The notes under the pieces were generated by a model that was not told where the DNA came from, did no database searches, and saw only the letters and a list, made by a program, of their open reading frames with translations. A stretch of DNA of 64,000 nt, from assembly GCA_032161045.1 (NCBI GenBank), contig JAVHTH010000010.1; one strand, given 5' to 3'. Of the stretch, positions 1 through 64,000 are shown piece after piece (within the stretch, counting starts at the first letter, position 1; each line of letters begins with the position of its first letter). The translations under genes were made by a program, and so were the position numbers. The stretch is from Candidatus Fervidibacter sinensis (lineage in GTDB: Bacteria; Armatimonadota; Fervidibacteria; Fervidibacterales; Fervidibacteraceae).

Positions 1-276
1 CGCACACCGCCCAAAATGCAGTTGCACCTTTTGGTGGAATGCAAGAAGTTGCCCGAAGTTGTGGACGAAATAGCAAGAGCCGTCCTGCAATCTTTAGGAA
101 TTGACCCGACCGACGAGGAGAAAATGAAGAAGGCTTCTTTGGCTGTTGAGGAAGTCATGCGACGGTATGTCATGGCTTTTGAATGGTGTGGTTTCACGGT
201 TTTTTGCCAAGAGGCAAAGGGCTACGACCCTTGGAAGTTACAGGAGGCTGAACCTGTAAGTTGGGCTGGAGATTGA
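1..276 (+). CDS. 3' end of an unidentified CDS entering from upstream of the window
   Basis: Frame 1 is open from base 1 to TGA at 274-276. No family recognised from the visible residues. Confidence 0.35.
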   Translation, partial: RTPPKMQLHLLVECKKLPEVVDEIARAVLQSLGIDPTDEEKMKKASLAVEEVMRRYVMAFEWCGFTVFCQEAKGYDPWKLQEAEPVSWAGD

Positions 277-291
277 TGAACCCAAACCGTC

Positions 292-536
292 GTAGGGGCG
301 GATGAAATCCGCCCAAAAATTTCGGGCAGGTTACACCTGCCCCTACAAATCGTTGCAGGAGCGATGAAATCCGCCCGAAAATTTCGGGCAGGCTTCGCCT
401 GCCCCTACAAACCATCGTAGGGGGCGGATGAAATCCGCCCAAAAATTTCGGGCAGGCTTTGCCTGCCCCTACAAATCGTTGTAGGGGCGGATGAAATCCG
501 CCCAAAAAAATTCGGGTAGGCTTTGCCTGTCCCTAC
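292..536 (+). repeat. Tandem array of four REPIN-like double-hairpin units (family A)
   Basis: Units start at 292, 352, 417 and 481. Each is GTAG+GGGCGGAT-GAA-ATCCGCCC, then linker GAAAATTTC, then GGGCAGGC-TTC-GCCTGCCC+CTAC, i.e. two inverted GTAG-headed palindromes. Confidence 0.85.
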
Positions 537-562
537 AAATTCGTTCAAGGCAGGTGACACAA

Positions 563-1291
563 ATGGCGGTGCAGACGGAAGTCGTCACCGAAACTGTGAC
601 CGTTTACATCATGGGCAAACGCTACGAAGTCCCTAAGGGCTTGACAATTTTGAAGGCGATGGAGTATGCGGGTTATCGGCTGGTGAGAGGTGTTGGGTGT
701 CGTGGTGGCTTTTGTGGCGCCTGCGCGACGGTTTACAGAAAAGCGGGGGATTTTAGGCTTAGGGTTGGACTTGCTTGTCAAACCGTTGTTGAGGATGGCA
801 TGTATCTGACCCAAATCCCATTCTACCCAGCCACGAAAGCCATTTACGACATTGATGCCTTACGCCCAAGCGCTGAAGCCATTTTGCGCTACTACCCTGA
901 AGTGACCAGATGCTTGCAATGTGGAACTTGTCTAAAAGTTTGCCCGCAGGAACTTGATGTGATGCGCTACATTGCTGCGGCAATGAGGGGCGACATCGCA
1001 AAAGCGGCAGACTTGTCCTTTGACTGCATCCAATGTGGTCTATGCACCAGCCGCTGCCCAGCGGAAATTTCCCACTACCATGTCGCAATGCTTGCCCGCC
1101 GACTTTACGCTAAGCACATTGCCCCACCTGCACCGCATTTGGCGCAGCGACTTGAGGAAATTCGTGCCGGCAAATTTGACGCTGAACTGGAGGCGTTAAT
1201 GAAAGCCGACAAGGAAACTTTGCGGAAACTCTACGCCGAACGGGACATTGAACCTGAGGAATTGGTCCCGACCAAAACCGACGAAGACTGA
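563..1291 (+). CDS. SdhB/FrdB-like iron-sulfur protein (2Fe-2S ferredoxin-like N-domain plus two 4Fe-4S motifs)
   Basis: CRGGFCGACA cysteine cluster, then CLQCGTCLKVCP and CIQCGLCTSRCP. ATG at 563 chosen because the ORF-track N-terminus translates the REP array. Confidence 0.75.
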   Translation: MAVQTEVVTETVTVYIMGKRYEVPKGLTILKAMEYAGYRLVRGVGCRGGFCGACATVYRKAGDFRLRVGLACQTVVEDGMYLTQIPFYPATKAIYDIDALRPSAEAILRYYPEVTRCLQCGTCLKVCPQELDVMRYIAAAMRGDIAKAADLSFDCIQCGLCTSRCPAEISHYHVAMLARRLYAKHIAPPAPHLAQRLEEIRAGKFDAELEALMKADKETLRKLYAERDIEPEELVPTKTDED

Positions 1292-1305
1292 AAGGAGGCG
1301 AGTAG

Positions 1306-1896
1306 ATGAAACAGACAGCGGAAATTGAGCAGGTCGCCCGAACGGATGAAATCCCTATTGTGCTGACGGAAGAGGCGCGAAAGTTCACTCAAGAAGTCAT
1401 AAAGCGTTCGGGCGAACGAGTTGACTGGTGCTACCAATGCGGCAAATGCACCGCCGGTTGCCCAGTTGCTTTCGCAATGGACATAGAGCCGTCAAGAGTG
1501 ATGAGGCTGGTCCAGTTGGGGCAAGGTGAACGGGTGCTGAAGAGCAGGGCAATTTGGCTTTGTGTCAGTTGCCAAACTTGCACGACAAGGTGCCCGCAAG
1601 AAATTGACCCTGCGAAAGTGATGGACACTTTGCGGGAGATGGCGATGGAAAAAGGTTACGCCGCCGACCGCGAAGTCGTCACCTTCTTCAATTCCTTCCT
1701 TGACAATATCCGCAGGTTTGGTCGCACTTTTGAGCCGATGCTCGTGTTCCAATACAACCTGAAAAGCGGTCACTTCTTCCAAGATGCTGACAAGGGTTTG
1801 CTGTTGCTCTCCAAGGGCAAACTGCCGTTGCGACCATCTGGCAACAGCGAATCTATTCGGCGAATTTTTGAGGCACTGGAGGGAAGGAAGCGATGA
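1306..1896 (+). CDS. hdrC: HdrC-like heterodisulfide reductase subunit (4Fe-4S dicluster)
   Basis: CYQCGKCTAGCP and CVSCQTCTTRCP motifs. Size and position directly upstream of an HdrB-like gene. 14-nt gap from the previous gene. Confidence 0.75.
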   Translation: MKQTAEIEQVARTDEIPIVLTEEARKFTQEVIKRSGERVDWCYQCGKCTAGCPVAFAMDIEPSRVMRLVQLGQGERVLKSRAIWLCVSCQTCTTRCPQEIDPAKVMDTLREMAMEKGYAADREVVTFFNSFLDNIRRFGRTFEPMLVFQYNLKSGHFFQDADKGLLLLSKGKLPLRPSGNSESIRRIFEALEGRKR

Positions 1897-2756
1897 CGAC
1901 TTACGCATACTTTCCGGGCTGCTCGGCTCACGGGACGGCAAAGGAGTATGACCAATCAACGCGCAGCGTTTGCTTAAGGCTTGGGATTGAGTTGAACGAA
2001 ATTCCGGAGTGGGTTTGCTGTGGCGCTTCACCCGCTCATGCTGTCAACCCGTTGCTTTCGCTCGCTTTGGTGGCGAAAAGCCTTGACTTGTCGCCATCAG
2101 ACCAAATTGTCACAGGTTGCGCTGCTTGCTTCAACCGTTTCAAAACTGCCCTTTACACTCTGCAGCACGACAAACCGCTGTGGGAACAAGTGAAACAAAT
2201 CGTTCAGCCGACGAGGTTGAACGGCAGGGAGTTTCGCGTCGCTCACTTGCTTGAAGCAATTTGCGACGATTTTGGGCTTGACAACCTGAAGGAACGGGTG
2301 ACGAAGCCGTTGAAAGGCTTGAAGGTCGCTTGTTACTATGGCTGCTTGCTTGTCCGACCGCCAAAGGTCATGGTCTTTGATGACCCGGACAACCCGATGA
2401 AGATGGACGAATTGATGAAAGCGGTTGGCGCCGAGCCCGTTGAGTGGGAGTTCAAGACCGAGTGTTGCGGTGCGTTCCATGCTATCCCGCACCCTGAAAT
2501 CGTGCTGACACTGACGAGCAAGATTTTGCAGGCAGCAAAAGATGCAGGTGCCGATGTCATCTCCGTCGCTTGCCCGATGTGCCAAATCAATCTTGACTTG
2601 CGCCAACTTGACCTGAAAAAGCAGGGCAAGTCCTTTGACATCCCCGTCCTTTACTTCACGCAAATTTTGGGGCTTGCGCTCGGTATCGCGGAGAACGAAC
2701 TTGGGCTTGACAGACTTATCGTTGACCCGAGACCGAGATTGAGAGAAATTGGATAG
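1893..2756 (+). CDS. hdrB: HdrB-like subunit with two CCG cysteine-rich domains
   Basis: YFPGCS start, WVCCGASPAH and TECCGAFH CCG motifs. ATGA start/stop overlap with hdrC. Confidence 0.8.
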   Translation: MTTYAYFPGCSAHGTAKEYDQSTRSVCLRLGIELNEIPEWVCCGASPAHAVNPLLSLALVAKSLDLSPSDQIVTGCAACFNRFKTALYTLQHDKPLWEQVKQIVQPTRLNGREFRVAHLLEAICDDFGLDNLKERVTKPLKGLKVACYYGCLLVRPPKVMVFDDPDNPMKMDELMKAVGAEPVEWEFKTECCGAFHAIPHPEIVLTLTSKILQAAKDAGADVISVACPMCQINLDLRQLDLKKQGKSFDIPVLYFTQILGLALGIAENELGLDRLIVDPRPRLREIG

Positions 2757-2869
2757 TAGGGGCGGATGAAATCCGCCCGAAAATTCGGGCAGGTTACACC
2801 TGCCCCTACAAATCGTTGCGGGGGCGGATGAAATCCGCCCGAAAATTCGGGCAGGCTTCGCCTGCCCCT
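2756..2869 (+). repeat. Two family-A REPIN units between hdrB and hdrA
   Basis: Units at 2756-2809 and 2815-2869, same architecture as 292-536. The GTAG head begins on the last base of the hdrB stop codon. The hdrA Shine-Dalgarno sequence GGAGG follows directly. Confidence 0.85.
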
Positions 2870-2885
2870 TACGGAGGTTTGGTTT

Positions 2886-4865
2886 ATGGCTCGCATCGGC
2901 GTGTTCATTTGTCACTGCGGCGAAAACATCGCTCGGACCGTTGATGTGGCGAAAGTTCGGGATGCGTTGGCAAAGCATCCCGGTGTCGTCCATTCCATTG
3001 ATTACCGCTACATGTGCTCAGCGCCGGGGCAGGAATTGATTCGTGAAGCCATCAAGGAGAAGGGCTTGACAGGTGTTGTGGTTGCTGCTTGCTCGCCGCA
3101 CATGCACGAACCGACTTTCCGCAAGGCATGCATGGCAGCAGGGTTGAACCCATACCTGTGTGAAATGGCGAACATCCGCGAACATTGCTCTTGGGTTCAC
3201 AGCGACCGGGAAAGGGCAACGGAGAAAGCAATTGAGTTGGTTCGGTTTTTGGTTGAGAAAGTGAAGCGCAATCGCCCCTTGACACCCATAAAAGTCCCTG
3301 TCACCAAGCGGGCTTTGGTCATTGGCGGTGGCATTGCCGGGATTCAGGCTGCCCTTGACATCGCTAATGGAGGCTATGAGGTCATTTTGGTTGAGCGCCA
3401 GCCCTCAATTGGCGGTCACATGGCTCAACTTTCCGAGACCTTCCCTACCCTTGACTGTTCTCAGTGCATTTTGACGCCCAAGATGGTTGAGGTCCGCCAA
3501 CACCCGAATATCCGCTTGCTCACTTACTCGGAAGTTGAAGATGTCAAGGGCTATGTCGGCAACTTTGAGGTCACGATTCGCAAAAAGGCTCGCTATGTCA
3601 ACGAAGAAGTTTGCACGGGTTGCGGTGCCTGCATCCAAAGGTGTCCGCAAAAGCGAATTCCATCGGAGTTTGACCGGGGCTTGGGACGACGGACGGCAAT
3701 TTACATCCCGTTCCCGCAGGCTGTCCCGAACATCCCAGTCATTGACCGAGAACATTGCGCCTACTTCCGTCGCGGTGGTTGTAGGTTGTGCGAAAAGGAA
3801 TGCCCGAGAGGAGCAATTGACTTCAACCAGCAAGACCAACTGATAACCGAAAAAGTCGGCGCTATCATTCTGGCGACCGGTTATGACCTAATCCCGTCCG
3901 ACCTTTACAGCGAGTATGGTGGTGGGCGATACAAGGATGTCATTGATGGTCTGCAGTTTGAGCGGTTGCTTTCCGCATCGGGACCAACCAACGGTGAGGT
4001 CCTGCGACCTTCTGACGGAAAAGAAGTCAAGTCGGTCGTTTTCATCTCTTGCGTTGGCTCTCGCGACCGTTCCAAAGGCATTCCCTATTGCTCAAAAATC
4101 TGCTGCATGTATGCCGCGAAACACGCCATCCTGTTCAAGCACAAAGTCCACGACGGTCAAGCCTTCGTGTTTTACATGGATGTTAGGGCTGCAGGGAAGG
4201 GCTACGAGGAGTTTGTTCGCCGTGCGATTGAAGAGGAGGGCGTCGTTTACCTGCGCGGACGAGTCTCAAAGATTTACCAGCAAGACGGAAAGTTGATTGT
4301 CCGAGGGGTTGACACTTTGAGCGGTATGCCTGTGGAAATTCCTGCAGACCTTGTTGTTCTGGCGACAGCGATAAAGGCATCTGACGGGGTGACCGAACTG
4401 GCGCAAAAATTGGGTGTCCCTGTTGACGAACATGGGTTCCTTTCCGAAGCCCACCCTAAACTTCGCCCGGTTGAAACCCAAGTTGCTGGAGTTTTCCTTG
4501 CGGGCGCTTGTCAGGCGCCGAAAGACATCCCTGACACGGTTGCACAAGCGAGCGGCGCCGCAAGCAAGGTCCTTGCGATGTTTTCACAGGACGCAATTGA
4601 ACGAGAGCCAACGATTGCTAAAGTCAACGAGCAAACATGTGTCGGCTGTTTTGAGTGCCAGCGTGTCTGCCCGTATCGTGCGATTGAGCGGAAAGAAATT
4701 CGCGACCGTCAGGGCAATCTCGTCAAAGTCGTCGCTTATGTCAATCCCGGAGTTTGCGCAGGTTGTGGTGCTTGCACTGTTGCTTGTCGTAACCACAGCG
4801 TTGACCTTGAAGGTTTCGCTGAAGAGCAAATGTTTGCGGAAATTTGCGCAATCACGGCGGCGTAA
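2886..4865 (+). CDS. hdrA: HdrA-like FAD- and FeS-containing subunit
   Basis: GGGIAGIQAALD dinucleotide fold. Four CxxCxxCxxxC(P) motifs (CTGCGACIQRCP, CRLCEKECP, CVGCFECQRVCP, CAGCGACTVACR). 659 aa. Confidence 0.8.
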   Translation: MARIGVFICHCGENIARTVDVAKVRDALAKHPGVVHSIDYRYMCSAPGQELIREAIKEKGLTGVVVAACSPHMHEPTFRKACMAAGLNPYLCEMANIREHCSWVHSDRERATEKAIELVRFLVEKVKRNRPLTPIKVPVTKRALVIGGGIAGIQAALDIANGGYEVILVERQPSIGGHMAQLSETFPTLDCSQCILTPKMVEVRQHPNIRLLTYSEVEDVKGYVGNFEVTIRKKARYVNEEVCTGCGACIQRCPQKRIPSEFDRGLGRRTAIYIPFPQAVPNIPVIDREHCAYFRRGGCRLCEKECPRGAIDFNQQDQLITEKVGAIILATGYDLIPSDLYSEYGGGRYKDVIDGLQFERLLSASGPTNGEVLRPSDGKEVKSVVFISCVGSRDRSKGIPYCSKICCMYAAKHAILFKHKVHDGQAFVFYMDVRAAGKGYEEFVRRAIEEEGVVYLRGRVSKIYQQDGKLIVRGVDTLSGMPVEIPADLVVLATAIKASDGVTELAQKLGVPVDEHGFLSEAHPKLRPVETQVAGVFLAGACQAPKDIPDTVAQASGAASKVLAMFSQDAIEREPTIAKVNEQTCVGCFECQRVCPYRAIERKEIRDRQGNLVKVVAYVNPGVCAGCGACTVACRNHSVDLEGFAEEQMFAEICAITAA

Positions 4866-4871
4866 AATCCT

Positions 4872-4979
4872 GTAGGGGCGGATGTAAATCCGCCCGAAAA
4901 ATTTGGGCAGGTTGCGCCAAGACTTGTAGGGGCGGATGAAATCCGCCCGAAAAATTCGGACAGGCTTTGCTTGTCCCTA
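4872..4979 (+). repeat. Family-A REPIN units (one truncated, one full) between hdrA and the flavoprotein gene
   Basis: GTAGGGGCGGATGTAAATCCGCCC... at 4872 and GTAGGGGCGGATGAAATCCGCCC...GGACAGGCTTTGCTTGTCC at 4926-4979. Confidence 0.8.
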
Positions 4980-5078
4980 AAGTTGTAAGGCAGGTGAAAT
5001 CTTTCGCCGATAAATGTCAGTGTGACGCTTAATGCAAACTGACAGTTTGCGCAGCATAATTTTTGCTGAGGGAGGCGA

Positions 5079-6722
5079 ATGGAGATGCCTTACCCTGAGA
5101 TGATGCAAGAGAGCATCGCAAAAGTGGAAGAAACCCGGAGCCGAAGGTTGCGGGAGGAATTCCCGCGACTTTCCCTTGAAGAGAGGCAGCGCTTGCTTGA
5201 AGCCTATCACCCTGACTATCGCCGCGAGACTTTCAGACCGCTCGCCGTTGGTCCAAACAAAGGCGATTTAGTTCCCAACGAACTTGCAGACTTGCTTGAA
5301 GCACGAAGTCGCATTGACCCCGACCTTTTTGACCTTTCACGGGTGGACTACGAGACCGATGTCCTCATCATCGGTGGTGGCGGTGCTGGGACGGCTGCAG
5401 CGCTTTGGGCACAAGAGCAAGGCGTTGATGTGCTGATTGCGACGAAATTGCGTTGGGGCGATGCAAACACAATGATGGCTCAGGGCGGAATTCAAGCAGC
5501 GGACAAGCCTAATGATTCCCCTGCCCGCCACTACCTTGATGTCATGGGCGGAGGTGGGTTTGTCAACATCCCAGAACTTGTCAAGGCTCTTGTCACCGAC
5601 GCTCCCTTTATAATCCGCTGGCTTGAATCGCTTGGTGTAATGTTTGACAAGGAACCAGATGGGACGATGATCACCGTTCACGGTGGTGGGACTTCCCGCA
5701 GGAGGATGCACTCATGTCGTGACTATACTGGCATGGAAATCATGCGGGTGCTTCGCGATGAAGCGCGCAACAGGGGAATTCAAGCGTGGGAGTTTAGACC
5801 AGCCGTTGAGTTGCTATTAGACGAACACCGACAATGTGTCGGAGCGATACTTTACGACTTGGAGACCGAAGAGTATTTCGTTGTGAGGGCAAAAGCGGTT
5901 GTCTTGGCGACTGGCGGGATGGGAAGGTTGCATGTTCAAGGCTTTCCCACAACGAACCACTACGGCGCAACTGCCGACGGCATCGTTATCGCTTACCGTG
6001 CCGGTGCTCGCATGATTTTCATGGACACTGTTCAGTATCACCCAACAGGCGTCGCCTACCCTGAGCAAATTTTGGGACAACTGGTGACGGAGAAAGTTCG
6101 CGGCTTGGGCGCTCACCTTGTCAATGTTGACGGCGAGCGTTTCATTTATGAACTTGAGACCCGCGATGTCGTTTCCGCTGCGATTATCCGCGAGTGCACG
6201 GATAGGGGCAAAGGTGTAGTGACGCCGACAGGCATGCTCGGAGTTTGGCTTGACACTCCCATGATTGACATCTTGAGGGGTAAAGGAACGATTCAAAGGG
6301 CGTTGCCCGCAATGGTCCGGCAATTCGCTCGGTTCGGGATTGACATAACGAAAGAGCCAATTTTAGTCTACCCAACCCAGCATTATCAGAACGGTGGAAT
6401 TCTCATTCGTGAAGATGCTTCTTGCGATATCCCGGGTTTGTTTGTTGCCGGCGAGGTCAGCGGTGGCGTTCACGGTCGCAACAGGTTGATGGGCAACTCG
6501 CTCCTTGACATTTTGGTCTTCGGGAGGCGAGCGGGTTTGAGCGCAGCACAGTGGGCGAAACAAGCGTCACCGGGAACTCCGACTCTGGACCATGTCCGTG
6601 ACTACCACAGGCAACTCCAAGAGGCTGGCATTAACACTGACCGAGTATCTCCGATGCTTTTGCCCGACTACACTTCCCCAATAGCCCGAATCCGTAGGCT
6701 TGGGGGAGTTCCAATTGGGTAA
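5079..6722 (+). CDS. FAD flavoprotein of the SdhA/FrdA/NadB family
   Basis: DVLIIGGGGAGTAAAL Rossmann motif, QGGI, HYQNGGI and RNRLMGNSLLD-type motifs typical of fumarate reductase/succinate dehydrogenase flavoproteins. GGAGG upstream. Confidence 0.75.
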   Translation: MEMPYPEMMQESIAKVEETRSRRLREEFPRLSLEERQRLLEAYHPDYRRETFRPLAVGPNKGDLVPNELADLLEARSRIDPDLFDLSRVDYETDVLIIGGGGAGTAAALWAQEQGVDVLIATKLRWGDANTMMAQGGIQAADKPNDSPARHYLDVMGGGGFVNIPELVKALVTDAPFIIRWLESLGVMFDKEPDGTMITVHGGGTSRRRMHSCRDYTGMEIMRVLRDEARNRGIQAWEFRPAVELLLDEHRQCVGAILYDLETEEYFVVRAKAVVLATGGMGRLHVQGFPTTNHYGATADGIVIAYRAGARMIFMDTVQYHPTGVAYPEQILGQLVTEKVRGLGAHLVNVDGERFIYELETRDVVSAAIIRECTDRGKGVVTPTGMLGVWLDTPMIDILRGKGTIQRALPAMVRQFARFGIDITKEPILVYPTQHYQNGGILIREDASCDIPGLFVAGEVSGGVHGRNRLMGNSLLDILVFGRRAGLSAAQWAKQASPGTPTLDHVRDYHRQLQEAGINTDRVSPMLLPDYTSPIARIRRLGGVPIG

Positions 6723-6779
6723 AGTGGCGGTGCATCGGTTGGGTAACAGAAGTTTGGTTGCGCTAAATTGAGCATAAAA

Positions 6780-6811
6780 GGGCAGGTGAAGAAGCCTGCC
6801 CGCATTTTTTC
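6780..6811 (+). terminator. Rho-independent terminator after the redox cluster
   Basis: GGGCAGG-tgaagaag-CCTGCCC stem-loop followed by a T6 run. Confidence 0.6.
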
Positions 6812-6855
6812 TAAGGTGTGTTTGAGCGTGGGGGCTCTAAATAGGGTGATAAGCG

Positions 6856-8319
6856 ATGCAAACGACGGAAGAAAAAACTTCTGCGCCTGAAGCGGAAAAG
6901 GCAAAGGTGTTGACAATAGAAAGTTTGGCGGAAAGTTTCGCCACCGCCGAGTTGAGGGGCGGGTTGTGTCGGTGGTTCGCTCAACTGAGATGGGGAGCGA
7001 TTGTTGGTGCCGCATTGACAATCATCGTGGCTGCATCTTTGGGAGTTCAGTTGCCGTTACTTTGGCTTTTCCTCACCCTCGCATTCATCGCCCTTTACAA
7101 TGTCGTTTTCCTTTACCTGACTGACCCTCGCCGACCTTCCCGTGTTGACCCGCATCGGTGTGCGTTGTTTCAGGCAACTGCGGATTTGGTTGCTTTGACC
7201 ACGCTGCTTCACTTTTCGGGGAGCATAGAGAACCCGTTTGCTTTCTTCTTCATCTTCCACATGATCATCGCCAGCGTGTTGTTGCCAATTCAATGGGCTT
7301 GGGGGTTAGCATCACTCGCTACTGTTCTGTTTGGTGGAACAGTCTTGGCGGAACATCACGGCTTGCTCACCCACTACCACTTGAACCCGTTCCCGATGAT
7401 CTGTAAATCGCCTCTTTTCGTTGTCGGGACATTGGTTGCGTTCGCTACAACGCTGCATGTCACGGTCTTTATGACTTCGGTTATCGCCACTCGGCTCAGA
7501 CGCCGGGAGCGAGAGGTCAAGGAGTTGGCTCAAACTTTGCGACAATATTCGGAGGAGTTGGAAGAAGCCAATGAACGATTGGAGCAATTGGAGCGGATGA
7601 AATCCACTCACCTGCGCAAGATGAGCCACGAACTGAGGGCGCCTTTAAATGCCGCCAAGAGCCTGATCAACATTCTGAAGGCTGGCTACAAGGGAGAACT
7701 ACCTCCGCCCGCATTGGAGACTTTGGACCGAATTTCAACTCGCTTGGACGAGATGCTCGCCATTGTCAATAGCATTTTAACGCTCTCTCGGGTGCGAGAT
7801 GCCCGTCTAACTCAGGAGCGGGAATGGGTTGATTTCGGTCGCATTGTGAGTGAAGTTGTAGAAGGTTTGCGAGCCAACGCTTTGGCGAAAAACATTGACC
7901 TTCAAGTTGATTTGCTCAGGGGCATCCCACACATTTGGGGAGTCCCTGAAGCCCTGAGGGAGATCGCCTCAAACTTGATTGACAACGCCATCCGATACAC
8001 ACCGAAAGGCGGCAGAGTTGAGGTTCTACTCTACCCGCATGAAGGCGACATCATCTTTCAAGTCAGCGATACCGGCATTGGTATCCCGCCAGAGGATTTG
8101 CCTCATATCTTTGAGGAGTTTTACCGAAGCAGGAACGCAAAAGAGTTCGTCCACGAAGGGACAGGGTTGGGATTGTCAATTGTCAAGTCCGCCGTTGAAG
8201 CCCACAACGGCGAAATTGAGGTCTTCAGCGAACTCGGCAAAGGAACGACTTTCACTGTAACGCTGCCCACCCGAACCAAAGGGAAAGAAGTAGCAAGTGA
8301 AACCAGCGATTTAGAGTGA
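6856..8319 (+). CDS. Membrane sensor histidine kinase
   Basis: Multi-helix hydrophobic N-half, HisKA H-box (MSHELRAPLN), and N, G1 (DTGIGI) and G2 (GTGLGLSI) boxes. No adjacent response regulator. Confidence 0.85.
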   Translation: MQTTEEKTSAPEAEKAKVLTIESLAESFATAELRGGLCRWFAQLRWGAIVGAALTIIVAASLGVQLPLLWLFLTLAFIALYNVVFLYLTDPRRPSRVDPHRCALFQATADLVALTTLLHFSGSIENPFAFFFIFHMIIASVLLPIQWAWGLASLATVLFGGTVLAEHHGLLTHYHLNPFPMICKSPLFVVGTLVAFATTLHVTVFMTSVIATRLRRREREVKELAQTLRQYSEELEEANERLEQLERMKSTHLRKMSHELRAPLNAAKSLINILKAGYKGELPPPALETLDRISTRLDEMLAIVNSILTLSRVRDARLTQEREWVDFGRIVSEVVEGLRANALAKNIDLQVDLLRGIPHIWGVPEALREIASNLIDNAIRYTPKGGRVEVLLYPHEGDIIFQVSDTGIGIPPEDLPHIFEEFYRSRNAKEFVHEGTGLGLSIVKSAVEAHNGEIEVFSELGKGTTFTVTLPTRTKGKEVASETSDLE

Positions 8320-8435
8320 CCTAATGCAGCGTCATCCGAAAATTGACGACTCTTTCCATTGCACTCCATCGGCGCTAAACTGACTTTGCCGAATACTCTG
8401 GCAAGTCATCAGAGTTTAAGGAGGGAAAGCATTGC

Positions 8436-10364
8436 ATGGCAAAAGTCAAGGTCACGCTGCCCGACGGGAGCGTGAGGGAATACGACTCGCAAGTAACGCC
8501 GTTGCAAGTTCTCAGAGATTGGAAACCCGAAAGCGAAGATGAATTTTTGCTCGCGGAAGTTAATGGGCAAATTTGGGACTTATTCCGCCCTTTACCCGAA
8601 GGCGAATTGAGTTTGAAGTTCTTGACCTTCAATGACCCACCCGCTCGCGACGCTTACCGCCACACTGCTTCGCACATCCTCGCCCATGCCGTTAAGGAAC
8701 TTTTCCCTGAAGCAAAACTTGCCATCGGTCCGGCAATTGAGGATGGCTACTACTACGACTTTGATGTTCCCCGTCCATTTACGCCCGAAGATTTAGAACG
8801 CATTGAGCAGAAGATGAAAGAAATCGTCGCCGCTGACTATCCGCTGGAACGATTGGAGTTGACAAAGGAAGAGGCGCGAAAGTTACTGGAGGAAATGGGC
8901 GAAACTTACAAACTGGAACTGCTTGACGAAATCCCTGACGAACGGGTCAGTTTCTACCGCCAAAACGGTTTCATTGACCTTTGTCGTGGTCCGCATGTCC
9001 CGAGCACTGGTCGCATTAAGGCTTTTAAATTGCTGAGCGCTTCCGGCGCTTATTGGCGCGGTGATGAACGCAACCCTATGCTACAGCGGATTTACGGGAC
9101 TTGCTTCCCGACAGAGGAGCAATTGCAAGAGTTCCTAACTCGCCTTGAAGAAGCACAGAAGCGAGACCACAGGAAGTTGGGGCGCGAATTGAATTTGTTC
9201 ATCATTGACGAAACTATCGGTTCAGGTTTGGTGCTTTGGTTACCGAACGGCGCTTTGGTTCGCAAGCAAATTGAGGACTTCTGGCGCGAGCAGCATCTTA
9301 AGCGAGGTTACCAAATTGTTTTCACGCCCCACATCGCACGCGATGAACTTTGGCAACGCAGCGGTCACCTTGACCTTTACAGTGAGTTCATGTTCCCGAC
9401 AATGCAAATTGAAGCGCACAAGTATCTGCTCAAGCCGATGAACTGCCCGTTCCACATCACGATTTACAAGACGCAAACACGAAGTTACCGGGATTTGCCC
9501 ATCCGCTACTGCGAACTTGGGACAGTTTATCGTTACGAACGGTCTGGAGTTTTGCACGGGCTTTTGAGGGTTCGCGGTTTCACTCAGGACGATGCCCACA
9601 TTTTTTGCACTCCCGATCAAGTGAAGGAGGAAGTGAAAAACGCAGTTCAGTTTGCTTTGTTCATACTTCGGACTTTTGGTTTCACCGAGTTTGAGGTTAA
9701 AATTGCCACTCGCCCTGAGGGCAAATTTGCGGGCACTTTAGAAGGATGGGAACGAGCCGAACGAGAATTGCAAGAGGTCGCGCAAGAGTTGGGCTTGGAC
9801 TATGAACTTGACATCGGCGGCGGTGCTTTTTACGGTCCGAAGATTGACATCTTCTTGCGCGATTGCTTGGGGCGGCGTTGGCAATGCTCCACCATCCAGT
9901 TAGACTTCAACTTGCCAGAAAGGCTTGATGTCAACTACATTGGTCCTGATAACAAGGAACACAGGGTTGTCATGGTGCACCGCGCACTGCTTGGTTCAAT
10001 GGAACGGTTCGTGGCGGTCTTGACGGAACATTATGCAGGGGCGTTCCCTGTTTGGCTCTCACCGATCCAAGTTGCGGTGCTTCCGATTTCCGAACGACAT
10101 TTGCCATACGCAATGCAAGTTGCCGAACGACTGCAAGCGGAAGGAGCGAGGGTGGAAGTTTTGGCTAAAAGCGAACCGATTTCAGGGCGAATATTTGATG
10201 CGGAAGCGAGAAAAATTCCTTACATGTTGGTCGTCGGCGACCGAGAGGCACAAGCGGGGGCAGTGGCGGTTCGCGAACGCGGGCGAAAAGATCACGGCAC
10301 AATGTCGCTTGACAAATTTGTTGAATGGCTCAAGCCGCAACTTAAACCACCAATTGTGGGGTGA
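8436..10364 (+). CDS. thrS: Threonine--tRNA ligase
   Basis: TGS N-domain, class II motifs (YRYERSGVLHGLLRVRGFTQDDAHIF), anticodon-binding C-domain, 642 aa. Confidence 0.95.
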   Translation: MAKVKVTLPDGSVREYDSQVTPLQVLRDWKPESEDEFLLAEVNGQIWDLFRPLPEGELSLKFLTFNDPPARDAYRHTASHILAHAVKELFPEAKLAIGPAIEDGYYYDFDVPRPFTPEDLERIEQKMKEIVAADYPLERLELTKEEARKLLEEMGETYKLELLDEIPDERVSFYRQNGFIDLCRGPHVPSTGRIKAFKLLSASGAYWRGDERNPMLQRIYGTCFPTEEQLQEFLTRLEEAQKRDHRKLGRELNLFIIDETIGSGLVLWLPNGALVRKQIEDFWREQHLKRGYQIVFTPHIARDELWQRSGHLDLYSEFMFPTMQIEAHKYLLKPMNCPFHITIYKTQTRSYRDLPIRYCELGTVYRYERSGVLHGLLRVRGFTQDDAHIFCTPDQVKEEVKNAVQFALFILRTFGFTEFEVKIATRPEGKFAGTLEGWERAERELQEVAQELGLDYELDIGGGAFYGPKIDIFLRDCLGRRWQCSTIQLDFNLPERLDVNYIGPDNKEHRVVMVHRALLGSMERFVAVLTEHYAGAFPVWLSPIQVAVLPISERHLPYAMQVAERLQAEGARVEVLAKSEPISGRIFDAEARKIPYMLVVGDREAQAGAVAVRERGRKDHGTMSLDKFVEWLKPQLKPPIVG

Positions 10365-10921
10365 TGGCGATGGCGGAAACCACTACTGCGAAACGGAAGA
10401 TGACCGAAGAGGAATTCATGCGCTTGCCCGATGATGGTCGCAAGTATGAGTTGGTGGATGGGGAGGCGAAAGAAGTGCCAGCAGGGTTTGAGCATGATGT
10501 CATCGTGATGCGCATAGGTTTCCTAATGTATCCCTTCGCCCAGAAGGTTGGCTACTTAGCAGCATCCAGTGCAGGATTCCGCATGGTAACAGGAAACATT
10601 CGTTCGCCTGATATCTCCTTTGTTTTGCGAGAACGCTTGCCCGAAGGTAAGCCACCAAAAGAGTTTATGGATGGAGCACCTGATTTGGCGATTGAGGTTA
10701 TTTCGCCCAACGAAGATTGGGCGGACATGGGAAGAAAGTTGGGCGAATACTTCATGAGTGGGGCAAAACAGGTTTGGCTCATTGACCCCGATGCAGTGAC
10801 AGTGACCGTTTACAAATCCCTCACAGATGTGCAAGTTTTTCATGCCGATGACGAAATCGCGGGAGGCGACCTTTTGCCAGAGTTTCGGTGCAAGGTCGCT
10901 GACCTGATTGCTGTTGAATGA
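10361..10921 (+). CDS. Uma2-family (DUF820) putative endonuclease
   Basis: N-terminal EEEFMRLPDDGRKYELVDGE motif and ...PDLAIEVISP... catalytic-core-like motif. ATGA overlap with the thrS stop. Confidence 0.7.
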   Translation: MMAMAETTTAKRKMTEEEFMRLPDDGRKYELVDGEAKEVPAGFEHDVIVMRIGFLMYPFAQKVGYLAASSAGFRMVTGNIRSPDISFVLRERLPEGKPPKEFMDGAPDLAIEVISPNEDWADMGRKLGEYFMSGAKQVWLIDPDAVTVTVYKSLTDVQVFHADDEIAGGDLLPEFRCKVADLIAVE

Positions 10922-10950
10922 GTCAAAATTTTTTGTGGAGGTGAAAAGCC

Positions 10951-11646
10951 ATCGCCGACAAAGACGAACAGCGAAAGGAATTGCGTGTAAACGAACAAAT
11001 TCGCATCCCTAAAGTCTTGGTCATTGATGAAAACGGACAAAAACTTGGTGTCATGGACACAAGGGACGCAATTCGGTTGGCTCGCTCAAAAGGTCTTGAC
11101 TTGATTGAAGTTGCCCCACATGCTCGTCCCCCAGTTTGTCGGATCATGGACTACGGCAAATTCAAGTATCAGCAGCGGAAGAAGGAAAAAGAGGCACGCA
11201 AGCACCACAAGGAGTTGAAGGAAATCAGGTTGACCCCACAAATGAGTGAACACGATTTGCTTTACCGCGTCAAAAGTGCCGAAGAGTTTTTGAGGGAGGG
11301 ACACCGCGTTCGCGTCTTCATGCAGATATGGGGGCGATGGGCTGCCCACACCGAATTGGGCGAAGCGAAATTGCAAGAGTTCGTCAATCACCTCAGCCAT
11401 GTCGCCACAGTTGAAACCCCGTTGAGTCATCAGGGTAAGTTGATCGCAATTGTTCTTGCACCCCGAAAAGACGCGAAGCAAAAGGTTACCACAAGTGTAG
11501 CCAAACCTGCTGCGCCAACCCAACCTGCTCAGCCCGCCCAAACCACTCAACAAATGCAACCTCAGCCTGAAACTCCAGAACCTGTTTCCGAACCGATACA
11601 ACCAGAACCCCCAAAAGTCATAGAAGTGTCAAGTGGTGAGGGATAG
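10951..11646 (+). CDS. infC: Translation initiation factor IF-3, with a proposed non-canonical ATC start
   Basis: IF-3 N- and C-domain sequence (VLVIDENGQKLGV, KELKEIRL), with a low-complexity PAQ-rich tail. In-frame ATC at 10951 lies 9 nt after GGAGG (10937-10941) and just after the in-frame TGA at 10942. The ORF-track TTG at 10981 is the alternative start. Confidence 0.8.
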   Translation: MADKDEQRKELRVNEQIRIPKVLVIDENGQKLGVMDTRDAIRLARSKGLDLIEVAPHARPPVCRIMDYGKFKYQQRKKEKEARKHHKELKEIRLTPQMSEHDLLYRVKSAEEFLREGHRVRVFMQIWGRWAAHTELGEAKLQEFVNHLSHVATVETPLSHQGKLIAIVLAPRKDAKQKVTTSVAKPAAPTQPAQPAQTTQQMQPQPETPEPVSEPIQPEPPKVIEVSSGEG

Positions 11647-11763
11647 CGCTGTCGCAAACATTGTGTTATCCTTTTACGCCGCTGAATGTTGAAGGGGCAA
11701 ACAGGTTCATTTTGCCTGTCCTGCAAGAAACTACCCGATAAGTATTGAACGGAGGGTTCCGAA

Positions 11764-11967
11764 ATGGCGAAAGGAGCGAAAACAAAACGAACAGCAGCAA
11801 AACGATTCAAAATCACTGGAAGCGGTAAAGTGATTCGGCAGCGTGTAGGCGGTCAGCACTATATGCTCAAGAAAAGCAAACGCCGAAAGCGGGATTTGAA
11901 ACGCACCACAGAGGTGCATCCATCCTACGAGCGAGCATTGAAAGCATTGCTGCCAGGTCAACTCTAA
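11764..11967 (+). CDS. rpmI: 50S ribosomal protein L35
   Basis: 67-aa basic protein with KTKRTAAKRFKITGSGKV, in the infC-rpmI-rplT order. Confidence 0.95.
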   Translation: MAKGAKTKRTAAKRFKITGSGKVIRQRVGGQHYMLKKSKRRKRDLKRTTEVHPSYERALKALLPGQL

Positions 11968-12000
11968 CCGCAATCTTCAACAAAGTAGAGGTGAACGAAA

Positions 12001-12375
12001 ATGCGAGTTAAAGCGGGAACAGTCACCAGAAGGCGACACAAGAAATGGCTGAAAATGGCTGAAGGTTACTGGGGTCTGAAGAGCGTCGTCTTTCGCAGGG
12101 CGAAGGAGGCTGTCATCCGCGCCCTTAACTTCGCTTATCGTGACCGAAAACAGCGGAAACGAGATTTCAGGCGTTGGTGGATTGTCAGAATCAATGCTGC
12201 CGCTCGGCTTAATGGATTACGTTACAGTGAGTTCATTCATGGCTTGAAACTCGCAGGTGTAGGACTTAACCGTAAGATGCTCGCCGAGTTAGCAGTTAAT
12301 GACCCTGATGCTTTTGCTGCCTTGGCACAAAAAGCGAAAGAGGCTCTGGCAAATAAAACCGCAGCCACGGCGTAA
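12001..12375 (+). CDS. rplT: 50S ribosomal protein L20
   Basis: [25 protein letters not shown]... is a typical L20 N-terminus. Confidence 0.95.
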
Positions 12376-12411
12376 AGCATTTTTTGCCAGTTCATTTCAC
12401 ACGCCGATCAA

Positions 12412-12442
12412 AGCGTCAGCGTTTACCTCGCTGGCGCTTTTT
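12412..12442 (+). terminator. Rho-independent terminator after rplT
   Basis: AGCGTCAGCG / CGCTGGCGCT stem (one G-T pair) followed by TTTTT. Confidence 0.6.
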
Positions 12443-12471
12443 CCTTTGTTGCTGTTGCCGAAAAGAAGGGA

Positions 12472-13569
12472 GTGACCGAAGTGACAATTGAGCACAAGTT
12501 GCGGGAGTTGGTTCGCATCTTGGTTGAAACTCCAACCCCGACAGGAAGCGAAAAGGCTTTGTTCCCATTTTTGACAGACTACCTGAAGTCGCACGGGTTT
12601 GAAGTCAATGAGCAAGAAGTCACGGAAAGACACCCATTAACCCCACCGGGCGAATACAGCAACTTGGTCGCAAAACGGGGCAAAAGCCGATTGCTGATTT
12701 CTGCCCACCTTGATACTTTTCCCGCTTACACTCATCCGCAACCTTACACTTTGCGCGAGGACGGCGATAAGTTGATAGCGAGGGGTGTGGTTGATATTAA
12801 GGGGCAAATCGCTGCATTGCTTCTCGCCATCTCTCAAACGGACGCACCGTGCCAGATTGCTTTCGTTTGTGACGAGGAAAGGGGTGGGACGGGTTCAAGA
12901 AGCCTCAAATTTGATGCCAATGCAGTTCTCGTTCTTGAACCGACCGATTTGAAACCAGTCATCGCTCACGCTGGAGCAGTTGAGGCAACAGTTGTTTTCT
13001 TCGGAAAAGCCGCTCACGGCTCAACCCCTCATTGGGGCGATAGCGCTTTGGAAAAAGCAGTCGCTTTCGCAGACGCATTGAAAACTCATCCGCTTATCTC
13101 CGAACAACGCCACCCGCTTTTTGAGCGAGCACCTCTCATCACGCTGGGAAAGTTGGAAGCGGGAAGCGAAGCGATGGTTGTGCCAAACAAAGCCTCGCTC
13201 AATTTTGATATCCGTGTGCTTCCCGGTTATTCGGCAAAGGCTGTTGCTGATTTGGTGCGAGATTTTGGAGCGAAGTTTAAAGCCGAGGTGAAAATTGATG
13301 ACATCGCTGAACCTGTCATTTTGGACGAAAACGAAGACATAGTAAAAACTGTCAAGACGGCTTGTGCCGATGTAATGGGACAAGAGCCCCCTGCAATTGG
13401 CTATTGGAGTTGGACGGACGCAGTCAATTACATTGAACGCGGCACTCCTGCAGTTGTGTTTGGTGCAGGACACCTTGGAGTGGCTCACTCGGATGAGGAA
13501 TGGGTGAAATTAAGCGACTTACTCGCACTGTCGCAAATCCTGAAGAAACTACTGGAAGTCTGGACTTGA
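12472..13569 (+). CDS. M20-family metallopeptidase / deacylase (ArgE/DapE-like)
   Basis: SAHLDT, VDIKG, CDEERGG and AHGSTPHWG motifs characteristic of M20 peptidases. Confidence 0.75.
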   Translation: MTEVTIEHKLRELVRILVETPTPTGSEKALFPFLTDYLKSHGFEVNEQEVTERHPLTPPGEYSNLVAKRGKSRLLISAHLDTFPAYTHPQPYTLREDGDKLIARGVVDIKGQIAALLLAISQTDAPCQIAFVCDEERGGTGSRSLKFDANAVLVLEPTDLKPVIAHAGAVEATVVFFGKAAHGSTPHWGDSALEKAVAFADALKTHPLISEQRHPLFERAPLITLGKLEAGSEAMVVPNKASLNFDIRVLPGYSAKAVADLVRDFGAKFKAEVKIDDIAEPVILDENEDIVKTVKTACADVMGQEPPAIGYWSWTDAVNYIERGTPAVVFGAGHLGVAHSDEEWVKLSDLLALSQILKKLLEVWT

Positions 13570-13981
13570 CAAAAATTCATTGCAAGTTCGTTTCGTGAAG
13601 GTTCGTCAGTTCTTGCGGAGTTGTCGCTCGTCTTGCCTCCAGCGGTCGTTAAACTGTCCCTCGGAAATTACCTCTCCTTGACAACCGAAAAGAAAAATTT
13701 GTCCCCGATAGTTACTGAACTTTCGTCGCAACTTTTTATTCAGAGGGTGACTCCTCTGGGCTGCTGAAAAATTCGTCGCAGTCGGTGGACTGCCCTTTCA
13801 AGCAACTGAAAAAGTTGTCCCTGAGGGTGGTTGAACTGTCGTCGCTCACAGAGGGTGAAGTTACGAAGTGGTCCCTGAAAAGTCAATTTGTCAACATAGG
13901 ACAGCCTGTGCCTTACACTATGTGGGTGGGCAGGTAAGGCAAGGAATGAGGAGCGTTTGACACAAGTGAGGTGATTCAATT

Positions 13982-15076
13982 GTGTCGGCGAATTTGAAGA
14001 GAAGGGAGGTAGTGACGATGATGGTAAGCTCATTTGTGGGAACATTAGTTGCTGAGGTTGGAACACAGCCGAAAGTAGTGAGTAAGAAAGAAGAAAGGCA
14101 AAGGGCGTTGTGGAAAGCAGTCCACATCATGGCTCCGGCCCCAGATGGCTTGTCACTGCTCATGAGGGCAATTGAAGAGCAACTTGCGCCTTTGGGCGTC
14201 AATGTGATCGTTTTTGAGGTCAATTACAAATTCGCTTTTCGTTCTGACCCTGACCTGAGGATGGAACCAGTTTTGAGTTACAAGGATGCTCGCTCGCTTG
14301 CCGAACTTTGTCGCAAACTTGGAATCCGTCTTATCCCCGAGTTCAATTGTTTGGGGCATCAATCTTGGAGCAAGACGACTTTTCCGCTGCTTGTCAAATA
14401 CCGCGAGTTTGACGAGACCCCAAACATTCCTCTTGACAATCCGGGAATTTACTGCCGAAGTTGGTGCCCGTTGCACCCGAAAGTGAACGAGGTCGTTTTC
14501 GCGTTGATGGATGAATTGCTTGAAGCATTTCAGGCTGATGCGTTCCATGTGGGCATGGATGAAGTTTTTCTGATTGCAAGTGATCAATGTCCGAGATGCA
14601 AAGGTAAGGATCCTGCGGAACTTTTCGCTAAGGCGGTCAACGATTACCACGAGCATTTGGTCAAGAAGCGAGGCGTTGAAATGTTGATGTGGGGAGACAG
14701 GTTGCTGGATGACAAAGAAATGGGATATGGCAAGTGGGAAGCGAGCCAAAATGGGACAGCACCAGCAATTGACAAAATCCCGAAGGACATCATCGTTTGC
14801 GATTGGCATTACGGGCTTCGGCAAGAATACCCGTCAATACCTTACTTTCAGCAAAAAGGCTTTCGGGTAGTTTCTGCAAGTTGGAAAGACGAGAAGGCAG
14901 CCGTTGCATTCCTCAATTACTCTCGCAAAGTCGCAACTGAGAAGTGGCTCGGTCACATGTGCACAACTTGGGTCAACGGAACAGATTTCGCTAAGGCGCT
15001 TCTTAACATGCAAGACGCTTCAGAGACAGCCAAGCAAGCAGTTAGCGCATTGCGAGCTTGTATGTCTCAATTTTGA
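13982..15076 (+). CDS. GH20-like glycoside hydrolase catalytic-domain protein
   Basis: FNCLGHQSW, FHVGMDEV (D-E catalytic pair context), MWGD and CDWHY motifs. Paralogous to the core of the 32072-34741 gene. Start uncertain. Confidence 0.6.
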   Translation: MSANLKRREVVTMMVSSFVGTLVAEVGTQPKVVSKKEERQRALWKAVHIMAPAPDGLSLLMRAIEEQLAPLGVNVIVFEVNYKFAFRSDPDLRMEPVLSYKDARSLAELCRKLGIRLIPEFNCLGHQSWSKTTFPLLVKYREFDETPNIPLDNPGIYCRSWCPLHPKVNEVVFALMDELLEAFQADAFHVGMDEVFLIASDQCPRCKGKDPAELFAKAVNDYHEHLVKKRGVEMLMWGDRLLDDKEMGYGKWEASQNGTAPAIDKIPKDIIVCDWHYGLRQEYPSIPYFQQKGFRVVSASWKDEKAAVAFLNYSRKVATEKWLGHMCTTWVNGTDFAKALLNMQDASETAKQAVSALRACMSQF

Positions 15077-15136
15077 CAGAAGTTGCACATTGTATTGGAC
15101 GGGAAGCAAGGCACAGATAGATTTAGTTCAAACTTT

Positions 15137-15160
15137 GGGAGGGTGAGGCTCCTGCCGAAC
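15137..15160 (+). repeat. Family-C element GGGAGGGTGAGGCTCCTGCCGAAC
   Basis: Near-identical to copies at 36136, 39686 and 58024/58064. Contains a GGCTC-N5-GAGCC-type mini-hairpin. Lies between convergent genes. Confidence 0.7.
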
Positions 15161-15206
15161 TCTTAATTTGGGCTAAAGGATTATACCTCTGCACGCAAAA
15201 ATTTCG

Positions 15207-15659
15207 TCAAAGGTCAGGTCTTTCAGGGGGAGGAATAGGTGCTGGAACGGTGAAAGAAATGCCCCCTGGAGGCTCACCAGGTTTTGGCGTTTCGTTCCCT
15301 TTTGCGTCCTTAGCCCTAACCCAAACTTTGTATGTCTCATCCTGCCCATCATTACGAGTATTCGCCCCTGCCTTTATCGTCCCTTGGTAAACATTGCCAG
15401 TCAAACTCATCGGCACTTTCTCCATTGCCCCATCAGGCTTTTGGACCTCTGCCCAAACTTCTGCTACCCCAGATGGGTCACTAACTTGAGCGGAAATTGT
15501 CACTTCTCCACCTGTAAAGCGAGTCAGTTTCGTAGGCTCAACTTGAACATTGACAATTGTTGGCGGATTAGTGTCTGGAGCACCTCCTCCGCCTCCACAA
15601 CCCCAAAGCCCCATAGTGAAACCAACGCTTAAAATTGCCAATATTCGCTTCATCCTCAA
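15207..15659 (-). CDS. Small secreted lipoprotein with an Ig-like domain
   Basis: Signal peptide ending LWGCGGGGG (lipobox-like Cys). 55 nt downstream of the giant protease gene on the same strand. Confidence 0.6.
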   Translation of the reverse strand: MRMKRILAILSVGFTMGLWGCGGGGGAPDTNPPTIVNVQVEPTKLTRFTGGEVTISAQVSDPSGVAEVWAEVQKPDGAMEKVPMSLTGNVYQGTIKAGANTRNDGQDETYKVWVRAKDAKGNETPKPGEPPGGISFTVPAPIPPPERPDL

Positions 15660-15714
15660 TGCCTCCTTTCACATTTTGCTTTCTTTAGCCTTGCAGGAAC
15701 ACGATCCTAAGTTC

Positions 15715-17784
15715 CTACCTCAGCCTTGCAATCGTCGTTCCTTGAATTTTCCTTCCTTCATCATCTTGTGCAATTACTCGGACTAAGTATGCACTCGTTG
15801 GCAACACCTCTCCATTGTTCCCCAGACCTTGCCACACAATTTGTTGTTGACCTGCCAAGCGATTCCTACCGCTCTCTAACACCGCTACCTTCCTTCCAGT
15901 CAAGGTCAAAACCTCAACTTGAGTTTGTGCTGGTTTAGTCAATGCAAACTGGATTGATATGCCCCTTCCCCGCATCGGTATCGCCTTCAATCCAACAATG
16001 CGCAAAGGTCGCTCATTGCCCAACTCAGCGATAACCTTGAACCGCCTCTCCGTCTCACCTTCATTCGGCACAAACCGATATTCTGTCTGAGTCCTCATGT
16101 ATCGCCTCGTCCCTGTCGCAAGGTCAACCAAAATCAAACTCACATCCTTTGGAACATGTCCAACTCCATTCCATATCATCGTAACTTCTTTTTGCCTCGT
16201 CCCTCGTCCCCCCTCCCTCGTCCCGAACTTCACAACCACATCCCAAACATGCTGCCTTGCTGCGTTGTTCCTAACATCAACTGCCAAAGGTGCACCATTG
16301 TTGAGCACCAAAACTTGCACATTGCTGCTTCCTTCAGGCGGTTCAGGTGGCAAACCGATTGTAAGTCCTCTTGAACCTTGTGAAACTCCCCAAATTGCCT
16401 CTCCACTCTCGTCACCAACTTTCGCCACCAACTTCACTGTCCATCCATTGCCTTTCACTACTCGTCCCGCGTCCCTCGTCCCCCGTCCCTTGCTTTGGCT
16501 TGGTGGTGGCAGTATAAGTTCGCAGTCGGTATGAGCATAGACCCAATAGCCCTTCCAAGGTTCAAGTTGCCCTTTAACTCCAGGAATGACGCTTGTATCG
16601 TAGACCAGAACATACTTTCCCTTAAACGGGTCATTTTCATCCTGCTCCCATCCCCAAGCGTAATCTTCAATCCAGCCTGCCTGCTGGGCTTGTGCCACAC
16701 TTAACGACTGTTCGCCCTTCCTCACACGAATTCCTTGGCTAATGTCCCAATTAATTGGTTGGGTGAAGGGATTGCTAATAAAATTCCATCCCTTTTGCAA
16801 GGGGATAATGACTTCTTCAGCAAGAGGTTCGCCTACAAGGCTGAAAGGAATCTCTTTGTCCGCCTTAAACCAGTAGCCCTTTCCTGGCTCAATAGCAGCT
16901 CCAACATCTCGGTAACCTTGAATTGAGGGATCCCAAACTTTCATTAGTAGACCATCTAAACCGAGTTCTTGTCGCGTTAAGGATTCCGTTCTTAGGCTTA
17001 AGCCAAATGTTCCGATGCCTTGAGCAAGGCAAGGGACAAACGGTGAGACAGTGAAACTACGCTCTTCACTGCCTTCACTCCATTGTTTCCCATCGTGGGC
17101 ATAAACTTGCCACTTATACTCACCAGCAGATAAGGCGTAGTTCCCTGAAATCCTGAAGTTCGCTATTTCTCCGCTACTGTAACTGAGTTTACTCCAACCA
17201 CTAGTGTCCTTAGTTTGATCAAATTCGTGTATGATTTGTCCATTTCGCTTGATGACTAATTTGTATTTAATAGGATCGCCATCATTGTCAGTTGCTACCA
17301 TTCGGAAAGTTGGAGTGCCGGAGGTCATTGAATCAGGGGCAGGGGAAACTAGTTGTGGAAGCAACGGCGCTTGGTTAACGGTTATCATTCTTGCATTACT
17401 TGCTTCGCTCCATTCTTTCCCGTCAAAGGCGTAAGCAAGCCACAAGTAAGTCCCCGCTGTTAACCTCTGATTTGATGGAACAACAAATGTCGCTTCTTCT
17501 CCACTTGCATACTCACTCTTATCCCAACCTGTCCCCTCTTGTGTTTGGTCAAATACAGCAACAATTTGGTCGCCTTGCTTGACCACTATCTTGAACTTCA
17601 AGTTGTCACTATCAGGATCTGTTGACTTGATTTTGAATGAAAGGGTAGGAGTGACAAAGGAATTGTTTTCTGGAGCAACAAGTTCAGGGGCATTTGGAAC
17701 TTGGTTGACAACGAAACTCCTTTCACTACTGAATTCACTCTCTTGCCCCCTTTCATCTACCGCCTTCGCTCGCCATGTGTCCAT
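15715..17784 (-). CDS. C-terminal portion of the giant S8 protease (separated by a frameshift)
   Basis: Continues the NQxPNxPEL...GxYxWxxxAxD repeat domain that begins in the upstream ORF. C-terminal FlgD-Ig/T9SS-sorting-like beta domain. Carries two GGGACGN modules. Confidence 0.7.
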   Translation of the reverse strand: MDTWRAKAVDERGQESEFSSERSFVVNQVPNAPELVAPENNSFVTPTLSFKIKSTDPDSDNLKFKIVVKQGDQIVAVFDQTQEGTGWDKSEYASGEEATFVVPSNQRLTAGTYLWLAYAFDGKEWSEASNARMITVNQAPLLPQLVSPAPDSMTSGTPTFRMVATDNDGDPIKYKLVIKRNGQIIHEFDQTKDTSGWSKLSYSSGEIANFRISGNYALSAGEYKWQVYAHDGKQWSEGSEERSFTVSPFVPCLAQGIGTFGLSLRTESLTRQELGLDGLLMKVWDPSIQGYRDVGAAIEPGKGYWFKADKEIPFSLVGEPLAEEVIIPLQKGWNFISNPFTQPINWDISQGIRVRKGEQSLSVAQAQQAGWIEDYAWGWEQDENDPFKGKYVLVYDTSVIPGVKGQLEPWKGYWVYAHTDCELILPPPSQSKGRGTRDAGRVVKGNGWTVKLVAKVGDESGEAIWGVSQGSRGLTIGLPPEPPEGSSNVQVLVLNNGAPLAVDVRNNAARQHVWDVVVKFGTREGGRGTRQKEVTMIWNGVGHVPKDVSLILVDLATGTRRYMRTQTEYRFVPNEGETERRFKVIAELGNERPLRIVGLKAIPMRGRGISIQFALTKPAQTQVEVLTLTGRKVAVLESGRNRLAGQQQIVWQGLGNNGEVLPTSAYLVRVIAQDDEGRKIQGTTIARLR
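16197..16225 (-). repeat. (GGGACGN)4 module in frame in the protease gene (sense strand)
   Basis: Reverse complement reads GGGACGA GGGAGGG GGGACGA GGGACGA. Translated GTREGGRGTR. Confidence 0.85.
16461..16489 (-). repeat. (GGGACGN)4 module in frame in the protease gene (sense strand)
   Basis: Reverse complement reads GGGACGG GGGACGA GGGACGC GGGACGA. Translated GRGTRDAGR. Confidence 0.9.
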
Positions 17785-20700
17785 TGCCCGCTTTCAAGAG
17801 GTTTATCAACTGTTACTGAAACATCCGTCCCACTATCAACAAAATCGGTTTCATAGGTCGCAGTCATATTCCCTTTCTTGACTTCAATTACCGCCTTTAC
17901 CTTATCGCCATCTGGATCACTTACTTTCACTGTAAAAGTAACTTGTGGTCTCACTATTGCTTCATCCGCAGGGGTCAAAAGTTCAGGGACATTTGGAACT
18001 TGCGTTACGGTTAAAGTGATAGGGGTAACTACCTGTGGCTTTTCTACATCATTGGAGTTGAACACGAGATTTGCTTTGTGGTTTCCAAGTCCGAGAGAAG
18101 TGGCATCTAAAGTTAATGCCAGATCCACTCCTTCGCCACCCAAAAGACTCCCTGCCAAAGGTGAGTGATCCAGCCAAGGAACACCCCTGATCACAGGAGC
18201 ATACCAGATGTCAGGGACTGCATCAAATGCACCAGCGGAAGAGTCCCAAAATTCACATGCGACATGAAAGTCAACCGGGTTACCGATATCAGAAAGTTTC
18301 ACTCCAACTTCAACGGCACCATTAACTGATTTGAACCAAACAAAGTCAGCCGCATAATCAAAGTTTCCTGTTGACGGATTATAACGATAAACTCCTATCG
18401 TTCCCATACCTCCAAAGAGAATATAGTCCACTCCCATACCGCTTCTCCATCCTACGCCTGTGGCAGCGTTGCGGTCAGTGTCAAGGAAGATGTCTAAGTA
18501 GGTATCATCTGGGTTGAATTCTCCTCCCTCTAATTCAGCACGGAAATAAAGGTAAGTTCCGTCGGATTGGAAGAAAACTTTGCGGATATTGCGGGCATTT
18601 CCATTGAATTCATCTGGGTCAACCATAATCCATCTCCAAGTTCCTGTTGGAGGTTGTCCGTTTTGTAGGGTAGTGATAGGTTTGCCATTTTTGAGCGGAA
18701 TAAGTTCAATGGATTGGTCGGTTTCGGAATTAGGAACAAATTGGAATGGTGCAATTTTTGTTTGTTTTATGGGACGGCTAACTGGTTGGGATGGTGGAGG
18801 AGTCTTAACAGCATTTTGGAAGAGTTGTGCAAGGCGCTTGCTATGAGGTGTGGGCTTGGACATCAACCTTTGGATAACCTGCTGCCATTCCTGCTGCTTT
18901 TTTGAGTCTGTAATTCCTTGTGATGGTCTGAGTGTCATGTTTTGGAAGGACAATGCTTTTTGCTCTCTTTTTTGTTTTGCACGCAAATACTCCTGATACA
19001 ATTTGGAGTTTTCAGGAACAACCATAACACGCCGATTTACAGGTTGGTGGCGAAGCGTTGATAGAGCCGATGTCGCCCCACGAGCGATGAATGTGAGAGA
19101 CCTACCACCAACATTGGAGACATTCATCGCAGTTGTTACCTTAGTGCCTTGGAGTAAAGTTTGCTCCACAAAAATGGGTGTTACAGAGATTTGAGGTCCA
19201 GGCTGTAAGGTCAAAACAATTTTGTAAGTGCAATCAGGACCACCTAAACTTCCCCAATCGCTTGGCATCACACGCAGGTAATATCTTCCAGTTCTTGGCA
19301 ATTGAATGTCAATGTAAGGATCCCATCCCCACCAACCTTGCGACCAAGCAAGTTGTTGTCCCTGCTCGTCATAGAGTGCCAATATAGCAATCAGAGGCGA
19401 ACCCTGTCTTTGAGCAATAACTTCCGCTGTTGCGAAATAACCAGCAGGACTGTCAAAAACAAAGTAATCCGAATCAAATTGAGGGTCAATAACTCCGTCA
19501 ACAGTTTGTCCACTGGCGATAGTTGTTGCGTTTTGAGGCCAATCGCTGTGATCATCCGGTGCATCCTTGACTATCGTTAGCATGTAATTCCCAGTAACAC
19601 CCCAAACATCTTCCACTTTCACATAGAAATCCCCGTCGTGAGGCAAGGGAAAGCGAACGATGCGAGGGTTGTTGCTCCACCATAGCCAATCTGGGAAGTT
19701 ATCATTGTATGCGAGCACTATCTGTCCATCACTGTCGTAGAGGGTCAAAGCAGGATTCTGCCACCATGGATCAAAGGCTTCTACCGAAATTGCCACATAA
19801 TCGCCCAATTGCCCACTGAACTTATAAAAGTCCAAATCATCTGGCGGATTGATCTCACCTAAAATGGTGTCACCATAAGCAATTTGAGTGGCTTGAGCGG
19901 GAGTGTCATTAGGTTCTTGTTCAGCAAGAGTTTTACGGAGGGAAAGGGTGTAAGTAAAATCTGGTCCGCCCACATTAGAACCACCATACGGTATTACCCG
20001 CAGGAAATAACGACCCGACTGGGTAATCTGGTAACTAATGTAGGAATCAAGCCCATAATAGTCATCGTTGAACGCAATGATATTGCCCTGCTCATCGTAA
20101 AGTGCAAGCATAGAGTCTAAAGGCGAGCCTTGCCTTTGGGCGAATACTTCAGCAATTATGAAATCGCCTTGTTCGGCGTAAAACGCAAAGTAATCTGTAT
20201 CGGGTGGTGGATTTATCGTGCCAGAAATGTTTTGTCCGTATGCAATGGGTGTGGCGGTTTGTGTCCAATCCCCATGGTCATCAGGGGAATCCTTGACGAG
20301 GGTGATTGTGTAAAAATGATTTTCGCTTCCACTACCTAAGTAATCTTCCACTTTAATGTAAAACGTCCCATCATGGGGAAGAGGAAAGCGAAGAACAGGA
20401 GACTCCCACCACTCATACCACCAGTAGTCCCAATCCGCATACCAGTCTACCACCAGCCTTGTTTGTCCATCGCTGTTATATAAAGTAACCACCGGATCCA
20501 TTGGGTAACCCAGTGACAAAGCACGAACCCTTATGGTCACTAAATCATCTTTTTGTCCATCAAACTTATAAAAGTCCACATCGCCTGGAACGAGTATCGT
20601 TCCCTGTTTTGATTCTCCATAAGTGATAGGTGTTGCTGTTGAAGGGTCATCATTAGGTTCTGTCGGATCTGCAAGAACTCGCACAGTTGCTGGGTCGCTT

Positions 20701-22718
20701 TCGCCTTCATCGTAAACAACCGTTACTCGGTAAAAGAGAACTAACTGGTTTGGAGGTAAATTGGAGTCAACATAAGATGTTTGATCGGAAGGAAGGCTTG
20801 CAATTAAGTCGTAAGGACCTTGGATTTGTGTTGCCCTGTAAACTCTGTAACCTTGCAAATCTAAAGGTCTAATAAGGGGCTGTCTGGAAGCAAGTCTTCG
20901 GAATCGGTTGTTGTTAAAAACGCTTCCCCACTGAAGCGTCACAGTGTTGTCATCAGAGTTATAAGTTGCAATTAGGTTGGGAACTGAGCGCAACTTTAAG
21001 GTGATGGTGTAATGTCTCATCTTGTTGTCAAATGCTTTGCTGGTCACTTTCAAGTAAAAATCACCCGAATTAGGCAGGACGAATTTAGGAATGAATGGGT
21101 CTTTGCTCCCGTTGTAATCGTCACTTTCTGCTAACACTGTTGAACCGTCGCTATCTAAAATCTGCAAAACAGCATCAATTCCGGAGCCCAATGCTTCGGC
21201 TTGAATTTTTACAGTGATGACCGTATTCTGAGTTGCGCTGAACTTGAATAAGTCTATATCCTCGTCAGGTTCAATCTTACCGAACAAAGTTTCTCCAAAA
21301 GCAATAAAAGTCGCCTGAACAGGAGTATCGTTGGGTTCGTTTTGGTCAGGAGCAAGAGGCAAAATGGATAGAAAAGCATCAATTCGCCCCCAGCCGTAGT
21401 CGTTATCAGGTCCTGGAGCACCCAAATCCACAGCAGAGTTTTTCAAAAGGTTCTTGATATTTTCCACAGTAAGTTCGGTGCCTTGTGCCCTTGCGAAAGA
21501 TTGAATAAGCGCTACTGTCCCCACAACATGTGGACACGCCATTGAAGTGCCACTCCAGTACTCGTAACCTCCCCCAGGCACAGATGAAAGCACAAAATCT
21601 CCTGGGGCTGAAACATCTGGCTTTATGATTTCACCAATGCCAGTCCAGAAGACGGGACCGCGGCTTGAAAAGTCTGCAATATTGTCATTGATATCTGTTG
21701 CCCCCACGCCAAACGCCATTGGGTAGTCGCCAGGGGAGTTCGTTGTTTGAGGAGCGGGGCCGTCATTTCCTATGGAAAAGGCAGGGAAAATGTTAGCAGC
21801 GATCCACGCATTGAGAGCATCTCGGAGGGAAGGATCCATGTCTGGAGAGTGGGAGCCAATATATCCCCATGAGTTGTTGACTACATCGGCGCCATCATCG
21901 GTAGAAGGATCACCATCAGGGTCAAGCATCCATTGCATACAAGCAAACATCCCTTCCTCCGTTGCCCCCTCATCTTCGTCAAACAATCGAGCAACAATTA
22001 AAGTTACCCCAGGAGCAACCCCTATATGTATTCCACTTGCGTTTCCACCAGCGATAGTTCCTGAAACATGTGTTCCATGTCCATGCCAATCAGAAGGTAA
22101 TGAACCTGGGTCGTAAGGGTCAAACCATCCATTTACAGGACGGAGTTTACCTGCTAAGTCAGGATGTGTGGGATCAATTCCTGTATCAATGACACCGACA
22201 GTCACATTGGCGCCTCTAACACCAAAAGTATTCCAAACCTCTGGGACGCGAATTTTTTCCAAACCCCATGTAAAAGCCTGTTGAGGTCTTATCCCTCTTT
22301 GACGGCGGATAGGCTGGATAAGTCTGACTGGTCGTACTTTCTCCACCCTTAATACGGACGGATCTCGTTTTAATGCTTCAATAACTTCTGAATCTGCCTT
22401 GACGGAGATGGCATTGACAATCCACAAAGACCTATATTGGTGGACTTTCCCTTCTTGCTGCCATTGCTGCAAGCGAGCAAGTATGGGGCGTTGGGTTCTC
22501 TGCGCTGTTTGCATTAACAACCTTTTGACTTCGGTTCGGTTACCTTTTACAGATAGGAGATTCGCTTTTTCCCGAAGGAACACAAGGTAAACAGTTTCTT
22601 GGGTCTGCGCCACCAACCCTGCCCATACGGCAATCACAGCTAGCAATAACCCAAGCGACAATACAACCACTGACCGCTTCTCTATTTTTCGTTCCCTCCT
22701 TATAAAGAAGCCGTTCAC
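17757..22718 (-). CDS. N-terminal portion of the giant secreted subtilisin-like (S8) protease with multiple PPC-type domains
   Basis: Catalytic D (VGVIDTGID), H (HGHGTHVSG) and S (SGTSMACPHV). I9-like propeptide. At least five EPND/DDH-type pre-peptidase C-terminal repeats. Start uncertain: GTG at 22718 gives a signal-anchor, while the ORF-track start is 22895. Confidence 0.8.
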   Translation of the reverse strand: MNGFFIRRERKIEKRSVVVLSLGLLLAVIAVWAGLVAQTQETVYLVFLREKANLLSVKGNRTEVKRLLMQTAQRTQRPILARLQQWQQEGKVHQYRSLWIVNAISVKADSEVIEALKRDPSVLRVEKVRPVRLIQPIRRQRGIRPQQAFTWGLEKIRVPEVWNTFGVRGANVTVGVIDTGIDPTHPDLAGKLRPVNGWFDPYDPGSLPSDWHGHGTHVSGTIAGGNASGIHIGVAPGVTLIVARLFDEDEGATEEGMFACMQWMLDPDGDPSTDDGADVVNNSWGYIGSHSPDMDPSLRDALNAWIAANIFPAFSIGNDGPAPQTTNSPGDYPMAFGVGATDINDNIADFSSRGPVFWTGIGEIIKPDVSAPGDFVLSSVPGGGYEYWSGTSMACPHVVGTVALIQSFARAQGTELTVENIKNLLKNSAVDLGAPGPDNDYGWGRIDAFLSILPLAPDQNEPNDTPVQATFIAFGETLFGKIEPDEDIDLFKFSATQNTVITVKIQAEALGSGIDAVLQILDSDGSTVLAESDDYNGSKDPFIPKFVLPNSGDFYLKVTSKAFDNKMRHYTITLKLRSVPNLIATYNSDDNTVTLQWGSVFNNNRFRRLASRQPLIRPLDLQGYRVYRATQIQGPYDLIASLPSDQTSYVDSNLPPNQLVLFYRVTVVYDEGESDPATVRVLADPTEPNDDPSTATPITYGESKQGTILVPGDVDFYKFDGQKDDLVTIRVRALSLGYPMDPVVTLYNSDGQTRLVVDWYADWDYWWYEWWESPVLRFPLPHDGTFYIKVEDYLGSGSENHFYTITLVKDSPDDHGDWTQTATPIAYGQNISGTINPPPDTDYFAFYAEQGDFIIAEVFAQRQGSPLDSMLALYDEQGNIIAFNDDYYGLDSYISYQITQSGRYFLRVIPYGGSNVGGPDFTYTLSLRKTLAEQEPNDTPAQATQIAYGDTILGEINPPDDLDFYKFSGQLGDYVAISVEAFDPWWQNPALTLYDSDGQIVLAYNDNFPDWLWWSNNPRIVRFPLPHDGDFYVKVEDVWGVTGNYMLTIVKDAPDDHSDWPQNATTIASGQTVDGVIDPQFDSDYFVFDSPAGYFATAEVIAQRQGSPLIAILALYDEQGQQLAWSQGWWGWDPYIDIQLPRTGRYYLRVMPSDWGSLGGPDCTYKIVLTLQPGPQISVTPIFVEQTLLQGTKVTTAMNVSNVGGRSLTFIARGATSALSTLRHQPVNRRVMVVPENSKLYQEYLRAKQKREQKALSFQNMTLRPSQGITDSKKQQEWQQVIQRLMSKPTPHSKRLAQLFQNAVKTPPPSQPVSRPIKQTKIAPFQFVPNSETDQSIELIPLKNGKPITTLQNGQPPTGTWRWIMVDPDEFNGNARNIRKVFFQSDGTYLYFRAELEGGEFNPDDTYLDIFLDTDRNAATGVGWRSGMGVDYILFGGMGTIGVYRYNPSTGNFDYAADFVWFKSVNGAVEVGVKLSDIGNPVDFHVACEFWDSSAGAFDAVPDIWYAPVIRGVPWLDHSPLAGSLLGGEGVDLALTLDATSLGLGNHKANLVFNSNDVEKPQVVTPITLTVTQVPNVPELLTPADEAIVRPQVTFTVKVSDPDGDKVKAVIEVKKGNMTATYETDFVDSGTDVSVTVDKPLESGQWTHGERRR

Positions 22719-22746
22719 ACGCTCCCATATACATAGCGTCCGAAAT

Positions 22747-22840
22747 GGTGAAAAGTTAAGGTGAAAAGTTAAGAGGTGGGGTGATTGATGTTCTAAACAT
22801 TGCAGAGTGGTCGTGACATAATAAGGGCAAAAAGTTAAGG
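22747..22840. promoter_or_regulatory. Triple direct repeat GGTGAAAAGTTAA in the divergent protease/sigma intergenic region
   Basis: Exact tandem 13-mers at 22747-22759 and 22760-22772, plus GGCAAAAAGTTAAGG at 22826-22840. Confidence 0.35.
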
Positions 22841-22920
22841 CGTATTTTGACCGCGAAGGGGAGATTTGAATATTGCGGTCACAAGCAAAGAGCACTTAAA
22901 AATACGGGTAATGACAAAGT

Positions 22921-23589
22921 TTGCTGAAATTTTTAGAGGCGGTGAGGAGAGTGCAAAAGAGTAACAGGAAAAAGCCTGCTTTTGGGTTGTGCGGGGGTAT
23001 CACTTTGGGTGAATTGAGGGACGAGAGAAAGTTTGACGATTTCGTTCGTCAATCATATGAGCGCTTGCTCGGCTTTGCTTATCAACTACTCGGAAATTGG
23101 GACGATGCTGAAGATGTTGTTCAAACCGTTTTTATGGAATTGTGGGAGTTAGTCACGAAGCGATTGAAAGAGCCAAACGCTAATGCCATCGCCGTCACAT
23201 ACCAATTAGTTAAGCGACGAACTTCTGATTTCCGAATCAAACAACCAAATTCCTTCAACCCAGAATGGTTAGAAGAGCCATTTTCCGAAGAGGCTTTTAG
23301 TGATGGGTTAAGTTGGGAGGAAGAAATGAAGGATGTGGAAGGCATAGTCATAGCCATTGAGAAAAGGAGAGCCATTCGCGAGTGTGGAAATCAACTGCAA
23401 GGAAGGGCACGAGATGTCTTCTCTTTATTTTTGAAGGGTGTTCCCCAAGTGGAAATTGCAAAGAATTTGGGCATCAGCGCAGCGAGGGTGTCGCAGTTGA
23501 TGAAAATTGTCTTCATTCAGTTGAAGCAGAAACTCCAAGAGATGGGCTACGATTGCAACGAAACCGTTAATGTGCCCTTAAAATTTTGA
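22921..23589 (+). CDS. ECF-type RNA polymerase sigma-70 family factor
   Basis: Region 2 (DAEDVVQTVFMELWE) and region 4 HTH (VPQVEIAKNLGISAARVSQL). Start uncertain. Confidence 0.8.
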   Translation: MLKFLEAVRRVQKSNRKKPAFGLCGGITLGELRDERKFDDFVRQSYERLLGFAYQLLGNWDDAEDVVQTVFMELWELVTKRLKEPNANAIAVTYQLVKRRTSDFRIKQPNSFNPEWLEEPFSEEAFSDGLSWEEEMKDVEGIVIAIEKRRAIRECGNQLQGRARDVFSLFLKGVPQVEIAKNLGISAARVSQLMKIVFIQLKQKLQEMGYDCNETVNVPLKF

Positions 23590-23664
23590 CTTTTCTGACG
23601 CTTAATTATTGGAGGTTGGAACGAAAGGTGGGAAATTCACTGCAAAGTTTGAAAGGTGAAAGCC

Positions 23665-24990
23665 ATGCGATGTGAAGATGTCCGTAAACGGATGTTGGAT
23701 TATGTGATGGGCAAACTAACAGAGGCGGAAGTGACGGCGATAGATAAGCATCTTGACCGATGCGAAGATTGCACGAAAGTAGTTGACAATTACCTTAACG
23801 AACTTGGGCTTTTCAACCTTGAACCAGAGAAAAACGAACTGTTTCGTTTGATGCGTATACCTATGCCGTCACAGGAGCGAGTGAAAGCAGGTATAGAAGC
23901 AGTCCTTCAGGCTATTCATGGACCGAAGGCAATCGCTGAACACGAAGTTGCTCCAACTGTCAAGGAACAAAAGTCCAAGACTGCATCATGGGCAGAACAA
24001 TTTGGGGCTTTGGTCAGGCAATTTGCAACTTATTGGGTTTACGGCTTAGCAACTGTTGCAGTTGCAGGTTTGATCATCTTCGCGTGGAACGAACATGCTC
24101 AGCGGAAAGCATTTGAGCATCAAATTGCTTCCCTTCAAATGCAAGTGAATTTGTTGAGGCGACAAAATGAAGCCGTGAAACGAGAGAACGAAACATTGCA
24201 ACGCAAATTGGAACAAGCATTGTTAGAGCGTCAGCGAACTCAAAGGGTGTTTGAGGAAAGGCAAAAGCAATTGGAAAAGAGGTTAGCCCAGCAAGTTTTT
24301 GTTTTGGTGCGGGATAGAGCGGGAGCGGTTACAATCAACGCTGATGGCACAGTGCGATTGGAAGGGAGACAAATTTTGCCTTTGCCTTTCGCCCAACAAG
24401 TGAAAGAGTTAATCACCACAGGTGCAGTGAAGCCGTCAAAACCGGCACTTCTTGCAATGGCGACTTTGAACAGCGGTTTGATGCTAAATACGCTGCGAAG
24501 CGCAAAGGTTGAAACATCTCAAAAGCCCATCCCCATTAGCCCTGTCCTTACCGCTGTTCGTTCTGTCTGTCCAAAACTGCAATGGAAACCCGTTGAGGGG
24601 GCAAAGGGATACAAGGTGATGATTGTTGACAAGAATGACAAACTCCTTTGGCAAACAAAAGTTGAGGCAGAAACGAAGGTGATTGTGCCTTCAGGTGTCT
24701 TACGCAGGGGGCAAGTTTACTTCTGGCAAGTAGAAGCCTTTTTAAATGAGCAATCCAACTTGTCGCCTGTTGTCGGTTTTTGGGTGCTCAGTGAGGAAGA
24801 GTTGAAGGAAGTGACAAAAGCAGAACGAAAATTTCAAGGTTCGGCATTGGTTCTCGCCAGCCTTTACGCTCATCATGGGCTCTACGAAGAGGCGCTCGCT
24901 CAAATTGAACGACTTTCGGAAATGAACCCTACAAGTCCCTTCGTGCAAGGGATTTTGAATAACTTGGAGCGACAATTGGGCAGGGAGTGA
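23665..24990 (+). CDS. Anti-sigma factor (zf-HC2) with one TM helix, a coiled coil and an extracytoplasmic domain
   Basis: N-terminal MRCEDV...HLDRCEDC zinc-finger motif, hydrophobic segment YWVYGLATVAVAGLIIFAW, heptad-rich region, C-terminal Ig-like and TPR-like parts. Confidence 0.75.
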   Translation: MRCEDVRKRMLDYVMGKLTEAEVTAIDKHLDRCEDCTKVVDNYLNELGLFNLEPEKNELFRLMRIPMPSQERVKAGIEAVLQAIHGPKAIAEHEVAPTVKEQKSKTASWAEQFGALVRQFATYWVYGLATVAVAGLIIFAWNEHAQRKAFEHQIASLQMQVNLLRRQNEAVKRENETLQRKLEQALLERQRTQRVFEERQKQLEKRLAQQVFVLVRDRAGAVTINADGTVRLEGRQILPLPFAQQVKELITTGAVKPSKPALLAMATLNSGLMLNTLRSAKVETSQKPIPISPVLTAVRSVCPKLQWKPVEGAKGYKVMIVDKNDKLLWQTKVEAETKVIVPSGVLRRGQVYFWQVEAFLNEQSNLSPVVGFWVLSEEELKEVTKAERKFQGSALVLASLYAHHGLYEEALAQIERLSEMNPTSPFVQGILNNLERQLGRE

Positions 24991-25103
24991 CGAAAGCGCC
25001 TTTTATTGCAAATAGTTTTGCCTTACCAATTTCCGTCGTAACGAAAATTTTTCTTTAGGTACAAATTTTGCCAGTTTACGCTGTGAAATGGGAGGGTGAG
25101 AAC

Positions 25104-26909
25104 ATGAAAGGTCGCAGCCAATGCAAAGCGGTTTGGGTCTTTGTTTTATGCTGCTTTGCCTTCTGTCTCGCTTCGCCCTCAACCCCTGAAAGCCCCCGAA
25201 CTGGCGAAGAAGAAGTGTTGAAGTCGCTTGTTGAACGCTTTTTCACTGCTTACGAAAAAGAAGACTTAGAGGGCTTAATGAGCCTTTGGAGCGAAAAATC
25301 CCCAGATTACGCCGAGCGCAAAAAGGTTATGAAGGAACTTTTTGACTTGCGTGACTATACTTTCGCTAACTTGATCATCAAGCAAATTCAGTTTGAAGGT
25401 GATAAAGCCAGGTTGAGAGTTTGTATCGCTTTGACCGAGATTGAGCCAAAAACGAGGATGCAAAGCACGCGCAATTTAGACCGAATTTTCGTTTGCGTTA
25501 AGGAAGAAGGTATCTGGAAAATTTGGCGCTATTACCCAACTTCCGAAGAACTTGTCCATGCTTTGTTGCGAGTAGAGACTGATGAAGAGCGGGAAAAGTT
25601 GCTGGCAAAAGAAAGCGAGTTAGTGAATTTTGAGTTGGTTCGCGTCCTTTTGATTTGGGGTGACAAAGAACTGGAACAAGAAAACTTTCAACACGCCCTT
25701 GCAATTTATCAGTTGGCGAACAAGATTGCACAGCGTATTGGCGATGAGGAAGGTCTCATCCTTTCTCTCAACAGGGAGGGCGATACTTTGGCTTTGATGG
25801 GACAGATTAAGGAAGCGGCAGAGAAATACGAGGCTAACATCGTCACGCTTAAGGGGTTTATAAAAAGTCATCAGGAAGGAGGTTCAAACCAGCAGGTACA
25901 TGATTTGTCTGTGCTTTTGGCAAATCTGCTTCACAGACTTGGAATTTTCTATAAAACACGCTATGGCGATCCTGAAAGGACATTAGCCAAGTTTCAGGAA
26001 ATGTTAGCCATTGGGAAGCAGATAGGCGATCGTTGGATAGAGGCTGAAGGGCACAATTGTGTTGGTGGGGAGTTGATTGGTTTCGGCAGGATTGCTCAAG
26101 GTATACAGGAGATGGAAGAAGCCATTAGAATTTACGAGGATTTGCTCCGACAGAACCCTAACCCCAGAATTCGCGAATGCTACCTTGTTGCCTTAAATCA
26201 TCTCGCTTCCACTTACAGTTCCATTCACCTTTTCCCACAAGCGATAGAGCGCTATGAAAAGAGCCTTAAGATTTCCCGAGAAGTTAGTTACAAAGTTGGT
26301 GAAATGGGCGCTTTGTGGGGCATTGGGATGGTTTACGCTGGTCAGGGGGACTTTAAAAAGGCAATTGAACATTTTGAGCAAAGCCTGAAAATGGCACGAG
26401 AAGAAAAGCACTTTGCTTGGATAGTGACCAATCTGGGTTCTCTCGCTGATACTTATCGGGAACTTAGAGACTACGATAAGGCACTTGCATATGCACAAGA
26501 GCAGTTGGAATTTGCACGGGAAGTCCGTTCACCGCTGTGGGAAATTGGTTCGTTGTCGTTAATCATTTCCATCCTTGTCCGTAAGGGCGATACTGCTAAA
26601 GCGAGAATTTACGCTGAAGAGGCTCGGAAAAAGTTGGAGTATTTGGGATTGTCGGAGGAAATGCTCGGTGCTGCAATTGGGGACATATACCGAGCGGAGG
26701 GGAAATGGGAACAAGCCATTGACGCTTACCTCAGATACCTTACTCATCTTGAGCAGCGTTTCCCATTTGAAACCGACCCGCAAACCAAATTGTTACACCT
26801 TGAGAGAGCGTGGTCGGAAGTTTACGGCAACCTTATATCCTGCTTTTTGCGCTTCGTCGTTACGAGGAGGCATTGCAATTTTTGGAGAGAGCGAAAGCAA
26901 GGATTTTGA
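25104..26909 (+). CDS. TPR-repeat N-terminal portion of a TPR-CHAT protein (frameshifted)
   Basis: Signal peptide, NTF2/SnoaL-like segment, then many TPR-like helices. The reading frame breaks at a T5 run at 26844-26848. Confidence 0.7.
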   Translation: MKGRSQCKAVWVFVLCCFAFCLASPSTPESPRTGEEEVLKSLVERFFTAYEKEDLEGLMSLWSEKSPDYAERKKVMKELFDLRDYTFANLIIKQIQFEGDKARLRVCIALTEIEPKTRMQSTRNLDRIFVCVKEEGIWKIWRYYPTSEELVHALLRVETDEEREKLLAKESELVNFELVRVLLIWGDKELEQENFQHALAIYQLANKIAQRIGDEEGLILSLNREGDTLALMGQIKEAAEKYEANIVTLKGFIKSHQEGGSNQQVHDLSVLLANLLHRLGIFYKTRYGDPERTLAKFQEMLAIGKQIGDRWIEAEGHNCVGGELIGFGRIAQGIQEMEEAIRIYEDLLRQNPNPRIRECYLVALNHLASTYSSIHLFPQAIERYEKSLKISREVSYKVGEMGALWGIGMVYAGQGDFKKAIEHFEQSLKMAREEKHFAWIVTNLGSLADTYRELRDYDKALAYAQEQLEFAREVRSPLWEIGSLSLIISILVRKGDTAKARIYAEEARKKLEYLGLSEEMLGAAIGDIYRAEGKWEQAIDAYLRYLTHLEQRFPFETDPQTKLLHLERAWSEVYGNLISCFLRFVVTRRHCNFWRERKQGF

Positions 26910-28267
26910 CGGAAATTTTGCGAAAGGGAAAGGTGGACATCAGTAAAAACATGACTGAGGGGGAAAGGCAAAGAGAGCGAGAACTAAACGCTCGCATCGT
27001 CCAAGCCAATGCTGAGTTGAGGTCACTTCTTTCCCAAAGACAAACCGACCAAGCAAAATTGGATGAAGTTTGTAAGCGATTAAATTCAGCCCGTCAAGAG
27101 TATGACGCTTTTCGGCGCAGCCTTTACTTGAAGTATCCTCAATTGGCTTTTCAGCGTGGTGAAGTTCAACCTTTGACTTTACAGCAAATTTTTCACTGGC
27201 TTCAAAGTGTGAAGGCAAAAGATGTGCTTGTGTTGGAATATCTCGTGTTGGATGAGCGGACATGGCTGTTCGTGCTACACGGGTCGGGAAATTTTCAGGT
27301 TTACCCAATTGACATCTCCCGCGAAGAGTTAGAGCGGAGAATTGAGGCTTTGAAATCAGCCATTCACCAAAAGGAGGAGGGAAAGGTCGGTGCACTTACC
27401 GCTTTTGAAAGGGCAATAAGGCAATTGGACATCCTAATTAAGCCCGTAATGCAACAAATTAATAGGGCAAAACAAGTTTGCATCGTCCCTGATGACATTT
27501 TGTGGGAAGTTCCTTTTGCTGCTCTCAAGACGCCTAAAGGTCGCTATCTTGTTGAGGTTTGTTCTGTCTTTTACGCCCCATCCATCACTTCCCTGAAAGC
27601 GATGCAAGAGATGAAGGAAATGAAGAAGCCATCAAAAACCCTGTTGGCGATGGCGCCTTTCGCCTATCCTGAGGGGAGCAAGCAAGCCATCCGAACCATC
27701 CCGCTGGTAGGCACTTTTGGTCCTTTGCCGGCCAGTCTTAAGGAAGTTTCAACTTTGGCAAAACTTTACAGTGTAAAACCTTACTTGCGTGAAGAAGCGA
27801 GGGAAAGTCAAGTGAAAACGAAAGGGCATCAAGTTGGCATCCTTCACTTTGCAACCCATGCGTTCTTTGAACCGTCGCAAGGTCTGTATTCGGGCATAGT
27901 TTTGGCAGAGGAGAAAGGTGAAGACGGTTTTTTGGAAGCAAGGGAAATTGTTGATTTGAACTTGCATGCGGATTTGGTTGTCCTATCTGCTTGCGAGACA
28001 GCAAAAGGTAAAATCCATCGCGGTGAAGGACTGATTGGTTTGACTTGGGCTTTCTTTGTTGCTGGATGCGCTTCAACAATCGTGAGCCAATGGAAAGTTA
28101 TGGATGAAAGCACAGCAGAACTGATGACGACTTTTTATAGTCACTTGAAGGCTGGAGCGAGTAAGGCAGAAGCCCTGCGTCAAGCACAATTGCATCTACT
28201 GCGCAATCGCAAATTTGCTCATCCCTTCTTCTGGTCCCCTTTCATCCTCATCGGCAATTGGCATTAA
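26810..28267 (+). CDS. CHAT (caspase-like) protease-domain portion of the TPR-CHAT protein
   Basis: ILHFATHA (His) and LVVLSACETAKG (Cys) dyad motifs, and a C-terminal HPFFWSPFILIG motif typical of CHAT domains. Confidence 0.8.
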   Translation: MVGSLRQPYILLFALRRYEEALQFLERAKARILTEILRKGKVDISKNMTEGERQRERELNARIVQANAELRSLLSQRQTDQAKLDEVCKRLNSARQEYDAFRRSLYLKYPQLAFQRGEVQPLTLQQIFHWLQSVKAKDVLVLEYLVLDERTWLFVLHGSGNFQVYPIDISREELERRIEALKSAIHQKEEGKVGALTAFERAIRQLDILIKPVMQQINRAKQVCIVPDDILWEVPFAALKTPKGRYLVEVCSVFYAPSITSLKAMQEMKEMKKPSKTLLAMAPFAYPEGSKQAIRTIPLVGTFGPLPASLKEVSTLAKLYSVKPYLREEARESQVKTKGHQVGILHFATHAFFEPSQGLYSGIVLAEEKGEDGFLEAREIVDLNLHADLVVLSACETAKGKIHRGEGLIGLTWAFFVAGCASTIVSQWKVMDESTAELMTTFYSHLKAGASKAEALRQAQLHLLRNRKFAHPFFWSPFILIGNWH

Positions 28268-28337
28268 ATGGAAGAAGGAAAGCGTGGTGCAAAATTGTAA
28301 GAAAGAAGACACGAGTGGGGATGAGGTGTAAAAACTA

Positions 28338-29003
28338 ATGGGCGAGGAGCAAAGTTCAAATCCAGTATTACCAATTACCGCCATTATTCTTGCCGCTGGG
28401 CAGGGCAGTAGGATGGGGGGCGGAAAACTTCTGCTTCCATTGGGCGATGCTACAGTGATTGAGCGAACGGTGCAAAGTTTGCTTTCTGCCCATGTCAGCG
28501 ATTTAGTCGTTGTCATAGGAGTTTACGGCTTAGCCATTGAGTATCATTTGCGAAAACTTCCCGTCCGGTTCGTAATCAATCCCGACCCTTCATCGGATAT
28601 GGCTGAAAGCATTAGGTGTGGGCTGAGAGTTGTCAACCCAACCCAAATTGAGGCGTTTCTTATCTTGCCAGCCGATATGCCCCTTGTCATGCCTGAGACC
28701 GTTCGCATTCTCGTTACTTCACTCCTTGACAGCAACAAATCTATCGCTGTGCCCGTTTTCCATAACCGTCGTGGTCACCCTGTGGTCTTCCGCTCAAACC
28801 TTTACGAACTCACTCTCAACTTCCGTAGCCCTCAAGGAATTCGTCCATTGGTTCACGGTGACCCATCGCAAGTTTTGCTGGTTGAAGTCAGTGACGAAGG
28901 TGTCATTGCAGACCTTGACAATTGGGATGATTACCGTCGGCTATTGAAATTGTGGGCACAAAGAAGAAGCCCCGCCCAATTGGGCGGGGATGAAGCAAGA
29001 TAA
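28338..29003 (+). CDS. MobA/MocA-like nucleotidyltransferase (NTP_transf_3)
   Basis: AIILAAGQGSRMGGGKLLLPL N-terminal signature. Confidence 0.65.
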   Translation: MGEEQSSNPVLPITAIILAAGQGSRMGGGKLLLPLGDATVIERTVQSLLSAHVSDLVVVIGVYGLAIEYHLRKLPVRFVINPDPSSDMAESIRCGLRVVNPTQIEAFLILPADMPLVMPETVRILVTSLLDSNKSIAVPVFHNRRGHPVVFRSNLYELTLNFRSPQGIRPLVHGDPSQVLLVEVSDEGVIADLDNWDDYRRLLKLWAQRRSPAQLGGDEAR

Positions 29004-29194
29004 GTGCGCTGGGCTGAGCGTTCCCCACTCGGCGATGCAAGCGCCATTTATATATGATGCTGCAAATCAAACGAAAGTTCCAAAACCGCGAGATCAGCAA
29101 GCGCTGGGTATAGCATTGTCAACCCTGCGATGCTAAAATGTTATCGCCTTCCGTTCGGAGGGTGGATGTGAATTTCTTGCGGAGGTGAGGAAGT

Positions 29195-29611
29195 ATGGCA
29201 TCGGAGCGGTTGAAGGAGTTGCTGAATCAGGCGATTGCGAGGGAGTTGCAGGTGTCAATCCAGTATATGTGGCAGCATGTGCTGGGGAAGGGACTTTGTA
29301 GCCCCGCTGTCCGCGATATCTTCAAGAAAATCGCCATCACCGAAATGAAGCACGCAGAAGCAATTGCAGAAAGGCTTGACTACCTCGGAGGTAAACCCAC
29401 AACACAGCCTGCCCCAATTACCGTCGGCGAGAGCCTTGAGGAAATGATCCGAGTTGACATCAAAGCAGAGGAAGAAGCCATTGCCCTCTACAAGCAAATC
29501 ATTGAGCAAGCAGTATCTGAGGGCGATTATGTGACTGAGGATTTGTTCCGCTCAATTCTCGCTGATGAGGAAGAGCACCACAACGAATTCCAGTCACTGT
29601 TAGGACAGTGA
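29195..29611 (+). CDS. Ferritin-like / bacterioferritin-family protein
   Basis: Four-helix di-iron ligand pattern (ELQVSIQY, EMKHAE, EEEAI, EEEHHNEF). Confidence 0.65.
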   Translation: MASERLKELLNQAIARELQVSIQYMWQHVLGKGLCSPAVRDIFKKIAITEMKHAEAIAERLDYLGGKPTTQPAPITVGESLEEMIRVDIKAEEEAIALYKQIIEQAVSEGDYVTEDLFRSILADEEEHHNEFQSLLGQ

Positions 29612-29646
29612 ACCTCGCCTTCGTTTCTACTCTGTTAATAGCTTAG

Positions 29647-29690
29647 CCTCAGGTAATTCTCCCTGTGTTACCTGAGGCGCTGTTAGTTTT
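29647..29690 (+). terminator. Rho-independent terminator
   Basis: CCTCAGGTAA-11 nt-TTACCTGAGG perfect 10-bp stem, followed by a T-rich tract. Confidence 0.7.
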
Positions 29691-29731
29691 ATGCGTCACC
29701 GAATTTTCAAGCGACTAAATTTAGTCAAGGG

Positions 29732-31987
29732 GTGATGGGAATGTCGGCTCGGGTGAAGGAACTTTTGGCGAAGATGACCCTTGAGGAAAAAGTTGCTCAA
29801 CTTGGCTCAATTTCGGCGCACAGGCTCATGACCGACGGTAAGTTTGATATTGCCAAGGCGCGGGAACTGCTCAAGCATGGTATTGGTCAAATCACTCGCG
29901 TTGCTGGTGGGAGTAATTTACCTCCTAAGGAAGCAGCCCAACTCGCCAATGAAATCCAACGCTTCCTCATTGAGGAGACCCGGTTAGGCATTCCTGCAAT
30001 TGTGCACGAAGAGTGCCTTAGCGGATTGATGGCAAGGGGAACGACGACTTTCCCTCAAGCCATAAATCTGGCAAGCACTTTTGACCCCGATTTAGTTCGC
30101 GAGATGACAACTGCTATTCGGAAGGAAATGAGGGCGGTCGGTGCACATCAAGGTTTGTCACCCGTTTTGGATGTCCTTCGCGACCCCCGTTGGGGGCGAA
30201 CGGAAGAAACTTTTGGCGAGGACCCATACTTGATTGCTTGCATGGCAGTTGCCTACATCACAGGTTTGCAAGGCGATGATCTGAGGCAAGGCATTGTGGC
30301 AACAGCAAAACACTTCTCAGGTCACGGCTGGCCCGAAGGTGGTCGCAACTGTGCTCCCGTCCATGTCGGTCCAAGGGAATTTCGTGAAGTCCTTTCTTTC
30401 CCCTTTGAAGCGGCGGTTCGTGTGGCAAAAGTGCAATCAATTATGAACGCTTACCACGACATTGACGGCATCCCCTGCGCCGCCTCCCGCGAACTCTTGA
30501 CAGATTTGTTGCGAGGCGAATGGGGATTTGACGGCATCGTTGTCTCAGACTACGGAGCAGTCCACATGCTGTTTAATGTCCACAGGGTGGCAGTTGACGA
30601 GAAAGACGCCGCCTGCCAAGCGCTTTACGCCGGCATTGACATTGAATTGCCCGATATTCACTGCTACGCAAAGTTGGTTGACGCTGTGCGGGAAGGGCTG
30701 ATTTCTGAGGCGATCATTGATGAAGCCGTTAAACGAGTGCTGACCGTTAAGGAGAGACTTGGATTGTTTGACAACCCACTGTTCGTTGACCCAGATGCTG
30801 CAGCGGCTATCTGTGACGCTCCCGAACATCGTCAACTTGCCCGTTTGATTGCCCAGAAATCAATTGTGTTGCTCAAAAACGACGGCAATTTGCTGCCACT
30901 GCGGAAAGATTTGTCAAGCATCGCTGTCATAGGACCAAATGCCCATGATCCGCGCAACATGCTTGGCGATTACGCATATGTGGCTCACTTGGACTTGAAA
31001 GAACCACCAGTGCCAATTGTGACTGTCCTTGAAGGCATTAAGGCAAAGGTTTCGACCGGCACGAAAGTTCTCCACGCTAAGGGCTGTGAGGTCTTTGGTG
31101 GGACAACCGAAGGAATTACGGAAGCAGTTGAAGTTGCAAAACAGGCGGAGGTCGTTGTTCTGGTAGTTGGTGACCGCTCAGGTTTATTCGGCAGAGGGAC
31201 AGTTGGCGAAGGCTGTGACCGAGTTGATTTGCGGTTGCCGGGTCACCAAGAGGAACTCGTTAGGGCTGTAGTTGAAACAGGCAAGCCCGTTGTGTTGGTG
31301 CTCATTAACGGTCGTCCAGTGACGCTTGGAGACCTTATTGACAAAATCCCAGCGATTGTTGAGGCTTGGTTCCCCGGTGAAGAAGGTGGTAACGCTGTCG
31401 CCGATGTCCTGTTTGGCGATGTTAACCCCGGTGGCAAACTTCCCATCACTTTCCCCAAAGTCGTTGGGCAAGTTCCATTGCACTACAGCCGTGCTCCACT
31501 TTCACACCGTGATTATGTGGAAATGCGCAATCTTCCGCAATTCCCGTTCGGGCACGGTCTCAGTTACACGAAGTTTGAATACAGTGACTTGACAATTGCA
31601 CCAGAAAAGGTTTCACCCGCAGGCACTGTCTCAATCTCCGTGACTGTCAAAAATGTCGGTGACCGAGAAGGCGACGAGGTCGTGCAGTTGTATGTTCGGG
31701 ATGTGGTCGCGAGCCGAGTTCGCCCCGTCAAGGAACTTAAGGGCTTCAAGCGTGTGACTTTGAAGCCGGGCGAGGCGAAGCGAGTGACATTCCACCTCTC
31801 CGCTGATCAACTGGCATTTTACGACCGAACGATGAGGTTCGTGGTTGAACCCGGCACCATTGAGGTCATGGTCGGAAGTTCGTCTGAGGATATAAGGCTC
31901 ACCGGCAAGTTTGAAATTGTGGGTGAAATCAGGGAAGTTCCCGGCGAAAGGGTCATGTTCACGCAGGTTGAAGTTGAGCCTGCTTGA
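29732..31987 (+). CDS. GH3 beta-glucosidase / beta-xylosidase-like
   Basis: LDVLRDPRWGRTEETFGEDP, KHFSGHG, VVSDYGA and GEGCDRVDLRLPG motifs. C-terminal Fn3-like domain. Confidence 0.9.
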   Translation: MMGMSARVKELLAKMTLEEKVAQLGSISAHRLMTDGKFDIAKARELLKHGIGQITRVAGGSNLPPKEAAQLANEIQRFLIEETRLGIPAIVHEECLSGLMARGTTTFPQAINLASTFDPDLVREMTTAIRKEMRAVGAHQGLSPVLDVLRDPRWGRTEETFGEDPYLIACMAVAYITGLQGDDLRQGIVATAKHFSGHGWPEGGRNCAPVHVGPREFREVLSFPFEAAVRVAKVQSIMNAYHDIDGIPCAASRELLTDLLRGEWGFDGIVVSDYGAVHMLFNVHRVAVDEKDAACQALYAGIDIELPDIHCYAKLVDAVREGLISEAIIDEAVKRVLTVKERLGLFDNPLFVDPDAAAAICDAPEHRQLARLIAQKSIVLLKNDGNLLPLRKDLSSIAVIGPNAHDPRNMLGDYAYVAHLDLKEPPVPIVTVLEGIKAKVSTGTKVLHAKGCEVFGGTTEGITEAVEVAKQAEVVVLVVGDRSGLFGRGTVGEGCDRVDLRLPGHQEELVRAVVETGKPVVLVLINGRPVTLGDLIDKIPAIVEAWFPGEEGGNAVADVLFGDVNPGGKLPITFPKVVGQVPLHYSRAPLSHRDYVEMRNLPQFPFGHGLSYTKFEYSDLTIAPEKVSPAGTVSISVTVKNVGDREGDEVVQLYVRDVVASRVRPVKELKGFKRVTLKPGEAKRVTFHLSADQLAFYDRTMRFVVEPGTIEVMVGSSSEDIRLTGKFEIVGEIREVPGERVMFTQVEVEPA

Positions 31988-32029
31988 CAAGCGAGTTTGA
32001 ACTAACTGCTTTAGCACCACACAGGTATA

Positions 32030-32056
32030 GCGTCGGGGCTCCCCCCGATGCTTTTT
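32030..32056 (+). terminator. Terminator hairpin between convergent genes
   Basis: GCGTCGGGG-ctcc-CCCCGATGC followed by TTTTT. Confidence 0.6.
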
Positions 32057-32071
32057 GTTGCCGAGAGAGAC

Positions 32072-34741
32072 TTAGGGCAATCCCTCTGTAATCGGCACTG
32101 AAGAAACACCAGTGATTGCAACGAGCAGTGGTGCTGCTTCTTCGTGGGAAGAATAAAAGCGGATTTTGTGGACGACGGTTTCGTTCTCAAGGGAAACTGT
32201 CAAGGCGTTGAGGGAGAGAGTTCCTTTGCTCGTTCTCCACCTCCAAGCAAATGAAGCCCTCGCATCGCGCAAAGGTTGGTTGTCTGTCAACGCCCGTATT
32301 TGCTGACCATATTGAAGAGTCACGGTAATTTTTCTGTCACCGTCAAGGGAAATTTCGTAGCCACCGACAAAAGCGTTTTCTGGCACAGGTATGTCAGTCG
32401 CGTGGATGAAAGTGAGTTCAACTGCCGGTTCGTTCACTTCCAACACAACTTCGTCAGGAGCGCCTGTTAACCAAGCCCCTTTGAGCGCGACCGCCTTCAA
32501 ACTCCCGCTTTCATCTGATGCCAACCAAAAGAGCCTACGGTTGAGCCAGCGTCTACCTCCCAGAAGTTGCGAAGATGGGACGCCAATAATTTTGGCAATT
32601 GTTAAGTTCGCTGCAGGTGACAAGTCAACCACGAATCCGCCCATTGGCTGAATTGTTGGTCCACGCCACAAGGTTTCAAAAACATTCCATGCTGAATAAC
32701 CGCGCGAAAGCGCGGACCCTGATGCATTCCAGAATTGCTCTGCAGCAATGATGTAAGCGGCAAATTGGTCGGGGAAATCGCGCAATGAGTTTCGGTTGTT
32801 CCCAAATCCAGTCCAAGTCGTCTGAAGCATCCCTATCGCTCCTGCCTCTTTCGCAACCTTACTGAACTCAACGATGGTCCGGGAATTCCGCCATGTTGCG
32901 CCTATAACTTCAAACCCTTCTCGCTTAAACACCTCAACACTTGGATACCTTGGAGCAGGCTGGTAGTGCCAATCAACGATTACAATATCGCGCGGGATCA
33001 ACTTGCGAGCCAGCCAGAAGTTATGGGGTTCGCCACCATGAGCGGCATCAAAGGCTTCGTCGGGTCGCAACAGCATATCGCCCCACATCATCACACCGAC
33101 GCCCCGCGATTTGAGGAACTCATAAAGCCTCTTGACATCTTCAGCAAAAAGCATGTGGGGTTGCATTCCTTGGCAACGGATACAAGAAACAAATCGTCCG
33201 CGACTTAAAACTTCGTCGTGCCCGATGTGAACCCATTTGGGGTTAAAAAGTGTCAACACCTCCTCAAGCAGGTCAAAAACGATGCGGTAAGTTTGCTCCA
33301 AGTTAGGACAGTAAAGGTAAGCAGTGGTTGGGTCTTCTGCGATCTCCGCGTTCACTTTAGGCGGTCCTCCCGCCAAACTACCGAACAAGTATTCGCAATG
33401 GCTTAAAGTCGGAAGCAGCGGGATAACTTCCATATTGTTGGCTTCCGCTCTCTTCAGCAACTCCCTAACGCCTTCCTTGGGCAGCGACCAAGGTTGCCAA
33501 ATTTCGGGATGGCGTTCCCATTTGATATGGTCTACCTGCATCACGATTTTGTTGAACTTCAACGGCGCAAAAACTTGCTCAATCAACTTACCGTGAAGTT
33601 CGGGCGAATAGTCGTCAAGGACGACATGAACGCCGCGAAAAGCGAAATCGGGAAAGTCGCGGATGAAAACCCCCGGCACTATGACTGCTCCATCATCGGT
33701 CAAGCGCATAAGTTGCTTGAGCGTTTGAACAGCCCAGAAAGCGCCGTTAGGGTCGGATGCGAAAATCCAAACACCTTGAGCGGATGCAACCAACGCATAG
33801 CCTTCCATCGGCAAGTCCTGACCAAGAGTTGGTTCTTCCTTTGCCGCTTTTTCCCTCAGCGGGCTGTTGTAAGGTGCAAAAACGATACCCCGCTCTAGTG
33901 GCAATTCATTAGACCATTTACGGACAATCACTTGTCTGAGCCAACGAGATTGCAAGTAAGTTCGCAGGTTCTCTGCCGCTTTGAGGAAGGAGTCGTCGGT
34001 GACAAAGACAAAAACTTGTCGCCCAAACCTGAAAGATTCATCCTTCCACTGGAGCAATTTGGGTTTCGGGATGAGCGGCAATTCCCAAAACTCACCTTGA
34101 ATCAGGTCAATTGGGTGAACGACAGCATTTCCTTTTGGTTGTTCAGTCAATAGCCAATGGGGAGGTAAGCGCAACTCTAATTGGGCGTTGAAAACCTTTA
34201 CGCCGGCAGGATAGACCAGTTCAGCGACTAAACCCACAGAAGTTTGTCGCCACCGAGTTTGTGCATTGACGCCACCAATGTTGATGGTGACTGCGCCGAA
34301 AACCGTCATCCCGGACCATTCATCCGATGTAGGCAAGTTTGTAACACCACGGAACAAATTAGGGTTGACAATTGCCACACGCCAAACATTTGAGGTCGGA
34401 GACTTAAGCGAATTCTGCGCAACCAAGTTTAACCCGTTGATCGTCAGTCCAACGAACCAAGTCCCTTCCCCGCTACTCCCTTGAAACCTGAGGGTTGCCA
34501 TTTGACCCCGCCAATGACCTTTCAAAAACTCCAAACCCACAGGTGGGATTAAAGTCAAAACCTTCGCTTGGTGTCGGTGAACCACGATTTGGTTGTTTGC
34601 GACCGTGATTCGCCAACTTCCCCAATGCCAATCAAAATCTGATGGCGATTGGGCACCGGCTTTCGCGTCCCAAATAGCGAGCAAAATCATCGCAACCGAT
34701 GCTAATTTCACCGTCGCAAAAGTTCTAAAAACCTGCCTCAA
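32072..34741 (-). CDS. Large secreted GH20-like glycosidase with extra N- and C-terminal domains
   Basis: Signal peptide. WVHIGHDEV, MMWGDML and VDWHYQP motifs shared with the 13982-15076 product. Confidence 0.6.
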   Translation of the reverse strand: MRQVFRTFATVKLASVAMILLAIWDAKAGAQSPSDFDWHWGSWRITVANNQIVVHRHQAKVLTLIPPVGLEFLKGHWRGQMATLRFQGSSGEGTWFVGLTINGLNLVAQNSLKSPTSNVWRVAIVNPNLFRGVTNLPTSDEWSGMTVFGAVTINIGGVNAQTRWRQTSVGLVAELVYPAGVKVFNAQLELRLPPHWLLTEQPKGNAVVHPIDLIQGEFWELPLIPKPKLLQWKDESFRFGRQVFVFVTDDSFLKAAENLRTYLQSRWLRQVIVRKWSNELPLERGIVFAPYNSPLREKAAKEEPTLGQDLPMEGYALVASAQGVWIFASDPNGAFWAVQTLKQLMRLTDDGAVIVPGVFIRDFPDFAFRGVHVVLDDYSPELHGKLIEQVFAPLKFNKIVMQVDHIKWERHPEIWQPWSLPKEGVRELLKRAEANNMEVIPLLPTLSHCEYLFGSLAGGPPKVNAEIAEDPTTAYLYCPNLEQTYRIVFDLLEEVLTLFNPKWVHIGHDEVLSRGRFVSCIRCQGMQPHMLFAEDVKRLYEFLKSRGVGVMMWGDMLLRPDEAFDAAHGGEPHNFWLARKLIPRDIVIVDWHYQPAPRYPSVEVFKREGFEVIGATWRNSRTIVEFSKVAKEAGAIGMLQTTWTGFGNNRNSLRDFPDQFAAYIIAAEQFWNASGSALSRGYSAWNVFETLWRGPTIQPMGGFVVDLSPAANLTIAKIIGVPSSQLLGGRRWLNRRLFWLASDESGSLKAVALKGAWLTGAPDEVVLEVNEPAVELTFIHATDIPVPENAFVGGYEISLDGDRKITVTLQYGQQIRALTDNQPLRDARASFAWRWRTSKGTLSLNALTVSLENETVVHKIRFYSSHEEAAPLLVAITGVSSVPITEGLP

Positions 34742-34919
34742 ATCACCGACCTCCTTTCGTTAGCCAATCGGCCAAATTGTCCCACCGAAAACTTGTGTCA
34801 GCAAATCGCCTTTTGGCTTCATAATAGTTTACGGCAAACCGCTGTCAAAGAAAGCGGCTCAAGTTCACTTTCGGCAGTTTGCTGTTAACAACGCTACAGC
34901 GACAGGGAGGGAACGAAAA

Positions 34920-36131
34920 ATGCGTTGGAGGGGTTTTCCAGCAATCGCTACCTTTGTCGTCGTTGCTAACTTGACAATCTTGTGTGCGGCTCAAAAGAAA
35001 GTGTCCGAAGTTTCACCGAAGACGAGACAAGTCGTCAGCGCTTACAACGAATTTGGCTTTCGGGTTTTCAAGCGACTGGCGGCACCTGCTGCCCAGAACA
35101 ATGTCTTCATCGCTCCTTCCAGCATCGCAATTGCCCTGACGATCGCTTACAATGGTGCTGTGGGCGAAACCAAAAAAGCGATGGCGAAAGCGATGGGGCT
35201 TGAGGACATCTCTGACGAAGTTGTCAACAACGCGAACCTTGAACTTCGGCAACTTTTCGGGAAAATTGACCCCAAGACCGAACTCCTTGTAGCAAATGCC
35301 CTTTGGTTGCGAAAGGGTGTAAAGTTCCGCGAAGAATTCCTGACGCTGAGCCGCAAGTTCTTTGACGCTGAAATTAACCCGCTGACAACTGCAAAAGCCA
35401 TCAACGACTGGGTTGCCCAAAAGACGAAGGGGAAAATCAACCGCATTGTTGACAGAGTTGAGCCTTTTTGGGTTTGGGTCATCGCGAACGCCGTTTACTT
35501 CAAAGGTTTGTGGCAAAAGAAATTTGACAAACGACTGACCAAACCCGAGGATTTCCACCTGCCGACGGGCGAAAAAATCAAAGTGCCGATGATGAGCCAA
35601 TCTGGCAAGTTCCCTTATCTGCGAGGCGAAGGCTTTCAGGCTGTTTGTTTGCCTTACGGAGAAACAGGTCGGCTTAAGTTTTACCTTTTCGTGACCGACA
35701 AAGGCAAATCGCTGGCAGGTTTCTTGCAAATGTTGAACCAACAAAATTGGGAGCGATGGATTGCGAGTTTCCGAATGATGGACGGAGATGTCAAGATGCC
35801 GAGGTTCAAGATAGAGTATGGAGCAGTGAGCCTAAAGAGACCACTTACTGCTTTGGGGATGGGAATTGCGTTTGACCTGCGTCGTGCTGACTTCTCTAAA
35901 GCAAGCCCGATTGAGCCTAACCTCTACATTGAGGATGTCCTACACAAGGCTGTCGTTGAAGTCAACGAAGAGGGAACAGAAGCAGCGGGCGTCACCGCTA
36001 TATTTGGCGTTCCAGCAATTGGAGGTCCAATAGGGCGATTTACACTCGTTGCCGACCGCCCATTTTTCTTCGCCATTTGCGATTCTTTGACTGGGTTTGT
36101 GTTGTTTACGGGCATCGTGAATAAGCCATAA
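34920..36131 (+). CDS. Secreted serpin (serine protease inhibitor)
   Basis: SP(S)SIAIAL...NGA motif, FKGLWQKKF, inhibitory-type hinge EEGTEAAGVTA, C-terminal DRPFFF. N-terminal signal peptide. Confidence 0.85.
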   Translation: MRWRGFPAIATFVVVANLTILCAAQKKVSEVSPKTRQVVSAYNEFGFRVFKRLAAPAAQNNVFIAPSSIAIALTIAYNGAVGETKKAMAKAMGLEDISDEVVNNANLELRQLFGKIDPKTELLVANALWLRKGVKFREEFLTLSRKFFDAEINPLTTAKAINDWVAQKTKGKINRIVDRVEPFWVWVIANAVYFKGLWQKKFDKRLTKPEDFHLPTGEKIKVPMMSQSGKFPYLRGEGFQAVCLPYGETGRLKFYLFVTDKGKSLAGFLQMLNQQNWERWIASFRMMDGDVKMPRFKIEYGAVSLKRPLTALGMGIAFDLRRADFSKASPIEPNLYIEDVLHKAVVEVNEEGTEAAGVTAIFGVPAIGGPIGRFTLVADRPFFFAICDSLTGFVLFTGIVNKP

Positions 36132-36135
36132 AGAT

Positions 36136-36160
36136 GGGAGGGCGAGGCTCCCGCCGAGCC
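36136..36160 (+). repeat. Family-C element GGGAGGGCGAGGCTCCCGCCGAGCC
   Basis: Starts 5 nt after the serpin stop codon. Same sequence family as 15137, 39686 and 58024. Confidence 0.7.
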
Positions 36161-36404
36161 AAAATAGGTGCGGAGTGCGGTGTGCGGAGTGCTGGGTTCT
36201 TCAGCAATTCGGCAAATGGGCAGGTCGGGTTAAAATGCACGCTTGCACTCCTGCAAGATTGCACGAAAAACGCGCAATGAATTTTTTCGGCTCACCAGAG
36301 GTTCGCCCTCCATGTGACTTCTACAAAGCCCAAATTTTCAATCTCGCACTTGAACATCCCCAAAAAATCTCCCGAAGCGCCAAACTTATTTGCGGTGTAA
36401 CGGG

Positions 36405-39400
36405 ATGAGGGAAACAATTCACGCTGTGGTAACTTTGGCTTTGACAGTTGCTGTTTTGATTTTCGCCAACTTCTGTGCGCGAGGTGAGGAAGAAATGGCT
36501 GCGTGGACGGCAAAGTGGATTTGGATTGGCGGAACACGGGATAAGGGACACGGGACGAGTGAGGATGGGTTGCCGAGAAATTTCTACCTTTGTGCCCGCA
36601 AGGTTTTTGATGTGCCAAAGGATTTGCAAGAGGCAATTTTGCGGATAACTGCCGATGCCCGTTATGTGCTTTTCGTCAATGGACAGCGCATTGGCAACGG
36701 TCCAATTCGTGGTTGGCAACATTCGTGGTTTTATGACACCTACGACTTGAAACCCCACTTGCGCCCCGGTGAGCGAAACGCTATCGGCGTTTTGGTTATC
36801 CAACCCGGCGAAACCAACTTCCAATACCCACTCGGTCGTGGTGGGTTGCTGGCGCAGTTGGATATGACCACGAAGCGAGGTCGCAAAATCACCGTCGCCA
36901 CCGACCGAACTTGGAAAGTCACTCCCCATCCCGCTTACGACCGACGGACACCACGAATTTCGTGTCAACAAGGGTTTGTGGAGCATTATGACGGGACGCG
37001 GGACGAGGGACGCGGGACGGAGGATTGGACAATGGCTGAGTTTGACGATAGCAAGTGGCAGAGGGCAGTTGAATTAGGTAAAGTCGGCATCGCACCTTGG
37101 AAAAAGTTAGTGCCACGCAACATACCGTTCTTGACAATGGAGCCAGTTTACCCTGTGCGAATTGTGCGAGTGCGAACGGTTGAGCCCCCAACCATCGTTC
37201 ACAGCATTGACCTTCGTCCCAACCTAAGCCCCGGTGACCGATTGTCCAACCCGCACGGCTTGACAGGCTTGGTGTTGACAGTTGTCCGTGCACCGAAACC
37301 GATGGAGGTTCGCGTGCGCGCTATAGGAGGCATCGGATTTGGTGCCCGCAGGGCAAAGGTCAACGGCGAAGACGCAACTTTTGATGAGCACGGCGCAATT
37401 CTGAAGTTGCGCAAGGGTGACAACTTGGTCGTCTTTGATGTGACGCGGGATTGGTATCACGATTGGTGGTTCACGACGGTTTGGGACGCGGGACGGGGGA
37501 CGAGGGACGGGTTAAAATTTGTCAATCCACTGGGGGAAGGTGAAACGGCGTGGGTGACGGCTGGTCCGTTTACTTCGCGCGATGACGAACTCTTCCAAGC
37601 AGTCTGGAACGCAAAATCTGTCACCGAAATTCGTGCCTTGCAGGCTAAATTCCGCACTCCGCACCCCATACTTCGCACAATCGCACTTGAGCATACTGCT
37701 TCCGACCATGTTTTTGCGAAAGTCGTGCTGGCGAAAGGGACGAAGGACGCGGGACGAGGGACGCGAGTTGAGAACTTGGAAGCGATTTGTCAGCCCAACG
37801 ATGAAGTTGCGGTCATTTATCCGCCACGAAAAGGCGATGTTGAGTTGCTTATTGACTTTGGGCGAGAACTCGTTGGATTTTGGGAATTTGAGGTTGATGC
37901 GCCTGCGGGGACAGTGCTTGATTTTTACGGCTTTGAAGCCATCCATCCAACCGATGACGGCGGTTTTGAAATCCAGCACACTTGGGGCTTGAACAATGTG
38001 ATGCGATACATCGCAAAGGAAGGTTGGCAGCGATACACAAGCATCGTTAGGCGTGGCTTCCGATACCTTGTGCTCACAATTCGGTTTGTAGGGGCGGGTG
38101 ATAACCCACCCGAAACTTACGGGCGGACTTCGTCCGCCCCTACAGGGCTATTTCAAAGGACAGGTGATGACCCGCCCGCAAAAACGGGCGAATTGGCATT
38201 CGCCCCTACGAAGTTGCGTCCCGTCCGCATCAAAACTTTGCGTTGCCTGTTGAACACTTACCCTTACACTGAGCGGGGCGAATTCATGTGCGACGATTGG
38301 AAACTCAACGAGATTTGGCGAATGTGCCGATACACGCTTCGGCTTTGCAGCGAGGACACTTTCGTTGACTGCCCAGCATACGAGCAAACTTTTTGGGTCG
38401 GCGATGCGCGAAACGAGGCACTCATCGCTTACGCGACTTATGGCGGTTACGAACTTGCAAGAAGGTGCTGGCTTTTGGCTGGTCAGTCTCTTTGGCGCTC
38501 GCCGCTTGTTGAAAGTCAAGTCCCAAGCGGTTGGCAAGACATCTTGACTGCATGGGCTTTGCTTTGGGTTTGGGCATGCGAGGAGTATTACCGCTATACA
38601 GGTGACGAGGGATTTTTGCGTGAGGTTTACCCGTTTGTTGCTCAGCAAATGCGCAACATCGCAGAAAAATTCATCCGACCCGACGGCTTATTTGAGATTG
38701 AAGCGTGGAATATGCTGGACTGGGCGCCAATGGACACGCCGCGAAAAGGCGTCGTCACACACCAAAATGCGATTCTCGTTGAAGCCTACAGGCGTGCTGC
38801 GACGATGGCACTTTGGTTGGGCAAGGGTGATGACGCAAAAGAGTTTGAGGCGTTGGCGCAAAAGGTTGAAGATGCAATCAATGAACACCTGTGGGATGAA
38901 CAACGGCAGGCTTTTATTGACGCCATCCACGCTGACGGTCGCCGAAGCCAAGTTTTCAGCGTCCAGACACAAACGATGGTTTACCTTTGCGATGCGGTGA
39001 CTGACGAACGCCGACCAATCATTCGCCAATACCTTTACGACAAGCCAGAAGGGTTCGTTTGGTTTGGAAGTCCGTTTGCGCTTTTCTTCCTGCTTGAAGC
39101 CTACGCAAAAGACGGCGAGTTTCAGCGCATCTTGGACATCATTCGGCGCGAGTGGGGTGCAATGATTGACTACGGCGCGACGACAGCGTGGGAAACTTTG
39201 ACGCCACGAACGAGAAGCCACTGCCACGCGTGGAGCGCAGCACCTGCTTACTTCTTGAGCACTTATGTGCTTGGCGTGAGACCAAAGGGCGTAACACGGG
39301 ACAAGGTGCAAGGGACACGGGTGATGGAATACTTCATTGCGCCAAAGCCTTGCGATTTGAAGTGGGCAAAAGGAAGATTCCCAACACCAAGCGGGACGCG

Positions 39401-39674
39401 GGACGAGGGGCATGGGACGAGAAGAGAAAAAGATTTTGCCGAGCCAAGAGAAATTGAGGTTCGTTGGGAGCGAGATGAGCGAAGGTTTACCCTTTGGTTT
39501 GCGTTGCCTAACGCTGTCAAGGCGGAAATTGTCTTACCACCTATCGTGCCTGAGGGCGCAATCGTTGATGTCAAACTTATCAAGGGCGAAGCGACTAAGC
39601 CGAAGTTTGAAGTTAACCATTGGCGCATCAGTGTGAGTGAAGGAACTCAGGGGAAAGTTGAGGCAAGTTGGTGA
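36405..39674 (+). CDS. GH78-like alpha-L-rhamnosidase family six-hairpin glycosidase carrying multiple in-frame repeat insertions
   Basis: AKWIWIGG N-terminal motif, FVDCPAYEQTFWVGDA and TTAWETL...HCHAWSAAP motifs. ATG at 36405 gives a signal peptide. Confidence 0.7.
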   Translation: MRETIHAVVTLALTVAVLIFANFCARGEEEMAAWTAKWIWIGGTRDKGHGTSEDGLPRNFYLCARKVFDVPKDLQEAILRITADARYVLFVNGQRIGNGPIRGWQHSWFYDTYDLKPHLRPGERNAIGVLVIQPGETNFQYPLGRGGLLAQLDMTTKRGRKITVATDRTWKVTPHPAYDRRTPRISCQQGFVEHYDGTRDEGRGTEDWTMAEFDDSKWQRAVELGKVGIAPWKKLVPRNIPFLTMEPVYPVRIVRVRTVEPPTIVHSIDLRPNLSPGDRLSNPHGLTGLVLTVVRAPKPMEVRVRAIGGIGFGARRAKVNGEDATFDEHGAILKLRKGDNLVVFDVTRDWYHDWWFTTVWDAGRGTRDGLKFVNPLGEGETAWVTAGPFTSRDDELFQAVWNAKSVTEIRALQAKFRTPHPILRTIALEHTASDHVFAKVVLAKGTKDAGRGTRVENLEAICQPNDEVAVIYPPRKGDVELLIDFGRELVGFWEFEVDAPAGTVLDFYGFEAIHPTDDGGFEIQHTWGLNNVMRYIAKEGWQRYTSIVRRGFRYLVLTIRFVGAGDNPPETYGRTSSAPTGLFQRTGDDPPAKTGELAFAPTKLRPVRIKTLRCLLNTYPYTERGEFMCDDWKLNEIWRMCRYTLRLCSEDTFVDCPAYEQTFWVGDARNEALIAYATYGGYELARRCWLLAGQSLWRSPLVESQVPSGWQDILTAWALLWVWACEEYYRYTGDEGFLREVYPFVAQQMRNIAEKFIRPDGLFEIEAWNMLDWAPMDTPRKGVVTHQNAILVEAYRRAATMALWLGKGDDAKEFEALAQKVEDAINEHLWDEQRQAFIDAIHADGRRSQVFSVQTQTMVYLCDAVTDERRPIIRQYLYDKPEGFVWFGSPFALFFLLEAYAKDGEFQRILDIIRREWGAMIDYGATTAWETLTPRTRSHCHAWSAAPAYFLSTYVLGVRPKGVTRDKVQGTRVMEYFIAPKPCDLKWAKGRFPTPSGTRDEGHGTRREKDFAEPREIEVRWERDERRFTLWFALPNAVKAEIVLPPIVPEGAIVDVKLIKGEATKPKFEVNHWRISVSEGTQGKVEASW
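36534..36558 (+). repeat. Decayed GGGACGN-heptad module (in register)
   Basis: GGAACAC GGGATAA GGGACAC GGGACGA. Translated GTRDKGHGTS. Confidence 0.6.
36993..37020 (+). repeat. Perfect (GGGACGN)4 module
   Basis: GGGACGC GGGACGA GGGACGC GGGACGG. Translated GTRDEGRGT. Confidence 0.9.
37483..37511 (+). repeat. Perfect (GGGACGN)4 module
   Basis: GGGACGC GGGACGG GGGACGA GGGACGG. Translated DAGRGTRDG. Confidence 0.9.
37737..37765 (+). repeat. (GGGACGN)4 module with one G-to-A change
   Basis: GGGACGA AGGACGC GGGACGA GGGACGC. Translated GTKDAGRGTR. Confidence 0.85.
38088..38209 (+). repeat. GTAG-headed REPIN-like element(s) lying in frame inside the GH78-like CDS
   Basis: GTAGGGGCGGGTG...GGGCGGAC-TTC-GTCCGCCCCTAC (38088-38143), then ...CGCCCG-caaaaa-CGGGCG and GGGCGAAT-TGGC-ATTCGCCCCTAC (to 38209). 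Translated FVGAGDNPPETYGRTSSAPTGLFQRTGDDPPAKTGELAFAPT. Confidence 0.8.
39298..39325 (+). repeat. Decayed GGGACGN-heptad module (in register)
   Basis: GGGACAA GGTGCAA GGGACAC GGGTGAT. Translated TRDKVQGTRV. Confidence 0.55.
39393..39419 (+). repeat. (GGGACGN)4 module with one altered unit
   Basis: GGGACGC GGGACGA GGGGCAT GGGACGA. Translated GTRDEGHGTR. Confidence 0.85.
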
Positions 39675-39685
39675 TGCAAGTATTC

Positions 39686-39709
39686 GGAGGGCTCGGCTCC
39701 TGCCGAGCC
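39686..39709 (+). repeat. Family-C element GGAGGGCTCGGCTCCTGCCGAGCC
   Basis: Starts 12 nt after the GH78-like stop codon. Confidence 0.7.
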
Positions 39710-39724
39710 GAAAATTGTTGTTTC

Positions 39725-39910
39725 GTAGGGTCGGGCTGCTGTCTGACCGAAAAAATTGGCTGAATGTAGGGCGCGGTTTTACACCGCGCCGAAAAATTTG
39801 TCGGCAGGGTATAAAACCCTGCCCTACAAGGGAAATTTGGCTCAATGTAGGGCGCGGTTTCACACCGCGCCGAAAAAATTTTGTCGGCAGGGTATAAAAT
39901 CCTGCCCTAC
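39725..39910 (+). repeat. Array of variant REPIN units (family A2), 81-nt period
   Basis: Full units at 39766-39827 and 39847-39910: GTAG+GGCGCGGT-loop-ACCGCGCC, linker GAAAAATTTGTC, GGCAGGGT-ATAAA-ACCCTGCC+CTAC. Partial unit at 39725-39765. Confidence 0.8.
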
Positions 39911-39967
39911 AGGTGACGGTTAAGGCGGAGGTTCCTGCAAGCGATTTTGACCCTACTGCGCTAACCT

Positions 39968-42900
39968 TTGAGATGTATGAAGGCAGGCGAAACCCCTATG
40001 GTGCGAACGGGCGCTGTTTCCATAGGCGAAAAGTTTGAACCTGCAATAGCGTTGAAACGGGCAATTCACTTGGTTGCGTGGCAGCGAAGAATTTGGACTG
40101 CAATCGCTGTTTTGTCCTTGCTTGTGGCGTCGGTCACAATAACCGTGCTCGCGTTTATCGCATTATCCGCTATCGCTGACCGCATCGCACCTGCAGTGCT
40201 AATTTGGCTCTTCTGGCTCATTCTAAGTCTTGGCGCGACAGCAGTGATTGCTGTTGGGGTCATGGGAGTCCGTTGGCTTGCTCAGGATAGGTTCTCAAAA
40301 GTCGTGATTTGTGTTGACCAAAAGTTGGGCGGTGATGCAATCCGAAACGCTTTGGATTTGGCGAAGTTGAGAGAGGACGAAAAGTTCGTTTCAACGCAAT
40401 TTGCTCGCGTTGCTATCTACCGAGCATGGAAACTTTGGCAAGATGCGAGCCAAAACGGCTTGGCGAATGAACTCATCGCGCACCACAAGCAAAGGGCACA
40501 AGCAACTTTGGCGATCGCATTGCCAATTTTGCTCTTGACACTTCTAATCGCTCACGCTATCGGTTTCTCGTTCACATCCTTGACAGAAATTTACCGAAAC
40601 GCCAAAGCGGTTTTGGCTTTTGAACGAGACGGTCAATTGCGGTTGGTTGTGGAAGACGAAGACAAAGTCGTGCTGAAGGGCACTGTTGTCCCTGTTCGCG
40701 TTCGTGCGTCTTGTCGCGGCTTGCGATTGCCCGAGAACTTAACGGTTTGGCTTTTGTGGAAAACGGGCGACCGAAGTGAGCAGGTTCAGATGCAAAGGCT
40801 TGACAATGATGAATTCTCAGCGGAGTTGACTGTCACAGAAAGCGGAACGCTTCAAGCCTTCAGCGGGAAAGTGAAAAGCAACTTAGTCCATTTGCAAGCG
40901 GTCAATCCACCGCAAGTTGCCGAATGGCTCATCACCGTTGAACCGCCAACATACACAAACTTGCCACCAGAAACTTTCGTGACATCTCAGTGGCAGCATT
41001 TGACCGTTTTAAAGGGCAGCAAAGTCACGATTTCGGCAACAGTGACCGAAAACCTTCGCGACGCCAAATGCGAATTTTCCAATGCCAAGTCGCAAACTCC
41101 AAACGCTCTTTCCCTTTCCGACGAACGCACTGTTCAGTGGTCGGCGACTGTCTTGACACCTGTTCGCATGAAATGGCGCTTTGTTGACAGGTTTGGGTTT
41201 GTGGGTGAAACGAGTTGGTTGAGCATCAATGTTCAAACTGACAAACCGCCGAAAGTTTCAGTGATTGCGGGCTTGAACCCAGCAATGGCGGGCGGGTTCG
41301 TCCCATTGACGATTCGTGCAGAAGATGATTTCGGAATCAGCGAGTTGACAATGCAGTTCGGCTTGGGCGATGAGAAAAAGCAGCCTTCCGAAATTCGCTC
41401 TGTTCCGCTGAGTTTTGCTCCATCGCTGCAAGTTGAGCAAACATTGGCTTTGCCAATTCCCGTTGACGCTGCTGGCAAGGTTTTGTGGGTGCGGGCAATT
41501 GCGAAAGACAACGATGCTGTCTCTGGTGCAAAAGTTTCAAGTTCGCAATGGTTGCTCGTTCGCATTCGCGAGCCAGAAGAGTTGGTCGGGACTTTACAAG
41601 ATTGGTTGGGACGGTTGAAGGCGTGGGAAAGTTGGCTGCAAAAGGGCGAATGGACAAAGACTCAACAGGAACTTGCAAAGTGGTTGCAGCGATGGCAGGA
41701 AATTCTTCAACAAGCCCAATGGTCGGAAACCCCAATCACTCACCAATGGCTTGCCGAATGGTTGTCGCATTGGCAAGAGCATTTGCAGCGAAAAGATTTG
41801 GAGGGTGCATTGCAAGAACTTTGGCAGATGCAAAGGGCAATAGAACGAGCGTTGGCTGAGCAGAAATTGGCTGAGTTGGCGCAGGAAATTTCCGCATTGC
41901 GTGCGCAACAGGAAGCCATTTACGATGCCTTGCGTCGTCACGCCCGTCCATCTTCATTGGCATCTGCCCAGAAACAACTCACTGAGCGGACGAAAGAGTT
42001 TATCAGCGAGTTGAACAAGGAAGCGGAGCGATGGGAAAGTTTGGACGAACCGACAGTCGCTTTTGCGCTTCAGGATGCGGCAAGGATTTTGGAACGGCGA
42101 CCGACAGAGCGGGCGATGCTGCAAGCAAGAGACGCGATGGAACAAGACTTGCGCGAAATGGCGTTGCTGCGAACCCACGAAGCCTTGACAGATTTGCGAG
42201 AGGCAGAAGAGACGCTCAGTTCACCAACTCAGAACCCACTTGCTCAACTTTACCGACGGGAACGAAATTTGCTTGCTCAATTGCTTGAGCAAACTGAACG
42301 ACTTCGCCGCGACCAATCTTCCTTGCGACAAGAAACTGAAAAGTCATTGCCCACTTTTCGCTCAGATACTGCTCAATCCACTTTACCGAGTTTTCAACTT
42401 CCCAACATCATCGCTCCGCCGCCACCGCCTTCATGGAGCGAAGTTGAGAAATTGTCAACGGGGCAGAATCTAACTCAACAACCTGTTCGGCAGCAAAGTT
42501 TGGTTGAGAGGCAAAGTCAGTTGAAGCAGCGAGCCGAACAAATGCAGCGACCTTTGCGGGAGGCGATGAAAGCCGTTCCGCAACTTTCACCTGAGGCTCT
42601 TCATAGCCTTCAGGATGCCGTTAATCAGATGTCCGAAGCAGCAAAATTGCTTCAACAACTGTCAAGTTACCCAAACGCCGCTCGCCACCAGCGCCACGCT
42701 GAAACCGCTCTGCAGCGCTTGGCTGAAATTTTGCGGGAAGCGTTAATGGTGGAACATGGAACTGCAACGCAAAGGGTGGGCGCTGGCGAAAATGAAGCAA
42801 TGGCGTTAGCACAACGGCAGGCTCAGTTACTTCAAGAAACTCAAAGGCTGCACCAACAACAGCGACAAGGGAGAACCCCATCGCCGATGCGTTTGAGGCA

Positions 42901-43393
42901 GTTAGGTGCGGAGGAAGGCTCAATCCGTGACGCCTTGAGCCGTATTGAAGGCTTCTTCGGGGATGCTTTGATGCCCGAGTTACGACAAAGGGTGCAGCAA
43001 TCGTCGCAGCATTTGCGTTGGCTTGAACGGAATTTGCCCGAAGGGAAATTGGGCAACGATGCGCAGCAACGCCAGCGTGAGGTTTTGGAGACGCTTCTTG
43101 AACTTGCTCGGATTTTGAGCGGTCAACAGGGCAGTCAAAAAGGTCAGCAACAAGTTCGTCAAGGTCAAACCCCGTCACAGCCTGACATCAATTGGGGAAG
43201 GTTCGTTGAGCATGGACCGCCGATGCGTCAAGTTCCCGAAGCGCTGCAAGGTGCAAAAGGAGGCGCTTCTTTTGTTGAACCTTCTTCCAAAAGCACCAAT
43301 GCCCCCATGCCCCTTCAAATGACTGTCCCCCGCACCCCAATCCTTCCCGCCTACCGAGAGGCGATTCAAAATTATCATCGCCAAATCCGTTGA
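39968..43393 (+). CDS. Large membrane-anchored, Q/L/E-rich coiled-coil protein of unknown function
   Basis: N-terminal paired hydrophobic helices, central Ig-like segments, long heptad-rich Q/E/R region. Family not confidently recognised. Start uncertain. Confidence 0.5.
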   Translation: MRCMKAGETPMVRTGAVSIGEKFEPAIALKRAIHLVAWQRRIWTAIAVLSLLVASVTITVLAFIALSAIADRIAPAVLIWLFWLILSLGATAVIAVGVMGVRWLAQDRFSKVVICVDQKLGGDAIRNALDLAKLREDEKFVSTQFARVAIYRAWKLWQDASQNGLANELIAHHKQRAQATLAIALPILLLTLLIAHAIGFSFTSLTEIYRNAKAVLAFERDGQLRLVVEDEDKVVLKGTVVPVRVRASCRGLRLPENLTVWLLWKTGDRSEQVQMQRLDNDEFSAELTVTESGTLQAFSGKVKSNLVHLQAVNPPQVAEWLITVEPPTYTNLPPETFVTSQWQHLTVLKGSKVTISATVTENLRDAKCEFSNAKSQTPNALSLSDERTVQWSATVLTPVRMKWRFVDRFGFVGETSWLSINVQTDKPPKVSVIAGLNPAMAGGFVPLTIRAEDDFGISELTMQFGLGDEKKQPSEIRSVPLSFAPSLQVEQTLALPIPVDAAGKVLWVRAIAKDNDAVSGAKVSSSQWLLVRIREPEELVGTLQDWLGRLKAWESWLQKGEWTKTQQELAKWLQRWQEILQQAQWSETPITHQWLAEWLSHWQEHLQRKDLEGALQELWQMQRAIERALAEQKLAELAQEISALRAQQEAIYDALRRHARPSSLASAQKQLTERTKEFISELNKEAERWESLDEPTVAFALQDAARILERRPTERAMLQARDAMEQDLREMALLRTHEALTDLREAEETLSSPTQNPLAQLYRRERNLLAQLLEQTERLRRDQSSLRQETEKSLPTFRSDTAQSTLPSFQLPNIIAPPPPPSWSEVEKLSTGQNLTQQPVRQQSLVERQSQLKQRAEQMQRPLREAMKAVPQLSPEALHSLQDAVNQMSEAAKLLQQLSSYPNAARHQRHAETALQRLAEILREALMVEHGTATQRVGAGENEAMALAQRQAQLLQETQRLHQQQRQGRTPSPMRLRQLGAEEGSIRDALSRIEGFFGDALMPELRQRVQQSSQHLRWLERNLPEGKLGNDAQQRQREVLETLLELARILSGQQGSQKGQQQVRQGQTPSQPDINWGRFVEHGPPMRQVPEALQGAKGGASFVEPSSKSTNAPMPLQMTVPRTPILPAYREAIQNYHRQIR

Positions 43394-43487
43394 CGAAGTT
43401 GAGTTGGGGACATAAAGAAGCCGACATCTGCATGGCTATTTTGTCGCAAAATTTTTGATTGATACCCGACTACGGAGGATGTCACTG

Positions 43488-44651
43488 ATGCTGGAAGTCA
43501 GAAACCTGAGCATTAGGTTGGGCGAATTTGATTTGCGTGACATCTCGTTTGAGGTGCAAGATGGCGAATATTTCGTTTTGCTCGGACCGACAGGCACGGG
43601 CAAAACGGTTTTGATTGAGTGCATCGCTGGTTTACATCGCCCACGCACGGGGCGAATTATCCTTAATGGGCGCGATGTAACCAACTTACCACCAGAAGGG
43701 CGGGGCATCGCTTATGTGCCGCAAGATTATGCCCTTTTCCCGAACTTGACAGCCTTTGAGAACATCGCTTTCGGCTTGCGAGTTCGTAAATTGCCCAATG
43801 AGAAAGTTCGGGCAAAAGTTTTAGAACTTGCCGAATGGCTCGGCATCACTTACTTGCTTGACAGGTTACCTTTGACGCTCAGCGGTGGAGAGAAGCAGCG
43901 AGTTGCACTGGCACGAGCGCTGGCTGTTGAGCCGCAAATTTTGCTCCTTGATGAACCCCTTGCAGCCGTTGACGAGCAAACTCGTGATCGGCTTTGCCGA
44001 GAACTCAAAACCATTCAGCGACAAACTGGCGCAACTTTCTTGCATGTCTCCCACAACTTTGAAGAAACGCTGGCGGTCGCCGACCGAATAGGTGTGATGA
44101 ATTTCACGGAAGAGACGGAAAACAAGGGAAGCGGGTCAAAGTTGAGGGTTGGAAGGATGTTGCAGGTTGGAACGCCTGAAGAAATTTTCTACCGACCCGC
44201 AAACGAGTTTGTGGCTCGCTTTACGCGAGCGGAGAACATTTGGCGAGGCGAAGTGAAAGGACAAACTTCCGAATGGGTTCAAGTTTGGCTTAACGGTGCT
44301 GTGCTTTGGGTTCAAGTGCCAGAGGGACAACAAGTGCTCAAAAGCGAAGTGACCATCGTCGTGAGACCTGAACGAGTGCGCTTGTTGCCGACAAAGACGC
44401 ATCCGAGTGAGCAAATGAACTTGCTACACGGTGAAGTCATTGCAATGACGGACAAGGGAGCGATGTGGCGAGTTGAAGTTGCAACGGAAATCGGTGTCAA
44501 TGTGGTTGCTTTGCTTTCAAAGCGAGAAGCCGAACAAATTGGCTTGGTGCTGGGGCAATCTGTCGCCGTCGTTTTAGAACCATCCTTCATTCACCTTTGC
44601 CCGACAACTGAGGGAACTTTTGCTCAAACTGTGGGCGTTGCAAGCGAGTAG
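43488..44651 (+). CDS. ABC transporter ATP-binding protein with a TOBE-like C-terminal domain (CysA/ModC/PotA type)
   Basis: Walker A GPTGTGKT, signature LSGGEKQRV, Walker B LLLDEP, H-loop VSHN. No permease gene adjacent. Confidence 0.85.
   Translation: MLEVRNLSIRLGEFDLRDISFEVQDGEYFVLLGPTGTGKTVLIECIAGLHRPRTGRIILNGRDVTNLPPEGRGIAYVPQDYALFPNLTAFENIAFGLRVRKLPNEKVRAKVLELAEWLGITYLLDRLPLTLSGGEKQRVALARALAVEPQILLLDEPLAAVDEQTRDRLCRELKTIQRQTGATFLHVSHNFEETLAVADRIGVMNFTEETENKGSGSKLRVGRMLQVGTPEEIFYRPANEFVARFTRAENIWRGEVKGQTSEWVQVWLNGAVLWVQVPEGQQVLKSEVTIVVRPERVRLLPTKTHPSEQMNLLHGEVIAMTDKGAMWRVEVATEIGVNVVALLSKREAEQIGLVLGQSVAVVLEPSFIHLCPTTEGTFAQTVGVASE
44103..44150 (+). repeat. 48-nt insertion in the ABC ATPase containing a decayed GGGACGN module
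   Basis: GAGACGG AAAACAA GGGAAGC GGGTCAA matches a perfect module at 20/29 positions, and seven of the nine mismatches are G-to-A. It encodes FTEETENKGSGSKLRV between ...DRIGVMN and GRMLQVGTPEEI. Confidence 0.5.
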
Positions 44652-44736
44652 GGACGCATAATGCGCCCATAGTGAAATGAGCCGTGAGAAAATGCGTTTT
44701 GAAAAATTCGCGGGCAGGTTAATGCCTGCCCCCTAC
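44648..44736 (+). repeat. REPIN-like unit with a long spacer; its GTAG overlaps the ABC gene stop codon
   Basis: GTAG+GGACGCA-TAA-TGCGCCC at 44648 and GGGCAGG-TTAATG-CCTGCCC+CCTAC ending at 44736. Confidence 0.7.
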
Positions 44737-44756
44737 AGTTTGAAGGTGTATTGGTC

Positions 44757-45533
44757 ATGTCAAGGGCAATCACACTTGAAGTTGAAATCAAGGACGCCGA
44801 ACTTAGTCGCTACATAGAGGCGAATTTGGAACGGATTTTGCAATTGTTTTCGCCGAGACACATCATCGCTTTCGGTTCAAGGGTAAATGGGACGGCGAAG
44901 GAAGACAGCGATATTGACTTGATTGTCGTTTCCGATGTTTTTGAGGGTATGCCGTTTTTGGAGCGTGCGCGAAGGTTCAACGAGGCAATTTCATGGCATT
45001 TGAGGGTGGATGTTTGGTGTTTGACGGTGAAGGAGTTTGAGCGTTTGAGGAGGCAAATTGGAGTTGTTGCTGATGCTTGTCGGGAGGGAATTTGGATCTT
45101 GAAAGGGGAGTTGTTGCCTGACGAAGAGGTGAGTGGAGTTATGACGATTGAAGAGCAAGTGCAAGTATGGCTCAGGCAAGGCGAAAGGGAATTGGACAGG
45201 GCGAAGAGACTTTTCGCTCAAGATGACTTTGATGGTGCAGCCGTTTTTGCACAGCAGGCAGCGGAGAAGTTTTTGAAAGCCCTTTACATCGCTCGTTTCC
45301 AAGCAATGCCACCGCGAACCCACGACATTCAATTTCTGGCAATTGCTTTAGGTGCTCCCAGTGATTTGGCAGCGATTGGGAGACCGTTGACTGAAGACTA
45401 TTTTCGTGCTCGCTATCCCGATTTAGCAGGTGCTGCACCTTACGAGGTTTTTGATGCTGACATTGCGCAGGAGCGTATAAATCAAGCTGAACAAATTCGC
45501 AATTGGGTAAGGCAACAGTTAGAGCAACCGTAG
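44757..45533 (+). CDS. Fused nucleotidyltransferase (MNT)-HEPN domain protein
   Basis: N-half GSRVNGTAKEDSDIDLIVV (GS...DxD NTase motif). C-half HEPN with AAEKFLKALY...PRTHDIQFL. Confidence 0.75.
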   Translation: MSRAITLEVEIKDAELSRYIEANLERILQLFSPRHIIAFGSRVNGTAKEDSDIDLIVVSDVFEGMPFLERARRFNEAISWHLRVDVWCLTVKEFERLRRQIGVVADACREGIWILKGELLPDEEVSGVMTIEEQVQVWLRQGERELDRAKRLFAQDDFDGAAVFAQQAAEKFLKALYIARFQAMPPRTHDIQFLAIALGAPSDLAAIGRPLTEDYFRARYPDLAGAAPYEVFDADIAQERINQAEQIRNWVRQQLEQP

Positions 45534-45552
45534 GGGCACATGAAATGCGCCC
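45530..45552 (+). repeat. Single GTAG-headed REP; its TAG is the MNT-HEPN stop codon
   Basis: GTAG+GGGCACAT-GAA-ATGCGCCC. Confidence 0.65.
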
Positions 45553-45593
45553 GACTTTGAAGTTCAACACTAATTGGAAGGAAGGTGCAAGAG

Positions 45594-46847
45594 ATGGCAG
45601 CGGAAGTGACGACGGCAACGAAAGTGGCGGTTCGGGAAGTTTACCTTGACTACAACGCCACAACGCCCGTTGACCCTGAAGTTCGCGATGCCGTGCTGCC
45701 ATTTTTGAGCGATGAATTTGGCAATCCTTCAAGTGTCCATCCGCTGGGACGGCGGGCACGGAAGGCAGTTGAATACGCTCGGGAGCAAGTTGCTCGGTTG
45801 TTGAACGCTTCTGACCCATCCGAAATCGTTTTCACCAGTGGGGCAACTGAAGCCAACAACATGGCAATTTTGGGAGCAACGCTACTTGCAGGTCACAAAA
45901 GCGGACACATCATAACGACCCAAATTGAACACCCATGCGTTTTAGGCGTTTGCAAATTTTTGGAACAACAAGGCTTCCGAGTGACCTACTTGCCCGTTGA
46001 CCGTCAATGTCGCGTTGACCCAGAGAGCGTTTTGGATGCCTTGACAGATGACACGCTCATTGTCTCCATCATGTTAGCGAATAACGAGACGGGGACAATT
46101 CAACCCGTCGCTGAAATAGCGAAGTTGGTCAAATCAAAGCGACCTAATGTTTTGGTCCACACTGACGCAGTGCAAGCCATAGCAAAAGTTCCCGTTGATG
46201 TTCAATCATTGGGGGTTGATTTGCTCGCTTTATCTGCTCACAAATTTTACGGACCGAAGGGCATAGGTGCACTTTACATTCGTAAAGGCGTTGAAATTGC
46301 ACCATTGCTGAGAGGTGGTCATCAAGAGCATGGGCTAAGGGCTGGGACGGAAAATGTGGCGGGCATCGTTGGACTTGGTAAAGCCGCCGAAATTGCAATG
46401 AGGGACTTTGAGGTTGTGACAAATCACCTTTGGAACTTGCGCAAGCGGTTTTTGCGACTGCTTGACGAGTTGCCCATGACAAGGCTTAACGGTCACCGCG
46501 AACACACTTTGCCTTCAACGGCAAATGTTTGCCTACTCGGTGCAGACGCTTTGGCTGTTCAAGCGAACTTAGGGCAACGAGGAGTTTGCGTTTCCGTCGG
46601 GTCGGCATGCTCTTCGGGTTCATTGAAACCTTCCCATGTTTTGCGGGCGATGGGGCTGAGCGAAATGGCTGCGTTTTGCTCCGTTCGTTTTTCGTGGGGC
46701 AAGTTCACGACAGAGGAAGAAATTGACTTTGCGGTTGAGCAAACGAAAGAAGTCGTTACGATTCTTCGCGAAATCACGCTGCCAGAAGAAATCGGCATCT
46801 GCGACGAGAATTGCCCTTGCTTCTTTGAGGGGGCAGGGATTGCGTGA
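45594..46847 (+). CDS. Cysteine desulfurase (NifS/IscS family)
   Basis: LDYNATTP, SAHKFYGPKGIGALY (PLP lysine), SVGSACSSG (active Cys). Confidence 0.9.
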   Translation: MAAEVTTATKVAVREVYLDYNATTPVDPEVRDAVLPFLSDEFGNPSSVHPLGRRARKAVEYAREQVARLLNASDPSEIVFTSGATEANNMAILGATLLAGHKSGHIITTQIEHPCVLGVCKFLEQQGFRVTYLPVDRQCRVDPESVLDALTDDTLIVSIMLANNETGTIQPVAEIAKLVKSKRPNVLVHTDAVQAIAKVPVDVQSLGVDLLALSAHKFYGPKGIGALYIRKGVEIAPLLRGGHQEHGLRAGTENVAGIVGLGKAAEIAMRDFEVVTNHLWNLRKRFLRLLDELPMTRLNGHREHTLPSTANVCLLGADALAVQANLGQRGVCVSVGSACSSGSLKPSHVLRAMGLSEMAAFCSVRFSWGKFTTEEEIDFAVEQTKEVVTILREITLPEEIGICDENCPCFFEGAGIA

Positions 46848-46861
46848 AGGGGTGATAATTC

Positions 46862-47080
46862 ATGAGCACCACATTGGAGGAATTGGTTAAACGGCTTGAG
46901 AAACTGGAATCAGAAATTGCGTCATTGAAGGGAATGCGCGGGATTCAAACGGTTGACGAGAAGCAACGCAGAGAGGTGGGAGAAGCAATCTTGAAGTTAG
47001 GCGAGCAAATAGGAATGAAATTGCGGGGGAGTAATGTCTCACTAAGTGACATCGTTCTGCAAAACCGTGCTGAGTGGTGA
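46862..47080 (+). CDS. Putative antitoxin partner of the downstream PIN toxin
   Basis: 72-aa ORF ending 6 nt before the PIN gene. Assigned by position only. Confidence 0.45.
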   Translation: MSTTLEELVKRLEKLESEIASLKGMRGIQTVDEKQRREVGEAILKLGEQIGMKLRGSNVSLSDIVLQNRAEW

Positions 47081-47086
47081 GTTTAA

Positions 47087-47524
47087 ATGGCAAAAGTGGT
47101 GGTCAATGCCAGCGTTTCTGTCAAGTGGTTTAACACAAGTGAGCCATACTCGCAGCAAGCAAGTGCTATGTTACGCGACTTCCTTGACGGTCATATTGAA
47201 ATGCATGTCCCCGAACTTTGGTTTTACGAGATGGCACAAGCCATCAGTAAAGCCATTAACAGGGGGCTCTTGACTGAGTCCGAAGGCGCATCGGCTGTAA
47301 CGCTTATTAGTCGTTTGGGGCTGATAGTTCATCTCAACCCTTCTTGGCAACTTGCCTTTGCTTTCGCCAGGCAAAATCGCATTCAGGTTTACGATGCGGT
47401 TTATGTTTTGCTTGCTGGGGAACTTGGCTGCGATTTGTGGACAGCGGATGAACGGCTTGTGCGAAGCATAGGAGGCGCTTATCCCTTCGTTCGGTTCATT
47501 GCTGATTATGGCTTGAGGAGTTGA
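47087..47524 (+). CDS. vapC: PIN-domain toxin (VapC family)
   Basis: N-terminal VVNASV, central E, VYDAVYVLLA and TADERL acidic-residue pattern of PIN domains. Confidence 0.75.
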   Translation: MAKVVVNASVSVKWFNTSEPYSQQASAMLRDFLDGHIEMHVPELWFYEMAQAISKAINRGLLTESEGASAVTLISRLGLIVHLNPSWQLAFAFARQNRIQVYDAVYVLLAGELGCDLWTADERLVRSIGGAYPFVRFIADYGLRS

Positions 47525-47531
47525 ATGTGAG

Positions 47532-47801
47532 ATGAACAAAGTTGAGATCTTGATCATTGAAGCGCTTGAACCTTGCGAACAATGTCGGCGCGCAAAGGAA
47601 ATCGCCAACGATTTGGCTCAGAAGTATGAAGGCGTGAGTGTTCGGGTCATAAAAGTGCTTGACCCTGAAGCGGACAAGTATGGTGTCGTGATGACGCCGA
47701 CGGTCGTGGTCAATGGCGTCATAATTTCGGTTCGGAGAGCGCCCGACCCCGAAAGGTTGGAGCGCTTCATCAAAAACCAGTTGGGAGGTGTCGCGCAATG
47801 A
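47532..47801 (+). CDS. Small thioredoxin-fold protein (CxxC)
   Basis: CEQC motif early, TPTVVVNG cis-Pro region, 89 aa. Confidence 0.6.
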   Translation: MNKVEILIIEALEPCEQCRRAKEIANDLAQKYEGVSVRVIKVLDPEADKYGVVMTPTVVVNGVIISVRRAPDPERLERFIKNQLGGVAQ

Positions 47802-48760
47802 AGCGCTCGTCAATAGGATTCATCGTCTTTCTGGTCGTTGCGATTGGTATCATTTACGGCTTGTCCAAATTAACTTCCCGCAAGGAAGGGACGGAAACAA
47901 GTTCAACAATACCTTCGCAGTTAGCAGAAGCAACGGAAACCGAACAAAGTGGGGATGTTCCCGTTCCGTCAGCGAAGGGAACGATTTACGGACCTCAAGA
48001 TGCAAAGGTGAAAGTTGTGGCTATACTCCCACCTTCAGGTTGTCAGATGCCCAACCTGAGGATCCTTAGGGAAATTGCGAGGGCGGAGCCGAAACGAGTT
48101 CGTGTTGAAATCTATGGCATGGGGTCGGAGAAAGCACAAGAAGTTGCAAGGCAATATGGCGCTTCCTGCGCATCAATTTTCATCAACGGCAAAAACGCGT
48201 TCACTGTCAAAACTGGCGGCAAGGTGAGGAATGTCGTTTTCAAGCAATCGCCGGGTGGATATTACCAATCCACAGACTTGATTGAAGTCATTCACGAGGA
48301 GTTACAGAAAGCCTATGGCGAAGGCTTCAGTGAAAAGACCCTGAACGAATTAAGGGACAAAGGGAGAAAATTTGGTGGACATGGCGGCGAAGAGGTCGTG
48401 GAAAGCCAGAAGCAGGCTAAAGTGGTCGTTGAAGTTTTGACGCCGTCACAAAAAGCGCCCATTTACCCCCTTTTCTCAAACGCGGTTAAAAAGTTGGAGC
48501 AGTTGAAGGAAAAATATGGGAACGACTTGGCTGTCACTGTCTACTCCCTGATGACGGAAGAGGGACAGCAAAGAATGCGAGAGTTGAAACTCAACGGTCC
48601 AGCAATTGTCATCAATGGAAAGACTGCTCACGAGATACAGGGACAAGGAGGCAAGAGAAGGACAATTATCACGGGATACAGTGGCGGCACTCCGCTTTTC
48701 TCAATAAGCGACATAGAAGAAATTGTCAAGGCTTACATGCAACAGGCAAAGAAAAAGTAA
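47798..48760 (+). CDS. Membrane-anchored protein with two thioredoxin-like repeats, unknown function
   Basis: N-terminal TM helix. Two internally similar segments ending ...IFINGKNAF and ...IVINGKTAH. ATGA overlap with the previous gene. Confidence 0.45.
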   Translation: MKRSSIGFIVFLVVAIGIIYGLSKLTSRKEGTETSSTIPSQLAEATETEQSGDVPVPSAKGTIYGPQDAKVKVVAILPPSGCQMPNLRILREIARAEPKRVRVEIYGMGSEKAQEVARQYGASCASIFINGKNAFTVKTGGKVRNVVFKQSPGGYYQSTDLIEVIHEELQKAYGEGFSEKTLNELRDKGRKFGGHGGEEVVESQKQAKVVVEVLTPSQKAPIYPLFSNAVKKLEQLKEKYGNDLAVTVYSLMTEEGQQRMRELKLNGPAIVINGKTAHEIQGQGGKRRTIITGYSGGTPLFSISDIEEIVKAYMQQAKKK

Positions 48761-48802
48761 CGCAAGACTCACTTGCTCATCGGATGAGTTGGCGGTGGGA
48801 AG

Positions 48803-51277
48803 ATGGGTTCCTTAAGCCTTCAAAGCATCAGTAAAAGTTTCGGCGGGATTCAAGCGCTCAAGGGCGTTGATTTGGAACTGAGAAGCGGAGAAATCCATGC
48901 TTTGGTTGGAGAGAATGGGGCGGGCAAGTCCACGCTGATTAAAATTGCAGGTGGTGTATTCCCGCCTGATGAAGGCTCTATCCTAATTGACGGCAAGCAA
49001 GTCCGCTTCTCCGACCCAAGAGATGCTCAACTTCACGGCATTGTCGTCATACACCAAACCCCAAACCTTTGTCAACACCTTTCCGTCGCCGAAAACATTT
49101 TGCTCGGGCACTTGCCAACTCAATGCGGCATCGTTCAATGGAAGAAAGCGTTTCAAATGGCTTCCGAGTTAGTGGCGCAGTTAGGTGTTTCATTGCCGCT
49201 AAACGAACCTGTCAGAAATTTGTCCGCATCGCAGCAACAACTTGTCGCACTCGCTCGTGCCCTGTCCCTTCAAGCGAAATGGCTCATTTTGGATGAGCCT
49301 ACCGCTTCTTTATCTCACTCCGAGGTTGAGAGGCTCTTCTCACTCCTTCGCCAACTTAAGGTTCAAGGTGTTGGGATTCTTTTCGTCAGCCACCGCTTGG
49401 AAGAGGTTTTGGAAATTAGTGACCGCATCACGGTTTTGAGAGATGGCGAGAAAGTTGCAACAATTCCAACTGACAATGCGACCCGTGAGAGGCTCATTGA
49501 GTTGATGGTCGGAAAAACACCTGCGCCAGTCGCACAAGAGAAGGGCTCTTTGGAAAGAATCGGGTTGGGAGAGGTCGTCCCGCTCCTTCAACTGCAAAAT
49601 GTGTCTGTTGACGGTTTCGTAAAAGGAGTGAACTTGACAATTCACAAGGGCGAGGTTGTCGGTTTGTTTGGCTTGGTCGGTGCAGGCAGGAGTGAATTGG
49701 CACAAGCGATCGTCGGGTTAAGGAGAATTGATGGCGGGCGAGTGTTTTGGAAGGGAAAGCAAGTTCGTTTTCGCACGCTGAAAGAAGCGTTGCGTGCAGG
49801 CATCGCTTACTTGCCCGAAGACCGACTACAGCAAAGTTTGCTCCAATCAAGAAGCATACGCGAAAACATTGGGTTGCCGAATCTGGCTCAATTCAGTCGT
49901 TGCGGTGTCATTGACGAACAGGTTGAAAGGGAAGCGGCGCAAAAGCAAGCAGAAAACTTGAGGGTCAAAATGGCGACTGTGGAGCAACCGGCGCGCGAAC
50001 TTTCTGGCGGCAACCAACAGAAAGTGGCGCTGGCAAAGTGGCTATTGACAAATCCTGAGTTGTTGATTTTGGATGAACCAACTCACGGGATTGATGTCGC
50101 GACGAAAGCCGAAATTCACAGGCTAATCCTTGAGTGGAAACAAAGGGGCAAAACCATTTTGCTCATTTCAAGCGAACTTGAAGAGTTGCAGCGACTTTGT
50201 GACCGAATTGTCGTGATGAGGCAGGGCGAAATTGTCGGTGAGTTTAAACCCAGTGCACCACAGGCTCAAATCTTGGAAGCAGCGTTCAAGCAATTTGACC
50301 GAAGGACCGGAAGGTTAACTGAGAGACAGCCAAAACGGTGGGCAAGTTTAGGGCGAATTTTTTCGCGCGAATTCAGTTTGCTTTTGTTCATTGGGTTGGT
50401 CGCAATTTCGGTCGGTTTGAAGAACCCTGCTTTCATCACCGCCGAACACTGGCTCACTCTCGTTCAAGAAAGCGCTCCGATGCTTATCGGGGCAGTCGCA
50501 ATTGCTATGGTCATTCTGTCCGGAAACTTGGATTTGTCCGTCGGCTCGGTTCTCGGCGCGTGCGCTATGGCTGCAGGTCACGCTGCAAAGGCGGAAGTTC
50601 CCTTGCCATTCGTTGTTTTGATCGCTTTGGGCTTGGGCGCAGCAATAGGAATTGTCAATGGTTCGCTCGTCACGAAACTTTCAATTCCGTCCATCATTGT
50701 CACTTTGGGGATGATGGGCATAGTTCGTGGGACGATGATTGTTTTGACGAAAGGTTACTGGGTCATCGGATTGCCCGAAAGTTTCCGCTGGATTGGGACG
50801 GGCAAAATTCTTGGTGTCCCGGTCCCAATTTGGATTGCGATGGTAACTTTGATGCTGGGTTGGTTCCTGCTTAGTCGGACGAGATGGGGGCGAGACCTTT
50901 ACGCAATAGGGAACAATCCAGAAGCAGCAAGGCTCGCCGGCATCCCTGTGAGGAGGCGAATTTTCAGCGTCTTCTTAGTTTGCGGGACACTTATCGGTTT
51001 GGCGTCGCTTGTCTACGCAGCCCGCTTCCCAGTAGTTCAATCCGAAACGGGTAAAGGCTTTGAATTGGATGTCATCACCGCAGCGGTTTTCGGGGGCGTG
51101 AACATTTTCGGCGGCTCAGGTTCAGTCATCGGCGCTGCTCTGGGAGCATTTGCAGTCACAGTTCTCCACTCAGCGCTAACATTCATGCAACTGGCGGGAG
51201 AATGGGACAAGTTTGCACTTGGCGGATTAATCTTGCTGAGCATCGTCATAGATTCAATCCGGCAGAGGCGACAGTAG
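48803..51277 (+). CDS. Fused sugar-type (CUT2-like) ABC transporter: tandem ATPase domains plus a permease domain
   Basis: Two Walker A / signature / Walker B sets (GENGAGKST...LILDEP; GLVGAGRSE...LSGGNQQK...LILDEP), followed without a stop by about 320 aa of multi-helix permease sequence. Confidence 0.8.
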   Translation: MGSLSLQSISKSFGGIQALKGVDLELRSGEIHALVGENGAGKSTLIKIAGGVFPPDEGSILIDGKQVRFSDPRDAQLHGIVVIHQTPNLCQHLSVAENILLGHLPTQCGIVQWKKAFQMASELVAQLGVSLPLNEPVRNLSASQQQLVALARALSLQAKWLILDEPTASLSHSEVERLFSLLRQLKVQGVGILFVSHRLEEVLEISDRITVLRDGEKVATIPTDNATRERLIELMVGKTPAPVAQEKGSLERIGLGEVVPLLQLQNVSVDGFVKGVNLTIHKGEVVGLFGLVGAGRSELAQAIVGLRRIDGGRVFWKGKQVRFRTLKEALRAGIAYLPEDRLQQSLLQSRSIRENIGLPNLAQFSRCGVIDEQVEREAAQKQAENLRVKMATVEQPARELSGGNQQKVALAKWLLTNPELLILDEPTHGIDVATKAEIHRLILEWKQRGKTILLISSELEELQRLCDRIVVMRQGEIVGEFKPSAPQAQILEAAFKQFDRRTGRLTERQPKRWASLGRIFSREFSLLLFIGLVAISVGLKNPAFITAEHWLTLVQESAPMLIGAVAIAMVILSGNLDLSVGSVLGACAMAAGHAAKAEVPLPFVVLIALGLGAAIGIVNGSLVTKLSIPSIIVTLGMMGIVRGTMIVLTKGYWVIGLPESFRWIGTGKILGVPVPIWIAMVTLMLGWFLLSRTRWGRDLYAIGNNPEAARLAGIPVRRRIFSVFLVCGTLIGLASLVYAARFPVVQSETGKGFELDVITAAVFGGVNIFGGSGSVIGAALGAFAVTVLHSALTFMQLAGEWDKFALGGLILLSIVIDSIRQRRQ

Positions 51278-51287
51278 GTGAGAGACT

Positions 51288-51806
51288 ATGCCTGAGAAAC
51301 TGACACCGGAACAATGCAAGCGTGAGGTTTTGAGATACTTGCCGCAACGGTTTGGAATTCCCGTTGAAGTCCTTGACAGATACAACTACATTTGGAGCGG
51401 CGGGGCAATTTGGATGACAAGTGTGCCCTTAGAACTTTTGCCAACTCACAGGGCTGTTCAGCGTGTCGGGTTGCGAGCGCTCAGAAAAGTCCCGCAAGGT
51501 TGGAAACCGACAACACCGCTCTTGCAATTCTTTGACCGCTACATTACTCGGAACAGGGTTTCTTTGACGCAAGAGCAATGGAAGCAACTTTTGAGCGGAC
51601 AGGCGATTGACTGTTTGAAGGAAGGAATCTTGACCGACCAACTTTCACCGGGCTACATTGCCCTTGAACTTGACGGAGTTATAGTCGGCTGTGGGTTCTT
51701 TAACGGTCGCTTTCTCAACCACCAATTGTCAAAAGTAAGGGCTGCGGAACTTGCGGAAATTTTTGGCTTGACAGTTTCCGTTACTGAAGGCAGCGACGAG
51801 GATTGA
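51288..51806 (+). CDS. Hypothetical protein
   Basis: ORF with a good RBS context 10 nt after the ABC gene. No family recognised with confidence. Confidence 0.4.
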   Translation: MPEKLTPEQCKREVLRYLPQRFGIPVEVLDRYNYIWSGGAIWMTSVPLELLPTHRAVQRVGLRALRKVPQGWKPTTPLLQFFDRYITRNRVSLTQEQWKQLLSGQAIDCLKEGILTDQLSPGYIALELDGVIVGCGFFNGRFLNHQLSKVRAAELAEIFGLTVSVTEGSDED

Positions 51807-51809
51807 TAG

Positions 51810-53273
51810 TTGGCAAACGCTGGGGTGAAAATTGCTGTGCTTCGCTTCGTAGAACTTCCGTTCATCAACCCGCTTGAAGCCTACAAGCGACTGCCGCTTG
51901 AAAGTTTCGGGGCAATCGTTTTGCACAGCGGTCATGATCCTTTGCCAGACCATCAATATCCCTTGGCGCGATATTGCTTCTTTGTCGCTAAACCCTTCGC
52001 CCAAATCAAATTCACCATCGGCGACCAATTCGTTCTCGTGTTGTGTAATGGTGAGCGGAAGGTTTGCACTCATCCGTTTTCGGTGATTCGTGAGTTTTGG
52101 ATGGCTATGAGGGAGAAATTGGGATATCTGCCGGATTTGCCCACGCCGTTCCCTTGCGGACTCGTCGGCTATTTGAGTTACGACTTGCGGGTCACTTTGG
52201 AAAAACTCCCGTTTAAGGCAAAGAGGGACTTAAAGATGCCAGACCTTTGGATGGGCGCTTACGGTTTTGCTCTGACATGGGATTTGCGGGAACGAAAACT
52301 TTACGCGACGGCGACGGGTTTACCAGAAGTTGGCAAAGATGCAGACAGACTTGCGTCTCAAAGGTTGGAGCGAGTTATCGCTTGGCTGGAAAGTGAGCCA
52401 AGACATGAGCCACTTCAGAACTTGGTCGCTCAGACGCCATTGTTAACCGACATGACGAAAGACGAGTATTTTGCCGCAGTTGAACGCATCAAAGCCTACA
52501 TTGCTGCGGGTGACATTTACCAAGTCAACTTTGCCCACAGGTTCAGAGCCCCAATTCATGCCGATGCACCTTCACTTTTCTTAAGGCTCTGTCAAGTTAA
52601 CCCTGCTCCTTTCGCTGCCTTTTTGAACTTGGGCAGCGTTTTCGTTCTCTGCAGTTCGCCGGAGAGGTTTTTGCACTTTGACCCAATAACCCGAATTGCC
52701 CACACCAGACCCATCAAGGGGACAAGACCGCGCGGAGGAACCGAAAGCGAGGACGAAAATTTAGCGAAGGATTTGCTTGAAAGTGAAAAGGACAAAGCCG
52801 AGCACATCATGATTGTTGACTTAGAACGAAACGACTTGGGGAAAGTTGCTGAAACTGGCAGCGTTAGAGTCAGCAGACTTTACGCTCTTGAACCCCACCC
52901 GACAGTTTGGCATTTGGTTTCAACGGTTGAGGCGAGAATACCACCGCAAAAAGATGTTGCCGATTTGCTATTTGCTATGTTCCCCGGCGGCTCAATAACG
53001 GGAGCGCCGAAAATTCGCGCGATGGAGATCATTGACGAAGTTGAGCCTGTGGCTCGTGGGATTTACACGGGCAGCATTGGCTATTGGAGTTTTTCGGGGC
53101 ACTGCGATTTCAACATCGTCATCAGGACCGCTGTCTTGACAAATGGGATGGCTTACTTCCACGCAGGCGGTGGCATTGTCGCTGACTCCGACCCTGAGGC
53201 TGAATATGAGGAGACGCTCGCAAAAGCAAAAGGTTTGCTAAAGATGTTGGGATGCGTCACCCACGACTATTGA
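51810..53273 (+). CDS. pabB: Aminodeoxychorismate/anthranilate synthase component I family
   Basis: Chorismate-binding motifs SPERF, RPRG, DLERND, FPGGSITGAPK, RGIYTGSIGY. Confidence 0.8.
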   Translation: MANAGVKIAVLRFVELPFINPLEAYKRLPLESFGAIVLHSGHDPLPDHQYPLARYCFFVAKPFAQIKFTIGDQFVLVLCNGERKVCTHPFSVIREFWMAMREKLGYLPDLPTPFPCGLVGYLSYDLRVTLEKLPFKAKRDLKMPDLWMGAYGFALTWDLRERKLYATATGLPEVGKDADRLASQRLERVIAWLESEPRHEPLQNLVAQTPLLTDMTKDEYFAAVERIKAYIAAGDIYQVNFAHRFRAPIHADAPSLFLRLCQVNPAPFAAFLNLGSVFVLCSSPERFLHFDPITRIAHTRPIKGTRPRGGTESEDENLAKDLLESEKDKAEHIMIVDLERNDLGKVAETGSVRVSRLYALEPHPTVWHLVSTVEARIPPQKDVADLLFAMFPGGSITGAPKIRAMEIIDEVEPVARGIYTGSIGYWSFSGHCDFNIVIRTAVLTNGMAYFHAGGGIVADSDPEAEYEETLAKAKGLLKMLGCVTHDY

Positions 53274-53409
53274 CAAAGATGCAAAGTTGGCTTTTGCCCA
53301 GCACACGAAAAAGTGGACCATATGCCGTTTTTTAGGGTCGGTGTGTTAGCATAAAGTTGGGCGAGTTGGAATTCTCGCCCCAATTCGGGTTTTGAGAGGT
53401 GCTCTGAAC

Positions 53410-54321
53410 ATGAGGAACTTATGGTTCGTTGCGTTGCTTTGTGTTGGGCTCATTTTGGCGGCATTCGCGCAGACCCAGCAAAGTTCGCCCCCGCAGCAGA
53501 CTTTCATTTTGCGTTACAAAGGCAAGCCGGGAGATGTCAACCGATACAAGTCATGGTTTGTCATGAGGATGGTCGGCACCCTTGTCACCCCCGCAGGTCC
53601 ACGAGAGAGGAGAATGGAGTATCAGTCGGAAGCAACTTACCTGCATAAGATTGTGAGCGTCTCTGAAGACGGCACGCTTGAAATTGAGACTACGAAGGAG
53701 AGCGGGAAAGCCAAAATCGGCGATGGCGAGCAAATGGAAGATTTGCCCGATAGACCTTACAGGCGTGTCGTCAAGATGACCAATCGGGGCAAAGTGCTTG
53801 AGTCAAAGGAGTACGAGAACGGTGAGGTGAAAGAGGAAGAAGACGAGGGGACAGAAGAGTCACCAATGGCAAGCCGTCGTTACGACCCAACTCGCTGGCT
53901 TGACAAAATTTACGAAACTGCCGTCCACAACATCGCCTTCCCAGAGCAAGCCGTTAAAGTCGGCGATGTCTGGCAAGAAAAAGTGAGCGAACAGATGACC
54001 CCAAATTGCAAAGTCCCAATCGCTATCACTTCCCGATTCAAAGAGTTGGTCAAACTGAACGGAAGGCTTTGCGCGGTGATCCAGAGCGATGTGGACGCAC
54101 CCTTTGAGGGACAGGACAACATCGGCGAAGTGACGGTAGGTGTGAAAGGACGATTTACAGCAACTATGACGATTTACTTTGACCCTGAACTTGGGGACGA
54201 AGTTCAAGCAATGGACGAAGCAAGGCTCGTTCTTGAAATGACTTTGAGCGCGCCGGGTCGCCCTACCTTGACAATCACCAACAAGATTATCAGCAGGGGC
54301 AAAACTGTCAGGTTGGACTGA
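53410..54321 (+). CDS. Secreted hypothetical protein
   Basis: ATG at 53410 gives the signal peptide MRNLWFVALLCVGLILAAFA. No family recognised. Confidence 0.5.
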   Translation: MRNLWFVALLCVGLILAAFAQTQQSSPPQQTFILRYKGKPGDVNRYKSWFVMRMVGTLVTPAGPRERRMEYQSEATYLHKIVSVSEDGTLEIETTKESGKAKIGDGEQMEDLPDRPYRRVVKMTNRGKVLESKEYENGEVKEEEDEGTEESPMASRRYDPTRWLDKIYETAVHNIAFPEQAVKVGDVWQEKVSEQMTPNCKVPIAITSRFKELVKLNGRLCAVIQSDVDAPFEGQDNIGEVTVGVKGRFTATMTIYFDPELGDEVQAMDEARLVLEMTLSAPGRPTLTITNKIISRGKTVRLD

Positions 54322-54368
54322 GCAACTCACATTTGGATTCATGCACCATAGAAAGGAGCGGAGGCGCT

Positions 54369-55538
54369 GTGTGGTTTATAGCGACACCTGAAGACCTAAA
54401 GTCTGGTCGTCTGACCGATGTCTACTTTGAGCGGACAGTTCAAGTTTTAAAAGCGGCAGGCATAAGCAAGCGCGTGGTTATGGAGGTTAGGGCGACACAT
54501 TTACCCCGCAATTACGAGTGGGGGATTTTCGTCGGCGTTGAAGAAGCACTCCACTTACTTGAGGGTTTGCCCGTTGATGTTGATGGGCTTGAGGAAGGAA
54601 GTGTTTTTAGAGCGGGTGAGCCTGTTCTAAGGGTGAGCGGCGAATATACTCAGTTCGGAATTTACGAAACACCCTTGCTCGGCATTTTGTGTCAAGCATC
54701 GGGAGTGGCAACTAAGGCTGCAAGGTGCAAAAAGGCTGCAGGGCATCGTCTCGTGCTGAGTTTCGGTGCGAGGAGAATGCACCCAGCAATTGCACCGATG
54801 ATTGACCGAGCCGCTTACATCGGTGGCTGCGATGGTGTTGCGGTGACGATGAGCGCTGAACTTTTGGGCATAAAACCTTCGGGCACAATGCCCCATGCCC
54901 TCATCATTCTGGTCGGAGACACCGTTGAGGCGTTGAAGTGGTTTGACAAAGTTATTGACCCATCAGTGCCGAGGGTCGCTTTGATTGACACTTTCAACGA
55001 CGAAAAGTTTGAAGCCATCCGCTGCGCTGAAGCGCTGGGTGAGAAACTCGCCGCAGTCAGGTTTGATACACCCGGCTCGCGGAGAGGCGACATGTTGGAG
55101 TTGCTCCGAGAAGTTCGCTGGGAGTTGGACATTCGGGGTTTCAAACATGTCAAGTTGTTCGTCAGCGGAGGACTTGACGAATATGAGATTTTGCAACTGA
55201 ACGAAGTCGCTGACGCATACGGGGTCGGAACAGCAATCAGCAACGCACCGACGATAAACTTCGCCATGGACATTGTTGAGGTTGAGGGCAAACCGATTGC
55301 CAAACGAGGTAAAATGGCTGGAGCAAAAGACATTTGGCGTTGTGAGAGTTGCTTGCATGGGGTTGTGACTTTGGCTGACCGTGAGCCAGAAGGTCCTTGC
55401 CCCAAATGCGGTGGCAATTTGGTCAAAGCAACGAGACCGCTTATGCGAAACGGGAAAGTCGTCGCACCGTTCCCATCGCCGCAGGAACTCCGCGAACGAG
55501 TCTTAAGCGTGTTACCGAAACTTGAACCAATTCGTTGA
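54369..55538 (+). CDS. Nicotinate phosphoribosyltransferase (short type) with a C-terminal zinc ribbon
   Basis: TDVYFERT N-motif, GTMPHA, DTFNDE. CxxC...CPKC at the C-terminus. GTG at 54369 follows AGGAGCGGAGG. Confidence 0.7.
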   Translation: MWFIATPEDLKSGRLTDVYFERTVQVLKAAGISKRVVMEVRATHLPRNYEWGIFVGVEEALHLLEGLPVDVDGLEEGSVFRAGEPVLRVSGEYTQFGIYETPLLGILCQASGVATKAARCKKAAGHRLVLSFGARRMHPAIAPMIDRAAYIGGCDGVAVTMSAELLGIKPSGTMPHALIILVGDTVEALKWFDKVIDPSVPRVALIDTFNDEKFEAIRCAEALGEKLAAVRFDTPGSRRGDMLELLREVRWELDIRGFKHVKLFVSGGLDEYEILQLNEVADAYGVGTAISNAPTINFAMDIVEVEGKPIAKRGKMAGAKDIWRCESCLHGVVTLADREPEGPCPKCGGNLVKATRPLMRNGKVVAPFPSPQELRERVLSVLPKLEPIR

Positions 55539-55572
55539 CAGGTTGACAATTTTGTCTTCGGCGGTGACCTTC

Positions 55573-55797
55573 ATGAAGAAGGAAGACAAAAGCCCAATGC
55601 GCCGCCTTGATTGGGCTGTTGCTGCCACTTCAGGAACCTTTATGGTCGGTTCGGTTCTCGCTGGTCTCATCATCGGTTGGTGGCTTGACAAAAAGTTTGG
55701 CATTGACCCAATCGGCAAAGCCATCGGTGTGATTTTGGGCGGGACAGCGGGCACAATTGAGTTGGTGCGGATGCTTTTAAAAGTTTCGCGCAGGTGA
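55573..55797 (+). CDS. atpZ: AtpZ/AtpI-family small membrane protein
   Basis: Two hydrophobic helices. First gene of the atp operon. Confidence 0.6.
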   Translation: MKKEDKSPMRRLDWAVAATSGTFMVGSVLAGLIIGWWLDKKFGIDPIGKAIGVILGGTAGTIELVRMLLKVSRR

Positions 55798-55824
55798 CGA
55801 TATTTAAGTTGAGGTGCGGGCTTG

Positions 55825-56265
55825 ATGGCTAAGCACCCGAGCGTTGATTTGGGTTTCTTGCAGCGCACCTACCGAACGACTTTGCTCGTCGGTGGATTGA
55901 TCACTTTGCTTTTGTGCGCGACGGCGAACGCGAAGTGGGTTCTCAACTACGCTTTCGGTGTGCTAACGATGTTGGCTTTTGTGAAAACAACTGAGGTTTT
56001 CGTCACACAAACTTACCGAGCACCGAACGAGCCGAAGCCTAAACGCCGTTGGATTAGTGCCCTGATGCTTGGTAAGTGGGTAATCCTGACAGCCTGTCTT
56101 TACTTTCTGAACAGGCTGCGTTATTTTGATGGCGTGCTTCTGCTGGCAGGTCTCGCAACTATGCACGCTGTCATGGTCTTCAAAATCTTCGGTTTAGCAT
56201 TGCAAAGCATAATCCAAGAACGCTCAGAACGAATTGTGAAATCGCAACACAAGGAAAGCGACTGA
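55825..56265 (+). CDS. atpI: ATP synthase protein I-like membrane protein
   Basis: Four hydrophobic helices, located immediately upstream of atpB. Confidence 0.55.
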   Translation: MAKHPSVDLGFLQRTYRTTLLVGGLITLLLCATANAKWVLNYAFGVLTMLAFVKTTEVFVTQTYRAPNEPKPKRRWISALMLGKWVILTACLYFLNRLRYFDGVLLLAGLATMHAVMVFKIFGLALQSIIQERSERIVKSQHKESD

Positions 56266-56294
56266 GACCGAAAGTTTGAAGGAGGGCTTAACGA

Positions 56295-57158
56295 ATGACG
56301 GGCAGCGAGTTAGCGGCTGCTGTTCACAGCGCCGCTCATACCGCTGGACATGGAGCAGGTGCTCATGTCTCGGCGCCAGAAGAAACATGGCTGCACTTCC
56401 TTTACATTTGGTTTGGCATCCCTGATTGGTTGGCAATTTCGCTGCTTATCGGGTTGCTTTTGGTCATCCTGTTTTGGCGGATGTCAAAGCGGCTCAGTTT
56501 ATACCCGAGAGGTTTTCAAACCCTTTGGGAGATGGCTGTTGAGTTTTTTGAAAGCCTTTGCAAAAGCGCTATCGGTCCCGGCGGCGAAAAGTATGCACCG
56601 CTCATCGGCAGTTTCTTCACCTACATCTTGCTGCTGAACTTAGTGGGGCTCATTCCCGGTTTCATGTCACCAACCGCTCATCCCTACATCACCATCGGCT
56701 TGGCAATTGCGTCCTTGACAATCGTTCACGCAATCGCCATCAAGGAACTTGGGTTGAAAAACTACCTGCTGCACTATGTTGACCGTCCATTCCCGAACCC
56801 GATTGTGAACGCAGCCTTCAACATTGTCACTCTGGCGCCGATCGTTCACTTGGTTGGCGAATTTTCAAAACTCATCTCCCTGTCCATCCGTTTGTTCGGC
56901 AACATTTTTGGCGAGGACACGGTGATTTTTCAGTTCGCTTCGCTCGGCATGATAACACTCCACGCTTTCGGTTTATTGCCAAAGCCCATCACTGTGCCTT
57001 TGCCCTTCCAACTGCCTGTCGTGCTTTTGCATGTTTTGGTGGCTTTCATCCAAGCCTTTGTCTTCAGTTCGCTGACAGCGGTTTACATCGCTTTGTTCGT
57101 GTCAGGTCACGAAGAGGCACATGGAAGAGAACATGCTGCTCATGAGGCAGCGCATTGA
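56295..57158 (+). CDS. atpB: F0 ATP synthase subunit a
   Basis: Conserved LSIRLFGNIFGE arginine motif, multi-TM protein. Confidence 0.9.
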   Translation: MTGSELAAAVHSAAHTAGHGAGAHVSAPEETWLHFLYIWFGIPDWLAISLLIGLLLVILFWRMSKRLSLYPRGFQTLWEMAVEFFESLCKSAIGPGGEKYAPLIGSFFTYILLLNLVGLIPGFMSPTAHPYITIGLAIASLTIVHAIAIKELGLKNYLLHYVDRPFPNPIVNAAFNIVTLAPIVHLVGEFSKLISLSIRLFGNIFGEDTVIFQFASLGMITLHAFGLLPKPITVPLPFQLPVVLLHVLVAFIQAFVFSSLTAVYIALFVSGHEEAHGREHAAHEAAH

Positions 57159-57189
57159 TGCATAAAACTTGCAAGGAGGGATGTCCAAG

Positions 57190-57477
57190 ATGGGTGCCAT
57201 TGGTGCTTACCTTGCAGCGCTGGCGATTGCTGTTGGGTTAGGTTTGCCACTTGCGGTTATGCTTGCATCACAGGCTCAAGCAAGAGCAGCAGCAGCGGCA
57301 GTTGAAAGCATTGCTCGCCAACCTGAGGCTGCCGGTGACATCCGCTTCTCGCTCATTCTTGGTTTGGCGTTGATTGAATCTCTGGTCATTTATGTGCTGG
57401 TTGCTTTCTTTGTCCTTCAGAGCAGACTTCCAGGCGTTGAGCAAGTTCTTGAACTTGCCAAAGCCGCCATCAAATAA
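57190..57477 (+). CDS. atpE: F0 ATP synthase subunit c
   Basis: ARQPE loop and LIESLVIY carboxylate helix. ATG at 57190 is about 10 nt after AGGAGGG. Confidence 0.9.
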   Translation: MGAIGAYLAALAIAVGLGLPLAVMLASQAQARAAAAAVESIARQPEAAGDIRFSLILGLALIESLVIYVLVAFFVLQSRLPGVEQVLELAKAAIK

Positions 57478-57491
57478 GGCGGTGATGAAGA

Positions 57492-58016
57492 ATGATTAGT
57501 CCACTTGAAGTCTTGTCGCAAATGAAGTTTCAATGGCAATGGATACTGTCGCAGACTGTTGCCTTTCTCATCCTTTACTGGCTTTTGCGCAAATTCGCTT
57601 TCGCTCCCATCCAGCAAATTCTAAGGGAGCGGGAGGAACGAGTGCGCAAAGCCATTGAGGATGCAGAACAGCAAAGGGTTGAGATGGAAAAGTTGCGGGC
57701 AGAATACGAGCAGCGACTTGCTCACATTGAAGAAGAAGCCCGTGCCCGCTTGCAAGAAGCGATGCAACAAGCATATCAAGCAAGAGACGCTTTGCTCGCG
57801 GATGCTCGTGAGCAAGCGGAGCGAATTTTACAGCGGGCACAAGAACAAATTGCATTGGAGCGGGAAAAACTCATGGTTGAATTGCGCGATTATGTGGTGG
57901 AGATGGCGGTGCTAATTGCGGAGAAACTGATTGAGCGCAGTCTTGACCGCACCGCTCACCACGAACTCATCAACAGCATTTTGGAGAAAGAACTGAACAA
58001 GCGAACTGCCCACTGA
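57492..58016 (+). CDS. atpF: F0 ATP synthase subunit b
   Basis: Single N-terminal TM helix followed by a long charged helix. Confidence 0.85.
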   Translation: MISPLEVLSQMKFQWQWILSQTVAFLILYWLLRKFAFAPIQQILREREERVRKAIEDAEQQRVEMEKLRAEYEQRLAHIEEEARARLQEAMQQAYQARDALLADAREQAERILQRAQEQIALEREKLMVELRDYVVEMAVLIAEKLIERSLDRTAHHELINSILEKELNKRTAH

Positions 58017-58023
58017 ACAAATA

Positions 58024-58079
58024 GGGAGGGCGAGTCTCCTGACGAACCCAAGAGGGTTTGGCGGGAGCCTCACCCTCCC
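58024..58079 (+). repeat. Inverted doublet of family-C heads between atpF and atpH
   Basis: GGGAGGGCGAGTCTCC (58024-58039) and GGAGCCTCACCCTCCC (58064-58079) pair at 14 of 16 positions. The right arm is the exact reverse complement of the head at 15137. Confidence 0.75.
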
Positions 58080-58101
58080 ACCTTTCAAGGAGGGTGACAA
58101 C

Positions 58102-58731
58102 TTGCCGAAAGCCCTTAGTGGTTGGAAAGCGCGGCGTTACGCTGTAGCCCTTTTAAATGCTGCTGTCAAAGTGAACGAGTTGGAACGGGTTGAAGCAGAA
58201 GTCAGTGCTTTGGCGGAAATGCTTAACCGTTCGCCACAACTGGTCAAGTTTCTCGCGCAACCGTTGGTTCCTTTTAGCGAAAAGGCTCAAAGGTTAAAGC
58301 AGCGTTTGGAAGGGCAACTCTCTCCTGTCACGCTCAACTTTTTGCTCACCGTCGTCAAACACAAACGCATTGAAGCATTTGAACATATAGCCCGAGTTTT
58401 CACTGAGTTGGTGCGAGAGTATCGCGGCGAGGTGGTTGCCGAAGTCGTAAGCGCTGTCCCGCTGACCGATGAGGAGCGGGAAATGACCGTTCAACGCTTG
58501 CAAGAGATAACGGGCAAAAAAGTTTTGCTCAGCGAAAAAGTTGACCCGTCCATCATTGGTGGGATGCGCATCGTTGTCGGCGACAAACTTTTGGATTTGA
58601 GTTTGAAGGGATATTTGGAACGAATTCGCGAGAGGCTGCGACAAGTTTTCATTGCCACTGAAGTTTCCTTACCGGAAAATGATGAAGGAACTGGACAAAC
58701 TCTGGAGGTGACTGAAAGTGATTCGCGCTGA
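58102..58731 (+). CDS. atpH: F1 ATP synthase subunit delta (OSCP)
   Basis: Position and size, [18 protein letters not shown]-terminal motif. TTG start after AGGAGGG. Confidence 0.85.
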
Positions 58732-60310
58732 GGAAATCACCAGCGTGCTGATGCAGGAACTTGAGGGGATTGAAAAAGTCGTTGAGATGACCGACATAGG
58801 CTATGTCATTGAGGTCGGGGACGGCGTAGCGCGCGCTTACGGCTTACAAGGTGCGATGGCGAGCGAATTGCTCTACTTCCCGCAAGCAAGCGAAAGGTTG
58901 GGGCGTGAATTTTACGGCATCGCCTTCAACTTGGAGATGGACAGTGTTGGAATTATTTTGCTCGGTCCAGATCAATTTGTTCGCGAAGGTGATGAAGTCC
59001 GATGCACAGGGCGAGTCGTGGAAGTTCCCGTCGGCAAGGAATTGCTTGGTCGCGTCGTTAACCCTGTTGGTCAACCTTTGGATGGGAAAGGTCCTATCAC
59101 GGCAAAGGAATTTCGCCGCATTGAAGTCAAAGCGCCCGGCGTCGTTAAGAGACGCCCTGTCAACCAGCCCGTCATGACCGGTCTAAAAGCGATTGATTCC
59201 ATGATCCCAATCGGCAGAGGACAGCGCGAGTTAATCTTGGGCGACCGGCAAACGGGCAAAACAGCCATAATCGTTGACACCATCATCAACCAGAAGCGAT
59301 TCCATGAAGCGGGCGACCCAGTTTACTGCATCTATGTAGCCATCGGGCAAAAGCAAAGCACTGTCAAGAGCGTTGTGGAAACTTTAGAGCGCTACGGAGC
59401 AATGGAATACACAATCGTCGTTTCCGCACCAGCAAGCGAACCCGCATCACTGCAATACATTGCCCCTTACGCCGGTTGCGCGATGGGTGAGTGGTTCCGC
59501 GATAACGGGATGCACGCTGTCATCTTCTACGATGACTTGAGCAAGCACGCACAGGCGTATCGTCAAGTTTCGCTCCTTCTGCGCCGACCGCCGGGGCGAG
59601 AGGCGTATCCCGGTGATGTTTTCAACTTGCACTCACGACTTTTAGAGCGTGCTGCAAAGTTGAGTGACGAATTGGGAGGCGGTTCGCTCACAGCAATTCC
59701 CGTCATTGAAACCCAACTTGGCGACTACAGCGCTTATATCCCGACCAATGTCATCAGCATCACCGACGGACAGATTTACCTTGAGCCCGATTTGTTCTAC
59801 GCAGGAATTCGCCCAGCCATCAATGTCGGTATTAGTGTCTCGCGCGTTGGCAGCGCCGCTCAATACCCTGCGATGAAAAAAGTCGCACGAAGGCTCAAGT
59901 TGGATATGGCGCGATACTTTGAGTTAGCGGCGTTCGCACAATTTGCTGCCGAGTTAGATGAAGTGACGAGGCGCGAATTGATCCGAGGCGAACGGCTCGT
60001 TGAAGTGCTCAAGCAGGACCAGTATCAGCCAATGGCACTTTGGGAGCAAGTTCTCATCATCTTCGCGGGCATCAACGGCTACTTGGACGACATGCCTGCT
60101 GAATGGGTGCGACCATTTGAGAAAGAGTTCTTGCCTTGGGTTAAAGAGCGCTACCCAGAAATTGTCCACGAGATTGAAACGACCAAAGACTTCTCCGCCG
60201 AAACTGAGCAAAAGATGCACAAGGCTGTTCAGGAGTTCAAAGAGCGCTTCATCGCCGCCCGCAGGGAAGTAGAAGCACAGCAGCCTGCCGAACTCGCAGT
60301 CGCATCGTAA
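58718..60310 (+). CDS. atpA: F1 ATP synthase subunit alpha
   Basis: GDRQTGKT Walker A, and [11 protein letters not shown] and ITDGQI motifs. Confidence 0.95.
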
Positions 60311-60349
60311 AGAGTAGAGCGATTGTCAATTTGCTCGGCGGTGAAGCGA

Positions 60350-60733
60350 ATGGATAGTGAAATCCAGCAAGCGTTAGCGAAGTCGGAAAAACTTTTGCGA
60401 GTGGCTGAGTGGGCGGTTGAGCAAGAACTTTACGATGGCGCTGCCTTATGCTGCTATGCAGCGCTCTTTTGGGCAACCATAGCCGCATTGGCACATCAAG
60501 GGTTTAAGCAAGAGGAATGGGCACATGGCGGTTTAAGAAAAGTCTTCAGGGACGAACTTGTCCGTAAGCGAAGACTATATCCGCCAATTTTCGTTGAGTG
60601 GTTGGAAAGAGCATATGCTCTGAGGGACAAGGCTCACTACGAGTTAGAGCCACCGGGCGCAAAAGAAACACGCCGCATAATTTACCATGCCCGTGAGTTC
60701 GTCGCAAAGGTCCAAGAGGTGACAAAGCAATGA
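60350..60733 (+). CDS. HEPN-domain protein
   Basis: Helical protein with YDGAALCCYAALFWA and LRDKAHYE motifs resembling HEPN. Inserted between atpA and atpG. Confidence 0.6.
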   Translation: MDSEIQQALAKSEKLLRVAEWAVEQELYDGAALCCYAALFWATIAALAHQGFKQEEWAHGGLRKVFRDELVRKRRLYPPIFVEWLERAYALRDKAHYELEPPGAKETRRIIYHAREFVAKVQEVTKQ

Positions 60734-61029
60734 GGAAACCTATGTCGCCTGCTAAGCGCTACTCAAAACGGCGTTTGGAACGGTTCGTGTGGGAACTGGC
60801 ATCGTTAGCAAAAGACCTTTGCCCCGAGGCAGAGATAAAGGTCAGAATTCCCGGCTACGAGGAATTAGACGCTTGGATTGAAGTCATTGTCCCTGACGAA
60901 ATGGTTGAAGAGGTCAGTGACCGCTTGTATGCGCGGGCATCGCAAATTTTTGACGAGGAAAACTACTGGATTGGCATCCATGTCGTTGAACGCTCTTTGA
61001 GGCAGAAGGAGAAGCAGCAAGCGGAGTGA
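60730..61029 (+). CDS. Small protein translationally coupled to the HEPN gene (possible cognate partner)
   Basis: ATGA overlap with the HEPN gene. No canonical GSx10DxD NTase motif seen. Confidence 0.45.
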   Translation: MRKPMSPAKRYSKRRLERFVWELASLAKDLCPEAEIKVRIPGYEELDAWIEVIVPDEMVEEVSDRLYARASQIFDEENYWIGIHVVERSLRQKEKQQAE

Positions 61030-61035
61030 TTGAAG

Positions 61036-61926
61036 ATGGCGGTACAAAGTTTGAGGGCAATTAGGCGCAAAATTCGGGCTGTGCGAAACTTGCAAAAAAT
61101 CATGACGGCGATGAAGATGGTGGCGGCGGCAAGATTGCGCCGCGTTCAAGACAGAGTGGTCGCCGGCAAACCTTATACCGAAAAGATGCGCTGGCTCGTT
61201 GAAACCCTTGCACCACATTTGCCCGCTATTGAACACCCGCTTTTGCAAGTTCGTCCCGTCCAAAAGCGAGGTTTGGTCGTAATCACAGGGGACAAAGGTT
61301 TGTGTGGGGCTTACAACAACAACATCATTCGCGCCGCTCAAAATTTCATGAGCCAAGATAGTGCGGCACCGTTTTTGCTTTACTGCATTGGACGAAAAGG
61401 TTACGACTTCTTCTCCCGTCGCGGCTATCAAGTCGCTCGCCATCGCCCTCAATTACCGGTCACCGCTTCCTTTGCACAGTTTAAAGCCGTCGCTGAAGAT
61501 ATTGTTCAATGGTTCACGAGCGGCGAGGTTGACGAAATTTTTGTCGCTTACGGAGAATTTGTGAACGCTTTAGTGCAGCGTCCCAAGATTATCCCGCTTC
61601 TGCCAATCAAAACGGACGGGACAGGGCATGAAGGACGGGGGACGAGAGAGACAGAGAGGGAATACATCTTTGAGCCGAAAGCGCCTGAACTGTTGGCGTT
61701 GTTGCTGCCGCGATATGTTGAGCATCTGGTTTACCACATTTTGCTTGAAAGCCTTGCCAGTGAGAACGCCGCCCGGATGAACGCGATGAGTCAAGCAGCC
61801 GATAACGCCGAGGAACTAATCAAGCAACTAACTTTGCAAGCCAACAAAATCCGTCAGTGGAACATCACGAAAGAGTTGCTTGAAATCACGACGGCTGTGG
61901 AAGCGATGAGACGGGCAAGAGATTGA
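61036..61926 (+). CDS. atpG: F1 ATP synthase subunit gamma
   Basis: MAVQSLRAIRRKIRAVRNLQKIMTAMKMVAAA N-terminus and NITKELLEI C-terminus. Confidence 0.95.
   Translation: MAVQSLRAIRRKIRAVRNLQKIMTAMKMVAAARLRRVQDRVVAGKPYTEKMRWLVETLAPHLPAIEHPLLQVRPVQKRGLVVITGDKGLCGAYNNNIIRAAQNFMSQDSAAPFLLYCIGRKGYDFFSRRGYQVARHRPQLPVTASFAQFKAVAEDIVQWFTSGEVDEIFVAYGEFVNALVQRPKIIPLLPIKTDGTGHEGRGTRETEREYIFEPKAPELLALLLPRYVEHLVYHILLESLASENAARMNAMSQAADNAEELIKQLTLQANKIRQWNITKELLEITTAVEAMRRARD
61618..61646 (+). repeat. Partly decayed GGGACGN-heptad module in frame in atpG
   Basis: GGGACAG GGCATGA AGGACGG GGGACGA. Translated GTGHEGRGTR, in the loop between LLPI and YIFEP. Confidence 0.65.
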
Positions 61927-62005
61927 GGTCTTCTCCCTTGACAAAATGTAGCGTTGACTAAAAGCCGGACCTAAAGGATTTGTCTTCGTGGCGAGGTGGT
62001 TTGGG

Positions 62006-63448
62006 ATGAAGCGAAGGGAATTCGTGCAGCAGGTTGTTGTGGGAGGCGTTTGCGTAGTCGGCTTGGCAAGCGGAAACTCGGATGCATCACAAAGGAGGTT
62101 GAGGAGGGTGGGCAGCAAACTACCTCGCTTGAAAGTTTTTGACGACCCTAAACATCCAAACAACCGCCGCTTCCTCGTCACAGAAGAAGGTCAACCCTTC
62201 TTCTACCTCGGCGACACCGCTTGGGAACTATTTCACAGGCTAACTCGCGAAGAAGCGGAAACTTACCTTCGCGACCGCGCTCAAAAAGGCTTCACTGTCA
62301 TTCAAGCAGTAGTTCTTGCTGAGTTTGACGGTCTTAACACCCCGAACGCCTATGGTCACAGACCTTTGCACAACAACGACCCAACTCAGCCAAACGAGGC
62401 TTATTTTGAGTTTGTTGACTGGGTGGTAGAGAAAGCGAACGAGATGGGGCTTTATGTTGGGATGCTTCCGACATGGGGTGACAAAGTGAACAAGAAGTGG
62501 GGGGTAGGACCTGAGGTTTTCACGCCTGAAAACGCGAAAGTTTACGGTGAGTTTTTGGGGCGAAGGTATCGTGGAAGGGGCATCATTTGGATTTTGGGAG
62601 GGGACAGACCGATTGAGAGTGAAGTTCACCTAAAGATTTGGCGTGCTATGGCGGAGGGTTTGAGGAGGGAGGATGAGGGAGAGCATCTAATCACCTACCA
62701 TCCGATGGGAGGTCAATCGTCATCGCAGTGGCTTCACAATGAGCCTTGGTTGGACTTCAACATGTTGCAGTCGGGACATCATGCAAGGCACATCGCAAAC
62801 TATGCGATGATTGAGCGAGACTACAACCTAAAGCCTGTCAAACCATGCATGGACGGGGAGGCACGCTATGAGGACCATCCGATCAATTGGGATCCGAGGA
62901 ACGGATGGTTTAACGATTACGATGTTCGTCAAGCGGCGTATTGGGCGTTACTTGCGGGTGCTCACGGACACACTTACGGTTGCCACGACATATGGCAGTT
63001 TTACGACCCAGAGAAGCGACAACCGATTTCTCATGCGAGGACTCCTTGGCAAAAGGCGTTGCATTTGCCCGGTGCATCTCAGGTCAGGCACGCAAAGGCT
63101 TTGATGCTTTCACGACCGATGTTGCTTCGGATTCCAGACCAAACTTTGCTTGCATCAGATCCCGGAACAGGTGCAGAACATGTTCGCGCAGCAAGGGCAA
63201 TTGACGGAAGTTACGCCTTCGTTTACATCCCGGTCCCAAAGCCGGTTAAAGTTCGGCTTGACAAGTTGTCAGGGAGGGAGGTTCGTGCATGGTGGTATGA
63301 CCCGAGGTTGGGAGGGGCTAAGTTGATTGGGGAGTTTAGGCGAGAGGGGGAGCGAGAGTTTAAGCCTGAAGGTTCTGGGGAAGTTGACTGGGTTTTGGTC
63401 CTTGACGATGCAAGCAAGGATTTTCCGCCGCCGGGAAAAGTCAGTTAG
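62006..63448 (+). CDS. GH140/DUF4038-like glycoside hydrolase
   Basis: [16 protein letters not shown] and GFTVIQ motifs. KRREFV twin-arginine-like N-terminus if ATG at 62006 is used. Confidence 0.7.
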
Positions 63449-63451
63449 ATA

Positions 63452-63720
63452 GTTCGTAGTGAGGCACGGAACGAAGTGGAGTGCCGTTATACAGTTTAGA
63501 AGTTACGCAGTTGGATGTAGGGGCGGCTGCTAAGCCGCCCGTAGGGACGGTTTTAAAACCTTACAAAGGATGTTTTCGGGCAGACTATCGTCTGCCCCTA
63601 CAAAAATGACACCAACTGCGTAAGTCCTAACAGTTGATACGCCACTTCGCTAACGCTTCGTGGCTTACTACGAACAAAAGGAAGTTTGTAGTAAGGCACG
63701 AAACGAAGTGAAGTGCCGTT
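63452..63720 (+). repeat. Composite nested REP structure
   Basis: Outer imperfect inverted repeat 63452-63675 (GTTCGTAGT...ACTACGAAC, TTACGCAGTTGG/CCAACTGCGTAA). It encloses a family-A REPIN (63517-63601) that itself contains GTAGGGACGGTTTTAAAACCTTAC. The 33-nt GTAG-headed left arm (63456-63488) is repeated directly at 63688-63720 with 3 transitions. Confidence 0.75.
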
Positions 63721-63747
63721 GTCACTCTTTCGCAGGGAGTGGTTGCG

Positions 63748-64000
63748 ATGCGGTTGGCTTGGTTTGCAATTCTGTTTGTGCTCGGAACAGCCTTTGCTGA
63801 GCCGCCACAAATTTGCCGCGTTCAAGGCGGAAATACTAAGACGATTTGGGGTGTCGGGTTTATTGAGGGTCAAACCGAAGTTTACGCTTGGGATGCACCT
63901 TTTGATGAAAAATCCGTCGTTGCTGCACTTCAGAGAACTCCATATCGCCCATCCGAGTTTCTTCCTAAAACCCCACCGCCGAATGCCCGAAAAGTCCCAA
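63748..64000 (+). CDS. 5' end of a secreted protein gene running out of the window
   Basis: ATG at 63748 after GGAG. MRLAWFAILFVLGTAFA signal peptide. Open to the window end. Confidence 0.5.
   Translation, partial: MRLAWFAILFVLGTAFAEPPQICRVQGGNTKTIWGVGFIEGQTEVYAWDAPFDEKSVVAALQRTPYRPSEFLPKTPPPNARKVP

What the first reader, a model, noticed from the sequence alone, without database searches (positions are those of the whole stretch)
38088..38209. GTAG-headed palindromic (REPIN-like) element translated in frame inside the GH78-like gene
- About 120 nt with the same architecture as the intergenic family-A repeats lie inside the ORF without breaking it. The architecture is a GTAGGGGC head, 7-8 bp hairpins and a CCCCTAC tail.
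- The segment encodes about 40 low-complexity residues between the family-typical ...FRYLVLTIR and VRIKTLRCL...GEFMCDD segments.
- In-frame survival of palindromic repeats in CDS is established for Rickettsia palindromic elements. I am not aware of it as a general REP/REPIN property.
- With the six heptad modules, this single gene carries seven repeat insertions and still has an intact 1,090-codon frame.
Basis: partly seen in the sequence, partly recalled or inferred. Interest (0 to 1): 0.72.

Follow-up and report, generated by a model that had tools for sequence, protein, structure and literature searches.

The report
REP repeat translated inside rhamnosidase gene
A pair of small palindromic mobile repeats (REPINs, normally found between genes) sits in frame inside a hot-spring bacterium's alpha-L-rhamnosidase gene, where it adds a roughly 40-residue floppy loop; this is real, but intragenic repeats of this type have been described in other bacteria.

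Summary
Window 38088-38209 holds two tandem REPIN-type units. Each is two GTAG-headed GC-rich hairpins in inverted orientation. They belong to the family that forms intergenic arrays at 290-538, 2754-2872 and 4870-4982. A covariance model built only from intergenic copies scores the two units at E 4e-16 and 2e-4.

The units lie inside an intact GH78 alpha-L-rhamnosidase ORF of a Candidatus Fervidibacter relative (Armatimonadota). More than 20 orthologs, F. sacchari and archaeal homologs included, have RF-P(K/Q)GEK-RPV at this point. Four independent assemblies carry the insert: 129 nt replace 15 nt, a net gain of 38 codons.

- Only one of the insert's six reading frames lacks stops, and that is the frame in use.
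- The gene stays under purifying selection (dN/dS about 0.3) and keeps its catalytic residues.
- AlphaFold places the insert as a disordered loop (pLDDT below 50) between two confident beta-strands.
- The same loop holds a single REP in a sister lineage and unrelated inserts in two others, so it is a permissive site.
- A REP-associated tyrosine transposase flanked by the same repeats occurs in related contigs.
- About 280 family units were sampled. The only coding site found is the GH78 one.

Intragenic GTAG REPs were reported by Di Nocera et al. 2013. This is a new member of a known kind, of modest interest.

The parts
36390..39674 (+). GH78 alpha-L-rhamnosidase gene. The ORF runs from TTG at 36390. 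Likely starts are ATG 36405 (with an N-terminal hydrophobic helix) or ATG 36495 (MAAWTAKW, as called in the 98%-identical P0001).
   Evidence: Pfam hits Bac_rhamnosid_N, Bac_rhamnosid, Bac_rhamnosid6H (2.4e-53) and Bac_rhamnosid_C. PDB 2OKX RhaB matches at E 7.7e-193 and Foldseek TMt 0.86. Residues D660, E665, D672 and E935 are invariant in 32 orthologs.
38087..38215 (+). Lineage-specific segment of 129 nt that replaces the 15 nt (CCCAAAGGGCGAAAA-like) of the empty site. It encodes VGAGDNPPETYGRTSSAPTGLFQRTGDDPPAKTGELAFAPTKL in place of P(K/Q)GEK.
   Evidence: Protein alignment and DNA comparisons of the site. AlphaFold gives pLDDT below 50 for residues 569-607, between confident strands 555-565 and 612-623.
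38088..38143 (-). REPIN unit 1. REP 38088-38111 (GTAGGGGCGGGTGATAACCCACCC), spacer 38112-38120, inverted REP 38121-38143 (GGGCGGACTTCGTCCGCCCCTAC). Family orientation is the minus strand.
   Evidence: Covariance-model score 66.7 bits, E 4e-16, on the minus strand. The 24-nt REP GTAGGGGCGGACGAAGTCCGCCC has identical intergenic copies in L077, L102, L126, L143 and L154.
38144..38153 (.). Inter-unit linker AGGGCTATTT. Its reverse complement AAATAGCCCT resembles the AAATCGTT linkers of intergenic arrays.
   Evidence: Comparison with the arrays at 290-538.
38154..38209 (-). REPIN unit 2. Degenerate REP 38154-38177 (CAAAGGACAGGTGATGACCCGCCC, GTAG head lost), spacer 38178-38185, intact inverted REP 38186-38209 (GGGCGAATTGGCATTCGCCCCTAC).
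   Evidence: Covariance-model score 24.2 bits, E 1.8e-4, on the minus strand. Direct repeats D1 and D2 with 66-nt spacing and hairpin I8.
290..538 (+). Intergenic array of four REPIN units of the same family, upstream of an hdrC-like gene.
   Evidence: 75-87 bits each.
2754..2872 (+). Intergenic pair of REPIN units of the same family.
4870..4982 (+). Intergenic pair of REPIN units of the same family. The first unit is truncated.
39764..39912 (.). Two units of a related but distinct GTAG REPIN subfamily (TGTAGGGCGCGG...CCCTGCCCTACA) just downstream of the GH78 stop codon.
   Evidence: (30 and 22 bits).

Best explanation
The segment is a fragment of a REPIN array: two REPINs, that is four GTAG-headed REP hairpins, plus their linker. 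The family is non-autonomous and is served by a REP-associated tyrosine transposase (RAYT).

The fragment entered the codons for a beta-hairpin turn (RF-PKGEK-RPV). The turn lies between the last two strands of the beta-sandwich domain, just before the catalytic (alpha/alpha)6 barrel of a Fervidibacter GH78 rhamnosidase.

It survived for three reasons:
- The net change is a multiple of three.
- The one stop-free frame of the element coincides with the gene's frame.
- The site is a loop that tolerates extra length.

The encoded G/P/T/A-rich peptide of about 43 residues is carried as a disordered loop. The element is a passenger. Its stems and GTAG tags are now decaying by ordinary substitution while the enzyme stays under purifying selection.

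Shown: family membership, the insertion relative to orthologs, the intact frame, selection on the gene, loop placement in a model, and a cognate RAYT in related contigs. Inferred: the way of entry (RAYT transposition versus recombination), translation of the loop, and neutrality of the loop.
For: Family membership:
- Covariance model from intergenic copies only, E 4e-16 and 2e-4.
- Motif enrichment of 15 against 0.57 expected.
- 303 of 329 single REPs in the sample keep perfect inner stems, across 12 arm variants, and the CDS variants GGAC, GGGT and GAAT are among them.

Insertion:
- More than 20 orthologs have the empty site RFP(K/Q)GEKRPV. They include F. sacchari PD1, F. canadensis and archaeal homologs.
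- The window, L001, L007 and L037 carry the insert.

Survivor filter: only frame +0 of the six frames of the 122-nt element lacks stops, and it is the frame in use.

The gene is still functional:
- dN/dS outside the insert is 0.28-0.35 among carriers.
- Catalytic-site columns are invariant and map to RhaB D567/E572/D579/E841 in the 2OKX alignment. The roles of those residues come from my own knowledge of the RhaB structure paper.

Permissive loop:
- pLDDT is below 50 for residues 569-607, between confident strands.
- The 2OKX alignment jumps from query 569 to query 610 at chain residue 517.
- The same loop holds a single REP in L008 and unrelated inserts in L014/P0015 and P0016.

Passenger behaviour:
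- Insert divergence among carriers is 2.5-4.1%, against 1.3-4.3% for the rest of the gene.
- Three of the six substitutions fall in the three well-formed stems and one destroys a CTAC/GTAG tag. None is compensated.

Cognate transposase: a 183-aa RAYT scores 92.8 bits on NCBIfam NF047646 (cut-off 80). It and its homologs in L079, L156 and L157 are flanked on both sides by arrays of this family.
Against: - No expression or proteomic data exist, so translation of the loop is inferred.
- The RAYT loci are on other contigs or MAGs and are not shown to belong to the window's own genome.
- The junctions are not clean. Fifteen ancestral bases are replaced and there is no target-site signature, so one-step RAYT transposition is not demonstrated.
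- The ancestral site (AAGGGCGAAAAG) resembles a REP without its hairpin, and L008 carries only one REP. Both fit recombination or stepwise growth as well.
- Too few substitutions (six) exist in the insert to distinguish neutrality from weak constraint. dN/dS in the insert is 0.18-0.54.
- The structural placement rests on a prediction with pTM 0.78 and a shallow alignment of 32 sequences.
Confidence: 0.78

Rival explanations
1. The element is the same, but it arrived differently. The repeat was not transposed in one step by a RAYT. It entered by microhomology-mediated recombination, gene conversion or template switching with a REP copy, and then grew. The order would be a single REP first (the L008 state, +15 nt), later extended to two REPINs in the carrier clade. 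The reverse order, a full insert largely deleted in L008, is also possible.
For: - The empty site CCAAAGGGCGAAAAG matches the REP on both sides of the hairpin (AGGGGC...CGAAAA).
- L008 is sister to the carrier clade in a neighbour-joining tree. It has one REP, GTAAGAGCAGGTGTTAACCTGCCCGAAACT, at the identical 5' junction and in the same frame.
- The insert includes an array-type linker, so it looks like a copied piece of an array and not a single REPIN.
Against: - The similarity of the target to the REP is short. My rough estimate of a 7-nt chance match is about 0.1.
- L008 differs from the window's REP at 5 of about 33 positions, one stem pair among them. Independent insertion of another variant at a hot spot cannot be excluded.
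- There is no direct evidence for gene conversion.
Confidence: 0.3
2. The insert has been exapted. The extra loop, or the mRNA hairpins it forms, now serves the enzyme or its expression, for example in substrate or partner binding, flexibility, translational pausing for folding, or mRNA stabilisation.
For: - The insert has been kept in frame in four assemblies that differ by up to 4% in DNA.
- dN/dS in the insert is below 1, at 0.18-0.54.
- The RNA is still predicted to fold at 75-85 C, at -23 to -17 kcal/mol.
Against: - The loop is predicted to be disordered.
- Substitutions break stems and a GTAG tag without compensation.
- The conserved ancestral turn PKGEK was overwritten.
- The same loop accepts unrelated inserts in other lineages, which argues for tolerance and not need.
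- Six substitutions carry no statistical weight.
Confidence: 0.07
3. The gene is dead or split. The insert marks a pseudogene, or two separate genes that happen to share a frame.
For: None beyond the presence of a repeat inside an ORF.
Against: - A single ORF of 1050-1094 codons is intact in four assemblies.
- dN/dS is about 0.3.
- All GH78 domains and the catalytic residues are present on both sides of the insert.
- Synteny with GH20 and DUF4175 neighbours is conserved.
Confidence: 0.03
4. The insert is an assembly artefact. Repeat-induced misassembly placed REP sequence inside the gene.
For: REPs often break or confuse short-read assemblies. The RAYT contigs are short.
Against: The same junctions appear in four independent assemblies from different projects, each with its own point differences. 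Both flanks are collinear with orthologs.
Confidence: 0.01

Closest known systems
Intragenic GTAG-type REPs (Di Nocera et al. 2013, BMC Genomics 14:522, PMC3733652)
   Same: GTAG-tagged GC-rich palindromes, mostly extragenic, are occasionally found inside ORFs of known proteins. Most intragenic cases are dimers or groups encoding 20-30 aa, with clusters encoding 43-82 aa. The authors suggest the inserts are neutral and lie in loops or linkers.
   Different: The host is different: Fervidibacter (Armatimonadota), whose cultivated relative is a hyperthermophile. The target is different: a glycoside hydrolase, where that paper found many cases in DNA repair and replication genes. Here the empty site, a possible intermediate state and the age of the insertion can all be read from orthologs.
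REPIN/RAYT system (Bertels and Rainey; Nunvar et al.; reviewed in PMC3337134)
   Same: Two inverted REPs with a short spacer form the unit. The RAYT gene is flanked by the same repeats. The population holds many sequence variants that keep the hairpin.
   Different: REPINs are described as extragenic. This copy is coding, and it is a tandem pair with one decayed REP.
Rickettsia palindromic elements (RPE; Ogata et al. 2000, Science 290:347)
   Same: A palindromic repeat is inserted in frame in a protein-coding gene that stays functional. The extra peptide is thought to lie on the protein surface.
   Different: There is no evidence of a sequence relation. RPE-1 elements are longer single units, and many genes are affected per Rickettsia genome. 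Here one coding site was found among about 280 sampled units. Di Nocera et al. class RPE-4 and RPE-6 as CGTC REPs, not GTAG REPs.
In-frame MITE and small-repeat fusions in other bacteria (Delihas 2007, 2011; PMC3184786)
   Same: Small mobile repeats with open frames are found fused to or inside ORFs.
   Different: Those are mostly TIR-type MITEs or terminal extensions, not RAYT-type REPs inside an enzyme domain.

Membership tests
GTAG-type REP / REPIN | A short GC-rich imperfect palindrome with a conserved GTAG tetranucleotide at one end. | tested here: met
   Three of the four REPs in the CDS keep GTAG/CTAC plus an 8-bp stem. In the sample, 303 of 329 single REPs have perfect inner stems, with 12 arm variants.
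GTAG-type REP / REPIN | Two REPs in inverted orientation separated by a short spacer (the REPIN unit). | tested here: met
   Units 38088-38143 and 38154-38209 have the layout of the intergenic consensus. A covariance model with two hairpins and an outer stem matches them at E 4e-16 and 2e-4.
GTAG-type REP / REPIN | Many copies per genome, predominantly extragenic. | tested here: met
   GTAGGGGC occurs 15 times in the window against 0.57 expected. There are 281 distinct units in 1.54 Mb of related contigs, and all but the GH78 site lie outside long ORFs. The sample was selected for the repeat, so density is not estimated.
GTAG-type REP / REPIN | A cognate RAYT gene flanked by the same REPs. | tested here: met
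   L079 8642-9193 scores 92.8 bits on NF047646 REP_Tyr_transpos (cut-off 80) and hits Pfam Y1_Tnp. L079, L156 and L157 are all flanked on both sides by the family. Caveat: these are other contigs or MAGs of Armatimonadota, and none lies in the 64-kb window.
GTAG-type REP / REPIN | Mobilisation by the RAYT (cleavage and joining at the GTAG-tagged hairpin). | not testable with these tools
   Only indirect evidence is available: presence or absence of the element at orthologous sites.
Rickettsia palindromic elements (RPE) | Sequence membership in an RPE family. | not tested
   No RPE sequences were compared. Rfam holds no matching family for the region, and the best hits lie far below gathering scores. 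The resemblance is functional only: in-frame survival.
GH78 alpha-L-rhamnosidase (host gene) | The (alpha/alpha)6 catalytic domain with conserved acidic catalytic residues, plus the N-terminal and beta-sandwich domains. | tested here: met
   Pfam domains. 2OKX matches at E 7.7e-193 and TMt 0.86. D660, E665, D672 and E935 are invariant. Enzyme activity itself was not tested.

The most novel reading that the evidence does not exclude
In the Fervidibacter lineage, two classes of short repeats may repeatedly colonise loops of glycoside hydrolases and persist there for long periods. The two classes are RAYT-type REPINs and GGGACGN heptanucleotide triplets encoding GTRDEGR-like peptides. If so, repeat insertion would be a regular source of loop-length variation in enzymes of this lineage, whose cultivated relative is a hyperthermophile. 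The GH78 loop at residues 566-610 would be a hot spot that shows successive states: empty, single REP, double REPIN, and heptad module.
Probability: 0.12. Interest if true: 0.55.

Novelty: new member of a known kind. Interest (0 to 1): 0.3.

Why it matters
The case is clean and datable. A RAYT-type REPIN has been carried in frame by an enzyme whose cultivated relative grows at 65-87.5 C. The empty site, a possible intermediate and the full insert are all visible in related genomes, and a cognate transposase is in view.

It offers a natural test of how much disordered loop a thermostable glycoside hydrolase tolerates.

It is also a caution for annotation. Repeat-masking or model-based gene calling could split or truncate such genes, and spurious ORFs run through REP arrays.

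It does not change the picture of REP biology, because intragenic GTAG REPs are already documented.

Tried and rejected
1. A covariance-model hit at 7585-7622 inside a histidine-kinase-like ORF (18.7 bits). Reading the sequence shows a chance match, GGAGCGGATGAAATCCACTC, with no indel.

2. Other candidate CDS-internal units from the ORF-span screen (L038, L069, L075). All are open frames running through REP arrays upstream of real genes, not insertions.

3. Protein-level searches for REP-encoded peptides.
- A composite 164-aa query found only one array-derived ORF and did not even recover the GH78 carriers, so it is uninformative, probably because of composition filters.
- An exhaustive phmmer search with the array ORF 197-505(-) found two proteins. 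One is an array ORF and the other is an unrelated repeat protein.

4. Rfam scan of the region. Nothing came near any gathering score.

5. RAYT in the window itself. None of the roughly 60 long ORFs looked like a RAYT by size or position next to REPs. They were not all scanned with Pfam.

7. The Fervidibacter sacchari genome paper mentions no palindromic repeats or insertions.
Full report
**What is there**

The stretch 38088-38209 reads GTAGGGGCGGGTGATAACCCACCC-GAAACTTAC-GGGCGGACTTCGTCCGCCCCTAC, then a 10-nt linker, then CAAAGGACAGGTGATGACCCGCCC-GCAAAAAC-GGGCGAATTGGCATTCGCCCCTAC. These are two units. Each consists of two GC-rich hairpins in inverted orientation with a GTAG/CTAC tag at the outer ends.
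- Two stems are perfect 8-bp helices, one has a single mismatch, and the fourth is degenerate and has lost its GTAG.
- The frame of ORF 36390-39674 runs through the stretch without a stop.

**Is it more than chance, and is it the intergenic family?**

- GTAGGGGC occurs 15 times in the window against 0.57 expected.
- The other copies form arrays between genes of an hdr-like operon (290-538, 2754-2872, 4870-4982) and a single unit at 63515-63603.
- I built a covariance model from seven intergenic units only, with two hairpins and an outer GTAG/CTAC stem. It finds the CDS units at 66.7 bits (E 4e-16) and 24.2 bits (E 2e-4). Both score better on the minus strand, so the CDS copy is inverted relative to those arrays.
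- Read on the minus strand, unit 1 differs from the consensus mostly by paired changes that keep the stems.
- One of its REPs, GTAGGGGCGGACGAAGTCCGCCC, has identical intergenic copies elsewhere.
- Across all sampled DNA, 303 of 329 single REPs keep perfect inner stems in 12 arm variants.

The unit matches the published definition of a REPIN: two inverted REPs with a spacer.

**The host gene**

- Pfam finds the full GH78 set of domains on both sides of the insert.
- The closest solved structure is Bacillus sp. GL1 RhaB (2OKX, E 7.7e-193). The alignment jumps from query residue 569 to 610 at chain residue 517, so the insert has no counterpart there.
- Foldseek agrees, with TMt 0.86.
- Residues D660, E665, D672 and E935 align with RhaB D567, E572, D579 and E841 and are invariant in 32 orthologs. 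The roles of those residues come from my own knowledge of the RhaB structure paper.
- The organism is a relative of Candidatus Fervidibacter (Armatimonadota) from hot springs.

**The indel**

A graded series of orthologs from 98% down to 44% identity was aligned.
- All orthologs except the closest have RF-P(K/Q)GEK-RPVRIK. They include F. sacchari PD1, F. canadensis and roughly 60%-identical homologs in archaeal MAGs.
- The window and P0001 have RF-VGAGDNPPETYGRTSSAPTGLFQRTGDDPPAKTGELAFAPTKL-RPVRIK.
- At the DNA level, 129 nt (38087-38215) replace 15 nt, a net gain of 114 nt.
- Four independent assemblies carry the insert: the window, L001, L007 and L037. Each has its own point differences, which rules out misassembly.

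**Age and selection**

- The carriers differ by 1.3-4.3% in the gene and by 2.5-4.1% in the insert.
- dN/dS outside the insert is 0.28-0.35, so the gene has stayed under purifying selection since the insertion.
- The six substitutions inside the insert include three in the well-formed stems and one that destroys a CTAC tag. None is compensated. The element itself looks to be decaying.

**A wider history of the loop**

- L008 (MAG SKYB17) is sister to the carrier clade in a neighbour-joining tree. At the identical 5' junction and in the same frame it has a single REP, GTAAGAGCAGGTGTTAACCTGCCCGAAACT, giving RF-VRAGVNLPETQ-PIRIK.
- One reading is that an ancestral insert was later trimmed in L008. 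Another is that a single REP came first and was extended in the carrier clade. A third is that the site is a hot spot hit twice.
- Two further lineages carry unrelated inserts in this loop: L014/P0015, and P0016 with a GDAGRGARD heptad-type module.
- The loop is therefore a permissive site.

**Structure**

The AlphaFold model (mean pLDDT 78.7, pTM 0.78) has confident strands at 555-565 and 612-623 and pLDDT below 50 for 569-607. The insert is a disordered excursion from a beta-hairpin turn in the sandwich domain that precedes the catalytic barrel.

**Why this copy survived**

Of the six reading frames of the 122-nt element, only one has no stop codon, and it is the frame in use. Together with the net length of 3n and the loop position, this fits a survivor filter. 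Most insertions of this family into genes would be lethal to the gene and lost.

**How general is it in this lineage?**

- One scan of public metagenome contigs for the REP core returned 120 stretches.
- nhmmer found 281 distinct units in 1.54 Mb. An ORF-span screen left only the GH78 site as a true coding location.
- Protein-level searches added nothing.
- The coding location is an exception here, not a property of the family.

**The transposase**

- Among ORFs flanked by REPs on both sides, L079 8642-9193 encodes a 183-aa protein. It scores 92.8 bits on NCBIfam NF047646, REP-associated tyrosine transposase (cut-off 80), and hits Pfam Y1_Tnp.
- This protein and its homologs in L156 (an NCBI Armatimonadota MAG) and L157 are flanked on both sides by arrays of this family.
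- This meets the last defining feature of a REPIN/RAYT system, with one caveat: none of these contigs is shown to come from the window's own genome.

**How it got in**

This step is inferred.
- The segment looks like a copied piece of an array, with two units and an array-type linker.
- There is no target duplication, and 15 ancestral bases are gone.
- The empty site (AAGGGCGAAAAG) resembles a REP without its hairpin. With the L008 state, this leaves room for recombination or stepwise growth in place of one-step RAYT transposition. I rate that variant at about 0.3.

**RNA**

The region is predicted to fold strongly, at -60 kcal/mol at 37 C with z = -5.4. It still folds at -23 to -17 kcal/mol at 75-85 C. 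Any effect on translation or mRNA decay is untested.

**Comparison with what is known**

- Di Nocera et al. 2013 surveyed GTAG and CGTC REPs and reported intragenic copies in several species. Most are dimers or groups encoding 20-30 aa, and clusters encode 43-82 aa. The authors argued that such inserts probably sit in loops and are neutral.
- Delihas 2011 reviews other in-frame repeat fusions.
- What is new is the host lineage, the enzyme class, and the unusually complete comparative picture.

**Verdict**

The feature is real, well explained, and a new member of a known kind. Interest is about 0.3.

Noticed in passing
window 36545-36556, 36993-37018, 37483-37508, 37737-37762, 39290-39320, 39393-39411; also 16199-16224 and 16464-16489 (minus strand): Tandem GGGACGN heptanucleotide triplets encode GTRDEGRGT-like peptides. 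There are 20 matches to GGGACGNGGGAC with at most 1 mismatch, against 1.1 expected. Almost all lie inside two ORFs, the GH78 gene and ORF 15715-17784(-). In the GH78 gene they are indels relative to orthologs at 67% identity or less but sit at fixed positions in orthologs at 77% or more. Two of them (residues 49-60 and 1002-1019) coincide with pLDDT<50 segments of the model.
   Followed up: partly
L008 10830-10870 (MAG SKYB17): A single REP hairpin, GTAAGAGCAGGTGTTAACCTGCCCGAAACT, sits in frame at the same 5' junction of the same GH78 loop, in the sister lineage of the insert carriers. It is either a remnant or a precursor of the double REPIN.
   Followed up: partly
L014 11555-11668; protein P0016: Two other Fervidibacter-clade orthologs carry unrelated short inserts in the same loop: GQGRRGMGAKKG, and PKG-DAGRGARDTRS-ERR of the heptad type.
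   Followed up: no
L079 8380-9480; L156 4047-5012; L157 105-1199: REPtron organisation: a RAYT gene of 180-183 aa is bracketed on both sides by arrays of 3-5 REPIN units of the same family. The contigs are short, probably because the repeats break assemblies.
   Followed up: yes
window 39764-39829 and 39845-39912: A second GTAG REPIN subfamily (TGTAGGGCGCGGTTTTACACCGCGCC...GGCAGGGTATAAAACCCTGCCCTACA) lies in the spacer between the GH78 stop codon and the DUF4175 gene.
   Followed up: no
loci L018-L025: GH78 homologs at 58-61% identity, with the same conserved RFPKGE(K/T) loop, occur in archaeal MAGs from hot springs (Brockarchaeota, Thermoproteota, Nitrososphaerota). This suggests gene transfer between the domains.
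   Followed up: no
L007, gene columns 2921-2947 (corresponds to window about 39390-39440): In L007 the last heptad module region is replaced by different sequence with a 27-nt in-frame length difference (TPYERSGSWQRRSE against TPSGTRDEGHGTRREKDFAEPRE). That module site is therefore also variable.
   Followed up: no
window 194-505 (minus strand): A 103-codon ORF runs through the four-unit REP array and yields FVGAGKACPKFLGGFHPP-type repeats. Similar array-derived ORFs are present as predicted proteins in public databases, for example P0133. They are annotation artefacts.
   Followed up: partly

Follow-up and report, generated by a model that had tools for sequence, protein, structure and literature searches.

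The closest known class of repeats to the family described here is that of the four-unit, G-rich heptamers of Xanthomonas and Nostoc. These quadruplex-forming repeats, GGGAATC in Xanthomonas and GGGGA(C/T)T in Nostoc, were proposed to originate by slippage of the polymerase and were reported to be biased to non-coding DNA and depleted on the coding strand of ORFs (Rehm et al. 2015, PMC4692102). We analyzed a 64,000-nt stretch of DNA (hereafter, the window) from Candidatus Fervidibacter sinensis, a hot-spring bacterium, carrying repeats of the unit GGGACGN. Like their Xanthomonas and Nostoc counterparts, these are tandem heptamers with a run of three to four Gs, species-typical, dispersed in the genome and biased toward four units, and both the number and the sequence of the units vary among close relatives. 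Inverted pairs, another trait of the class, were seen in soil metagenome contigs. The preference for four units is pronounced: all nine strict arrays of at least three units in 260 kb have exactly four, and all nine are on the sense strand. Unlike the Xanthomonas and Nostoc heptamers, every GGGACGN array seen here is 27 nt long and lies within an ORF, on its coding strand and in frame; moreover, the host is a hyperthermophile in which they occupy conserved genes (ABC ATPase, ATP synthase gamma). There is no depletion: all 21 hits scoring at least 18/24 are coding-strand hits in long ORFs, representing 12 independent sites (distributed 8:2:2 among the frames), in a sample of 263 kb, which is not a genome and of which intergenic DNA makes up about one-tenth.

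The Rickettsia palindromic elements (RPE), said to have been described by Ogata and colleagues in 2000 as repeats inserted in frame in protein-coding genes, are about 100-150 nt long and palindromic (hairpin-forming) rather than tandem heptads. GGGACGN arrays resemble them in being dispersed in-ORF repeats that add a stop-free surface peptide to the products of housekeeping genes and later decay. They differ in their 27-nt size, single orientation and lack of an inverted repeat (minimum free energy, G-quadruplexes aside, about -1.4 kcal/mol); of the hallmarks of MITEs and RPEs, stop-free insertion in ORFs is present, whereas neither inverted termini nor target-site duplications were seen at the sites compared. 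The small dispersed repeats (SDR) of Nostoc, reportedly presented by Elhai and colleagues in Genome Research in 2008 as "very small mobile repeated elements" of 21-27 nt (work cited in PMC3116915), are cyanobacterial, mostly intergenic, and made of unique sequences rather than heptad arrays. They are said to have in common with the present family the 21-27 nt size, the lack of an encoded enzyme, the dispersion and a tie to tandem heptamer repeats. The literature searched contained no mention of the heptad, of the GTRDEGRGT peptide or of repeats in Fervidibacter.

Dispersed GGGACGN arrays

Matches to GGGACGNGGGACG with at most one mismatch number 19 against 0.18 expected, placing the family far above chance. 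The GGGACG core occurs at 10 sites in four genes of the window, the ABC ATPase site considered below and nine others. Six are on the + strand of a GH78-like ORF (36390-39674). Here, pattern matching identified two perfect (24/24) members, at 36993-37019 (frame 0, encoding GTRDEGRGT) and 37483-37509 (frame 1, (W)DAGRGTRDG), a 23/24 member at 37737-37763 (GTKDAGRGT) and a partly decayed one (19/24) at 36531-36557 (GTRDKGHGT). A decayed copy at 39291-39317 (VTRDKVQGT) is recognized through ortholog L225, which scores 24/24 on the same codons. The sixth member, at 39393-39419 (22/24; GTRDEGHGT), offers the cleanest comparison between an empty and a filled site: L223 reads CAT GGC GAA, while L224 reads CAT, then CAC CAT and the 27-nt module, then GGG GAA. 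Pattern matching also placed two members on the minus strand, which is the sense strand of ORF 15718-17793 (FlgD_ig / Ig-like), at 16198-16224 (23/24) and 16463-16489 (24/24; frame 2, KGRGTRDAGR). The last one is on the + strand of the ATP synthase gamma gene at 61618-61644 (20/24; GTGHEGRGT), in a variable loop preceding Y-I-F-E-P. The GH78 neighbourhood is common to L003 only. In L003 the copies have decayed at the ABC site as well as at each of the six GH78 sites; in the window, L225 and L226, most GH78 copies are intact.

Outside these genomes, 26 of the 31 exact hits in viral contigs have four units. Among the 120 metagenome loci listed, many are on high-GC contigs; there, strand cannot be called reliably from ORFs, and matches of three units are partly expected by chance. 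GGGACGN arrays are stop-free in all six frames, and every copy is read through.

Several features bear the signs of slippage. At one GH78 site, P0131 is longer by 7 aa (three units); L227 has six units; and some variants consist of identical units. Most likely, the family represents a simple-sequence repeat typical of its species, a G-rich heptamer of the Xanthomonas/Nostoc kind, whose arrays would arise and change through slippage-type gain, loss and homogenisation of units. Within genes, only frame-keeping versions would survive (27 nt, or others reached by frame-restoring steps), and only in the purine-rich, stop-free sense orientation. The sense-only bias could alternatively reflect purely protein-level tolerance or purine loading of the mRNA. 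Relative to module-less homologs, several GH78 sites show a net gain of just +2 to +5 aa; at such sites what looks like an insertion may sometimes be a replacement of loop sequence. A simple rule in which one seed unit is joined by three more, for a gain of 7 aa, fits the ABC site, which is 7 aa longer than in the sister lineages L069 and L071. We discarded this rule as a general one, the cleanest GH78 site having gained 27 nt and others +2 to +9 aa.

These same length differences bear on whether the arrays grew in place or whether a pre-formed 27-nt unit was copied in as a tiny mobile or copy-pasted element, by template switching, microhomology-mediated repair or conversion at a GGG glycine codon. 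Copying would account well for the sharply fixed count of four, for the recurrence of one core at 10 sites, housekeeping genes included, for the clustering of six copies in one gene, for the perfect copies on viral contigs, and for the exactly 27 extra nucleotides adjoining a Gly codon at 39393. Yet the modules are without terminal inverted repeats, target-site duplication or an associated enzyme, the gains at other sites are variable, and changes in unit number and identical-unit variants are typical of slippage. Furthermore, the bases at N positions are site-specific and common to orthologs, which disfavours frequent copying between sites. Altogether, we regard copying as possible but rather doubtful, and favour slippage-type growth.

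A hairpin extension in a ModC/WtpC-like ATPase

The gene at the ABC site (43488-44651, + strand) encodes a ModC/WtpC-like ABC-transporter ATPase, with a nucleotide-binding domain and a C-terminal TOBE domain, as judged from the ORF listing, Pfam, NCBIfam and PDB matches, orthologs and an AlphaFold2 (AF2) model. The ORF is bounded by 43455/43488 and 44651; translation probably starts at the ATG at 43488, which has a GGAGGA motif 8 nt before it. The product belongs to the ABC ATPase class by its match to PF00005 (ABC_tran; 122.6 bits for a cut-off of 25, E=2e-35) and has a TOBE_2 match of 29.2 bits (cut-off 21). Its top NCBIfam model, WtpC (NF040840), scores 366.9 bits, below the equivalog cut-off of 440, so the protein is not assigned to WtpC proper. 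The top solved structure, ModC 3d31, aligns end to end (E=9e-72). All catalytic motifs are intact and invariant among the aligned orthologs: Walker A GPTGTGKT, the LSGGEKQR signature, LLLDEP and the H-loop HVSHN. No permease or binding-protein gene was found adjoining the ATPase gene. In sister lineages, the gene conserved next to it encodes a class-V aminotransferase (cysteine-desulfurase-like); in the window this gene lies one gene further downstream.

The ATPase has the fold and the motifs of the ModC/WtpC/CysA/PotA-type importer ATPases with TOBE domains (3d31, 2onk, 1z47) but, unlike them, carries a 15-residue hairpin extension. A preliminary description of this DNA had pointed to a 16-residue insertion at 44103-44150, in a turn where only one or two residues normally separate VM from G. 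Re-reading the window confirmed the location and the sequence: the translation runs ...ADRIGVMN-FTEETENKGSGSKLRV-GRMLQVGTPEEIF, the 16-codon lineage-specific segment (44103-44150, + strand) being placed between DRIGVM and GRMLQVG, where it lengthens the beta-hairpin that follows the H-loop. It has a purine content of 72%. HMMER alignments leave this segment unaligned against 3d31, 2it1 and 1z47. Homologs devoid of the insert read VM-NA-G, IL-RD-G or VVM-D-G, as had been anticipated; since they keep one to two residues at the site, the net gain within the 16-codon span is 15 residues.

The insertion is genuine and clade-specific. It is present in 30 of 30 orthologs of the Fervidibacter lineage (72-99% identity), where 10-22 residues, mostly 16-18, separate VM from G, and is absent from homologs at about 50% identity and from L013, L014, L016, L017, L019 and L033. 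No insert of equal length was encountered in unrelated lineages among the homologs and structures compared. In the AF2 model (mean pLDDT 90.4) it lengthens the hairpin, with strands at 200-210 and 218-228 and the tip at 211-217; the block 211-220 has a pLDDT of 74 versus about 93 elsewhere.

Only part of the segment resembles heptads. The upstream stem, F-T-E (44103-44111, + strand), is matched in sister lineages L069, L070 and L071 by F-R-E, F-E-E or F-L-P, all without heptads, and the downstream stem, K-L-R-V (44139-44150, + strand; within strand 218-228 of the model), by R-R-I/V-G. In L069 and L071, which are syntenic, the hairpin is extended by eight residues, F-R-E-QGQ-RRI, again without heptads, and the flanks F-T-E and K/R-L-R-I/V resemble this extension. 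On this comparison, both stems belong to an older hairpin extension predating the module, and the module supplies just 9 of the 16 residues.

Ortholog evidence for a decayed array

The remaining 27 nt (44112-44138, + strand), GAGACGG AAAACAA GGGAAGC GGGTCA, encode ETENKGSGS. Relative to a four-unit array, 8 of the 24 defining bases are changed (six of them G>A) and two of the four G-runs are kept. The best register, starting at 44112 and reading GGGTCAA A at its end, matches 16 of 25 specified bases, with nine mismatches of which seven are G>A. The 20/29 match given in the preliminary description is arithmetically right and is this same figure with the four N positions scored as matches. By itself it does not stand above a shuffled background: dinucleotide shuffles of the window yield 5.4 +/- 2.8 positions at 16/25 or better, and four other real loci (13147, 14715, 30467 and 50708) score 16-17 while encoding nothing module-like. 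Shuffling the 54-nt insert alone gave p = 0.006 (mononucleotide) to 0.015 (dinucleotide). Taken by themselves, these numbers and the purine-rich composition would agree with a chance resemblance, in an ordinary purine-rich insertion of this lineage.

What decides the matter is the DNA of the orthologs. When 13 Fervidibacter-lineage sequences, those of the window and of 12 orthologs, are aligned by codon, the flanks match up unambiguously and without gaps in all but one, L012, which is one codon longer. In this alignment, 44112-44138 falls on the same nine codons as GGGACGG GGGACGG GGGACGA GGGACG of F. sacchari PD1 (L007), and the register found by pattern matching is the one defined by the orthologs. 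Mismatches to the 24 defining bases number 0 in L007 and L015, 1 in L006, L009 and L018, 3 in L011, 4 in L004, 5 in L005, 6 in L008 and L010, 7 in L003, 8 in the window and L001, and 11 in L012. A coincidence would leave unexplained why arrays with no or one mismatch sit on exactly these codons in the same register and why other species show intermediate states of 3-7 mismatches; moreover, no shuffle came near 24/24. A chance match is therefore very improbable, and it is the ortholog DNA that rules it out; the shuffle tests by themselves do not. Position 44112 begins a codon (frame 0) in the ORF of the + strand, so that the copy is in frame and on the sense strand, in a frame common to 8 of the 12 independent sites. 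Its score against a four-core 27-nt array (16/24) is not above background. The window copy would then be a heptad-family member by descent, through positional orthology to 24/24 copies, and the case for the module rests on the ortholog alignment. An assembly or sequencing artefact was dismissed: the array occupies these codons in the chromosome of an isolate (NZ_CP130454.1) as well as in metagenome-assembled genomes from independent studies, with lineage-specific variants.

The claim that the insert contains a decayed module therefore stands for its nine central codons and not for its whole length, and the insert-then-decay history put forward for it is borne out by the intact arrays on the same codons in L007, L015 and others. 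Of the orthologs in a neighbor-joining (NJ) tree, P0029 branches off earliest, and it retains a heptad array at the site, (GGGACAA)x3 TGGGCAA GGGAAAC GGCTCAA. Another early-branching ortholog, P0030/L070, has a short loop without heptads, which reflects either a deletion of the array or an error in the NJ branching order. The phylogenetic distribution suggests that the Fervidibacter clade inherited the array from its common ancestor, in which it occupied the Gly-containing tip of the older 8-residue extension, although it may possibly have originated later, inside an already long loop. In the lineage of the window, eight substitutions (six G>A) would have removed two of the four G-runs and converted GTGDEGRGT to ETENKGSGS. 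The copy would have lost any activity at the nucleic acid level and would survive as the tolerated, solvent-exposed tip of a hairpin in an otherwise intact ATPase.

Rates of change at the site are consistent with such a fate. In sister pairs of decayed copies, module identity is 0.78, 0.70 and 0.74, compared to 0.67, 0.80 and 0.78 at four-fold sites elsewhere in the gene, suggesting that decayed copies drift near the neutral rate. This bears on a further possibility, that the hairpin is a partner-binding or regulatory loop selected for its amino acids, its heptad origin being irrelevant to its upkeep. In keeping with a protein function, every Fervidibacter ortholog has kept the insert, mostly within the narrow range of lengths noted above, the stem residues (F-x-E, R-L-R-I) are well conserved and predicted to form strands, and a shorter extension already existed in the sister lineages. 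The nine module residues, however, vary freely (GTGDEGRGT, ETENKGSGS, EEAGHKGKR, EVEKLGREE and others), and in sister pairs they are replaced about as fast as synonymous sites change; indels of two to three residues are tolerated (P0008, P0017); and the tip is the part of the nucleotide-binding domain modelled with the lowest confidence. The decayed inserts of the window and L001 are perfectly identical, and here we rejected constraint as the cause because the gene is a mosaic in which a recombined, almost identical tract of about 450 nt spans the insert. Selection on the amino acids of the tip thus appears improbable, while the hairpin stem may well be functional.

In conclusion, the best explanation is that the ABC site is a lineage-specific hairpin extension harbouring a decayed four-unit array, now a relic, of a slippage-type, G-rich heptamer simple-sequence repeat. 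We assign this reading a probability of roughly 85%.

Intact copies and their upkeep

Decay is lineage-specific rather than general: intact copies persist at the ABC site in genomes whose other synonymous sites are saturated. Between L007 and either L006 or L009, the module is identical at 24 of 27 positions, compared to 0.74-0.75 for the rest of the gene. In the same comparisons, third codon positions agree at 7-8 of 9 sites in the module, compared to fractions of 0.42 for the flanks and 0.50 for the remaining gene, and four-fold identity is 0.70 in the module versus a mean of 0.46 elsewhere. The synonymous excess is borderline, as 20 of the gene's 360 nine-codon windows score as high or higher and the sequences are phylogenetically non-independent. 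Recent recombination as the source of the alike intact copies in distant lineages was rejected, given that the flanking 10 codons have diverged like the remainder of the gene.

Substitutions are unevenly spread within the unit. Mismatches at heptad positions 1 to 6 number 13, 15, 8, 24, 13 and 41, so that the G-runs change least; G>A at position 6 accounts for 39 of the 114 changes and is recurrent. Some variants are altered in the loop only, namely GGGACAN in all four units (L004) and GGGGCNN (L010). ViennaRNA predicts that the intact copies form a G-quadruplex at 37 C (-9 to -13 kcal/mol); for the window copy it predicts none. At 60-80 C, in what is a crude model, the intact copies are unfolded. 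A passage of PMC11535203 gives the growth range of F. sacchari as 65-87.5 C. A G-quadruplex at growth temperature is unsupported because ViennaRNA gives no folding at 60-80 C.

In the most likely scheme, the four G-runs of intact arrays would be held by a constraint at the nucleotide level, G-quadruplex-type or otherwise dependent on G-runs, and once one G-run is lost, the remaining array would drift at about the neutral rate. The stronger proposition, that (GGGACGN)4 arrays, where intact, function as elements at the nucleic-acid level and are kept within coding sequence by selection at synonymous sites, across divergences that have saturated such sites elsewhere, we consider speculative and unlikely. 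Intact copies might instead be kept by homogenisation, through conversion within an array or between copies, without selection; a copy would decay only once its divergence puts it beyond the reach of conversion, and the window copy would be one such escapee; this takes 27-nt repeats to be near the minimal length for homologous recombination. The bimodal behaviour of the copies, either frozen or neutral, would be explained in this way, and so would the concerted unit variants (those of L004 and L010, and (GGGACAA)x3 in L227) and the lineage-wide patterns, such as the decay at all sites in L003 set beside the mostly intact GH78 copies of the window, L225 and L226. However, N-position patterns vary from site to site within a genome and agree among the orthologs of a given site, which is not what frequent conversion between copies would produce. 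Conversion has not extended into the flanks, and the recurrent G>A change at position 6 can also be explained as a CpG-type mutational hotspot. Homogenisation is, in our estimate, somewhat doubtful too.

Were the arrays selected elements, they would be four-G-run structures in the mRNA or the non-template strand, maybe modulating translation pausing, mRNA stability or transcription. The window ATPase copy would be a natural loss-of-element allele, and pairs of intact and decayed orthologs (L007/L008, L009/L010 and the window/L007) would constitute ready-made experiments.

At the ABC locus itself the implication is modest, the insert being probably a neutral relic in a functional ATPase. More generally, the four-unit G-rich heptamers known in bacteria were reported to stay off the coding strand. 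Here, repeats of this kind are read in frame as part of the coding strand in a hyperthermophile, and the genes that carry them are ordinary or even universal ones (those for the ABC ATPase, ATP synthase gamma and the GH78 glycosidase). The recurrent nine-residue loops of the GTRDEGRGT kind will mislead both sequence alignment and structure modelling for Fervidibacter enzymes, which are of biotechnological interest; at the same time, the arrays flag surface loops that tolerate insertions. Orthologous sites allow the arrays to be dated, and the coexistence of frozen and decaying copies at such sites makes it possible to tell constraint on the nucleotides from constraint on the protein. The system thereby lets the relevance of G-runs and G-quadruplexes in mRNAs be tested at 65-87 C.

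The insertion in the ABC ATPase and the age of its hairpin

The insert at positions 44103-44150 lies within a plus-strand ABC-transporter ATPase gene with a C-terminal TOBE domain (likely 43488..44651 in the ORF listing). The product matches Pfam ABC_tran (E=2e-35) and TOBE/TOBE_2, and its catalytic motifs are all intact. The best NCBIfam model is WtpC (366.9 bits, under the 440-bit equivalog cut-off) and the closest solved structure is 3d31, a ModC subunit (E=9e-72). No permease or binding-protein gene adjoins the ATPase gene in the window. A fused nucleotidyltransferase-HEPN gene (MNT/HEPN toxin-antitoxin-like; 44751-45533) separates it from a class-V aminotransferase gene; in two syntenic sister Armatimonadota lineages (L069 and L071), the aminotransferase gene directly adjoins the ATPase gene downstream.

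Around the insert the protein reads ...HVSHNFEETLAVADRIGVMN-FTEETENKGSGSKLRV-GRMLQVGTPEEIF. HMMER alignments to 3d31, 2it1 and 1z47 leave 15 query residues unpartnered, and insert-less homologs have a short turn at this site (VM-NA-G, IL-RD-G or VVM-D-G). The protein context thus bears out the preliminary description, which had proposed a true insertion; the net gain is 15 residues inside the 16-codon span. Protein searches assign the gene to the Fervidibacter lineage of the Armatimonadota (names on the matches include Candidatus Fervidibacteria bacterium, Fervidibacter sacchari and bacterium HR17). An insert is present at this site in 30/30 orthologs of 72-99% identity, many of which read EGTGDEGRGTRLRIG, the translation of a perfect array, and is missing from homologs of about 50% identity.

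In an AlphaFold2 model from a 50-sequence alignment (mean pLDDT 90.4, pTM 0.86), the insert is predicted to lengthen a conserved beta-hairpin, with strands at residues 200-210 (RIGVMNFTEET) and 218-228 (KLRVGRMLQVG) and the tip at 211-217 (ENKGSGS). The module remnant (residues 209-217) forms this tip. Solvent exposure of the loop, a question raised along with the insertion, is suggested by the protruding hairpin and by the lower confidence of the 211-220 block (pLDDT 74 vs about 93 in adjoining blocks).

In a neighbor-joining tree computed after dropping the loop columns, the insert-less homologs fall outside a group made up of the Fervidibacter clade and its Armatimonadota sister clade (P0034, P0036). 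In the sister clade the extension is only 8 residues long (F-R-E-QGQ-RRI or F-L-P-DGN-RRV) and the DNA at the site is free of heptads, which makes the array younger than the hairpin stems (F-T-E and K/R-L-R-I/V). The module does lie inside the 16-residue insert, as first described, but only 9 of the 16 residues derive from it. In the earliest-branching Fervidibacter ortholog, P0029, the DNA (locus L227, near 840-900) carries a six-unit variant array, (GGGACAA)x3 TGGGCAA GGGAAAC GGCTCAA, which indicates that the array probably predates the Fervidibacter clade. Its three identical GGGACAA units point to a recent duplication of units, or to their homogenisation, inside this array. Deeper lineages (P0022, P0024, P0026, P0028) have kept the length of the loop and not its sequence. 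P0030 (locus L070) has a short loop without heptads, reflecting either a secondary deletion or an uncertain branching order.

Descent and decay of the window copy

The module is a 27-nt array, (GGGACGN)3GGGACG, with 24 defining bases. The count originally reported, 20/29 with seven of nine mismatches being G>A, is correct for the best register, which starts at 44112 (16/25 specified bases). Taken alone, this similarity counts for little as evidence. In dinucleotide-shuffled versions of the window, 5.4 +/- 2.8 positions reach 16/25, and four further loci of the unshuffled window (13147, 14715, 30467, 50708), whose translations are unlike the module, score 16-17/25; a shuffle restricted to the 54-nt insert gives p = 0.006-0.015. 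Judged against the shuffled background, as first proposed, the case would be borderline. For the family as a whole, found by Tandem Repeats Finder and pattern search, a two-unit probe at one mismatch or fewer gives 19 window matches vs 0.18 expected.

The genome scan yielded DNA from 12 full-length orthologs (L001-L012) and two short fragments (L015, L018). In the codon alignment, window positions 44112-44138 (GAG ACG GAA AAC AAG GGA AGC GGG TCA) fall exactly on the nine codons taken up by the intact arrays of other loci. In L007, the chromosome of F. sacchari PD1, these codons read GGG ACG GGG GAC GGG GGA CGA GGG ACG, without a mismatch to the 24 defining bases; near-identical arrays are found in L015 (0/24) and in L006, L009 and L018 (one mismatch each). 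Intermediate states occur in L011, L004, L005, L008, L010 and L003 (3, 4, 5, 6, 6 and 7 mismatches, respectively), while decayed ones occur in the window and L001 (8 each) and in L012 (11). Since the pattern-matching register in the window is also the one defined by the orthologs, the segment is, on this alignment, a decayed module by descent. Six of the eight changes in the window copy are G>A; two of its four G-runs are lost and the purine-rich strand is kept. The ortholog DNA thus supports the proposed insert-then-decay history, with the amendment that decay is lineage-specific.

Relative to L001, the closest genome match, the ABC gene is a mosaic, about 99% identical over nt 460-915 and 63-80% in the 5' third, which indicates probable recombination between Fervidibacter lineages. 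The two inserts are identical (54/54) because of this tract (alignment positions 460-915).

The module family within and outside Fervidibacter

Across 263 kb of Fervidibacter-lineage DNA, all 21 matches at 18/24 or better (12 independent sites, frames 8:2:2) lie on the sense strand of long ORFs. All three frames encode phases of one peptide, (GTxDxGR)n, because the translational period of the heptad repeat is 21 nt, or 7 residues; none of the six frames of the array contains a stop codon. Strict arrays of three or more units all have exactly four units (27 nt).

Nine further copies are present in the window. A GH78-like gene (36390-39674; 3.3 kb, 1094 aa) holds six of the ten window copies, and a minus-strand gene for an Ig-like/FlgD_ig protein holds two. 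The remaining one (61618-61644; 20/24, GTGHEGRGT) is in frame in the ATP synthase gamma gene (61030-61923), a universal housekeeping gene, in the variable loop that precedes Y-I-F-E-P; this loop is 6 residues shorter in the solved gamma subunits of two bacilli (PDB 2qe7, 5ik2).

Modules are present in some GH78 orthologs and absent in others. At the cleanest site, 39393, L223 reads CAT GGC GAA and L224 reads CAT [CAC CAT][GGG ACA CGG GAC AGG GGG CAA GGG ACA] GGG GAA, that is, exactly 27 nt more adjoining a Gly codon; comparison of this filled and empty site reveals no target duplication. Length differences at the other GH78 sites range from +2 to +9 residues, and protein P0131 is longer by 7 residues (three extra units) at the first site. 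Array states can be lineage-wide: L003 is decayed at the ABC site and at six of six GH78 sites, and in the window, L225 and L226 most of the GH78 copies are intact.

The window also contains other repeats. Intergenic tandem arrays at 283-545 (64-nt unit, x4.1) and 39752-39911 (81-nt unit, x2; also 39680-39750) carry short GC-rich hairpins, such as GGGCGCGGTTTCACACCGCGCC and GGCAGGGTATAAAACCCTGCC, each between TGTAGGG and an A-run, and resemble repeats of the REP or terminator type. The spacer between a serpin-like ORF (34920-36131) and the GH78-like ORF has a heptad of another sequence, GTGCGGA (x3.6; 36168-36192), with a hairpin, GGGCGAGGCTCCCGCCGAGCC, just upstream.

In IMG/VR, 31 contigs carry exact four-unit arrays. 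Among them, seven short contigs classified as viral (L072, L076, L079, L092, L093, L097, L099) share one 132-codon ORF that contains a perfect module (S[KE]DGTRDGGRGTKEVT), and may represent a virus or mobile element that also has the repeat. Metagenome contigs with three-unit arrays number at least 120 and cover many habitats; some of these arrays lie in frame within conserved genes, and others form inverted pairs. For the high-GC contigs neither the calling of strands nor the number expected by chance is reliable, and they were left out of the statistics. In high-GC soil contigs, GGGACGN pairs are inverted 25-100 nt apart (L136 1206-1269, L174 657-720, L120 5928-6057, L138, L142, L193), and long hairpins are possible there.

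Drift of broken copies and maintenance of intact ones

In the three sister pairs with one decayed member, module identity was 0.78, 0.70 and 0.74 (L007/L008, L009/L010 and L004/L006), compared with 0.67, 0.80 and 0.78 at four-fold sites elsewhere in the gene. Given this similarity, broken copies drift roughly neutrally, with little constraint on the encoded peptide. Between distant array-bearing lineages (L007 vs L006 or L009), the module is identical at 24/27 positions and the gene at 0.74-0.75; at third codon positions the values are 7-8/9 for the module, 0.42 for the flanking 20 codons and 0.50 for the rest of the gene. Recent recombination was ruled out as the source of this likeness, since divergence in the flanks is normal. 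When all pairs are taken together, the module has a four-fold identity of 0.70 vs a mean of 0.46 elsewhere, a borderline excess (20/360 windows are as high or higher). As judged by sequence comparison, intact copies were shown to be conserved at the nucleotide level.

Changes pooled from the ABC site and six GH78 sites (descriptive counts, as the sequences share ancestry) number 13, 15, 8, 24, 13 and 41 at heptad positions 1-6, the G-run positions changing least. The commonest, position-6 G>A (ACG to ACA, CpG to CpA; 39/114), often affects several units per array; a mutational hotspot of the CpG type or a subfamily with GGGACAN units could account for it. Position-4 A>G is second (23) and extends the G-run. 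The L004 (GGGACAN x4) and L010 (GGGGCNN) variants have changes in loops only.

An obvious candidate for what holds the four G-runs of intact copies would be a G-quadruplex. At 37 C, intact copies are predicted by ViennaRNA to form such a structure (-9 to -13 kcal/mol), and the window copy is not. At 60-80 C the same model predicts intact copies to be unfolded, and the growth range of F. sacchari is 65-87.5 C (PMC11535203). Homogenisation via conversion is a serious alternative explanation for the upkeep of the G-runs; N positions are particular to each site and common to its orthologs, which argues against frequent copying between sites.

Rickettsia palindromic elements show similar in-frame, tolerated-loop behaviour, yet are long palindromes, and Nostoc small dispersed repeats reportedly fall in the same size range (21-27 nt). 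The closest described class is that of the G-rich heptamer repeats GGGAATC of Xanthomonas and GGGGA(C/T)T of Nostoc (Rehm et al. 2015, PMC4692102), for which inverted repeats and stem-loop formation were discussed. Our literature search, of incomplete coverage and hence absence of evidence only, found nothing on this heptad, its peptide or Fervidibacter repeats.

Altogether, the arrays are tandem heptads of fixed four-unit size, placed in frame on the sense strand, with changes in unit number and concerted unit variants. Window genes have a strong G>C skew on the sense strand, and purine loading is established for thermophile mRNAs. The family would be a simple-sequence repeat with a G-rich heptamer as its unit; its arrays would change through slippage-type events and, within genes, are probably filtered to frame-preserving, stop-free, purine-rich orientations. 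The window locus has lost its defining G-runs and is an ordinary neutral relic, independently of what maintains the G-runs of intact copies.

What the first reader, a model, noticed from the sequence alone, without database searches (positions are those of the whole stretch)
61618..61646. The same heptad module sits in a loop of ATP synthase gamma
- atpG reads GGGACAG GGCATGA AGGACGG GGGACGA in heptad register and encodes GTGHEGRGTR.
- The segment lies between the conserved LLPI and YIFEP motifs, a region that varies in length and sequence among gamma subunits.
- Finding the element in an essential, highly expressed housekeeping gene argues against a peculiarity of secreted glycosidases.
- This copy is partly decayed: only three G3 tracts are intact. 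It may therefore be a relic.
Basis: partly seen in the sequence, partly recalled or inferred. Interest (0 to 1): 0.7.

Follow-up and report, generated by a model that had tools for sequence, protein, structure and literature searches.

The report
Decayed G-rich heptamer repeat inside atpG
A 28-base G-rich repeat, (GGGACGN)x4, that is scattered through genes of the hot-spring bacterium Fervidibacter also sits, half decayed, in a floppy surface loop of the ATP synthase gamma subunit. This shows it is a DNA-level repeat element read through as protein, not a feature of secreted enzymes.

Summary
Window 61618-61645 reads GGGACAG GGCATGA AGGACGG GGGACGA. It lies in atpG (61036-61926, +), codons 195-204 (GTGHEGRGTR), between LLPI and YIFEP. 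It matches (GGGACGN)4 at 20 of 24 positions, a score never reached in 200 dinucleotide shuffles.

Eight other four-unit copies lie in the window: six in a GH78 rhamnosidase and two in a large secreted protein.

Relatives settle the identity:
- A 97%-identical AtpG carries GGGACGG GGGACGG GGGACGC GAGACGA at the same codons.
- Other lineages carry three perfect units, or a GGGACA version.
- Some Fervidibacter lineages carry none.

The element is defined at the DNA level:
- It occurs antisense in other genes, where it reads PRPSSxxPR.
- Intact copies follow the heptad far beyond codon usage.
- Synonymous sites inside the modules are conserved (77% against 45%).

It is best filed as a lineage-specific G-rich heptamer simple-sequence repeat of the G-quadruplex-motif kind. 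That kind is known from Xanthomonas and Nostoc and also prefers four units. Here, however, the repeat is embedded in frame in coding loops.

The window's atpG copy has lost the fourth G3 tract and is a relic in a disordered loop (pLDDT below 50). How the modules arise and are maintained is inferred, not shown.

The parts
61036..61926 (+). atpG, the F1 ATP synthase gamma subunit (296 aa) and host gene of the module.
   Evidence: Pfam PF00231 scores 5.6e-93. It is 100% identical to the gamma subunit of 'Candidatus Fervidibacteria bacterium JGI MDM2 JNZ-1'. PDB gamma chains match at 1e-63.
61618..61645 (+). Decayed (GGGACGN)4 module: GGGACAG GGCATGA AGGACGG GGGACGA. With 61646-61647 it encodes GTGHEGRGTR (residues 195-204).
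   Evidence: It scores 20/24 against the consensus, never reached in 200 shuffles. Orthologous, more intact modules occur in relatives. It coincides with the only AlphaFold2 segment of pLDDT <50, residues 195-206. No G4 is predicted.
36405..39674 (+). GH78 alpha-L-rhamnosidase gene carrying six modules.
   Evidence: Pfam Bac_rhamnosid6H scores 2.4e-53. The protein is 1089 aa, against 964 aa for orthologues without modules.
36531..36558 (+). Module GGAACAC GGGATAA GGGACAC GGGACGA (peptide GTRDKGHGTS), partly decayed.
   Evidence: It is an insertion relative to distant orthologues.
36993..37020 (+). Intact module GGGACGC GGGACGA GGGACGC GGGACGG (peptide GTRDEGRGT).
   Evidence: It scores 24/24. 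The synonymous-codon control gives P<0.0001. A G4 appears in the predicted minimum-energy fold at 37 C.
37483..37510 (+). Intact module GGGACGC GGGACGG GGGACGA GGGACGG, read in a different frame (peptide DAGRGTRDG).
   Evidence: It scores 24/24. In orthologue L200 all four GGGACG cores are unchanged while three of the four N7 bases differ.
37737..37764 (+). Module GGGACGA AGGACGC GGGACGA GGGACGC (peptide GTKDAGRGTR).
   Evidence: It scores 23/24. The codon control gives P=0.0003.
39291..39318 (+). Decayed module GTAACAC GGGACAA GGTGCAA GGGACAC (peptide VTRDKVQGTR).
   Evidence: Orthologue L200 has the intact GGGACGA GGGACGC GGGACGG GGGACGG at this place.
39393..39420 (+). Module GGGACGC GGGACGA GGGGCAT GGGACGA (peptide GTRDEGHGTR).
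   Evidence: It scores 22/24. The codon control gives P=0.003.
15715..17784 (-). A 689-aa ORF with a FlgD_ig-like C-terminal domain, probably a secreted or surface protein, carrying two modules.
16462..16489 (-). Intact module on the minus (sense) strand: GGGACGG GGGACGA GGGACGC GGGACGA (peptide GRGTRDAGR).
   Evidence: It scores 24/24.
16197..16224 (-). Module on the minus (sense) strand: GGGACGA GGGAGGG GGGACGA GGGACGA (peptide GTREGGRGTR).
   Evidence: It scores 23/24. The codon control gives P=0.0001.

Best explanation
The segment is one copy, now eroded, of a dispersed Fervidibacter-lineage DNA repeat. The repeat is four tandem G-rich heptamers, GGG(A/g)C(G/a)(A/C/G), about 28 nt long.

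It belongs to the class of G-rich heptameric simple-sequence repeats whose four G3 tracts make a minimal G-quadruplex motif. In this lineage the repeat sits inside genes. Because three heptamers equal seven codons and none of the three frames contains a stop, the ribosome simply reads through it. On the sense strand it reads as a hydrophilic Gly/Thr/Arg/Asp loop. On the antisense strand it reads as a Pro/Ser/Arg loop.

What is shown:
- The atpG copy is orthologous to more intact copies in relatives.
- It lies in the one disordered, indel-tolerant surface loop of gamma.
- The family is defined by nucleotides rather than by the peptide.
- Modules persist, with conserved synonymous sites, across lineages whose other synonymous sites are nearly saturated. 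Yet they change faster than neutral sites between very close relatives.

What is inferred:
- Modules arise and are kept alike by repeat-type processes: replication slippage or template switching on GGGAC-like seeds, and conversion between units or copies. G-quadruplex formation on the non-template strand or in the mRNA possibly favours these processes.
- Only in-frame outcomes in permissive loops survive.
- In atpG the module has no role in the enzyme. In this genome it has lost the fourth G3 tract and is drifting as a neutral relic.

The stated confidence applies to the identity of the segment (a decayed, orthologously inherited member of a DNA-level heptamer repeat family). The origin and maintenance mechanism on its own would rate about 0.4.
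For: Family and statistics:
- GGGN4GGGN4GGG occurs 11 times against 0.41 expected, and every occurrence is in a GGGACGN module.
- The atpG site scores 20/24, never reached in 200 shuffles.

Orthology:
- Relatives have the heptads at the same codons. L002: GGGACGG GGGACGG GGGACGC GAGACGA. L011: GGGACGA x3. L010: GGGGCAG GGGACAC GGGACAA GGGACAC GGGAGGC. L204: GGGACAG GGGAAGA GGGACGG GGGAAAA GGGAAAG.
- L018-L022 and L206 have no heptads.

DNA-level nature:
- Antisense copies are read as PVPRPSSPVPR, SRPTPRVPS and PRPSSLAPRP in real genes.
- Codon choice in intact modules follows the heptad with P<=0.003.
- Four-fold third positions are 77% identical inside modules against 45% outside (p=0.0008), and 74% against 46% (p=0.002), between GH78 orthologues.
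- Window against L204 atpG: the module is 24/30 identical with 6/6 four-fold sites, against 42% outside.

Turnover:
- Window against L002: the module is 22/30 identical, against 97.2% outside. P=0.004 even against the four-fold-site rate.

Insertions in loops:
- All six GH78 modules are gains of 3-24 aa relative to orthologues of <=62% identity.
- The atpG module coincides with the pLDDT<50 segment 195-206.

G4 motif:
- Four of the seven copies that keep four or more G3 tracts (three of five in the window, one of two among the relatives' atpG copies) have a G4 in the predicted minimum-energy fold at 37 C; the window atpG copy does not.

Precedent:
- GGGAATC and GGGGAYT heptamer repeats with a preference for four units and convergent pairs are described in PMC4692102.
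- A convergent pair was also seen here, at L200 7463-7539.
Against: - Given its peptide, the window's atpG copy is only marginally heptad-like (P=0.06).
- The loop is not clearly longer than in Fervidibacter lineages without the module (15-17 aa against 18), so 'insertion' is not demonstrated for atpG itself.
- The G4 role is weak. A4, C5 and G6 are about as conserved as the G tract, with C5 at 98%, and a quadruplex does not require that.
- Several atpG lineages keep only three G3 tracts.
- ViennaRNA predicts no G4 at 80 C, near the organism's growth range. Its G4 parameters are crude.
- The seventh base differs between neighbouring units. Simple slippage would homogenise it.
- Only about 64 kb plus fragments of these genomes were examined.
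Confidence: 0.75

Rival explanations
1. Active, sequence-specific installation. A dedicated process writes or refreshes a fixed four-unit cassette in transcribed genes, so the modules behave like a tiny mobile element rather than a passively born microsatellite. Candidate processes are gene conversion from other copies, template switching at quadruplex-stalled forks, or an enzyme recognising GGGACG.
For: - Unit number is fixed at four in 9/9 window modules.
- The same core appears at many unrelated sites.
- Modules cluster within a gene: 6-7 in GH78, 3 in the neighbouring GH20 of L200, 2 in L148.
- The core is conserved while N7 varies.
- L002's atpG copy is closer to the consensus than the window and L204 copies, although L002 is otherwise 97% identical to the window.
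Against: - There are no target-site duplications, terminal repeats or associated gene.
- Net length gains (15-27 nt) are irregular.
- G>A at position 6 recurs in parallel, so shared states need not mean conversion.
- Composition-matched control heptamers are as common as GGGACGN in a large unrelated collection: 36 stretches against 91 and 37. No universal GGGACG-specific machinery is therefore implied.
Confidence: 0.2
2. Functional RNA or DNA quadruplex. The modules are selected because a G4 in the mRNA or on the non-template strand modulates translation speed at loop or domain boundaries, transcription, or mRNA stability at high temperature.
For: - Four G3 tracts are the rule.
- There is a sense-strand bias, about 15 of 18 independent loci (p=0.004).
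- Synonymous sites are conserved.
- A G4 is predicted for four of the seven copies that keep four or more G3 tracts at 37 C.
- Related heptamers form G4 in vitro (PMC4692102).
Against: - The non-G positions are equally conserved.
- Antisense copies exist.
- The atpG copies of the window, L002 and L011 have lost the fourth tract without consequence.
- No G4 is predicted at 80 C.
- The sense bias can equally come from which peptide is tolerated.
Confidence: 0.12
3. Protein-level motif. GT(R)D(E)GRGTR is a selected peptide, for example a charged flexible linker useful at high temperature, and the heptad is a by-product of its codons.
For: - Seven of nine window modules start in the same reading frame (p about 0.02).
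- The peptide is hydrophilic and sits in loops.
- For the atpG copy the heptad score is largely explained by the peptide (P=0.06).
Against: - Two window modules use other frames.
- Antisense copies encode an unrelated Pro/Ser/Arg peptide.
- Codon choice is heptad-locked.
- The atpG loop peptide varies freely among close relatives: GTGHEGRGTR, GTGDGGRETK, GAGDTGQGT, EAEGEGRRTE.
Confidence: 0.05
4. Chance. The segment is a G-rich run of Gly/Arg codons in a variable loop that happens to resemble the heptad.
For: The synonymous-codon control for this copy alone is not significant (P=0.06).
Against: - The score was never reached in 200 shuffles.
- Relatives carry near-perfect heptads in the same register at the same codons.
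Confidence: 0.02
5. Contingency locus. Changes in heptamer copy number switch the gene on and off by frameshifting (phase variation).
For: Seven is not a multiple of three, and the module changes fast between close relatives.
Against: - atpG is essential.
- All 26 relatives examined (L001-L024, L204, L206) are in frame, and their loop lengths differ by whole codons.
- There are only four units, in mid-gene, and up to seven modules per gene.
Confidence: 0.02

Closest known systems
G-rich heptameric, quadruplex-forming simple-sequence repeats of Xanthomonas (GGGAATC) and Nostoc (GGGGA(C/T)T), described by Rehm et al. 2015, PLoS One, PMC4692102.
   Same: - Seven-base unit made of a G3 tract plus a four-base spacer.
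- Lineage-specific motif, dispersed in many copies.
- Marked preference for exactly four units, which is a minimal G4 motif.
- Some copies occur as close convergent inverted pairs (seen here once, L200 7463-7539).
- Length and sequence turn over rapidly between close relatives.
- Function is unknown.
   Different: - Those repeats are 89-93% intergenic and under-represented on the coding strand. The Fervidibacter modules seen here are all inside ORFs, mostly on the coding strand, and are translated.
- The core is different (GGGACG).
- The host is a hyperthermophile.
- G4 formation has not been measured for this motif.
Rickettsia palindromic elements (RPEs): selfish repeats inserted in frame into unrelated genes, including housekeeping genes (review PMC10969869).
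   Same: - A repeated DNA element is found inside many unrelated ORFs.
- It is read through as an extra peptide segment.
- It is compatible with fold and function, so presumably on the surface.
- It is present in essential metabolic genes.
   Different: - RPEs are about 150 bp long, palindromic and MITE-like, and encode a conserved peptide in one orientation.
- The module here is 28 nt long, a direct tandem repeat without inverted termini.
- It occurs in both orientations.
- It shows no sign of transposition.
The regulatory insertion of chloroplast and cyanobacterial ATP synthase gamma. Its position in the sequence is recalled from general knowledge. Only the break in the alignment was observed here.
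   Same: It occupies the same inter-motif loop, after LLP(I/L) and before the (Y/F)xFEP motif. The alignment to chloroplast gamma (6fkf_g, 22vl_D) stops at query residue about 195. This shows that the loop tolerates insertions.
   Different: The chloroplast segment is roughly 35-40 aa long, structured, and carries the redox cysteines. The Fervidibacter segment is 10 aa long, is predicted to be disordered, has no Cys, and is not conserved as a peptide.
Phase-variable (contingency) simple-sequence repeats of pathogens.
   Same: A short tandem repeat inside an ORF, with a locally raised mutation rate.
   Different: There are only four units, no frameshifted alleles, the host gene is essential, and there are several modules per gene.

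Membership tests
G-rich heptameric G4-motif simple-sequence repeats (Rehm et al. 2015 type) | Tandem seven-base unit made of a G3 tract plus a four-base spacer. | tested here: met
   124 units were tabulated. G1, G2 and G3 are 94-97% G, and the spacer is A/g-C-G/a-V. The atpG copy scores 20/24.
G-rich heptameric G4-motif simple-sequence repeats (Rehm et al. 2015 type) | Preference for four units. | tested here: met
   All nine window modules have four units. Relatives have four to six.
G-rich heptameric G4-motif simple-sequence repeats (Rehm et al. 2015 type) | Four intact G3 tracts able to fold into a quadruplex. | tested here: inconclusive
   ViennaRNA with G4 energies at 37 C puts a G4 in the minimum-energy fold of four of the seven copies that keep four or more G3 tracts (GH78_2, GH78_3, 16462-16489 and L010; not GH78_6, 16197-16224 as three-tetrad, or L204 untested). 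No three-tetrad G4 is predicted for the window's atpG copy, L002 or L011, which have three G runs. No G4 is predicted at 80 C. Biophysical proof cannot be obtained here.
G-rich heptameric G4-motif simple-sequence repeats (Rehm et al. 2015 type) | Many dispersed copies with lineage-specific enrichment of one motif. | tested here: met
   Copies were found in at least seven unrelated genes on different contigs of Fervidibacter. GGGN4GGGN4GGG occurs 11 times against 0.41 expected in the window, all of the GGGACGN type. GGGACGN is not privileged in an unrelated collection. No whole-genome count was possible.
G-rich heptameric G4-motif simple-sequence repeats (Rehm et al. 2015 type) | Mostly intergenic, under-represented on the coding strand. 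This is a descriptive property of the published cases. | tested here: not met
   All of about 18 independent loci are inside ORFs, and about 15 of them are on the coding strand. For this reason it is called a new variant.
In-frame selfish repeats of the RPE/MITE type | Terminal inverted repeats or palindromic structure, a length of 100-150 bp, and target-site duplication. | tested here: not met
   The module is 28 nt of direct repeats, and its flanks show no duplication.
In-frame selfish repeats of the RPE/MITE type | Inserted in frame in unrelated genes, including housekeeping genes, at surface positions. | tested here: met
   Hosts are atpG, GH78, GH20, a thioredoxin-domain protein and others. 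The GH78 modules are gains relative to orthologues. The atpG module lies in a loop of pLDDT <50.
Phase-variation contingency repeat | Unit-number polymorphism that shifts the reading frame between close strains. | tested here: not met
   All 26 relatives examined (L001-L024, L204, L206) are in frame, and their loop lengths differ by whole codons.
F1 ATP synthase gamma subunit (PF00231), the host gene | Full-length match to the family profile and to solved gamma chains. | tested here: met
   PF00231 covers profile positions 1-285 of 285 at 5.6e-93. 2qe7_G matches at 1.3e-63. The AlphaFold2 model has mean pLDDT 86.

The most novel reading that the evidence does not exclude
The (GGGACGN)4 cassette is not a passive microsatellite. 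It is actively written into, and maintained within, transcribed genes of a hyperthermophile. Two routes are possible: a quadruplex- or sequence-specific conversion process, or selection for a heat-stable RNA/DNA structure embedded in ORFs. Either would make it a new class of intragenic 'structural punctuation' or a minimal mobile repeat that even an essential gene such as atpG has to carry. The evidence consistent with this is the conservation of synonymous sites inside modules, the fixed unit number, and the combination of fast turnover with long persistence.
Probability: 0.18. Interest if true: 0.8.

Novelty: new variant of a known kind. Interest (0 to 1): 0.5.

Why it matters
G-rich heptamer repeats with a four-unit preference are known but unexplained. 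In the described cases they avoid coding DNA.

Fervidibacter grows at 65-87.5 C (PMC11535203). Here the same kind of repeat is tolerated, and apparently maintained at synonymous sites, inside ORFs, including an essential ATP synthase subunit.

This gives three things:
- A natural experiment on how non-B-DNA repeats and coding constraints coexist.
- A source of lineage-specific loop insertions that lengthen thermophilic enzymes. The GH78 is about 12% longer than orthologues without modules.
- A practical warning for enzyme engineers and annotators. These 7-12 residue Gly/Thr/Arg/Asp (or Pro/Ser/Arg) loops are repeat-derived and probably dispensable.

The atpG copy itself is chiefly useful as a dated, orthologous series that shows birth, persistence and decay of one module.

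Tried and rejected
- Exact heptad strings in the literature: no paper holds them.
- Rfam scan of the window: no RNA family matched.
- The idea that GGGACGN is a universal, cross-phylum element. The genome scan found more than 119 stretches in many phyla, which suggested this. Composition-matched controls in viral contigs were as frequent or more frequent (36 against 91 and 37). The cross-phylum hits are therefore read as the general abundance of heptamer repeats.
- The idea that the atpG neighbourhood is module-rich. Only the atpG copy occurs within +-6 kb in 20 or more relatives.
- A clean 'window and L204 share the ancestral state, L002 was converted' argument. It was abandoned because G>A at position 6 is the commonest parallel change.
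- A seed hypothesis, in which TGG-GAC (Trp-Asp) or GGGAACG pre-exists at insertion sites. It looks plausible for GH78 module 3 and for L018 atpG, but it could not be tested without DNA from orthologues that predate the modules.
- ViennaRNA G4 prediction at 80 C gave no structure for any sequence. This was judged uninformative because of the crude parameters.
Full report
**Organism and gene.** The window comes from a Candidatus Fervidibacter (Armatimonadota). Its AtpG is 100% identical to that of 'Candidatus Fervidibacteria bacterium JGI MDM2 JNZ-1', and the next relatives are Fervidibacter MAGs. atpG runs from 61036 to 61926 on the plus strand; homologues start at MAVQSL, and the ORF listing extends the frame to a TTG at 61030.

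**Checking the observation.**
- Bases 61618-61645 read GGGACAG GGCATGA AGGACGG GGGACGA. Codons 195-204 encode GTGHEGRGTR, between LLPI and YIFEP.
- Against (GGGACGN)4 the site scores 20 of 24. Only other modules score higher, and the best unrelated site in the window scores 17.
- In 200 dinucleotide-preserving shuffles the maximum was 19, reached once.
Intact modules give P between <0.0001 and 0.003.
- The family therefore has a clear nucleotide-level signature, but the atpG copy alone does not prove one.

**The family in the window.**
- GGGN4GGGN4GGG occurs 11 times against 0.41 expected, always in GGGACGN arrays.
- There are nine modules, each of four units:
  - six in a GH78 alpha-L-rhamnosidase (36405-39674);
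  - two in a 689-aa ORF with a FlgD_ig-like C-terminus (15715-17784, minus strand; the modules are G-rich on the minus strand, so they are sense);
  - one in atpG.
- All nine are on the coding strand and encode cyclic permutations of GTRD(E/A/G)GR. Seven of the nine start in the GGG-ACG frame.

**Relatives of atpG.** Loci came from a metagenome scan and from contig look-ups.

| Locus | AtpG identity to window | Sequence at the same codons |
|---|---|---|
| L002 | 97% | GGGACGG GGGACGG GGGACGC GAGACGA (23/24) |
| L011 | about 90% | GGTGCGA GGGACGA GGGACGA GGGACGA |
| L015 | not stated | GGTGCAA GGGACGA GGGGCGA GGGACGG |
| L010, L013, L014 | not stated | GGGGCAG GGGACAC GGGACAA GGGACAC GGGAGGC |
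| L204 | 82% | GGGACAG GGGAAGA GGGACGG GGGAAAA GGGAAAG |

- L018-L022 (83-87% identity) and L206 show no heptads. Their loops are 12-17 aa long, against 18 here.
- In a neighbour-joining tree built without the loop, the module-bearing sequences form a clade. A short-loop pair (P0020, P0021) is nested inside it, which suggests deletion. P0019 (L204) falls outside it.
- The module is therefore old. Either it was lost several times, or the tree is imperfect, or atpG recombined. I could not decide between these.
- A distant relative in Abditibacteriales has GRGT in the loop, but with only one GGGACG and no periodicity.

**Tempo of change.**
- Window against L002: 97.2% nucleotide identity outside the module (91% at four-fold sites), but only 22/30 inside. 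P=0.004 even against the four-fold-site rate.
- Window against L204: 74% identity outside (42% at four-fold sites), but 24/30 inside, with 6/6 four-fold sites identical (P=0.005).
- Independent assemblies confirm both variants. L001 equals the window, and P0002 and P0004 match L002.
- Fast change combined with long persistence is typical of repeats. It is not typical of an ordinary constrained or unconstrained loop.

**A DNA element, not a peptide.**
- In other Fervidibacter contigs the module occurs antisense inside real genes:
  - a 795-aa thioredoxin-domain protein reads FPPVPRPSSPVPRKEE (L095);
  - a GH20 gene reads GTGDEGRGTR, then 22 nt later SRPTPRVPS, a convergent inverted pair (L200);
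  - another ORF reads STPRPSSLAPRP (L202).
- Across about 18 independent loci, 15 are sense (p=0.004). This is a bias, not a rule.
- In GH78, every module is a gain of 3-24 aa relative to orthologues of <=62% identity (964 aa against 1089 aa). Intermediate lineages lack particular modules.
- Between GH78 orthologues whose four-fold sites are only 45-46% identical, four-fold sites inside modules are 77% and 74% identical (p=0.0008 and 0.002).
- In GH78 module 3 (37483-37510), all four GGGACG cores are unchanged between the window and L200, while three of the four seventh bases differ.
- Over 124 units, conservation by position is G1 96%, G2 97%, G3 94%, A4 87%, C5 98%, G6 76%. The seventh base is A, C or G and almost never T.
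- The commonest departure is G>A at position 6. It dominates whole lineages, as in the GGGACA modules of L202 and L010.

**Structure of the host protein.**
- AlphaFold2 with the 39-sequence alignment gives mean pLDDT 86. The only segment below 50 is residues 195-206, which is exactly the module. It lies between strand 181-189 and the C-terminal helix 216-295.
- Solved bacterial gamma subunits align with a 5-6 residue gap there. Chloroplast gamma aligns only up to residue about 195. This fits my recollection that the chloroplast regulatory insertion occupies this loop.
- The module peptide varies freely among close relatives, so it has no evident role in the enzyme.

**Quadruplex potential.**
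- ViennaRNA with G4 energies, at 37 C, puts a G4 in the minimum-energy fold for GH78_2, GH78_3, 16462-16489, 16197-16224 and the atpG copies of L002 (a two-tetrad G4) and L010.
- It does not do so for GH78_1, GH78_4, GH78_5 or GH78_6, for the window's atpG copy (three G runs), or for L011.
- At 80 C it predicts nothing for any sequence. I treat this as uninformative.

**Comparison with what is known.**
- The closest described thing is the G-rich heptamer repeat family of Xanthomonas (GGGAATC) and Nostoc (GGGGAYT). [quoted passage not shown] Their function is unknown. They are 89-93% intergenic and under-represented on the coding strand (PMC4692102).
- The Fervidibacter modules share the architecture and the four-unit rule, but they live in ORFs.
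- Functionally they resemble the in-frame Rickettsia palindromic elements (PMC10969869). They share none of the structural hallmarks of those elements.
- A scan of 185,579 species genomes found (GGGACGN)3GGG in more than 119 stretches from many phyla. Composition-matched control heptamers are equally or more common in viral contigs.
- The motif is therefore not universal machinery. The enrichment is specific to the lineage.

**Verdict.**
- The atpG segment is an eroded, orthologously inherited copy of a lineage-specific (GGGACGN)4 repeat. It is read through as a disordered loop.
- How the modules arise and why they persist remains inferred. The candidates are slippage or conversion, possibly driven by quadruplexes, against selection for a structure.

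Noticed in passing
window 60323-61029: A HEPN-domain gene (60323-60733; Pfam HEPN 7.4e-06) and an overlapping 99-aa ORF (60730-61029) lie between atpA (58718-60310) and atpG. Together they look like a toxin-antitoxin pair. In L204 and L205, atpG follows atpA directly.
   Followed up: partly
window 61988-63448: atpG is followed by a GH140-like apiosidase gene (Pfam Apiosidase 2e-130 plus Collagen_bind_2), not by atpD. In L205 atpD follows atpG directly; in L204 a DUF433 gene intervenes. The ATP synthase operon is interrupted in this lineage.
   Followed up: partly
window 283-545 and 39752-39911: There are tandem 64-nt (4.1 copies) and 81-nt (2 copies) intergenic repeats. Each holds two GC-rich hairpins flanked by GTAGGG...CCCTAC. 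They look like REP/BIME-type elements.
   Followed up: no
window 36168-36192: A different heptamer array, (GTGCGGA)x3.6, lies in the intergenic region just upstream of the module-rich GH78 gene.
   Followed up: no
L200 7463-7539: Two modules lie in convergent orientation 22 nt apart inside a GH20 gene. They are read as GTGDEGRGTR...SRPTPRVPS. Xanthomonas heptamer repeats also form such convergent pairs, which could make a hairpin or cruciform.
   Followed up: partly
L202 (GH78 orthologue) and L010/L013/L014 (atpG): Whole lineages carry GGGACA instead of GGGACG in most units of unlinked modules. G>A at position 6 accounts for 29 of 66 departures from the core. This suggests CpG-type deamination, possibly at a methylated GGGACG/CGTCCC site, or lineage-wide conversion.
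   Followed up: partly
P0025 (AtpG of another Fervidibacter lineage): The same gamma loop holds another short repeat, TDKTDKTD, so this loop collects simple repeats of more than one kind.
   Followed up: no
one search hit list (GH78 orthologues): The orthologues without modules at 58-60% identity (964 aa) include sequences labelled Brockarchaeota, Jordarchaeales and Thermoprotei. This suggests inter-domain transfer of this GH78 among hot-spring organisms.
   Followed up: no
L122, L126, L175, L149 (genome-contig hits): Long (GGGACGT)n arrays of 9-28 units occur in Victivallales, Gemmatimonadales and Myxococcota MAGs. Many four-unit GGGACGN arrays occur in Gemmatimonadales and Streptomyces. Their coding status was judged only crudely.
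   Followed up: partly
window 15715-22895, minus strand: The 689-aa module-bearing ORF overlaps the end of a 1712-aa ORF (17757-22895) on the same strand. The two may be parts of one very large surface protein or adjacent genes.
   Followed up: no
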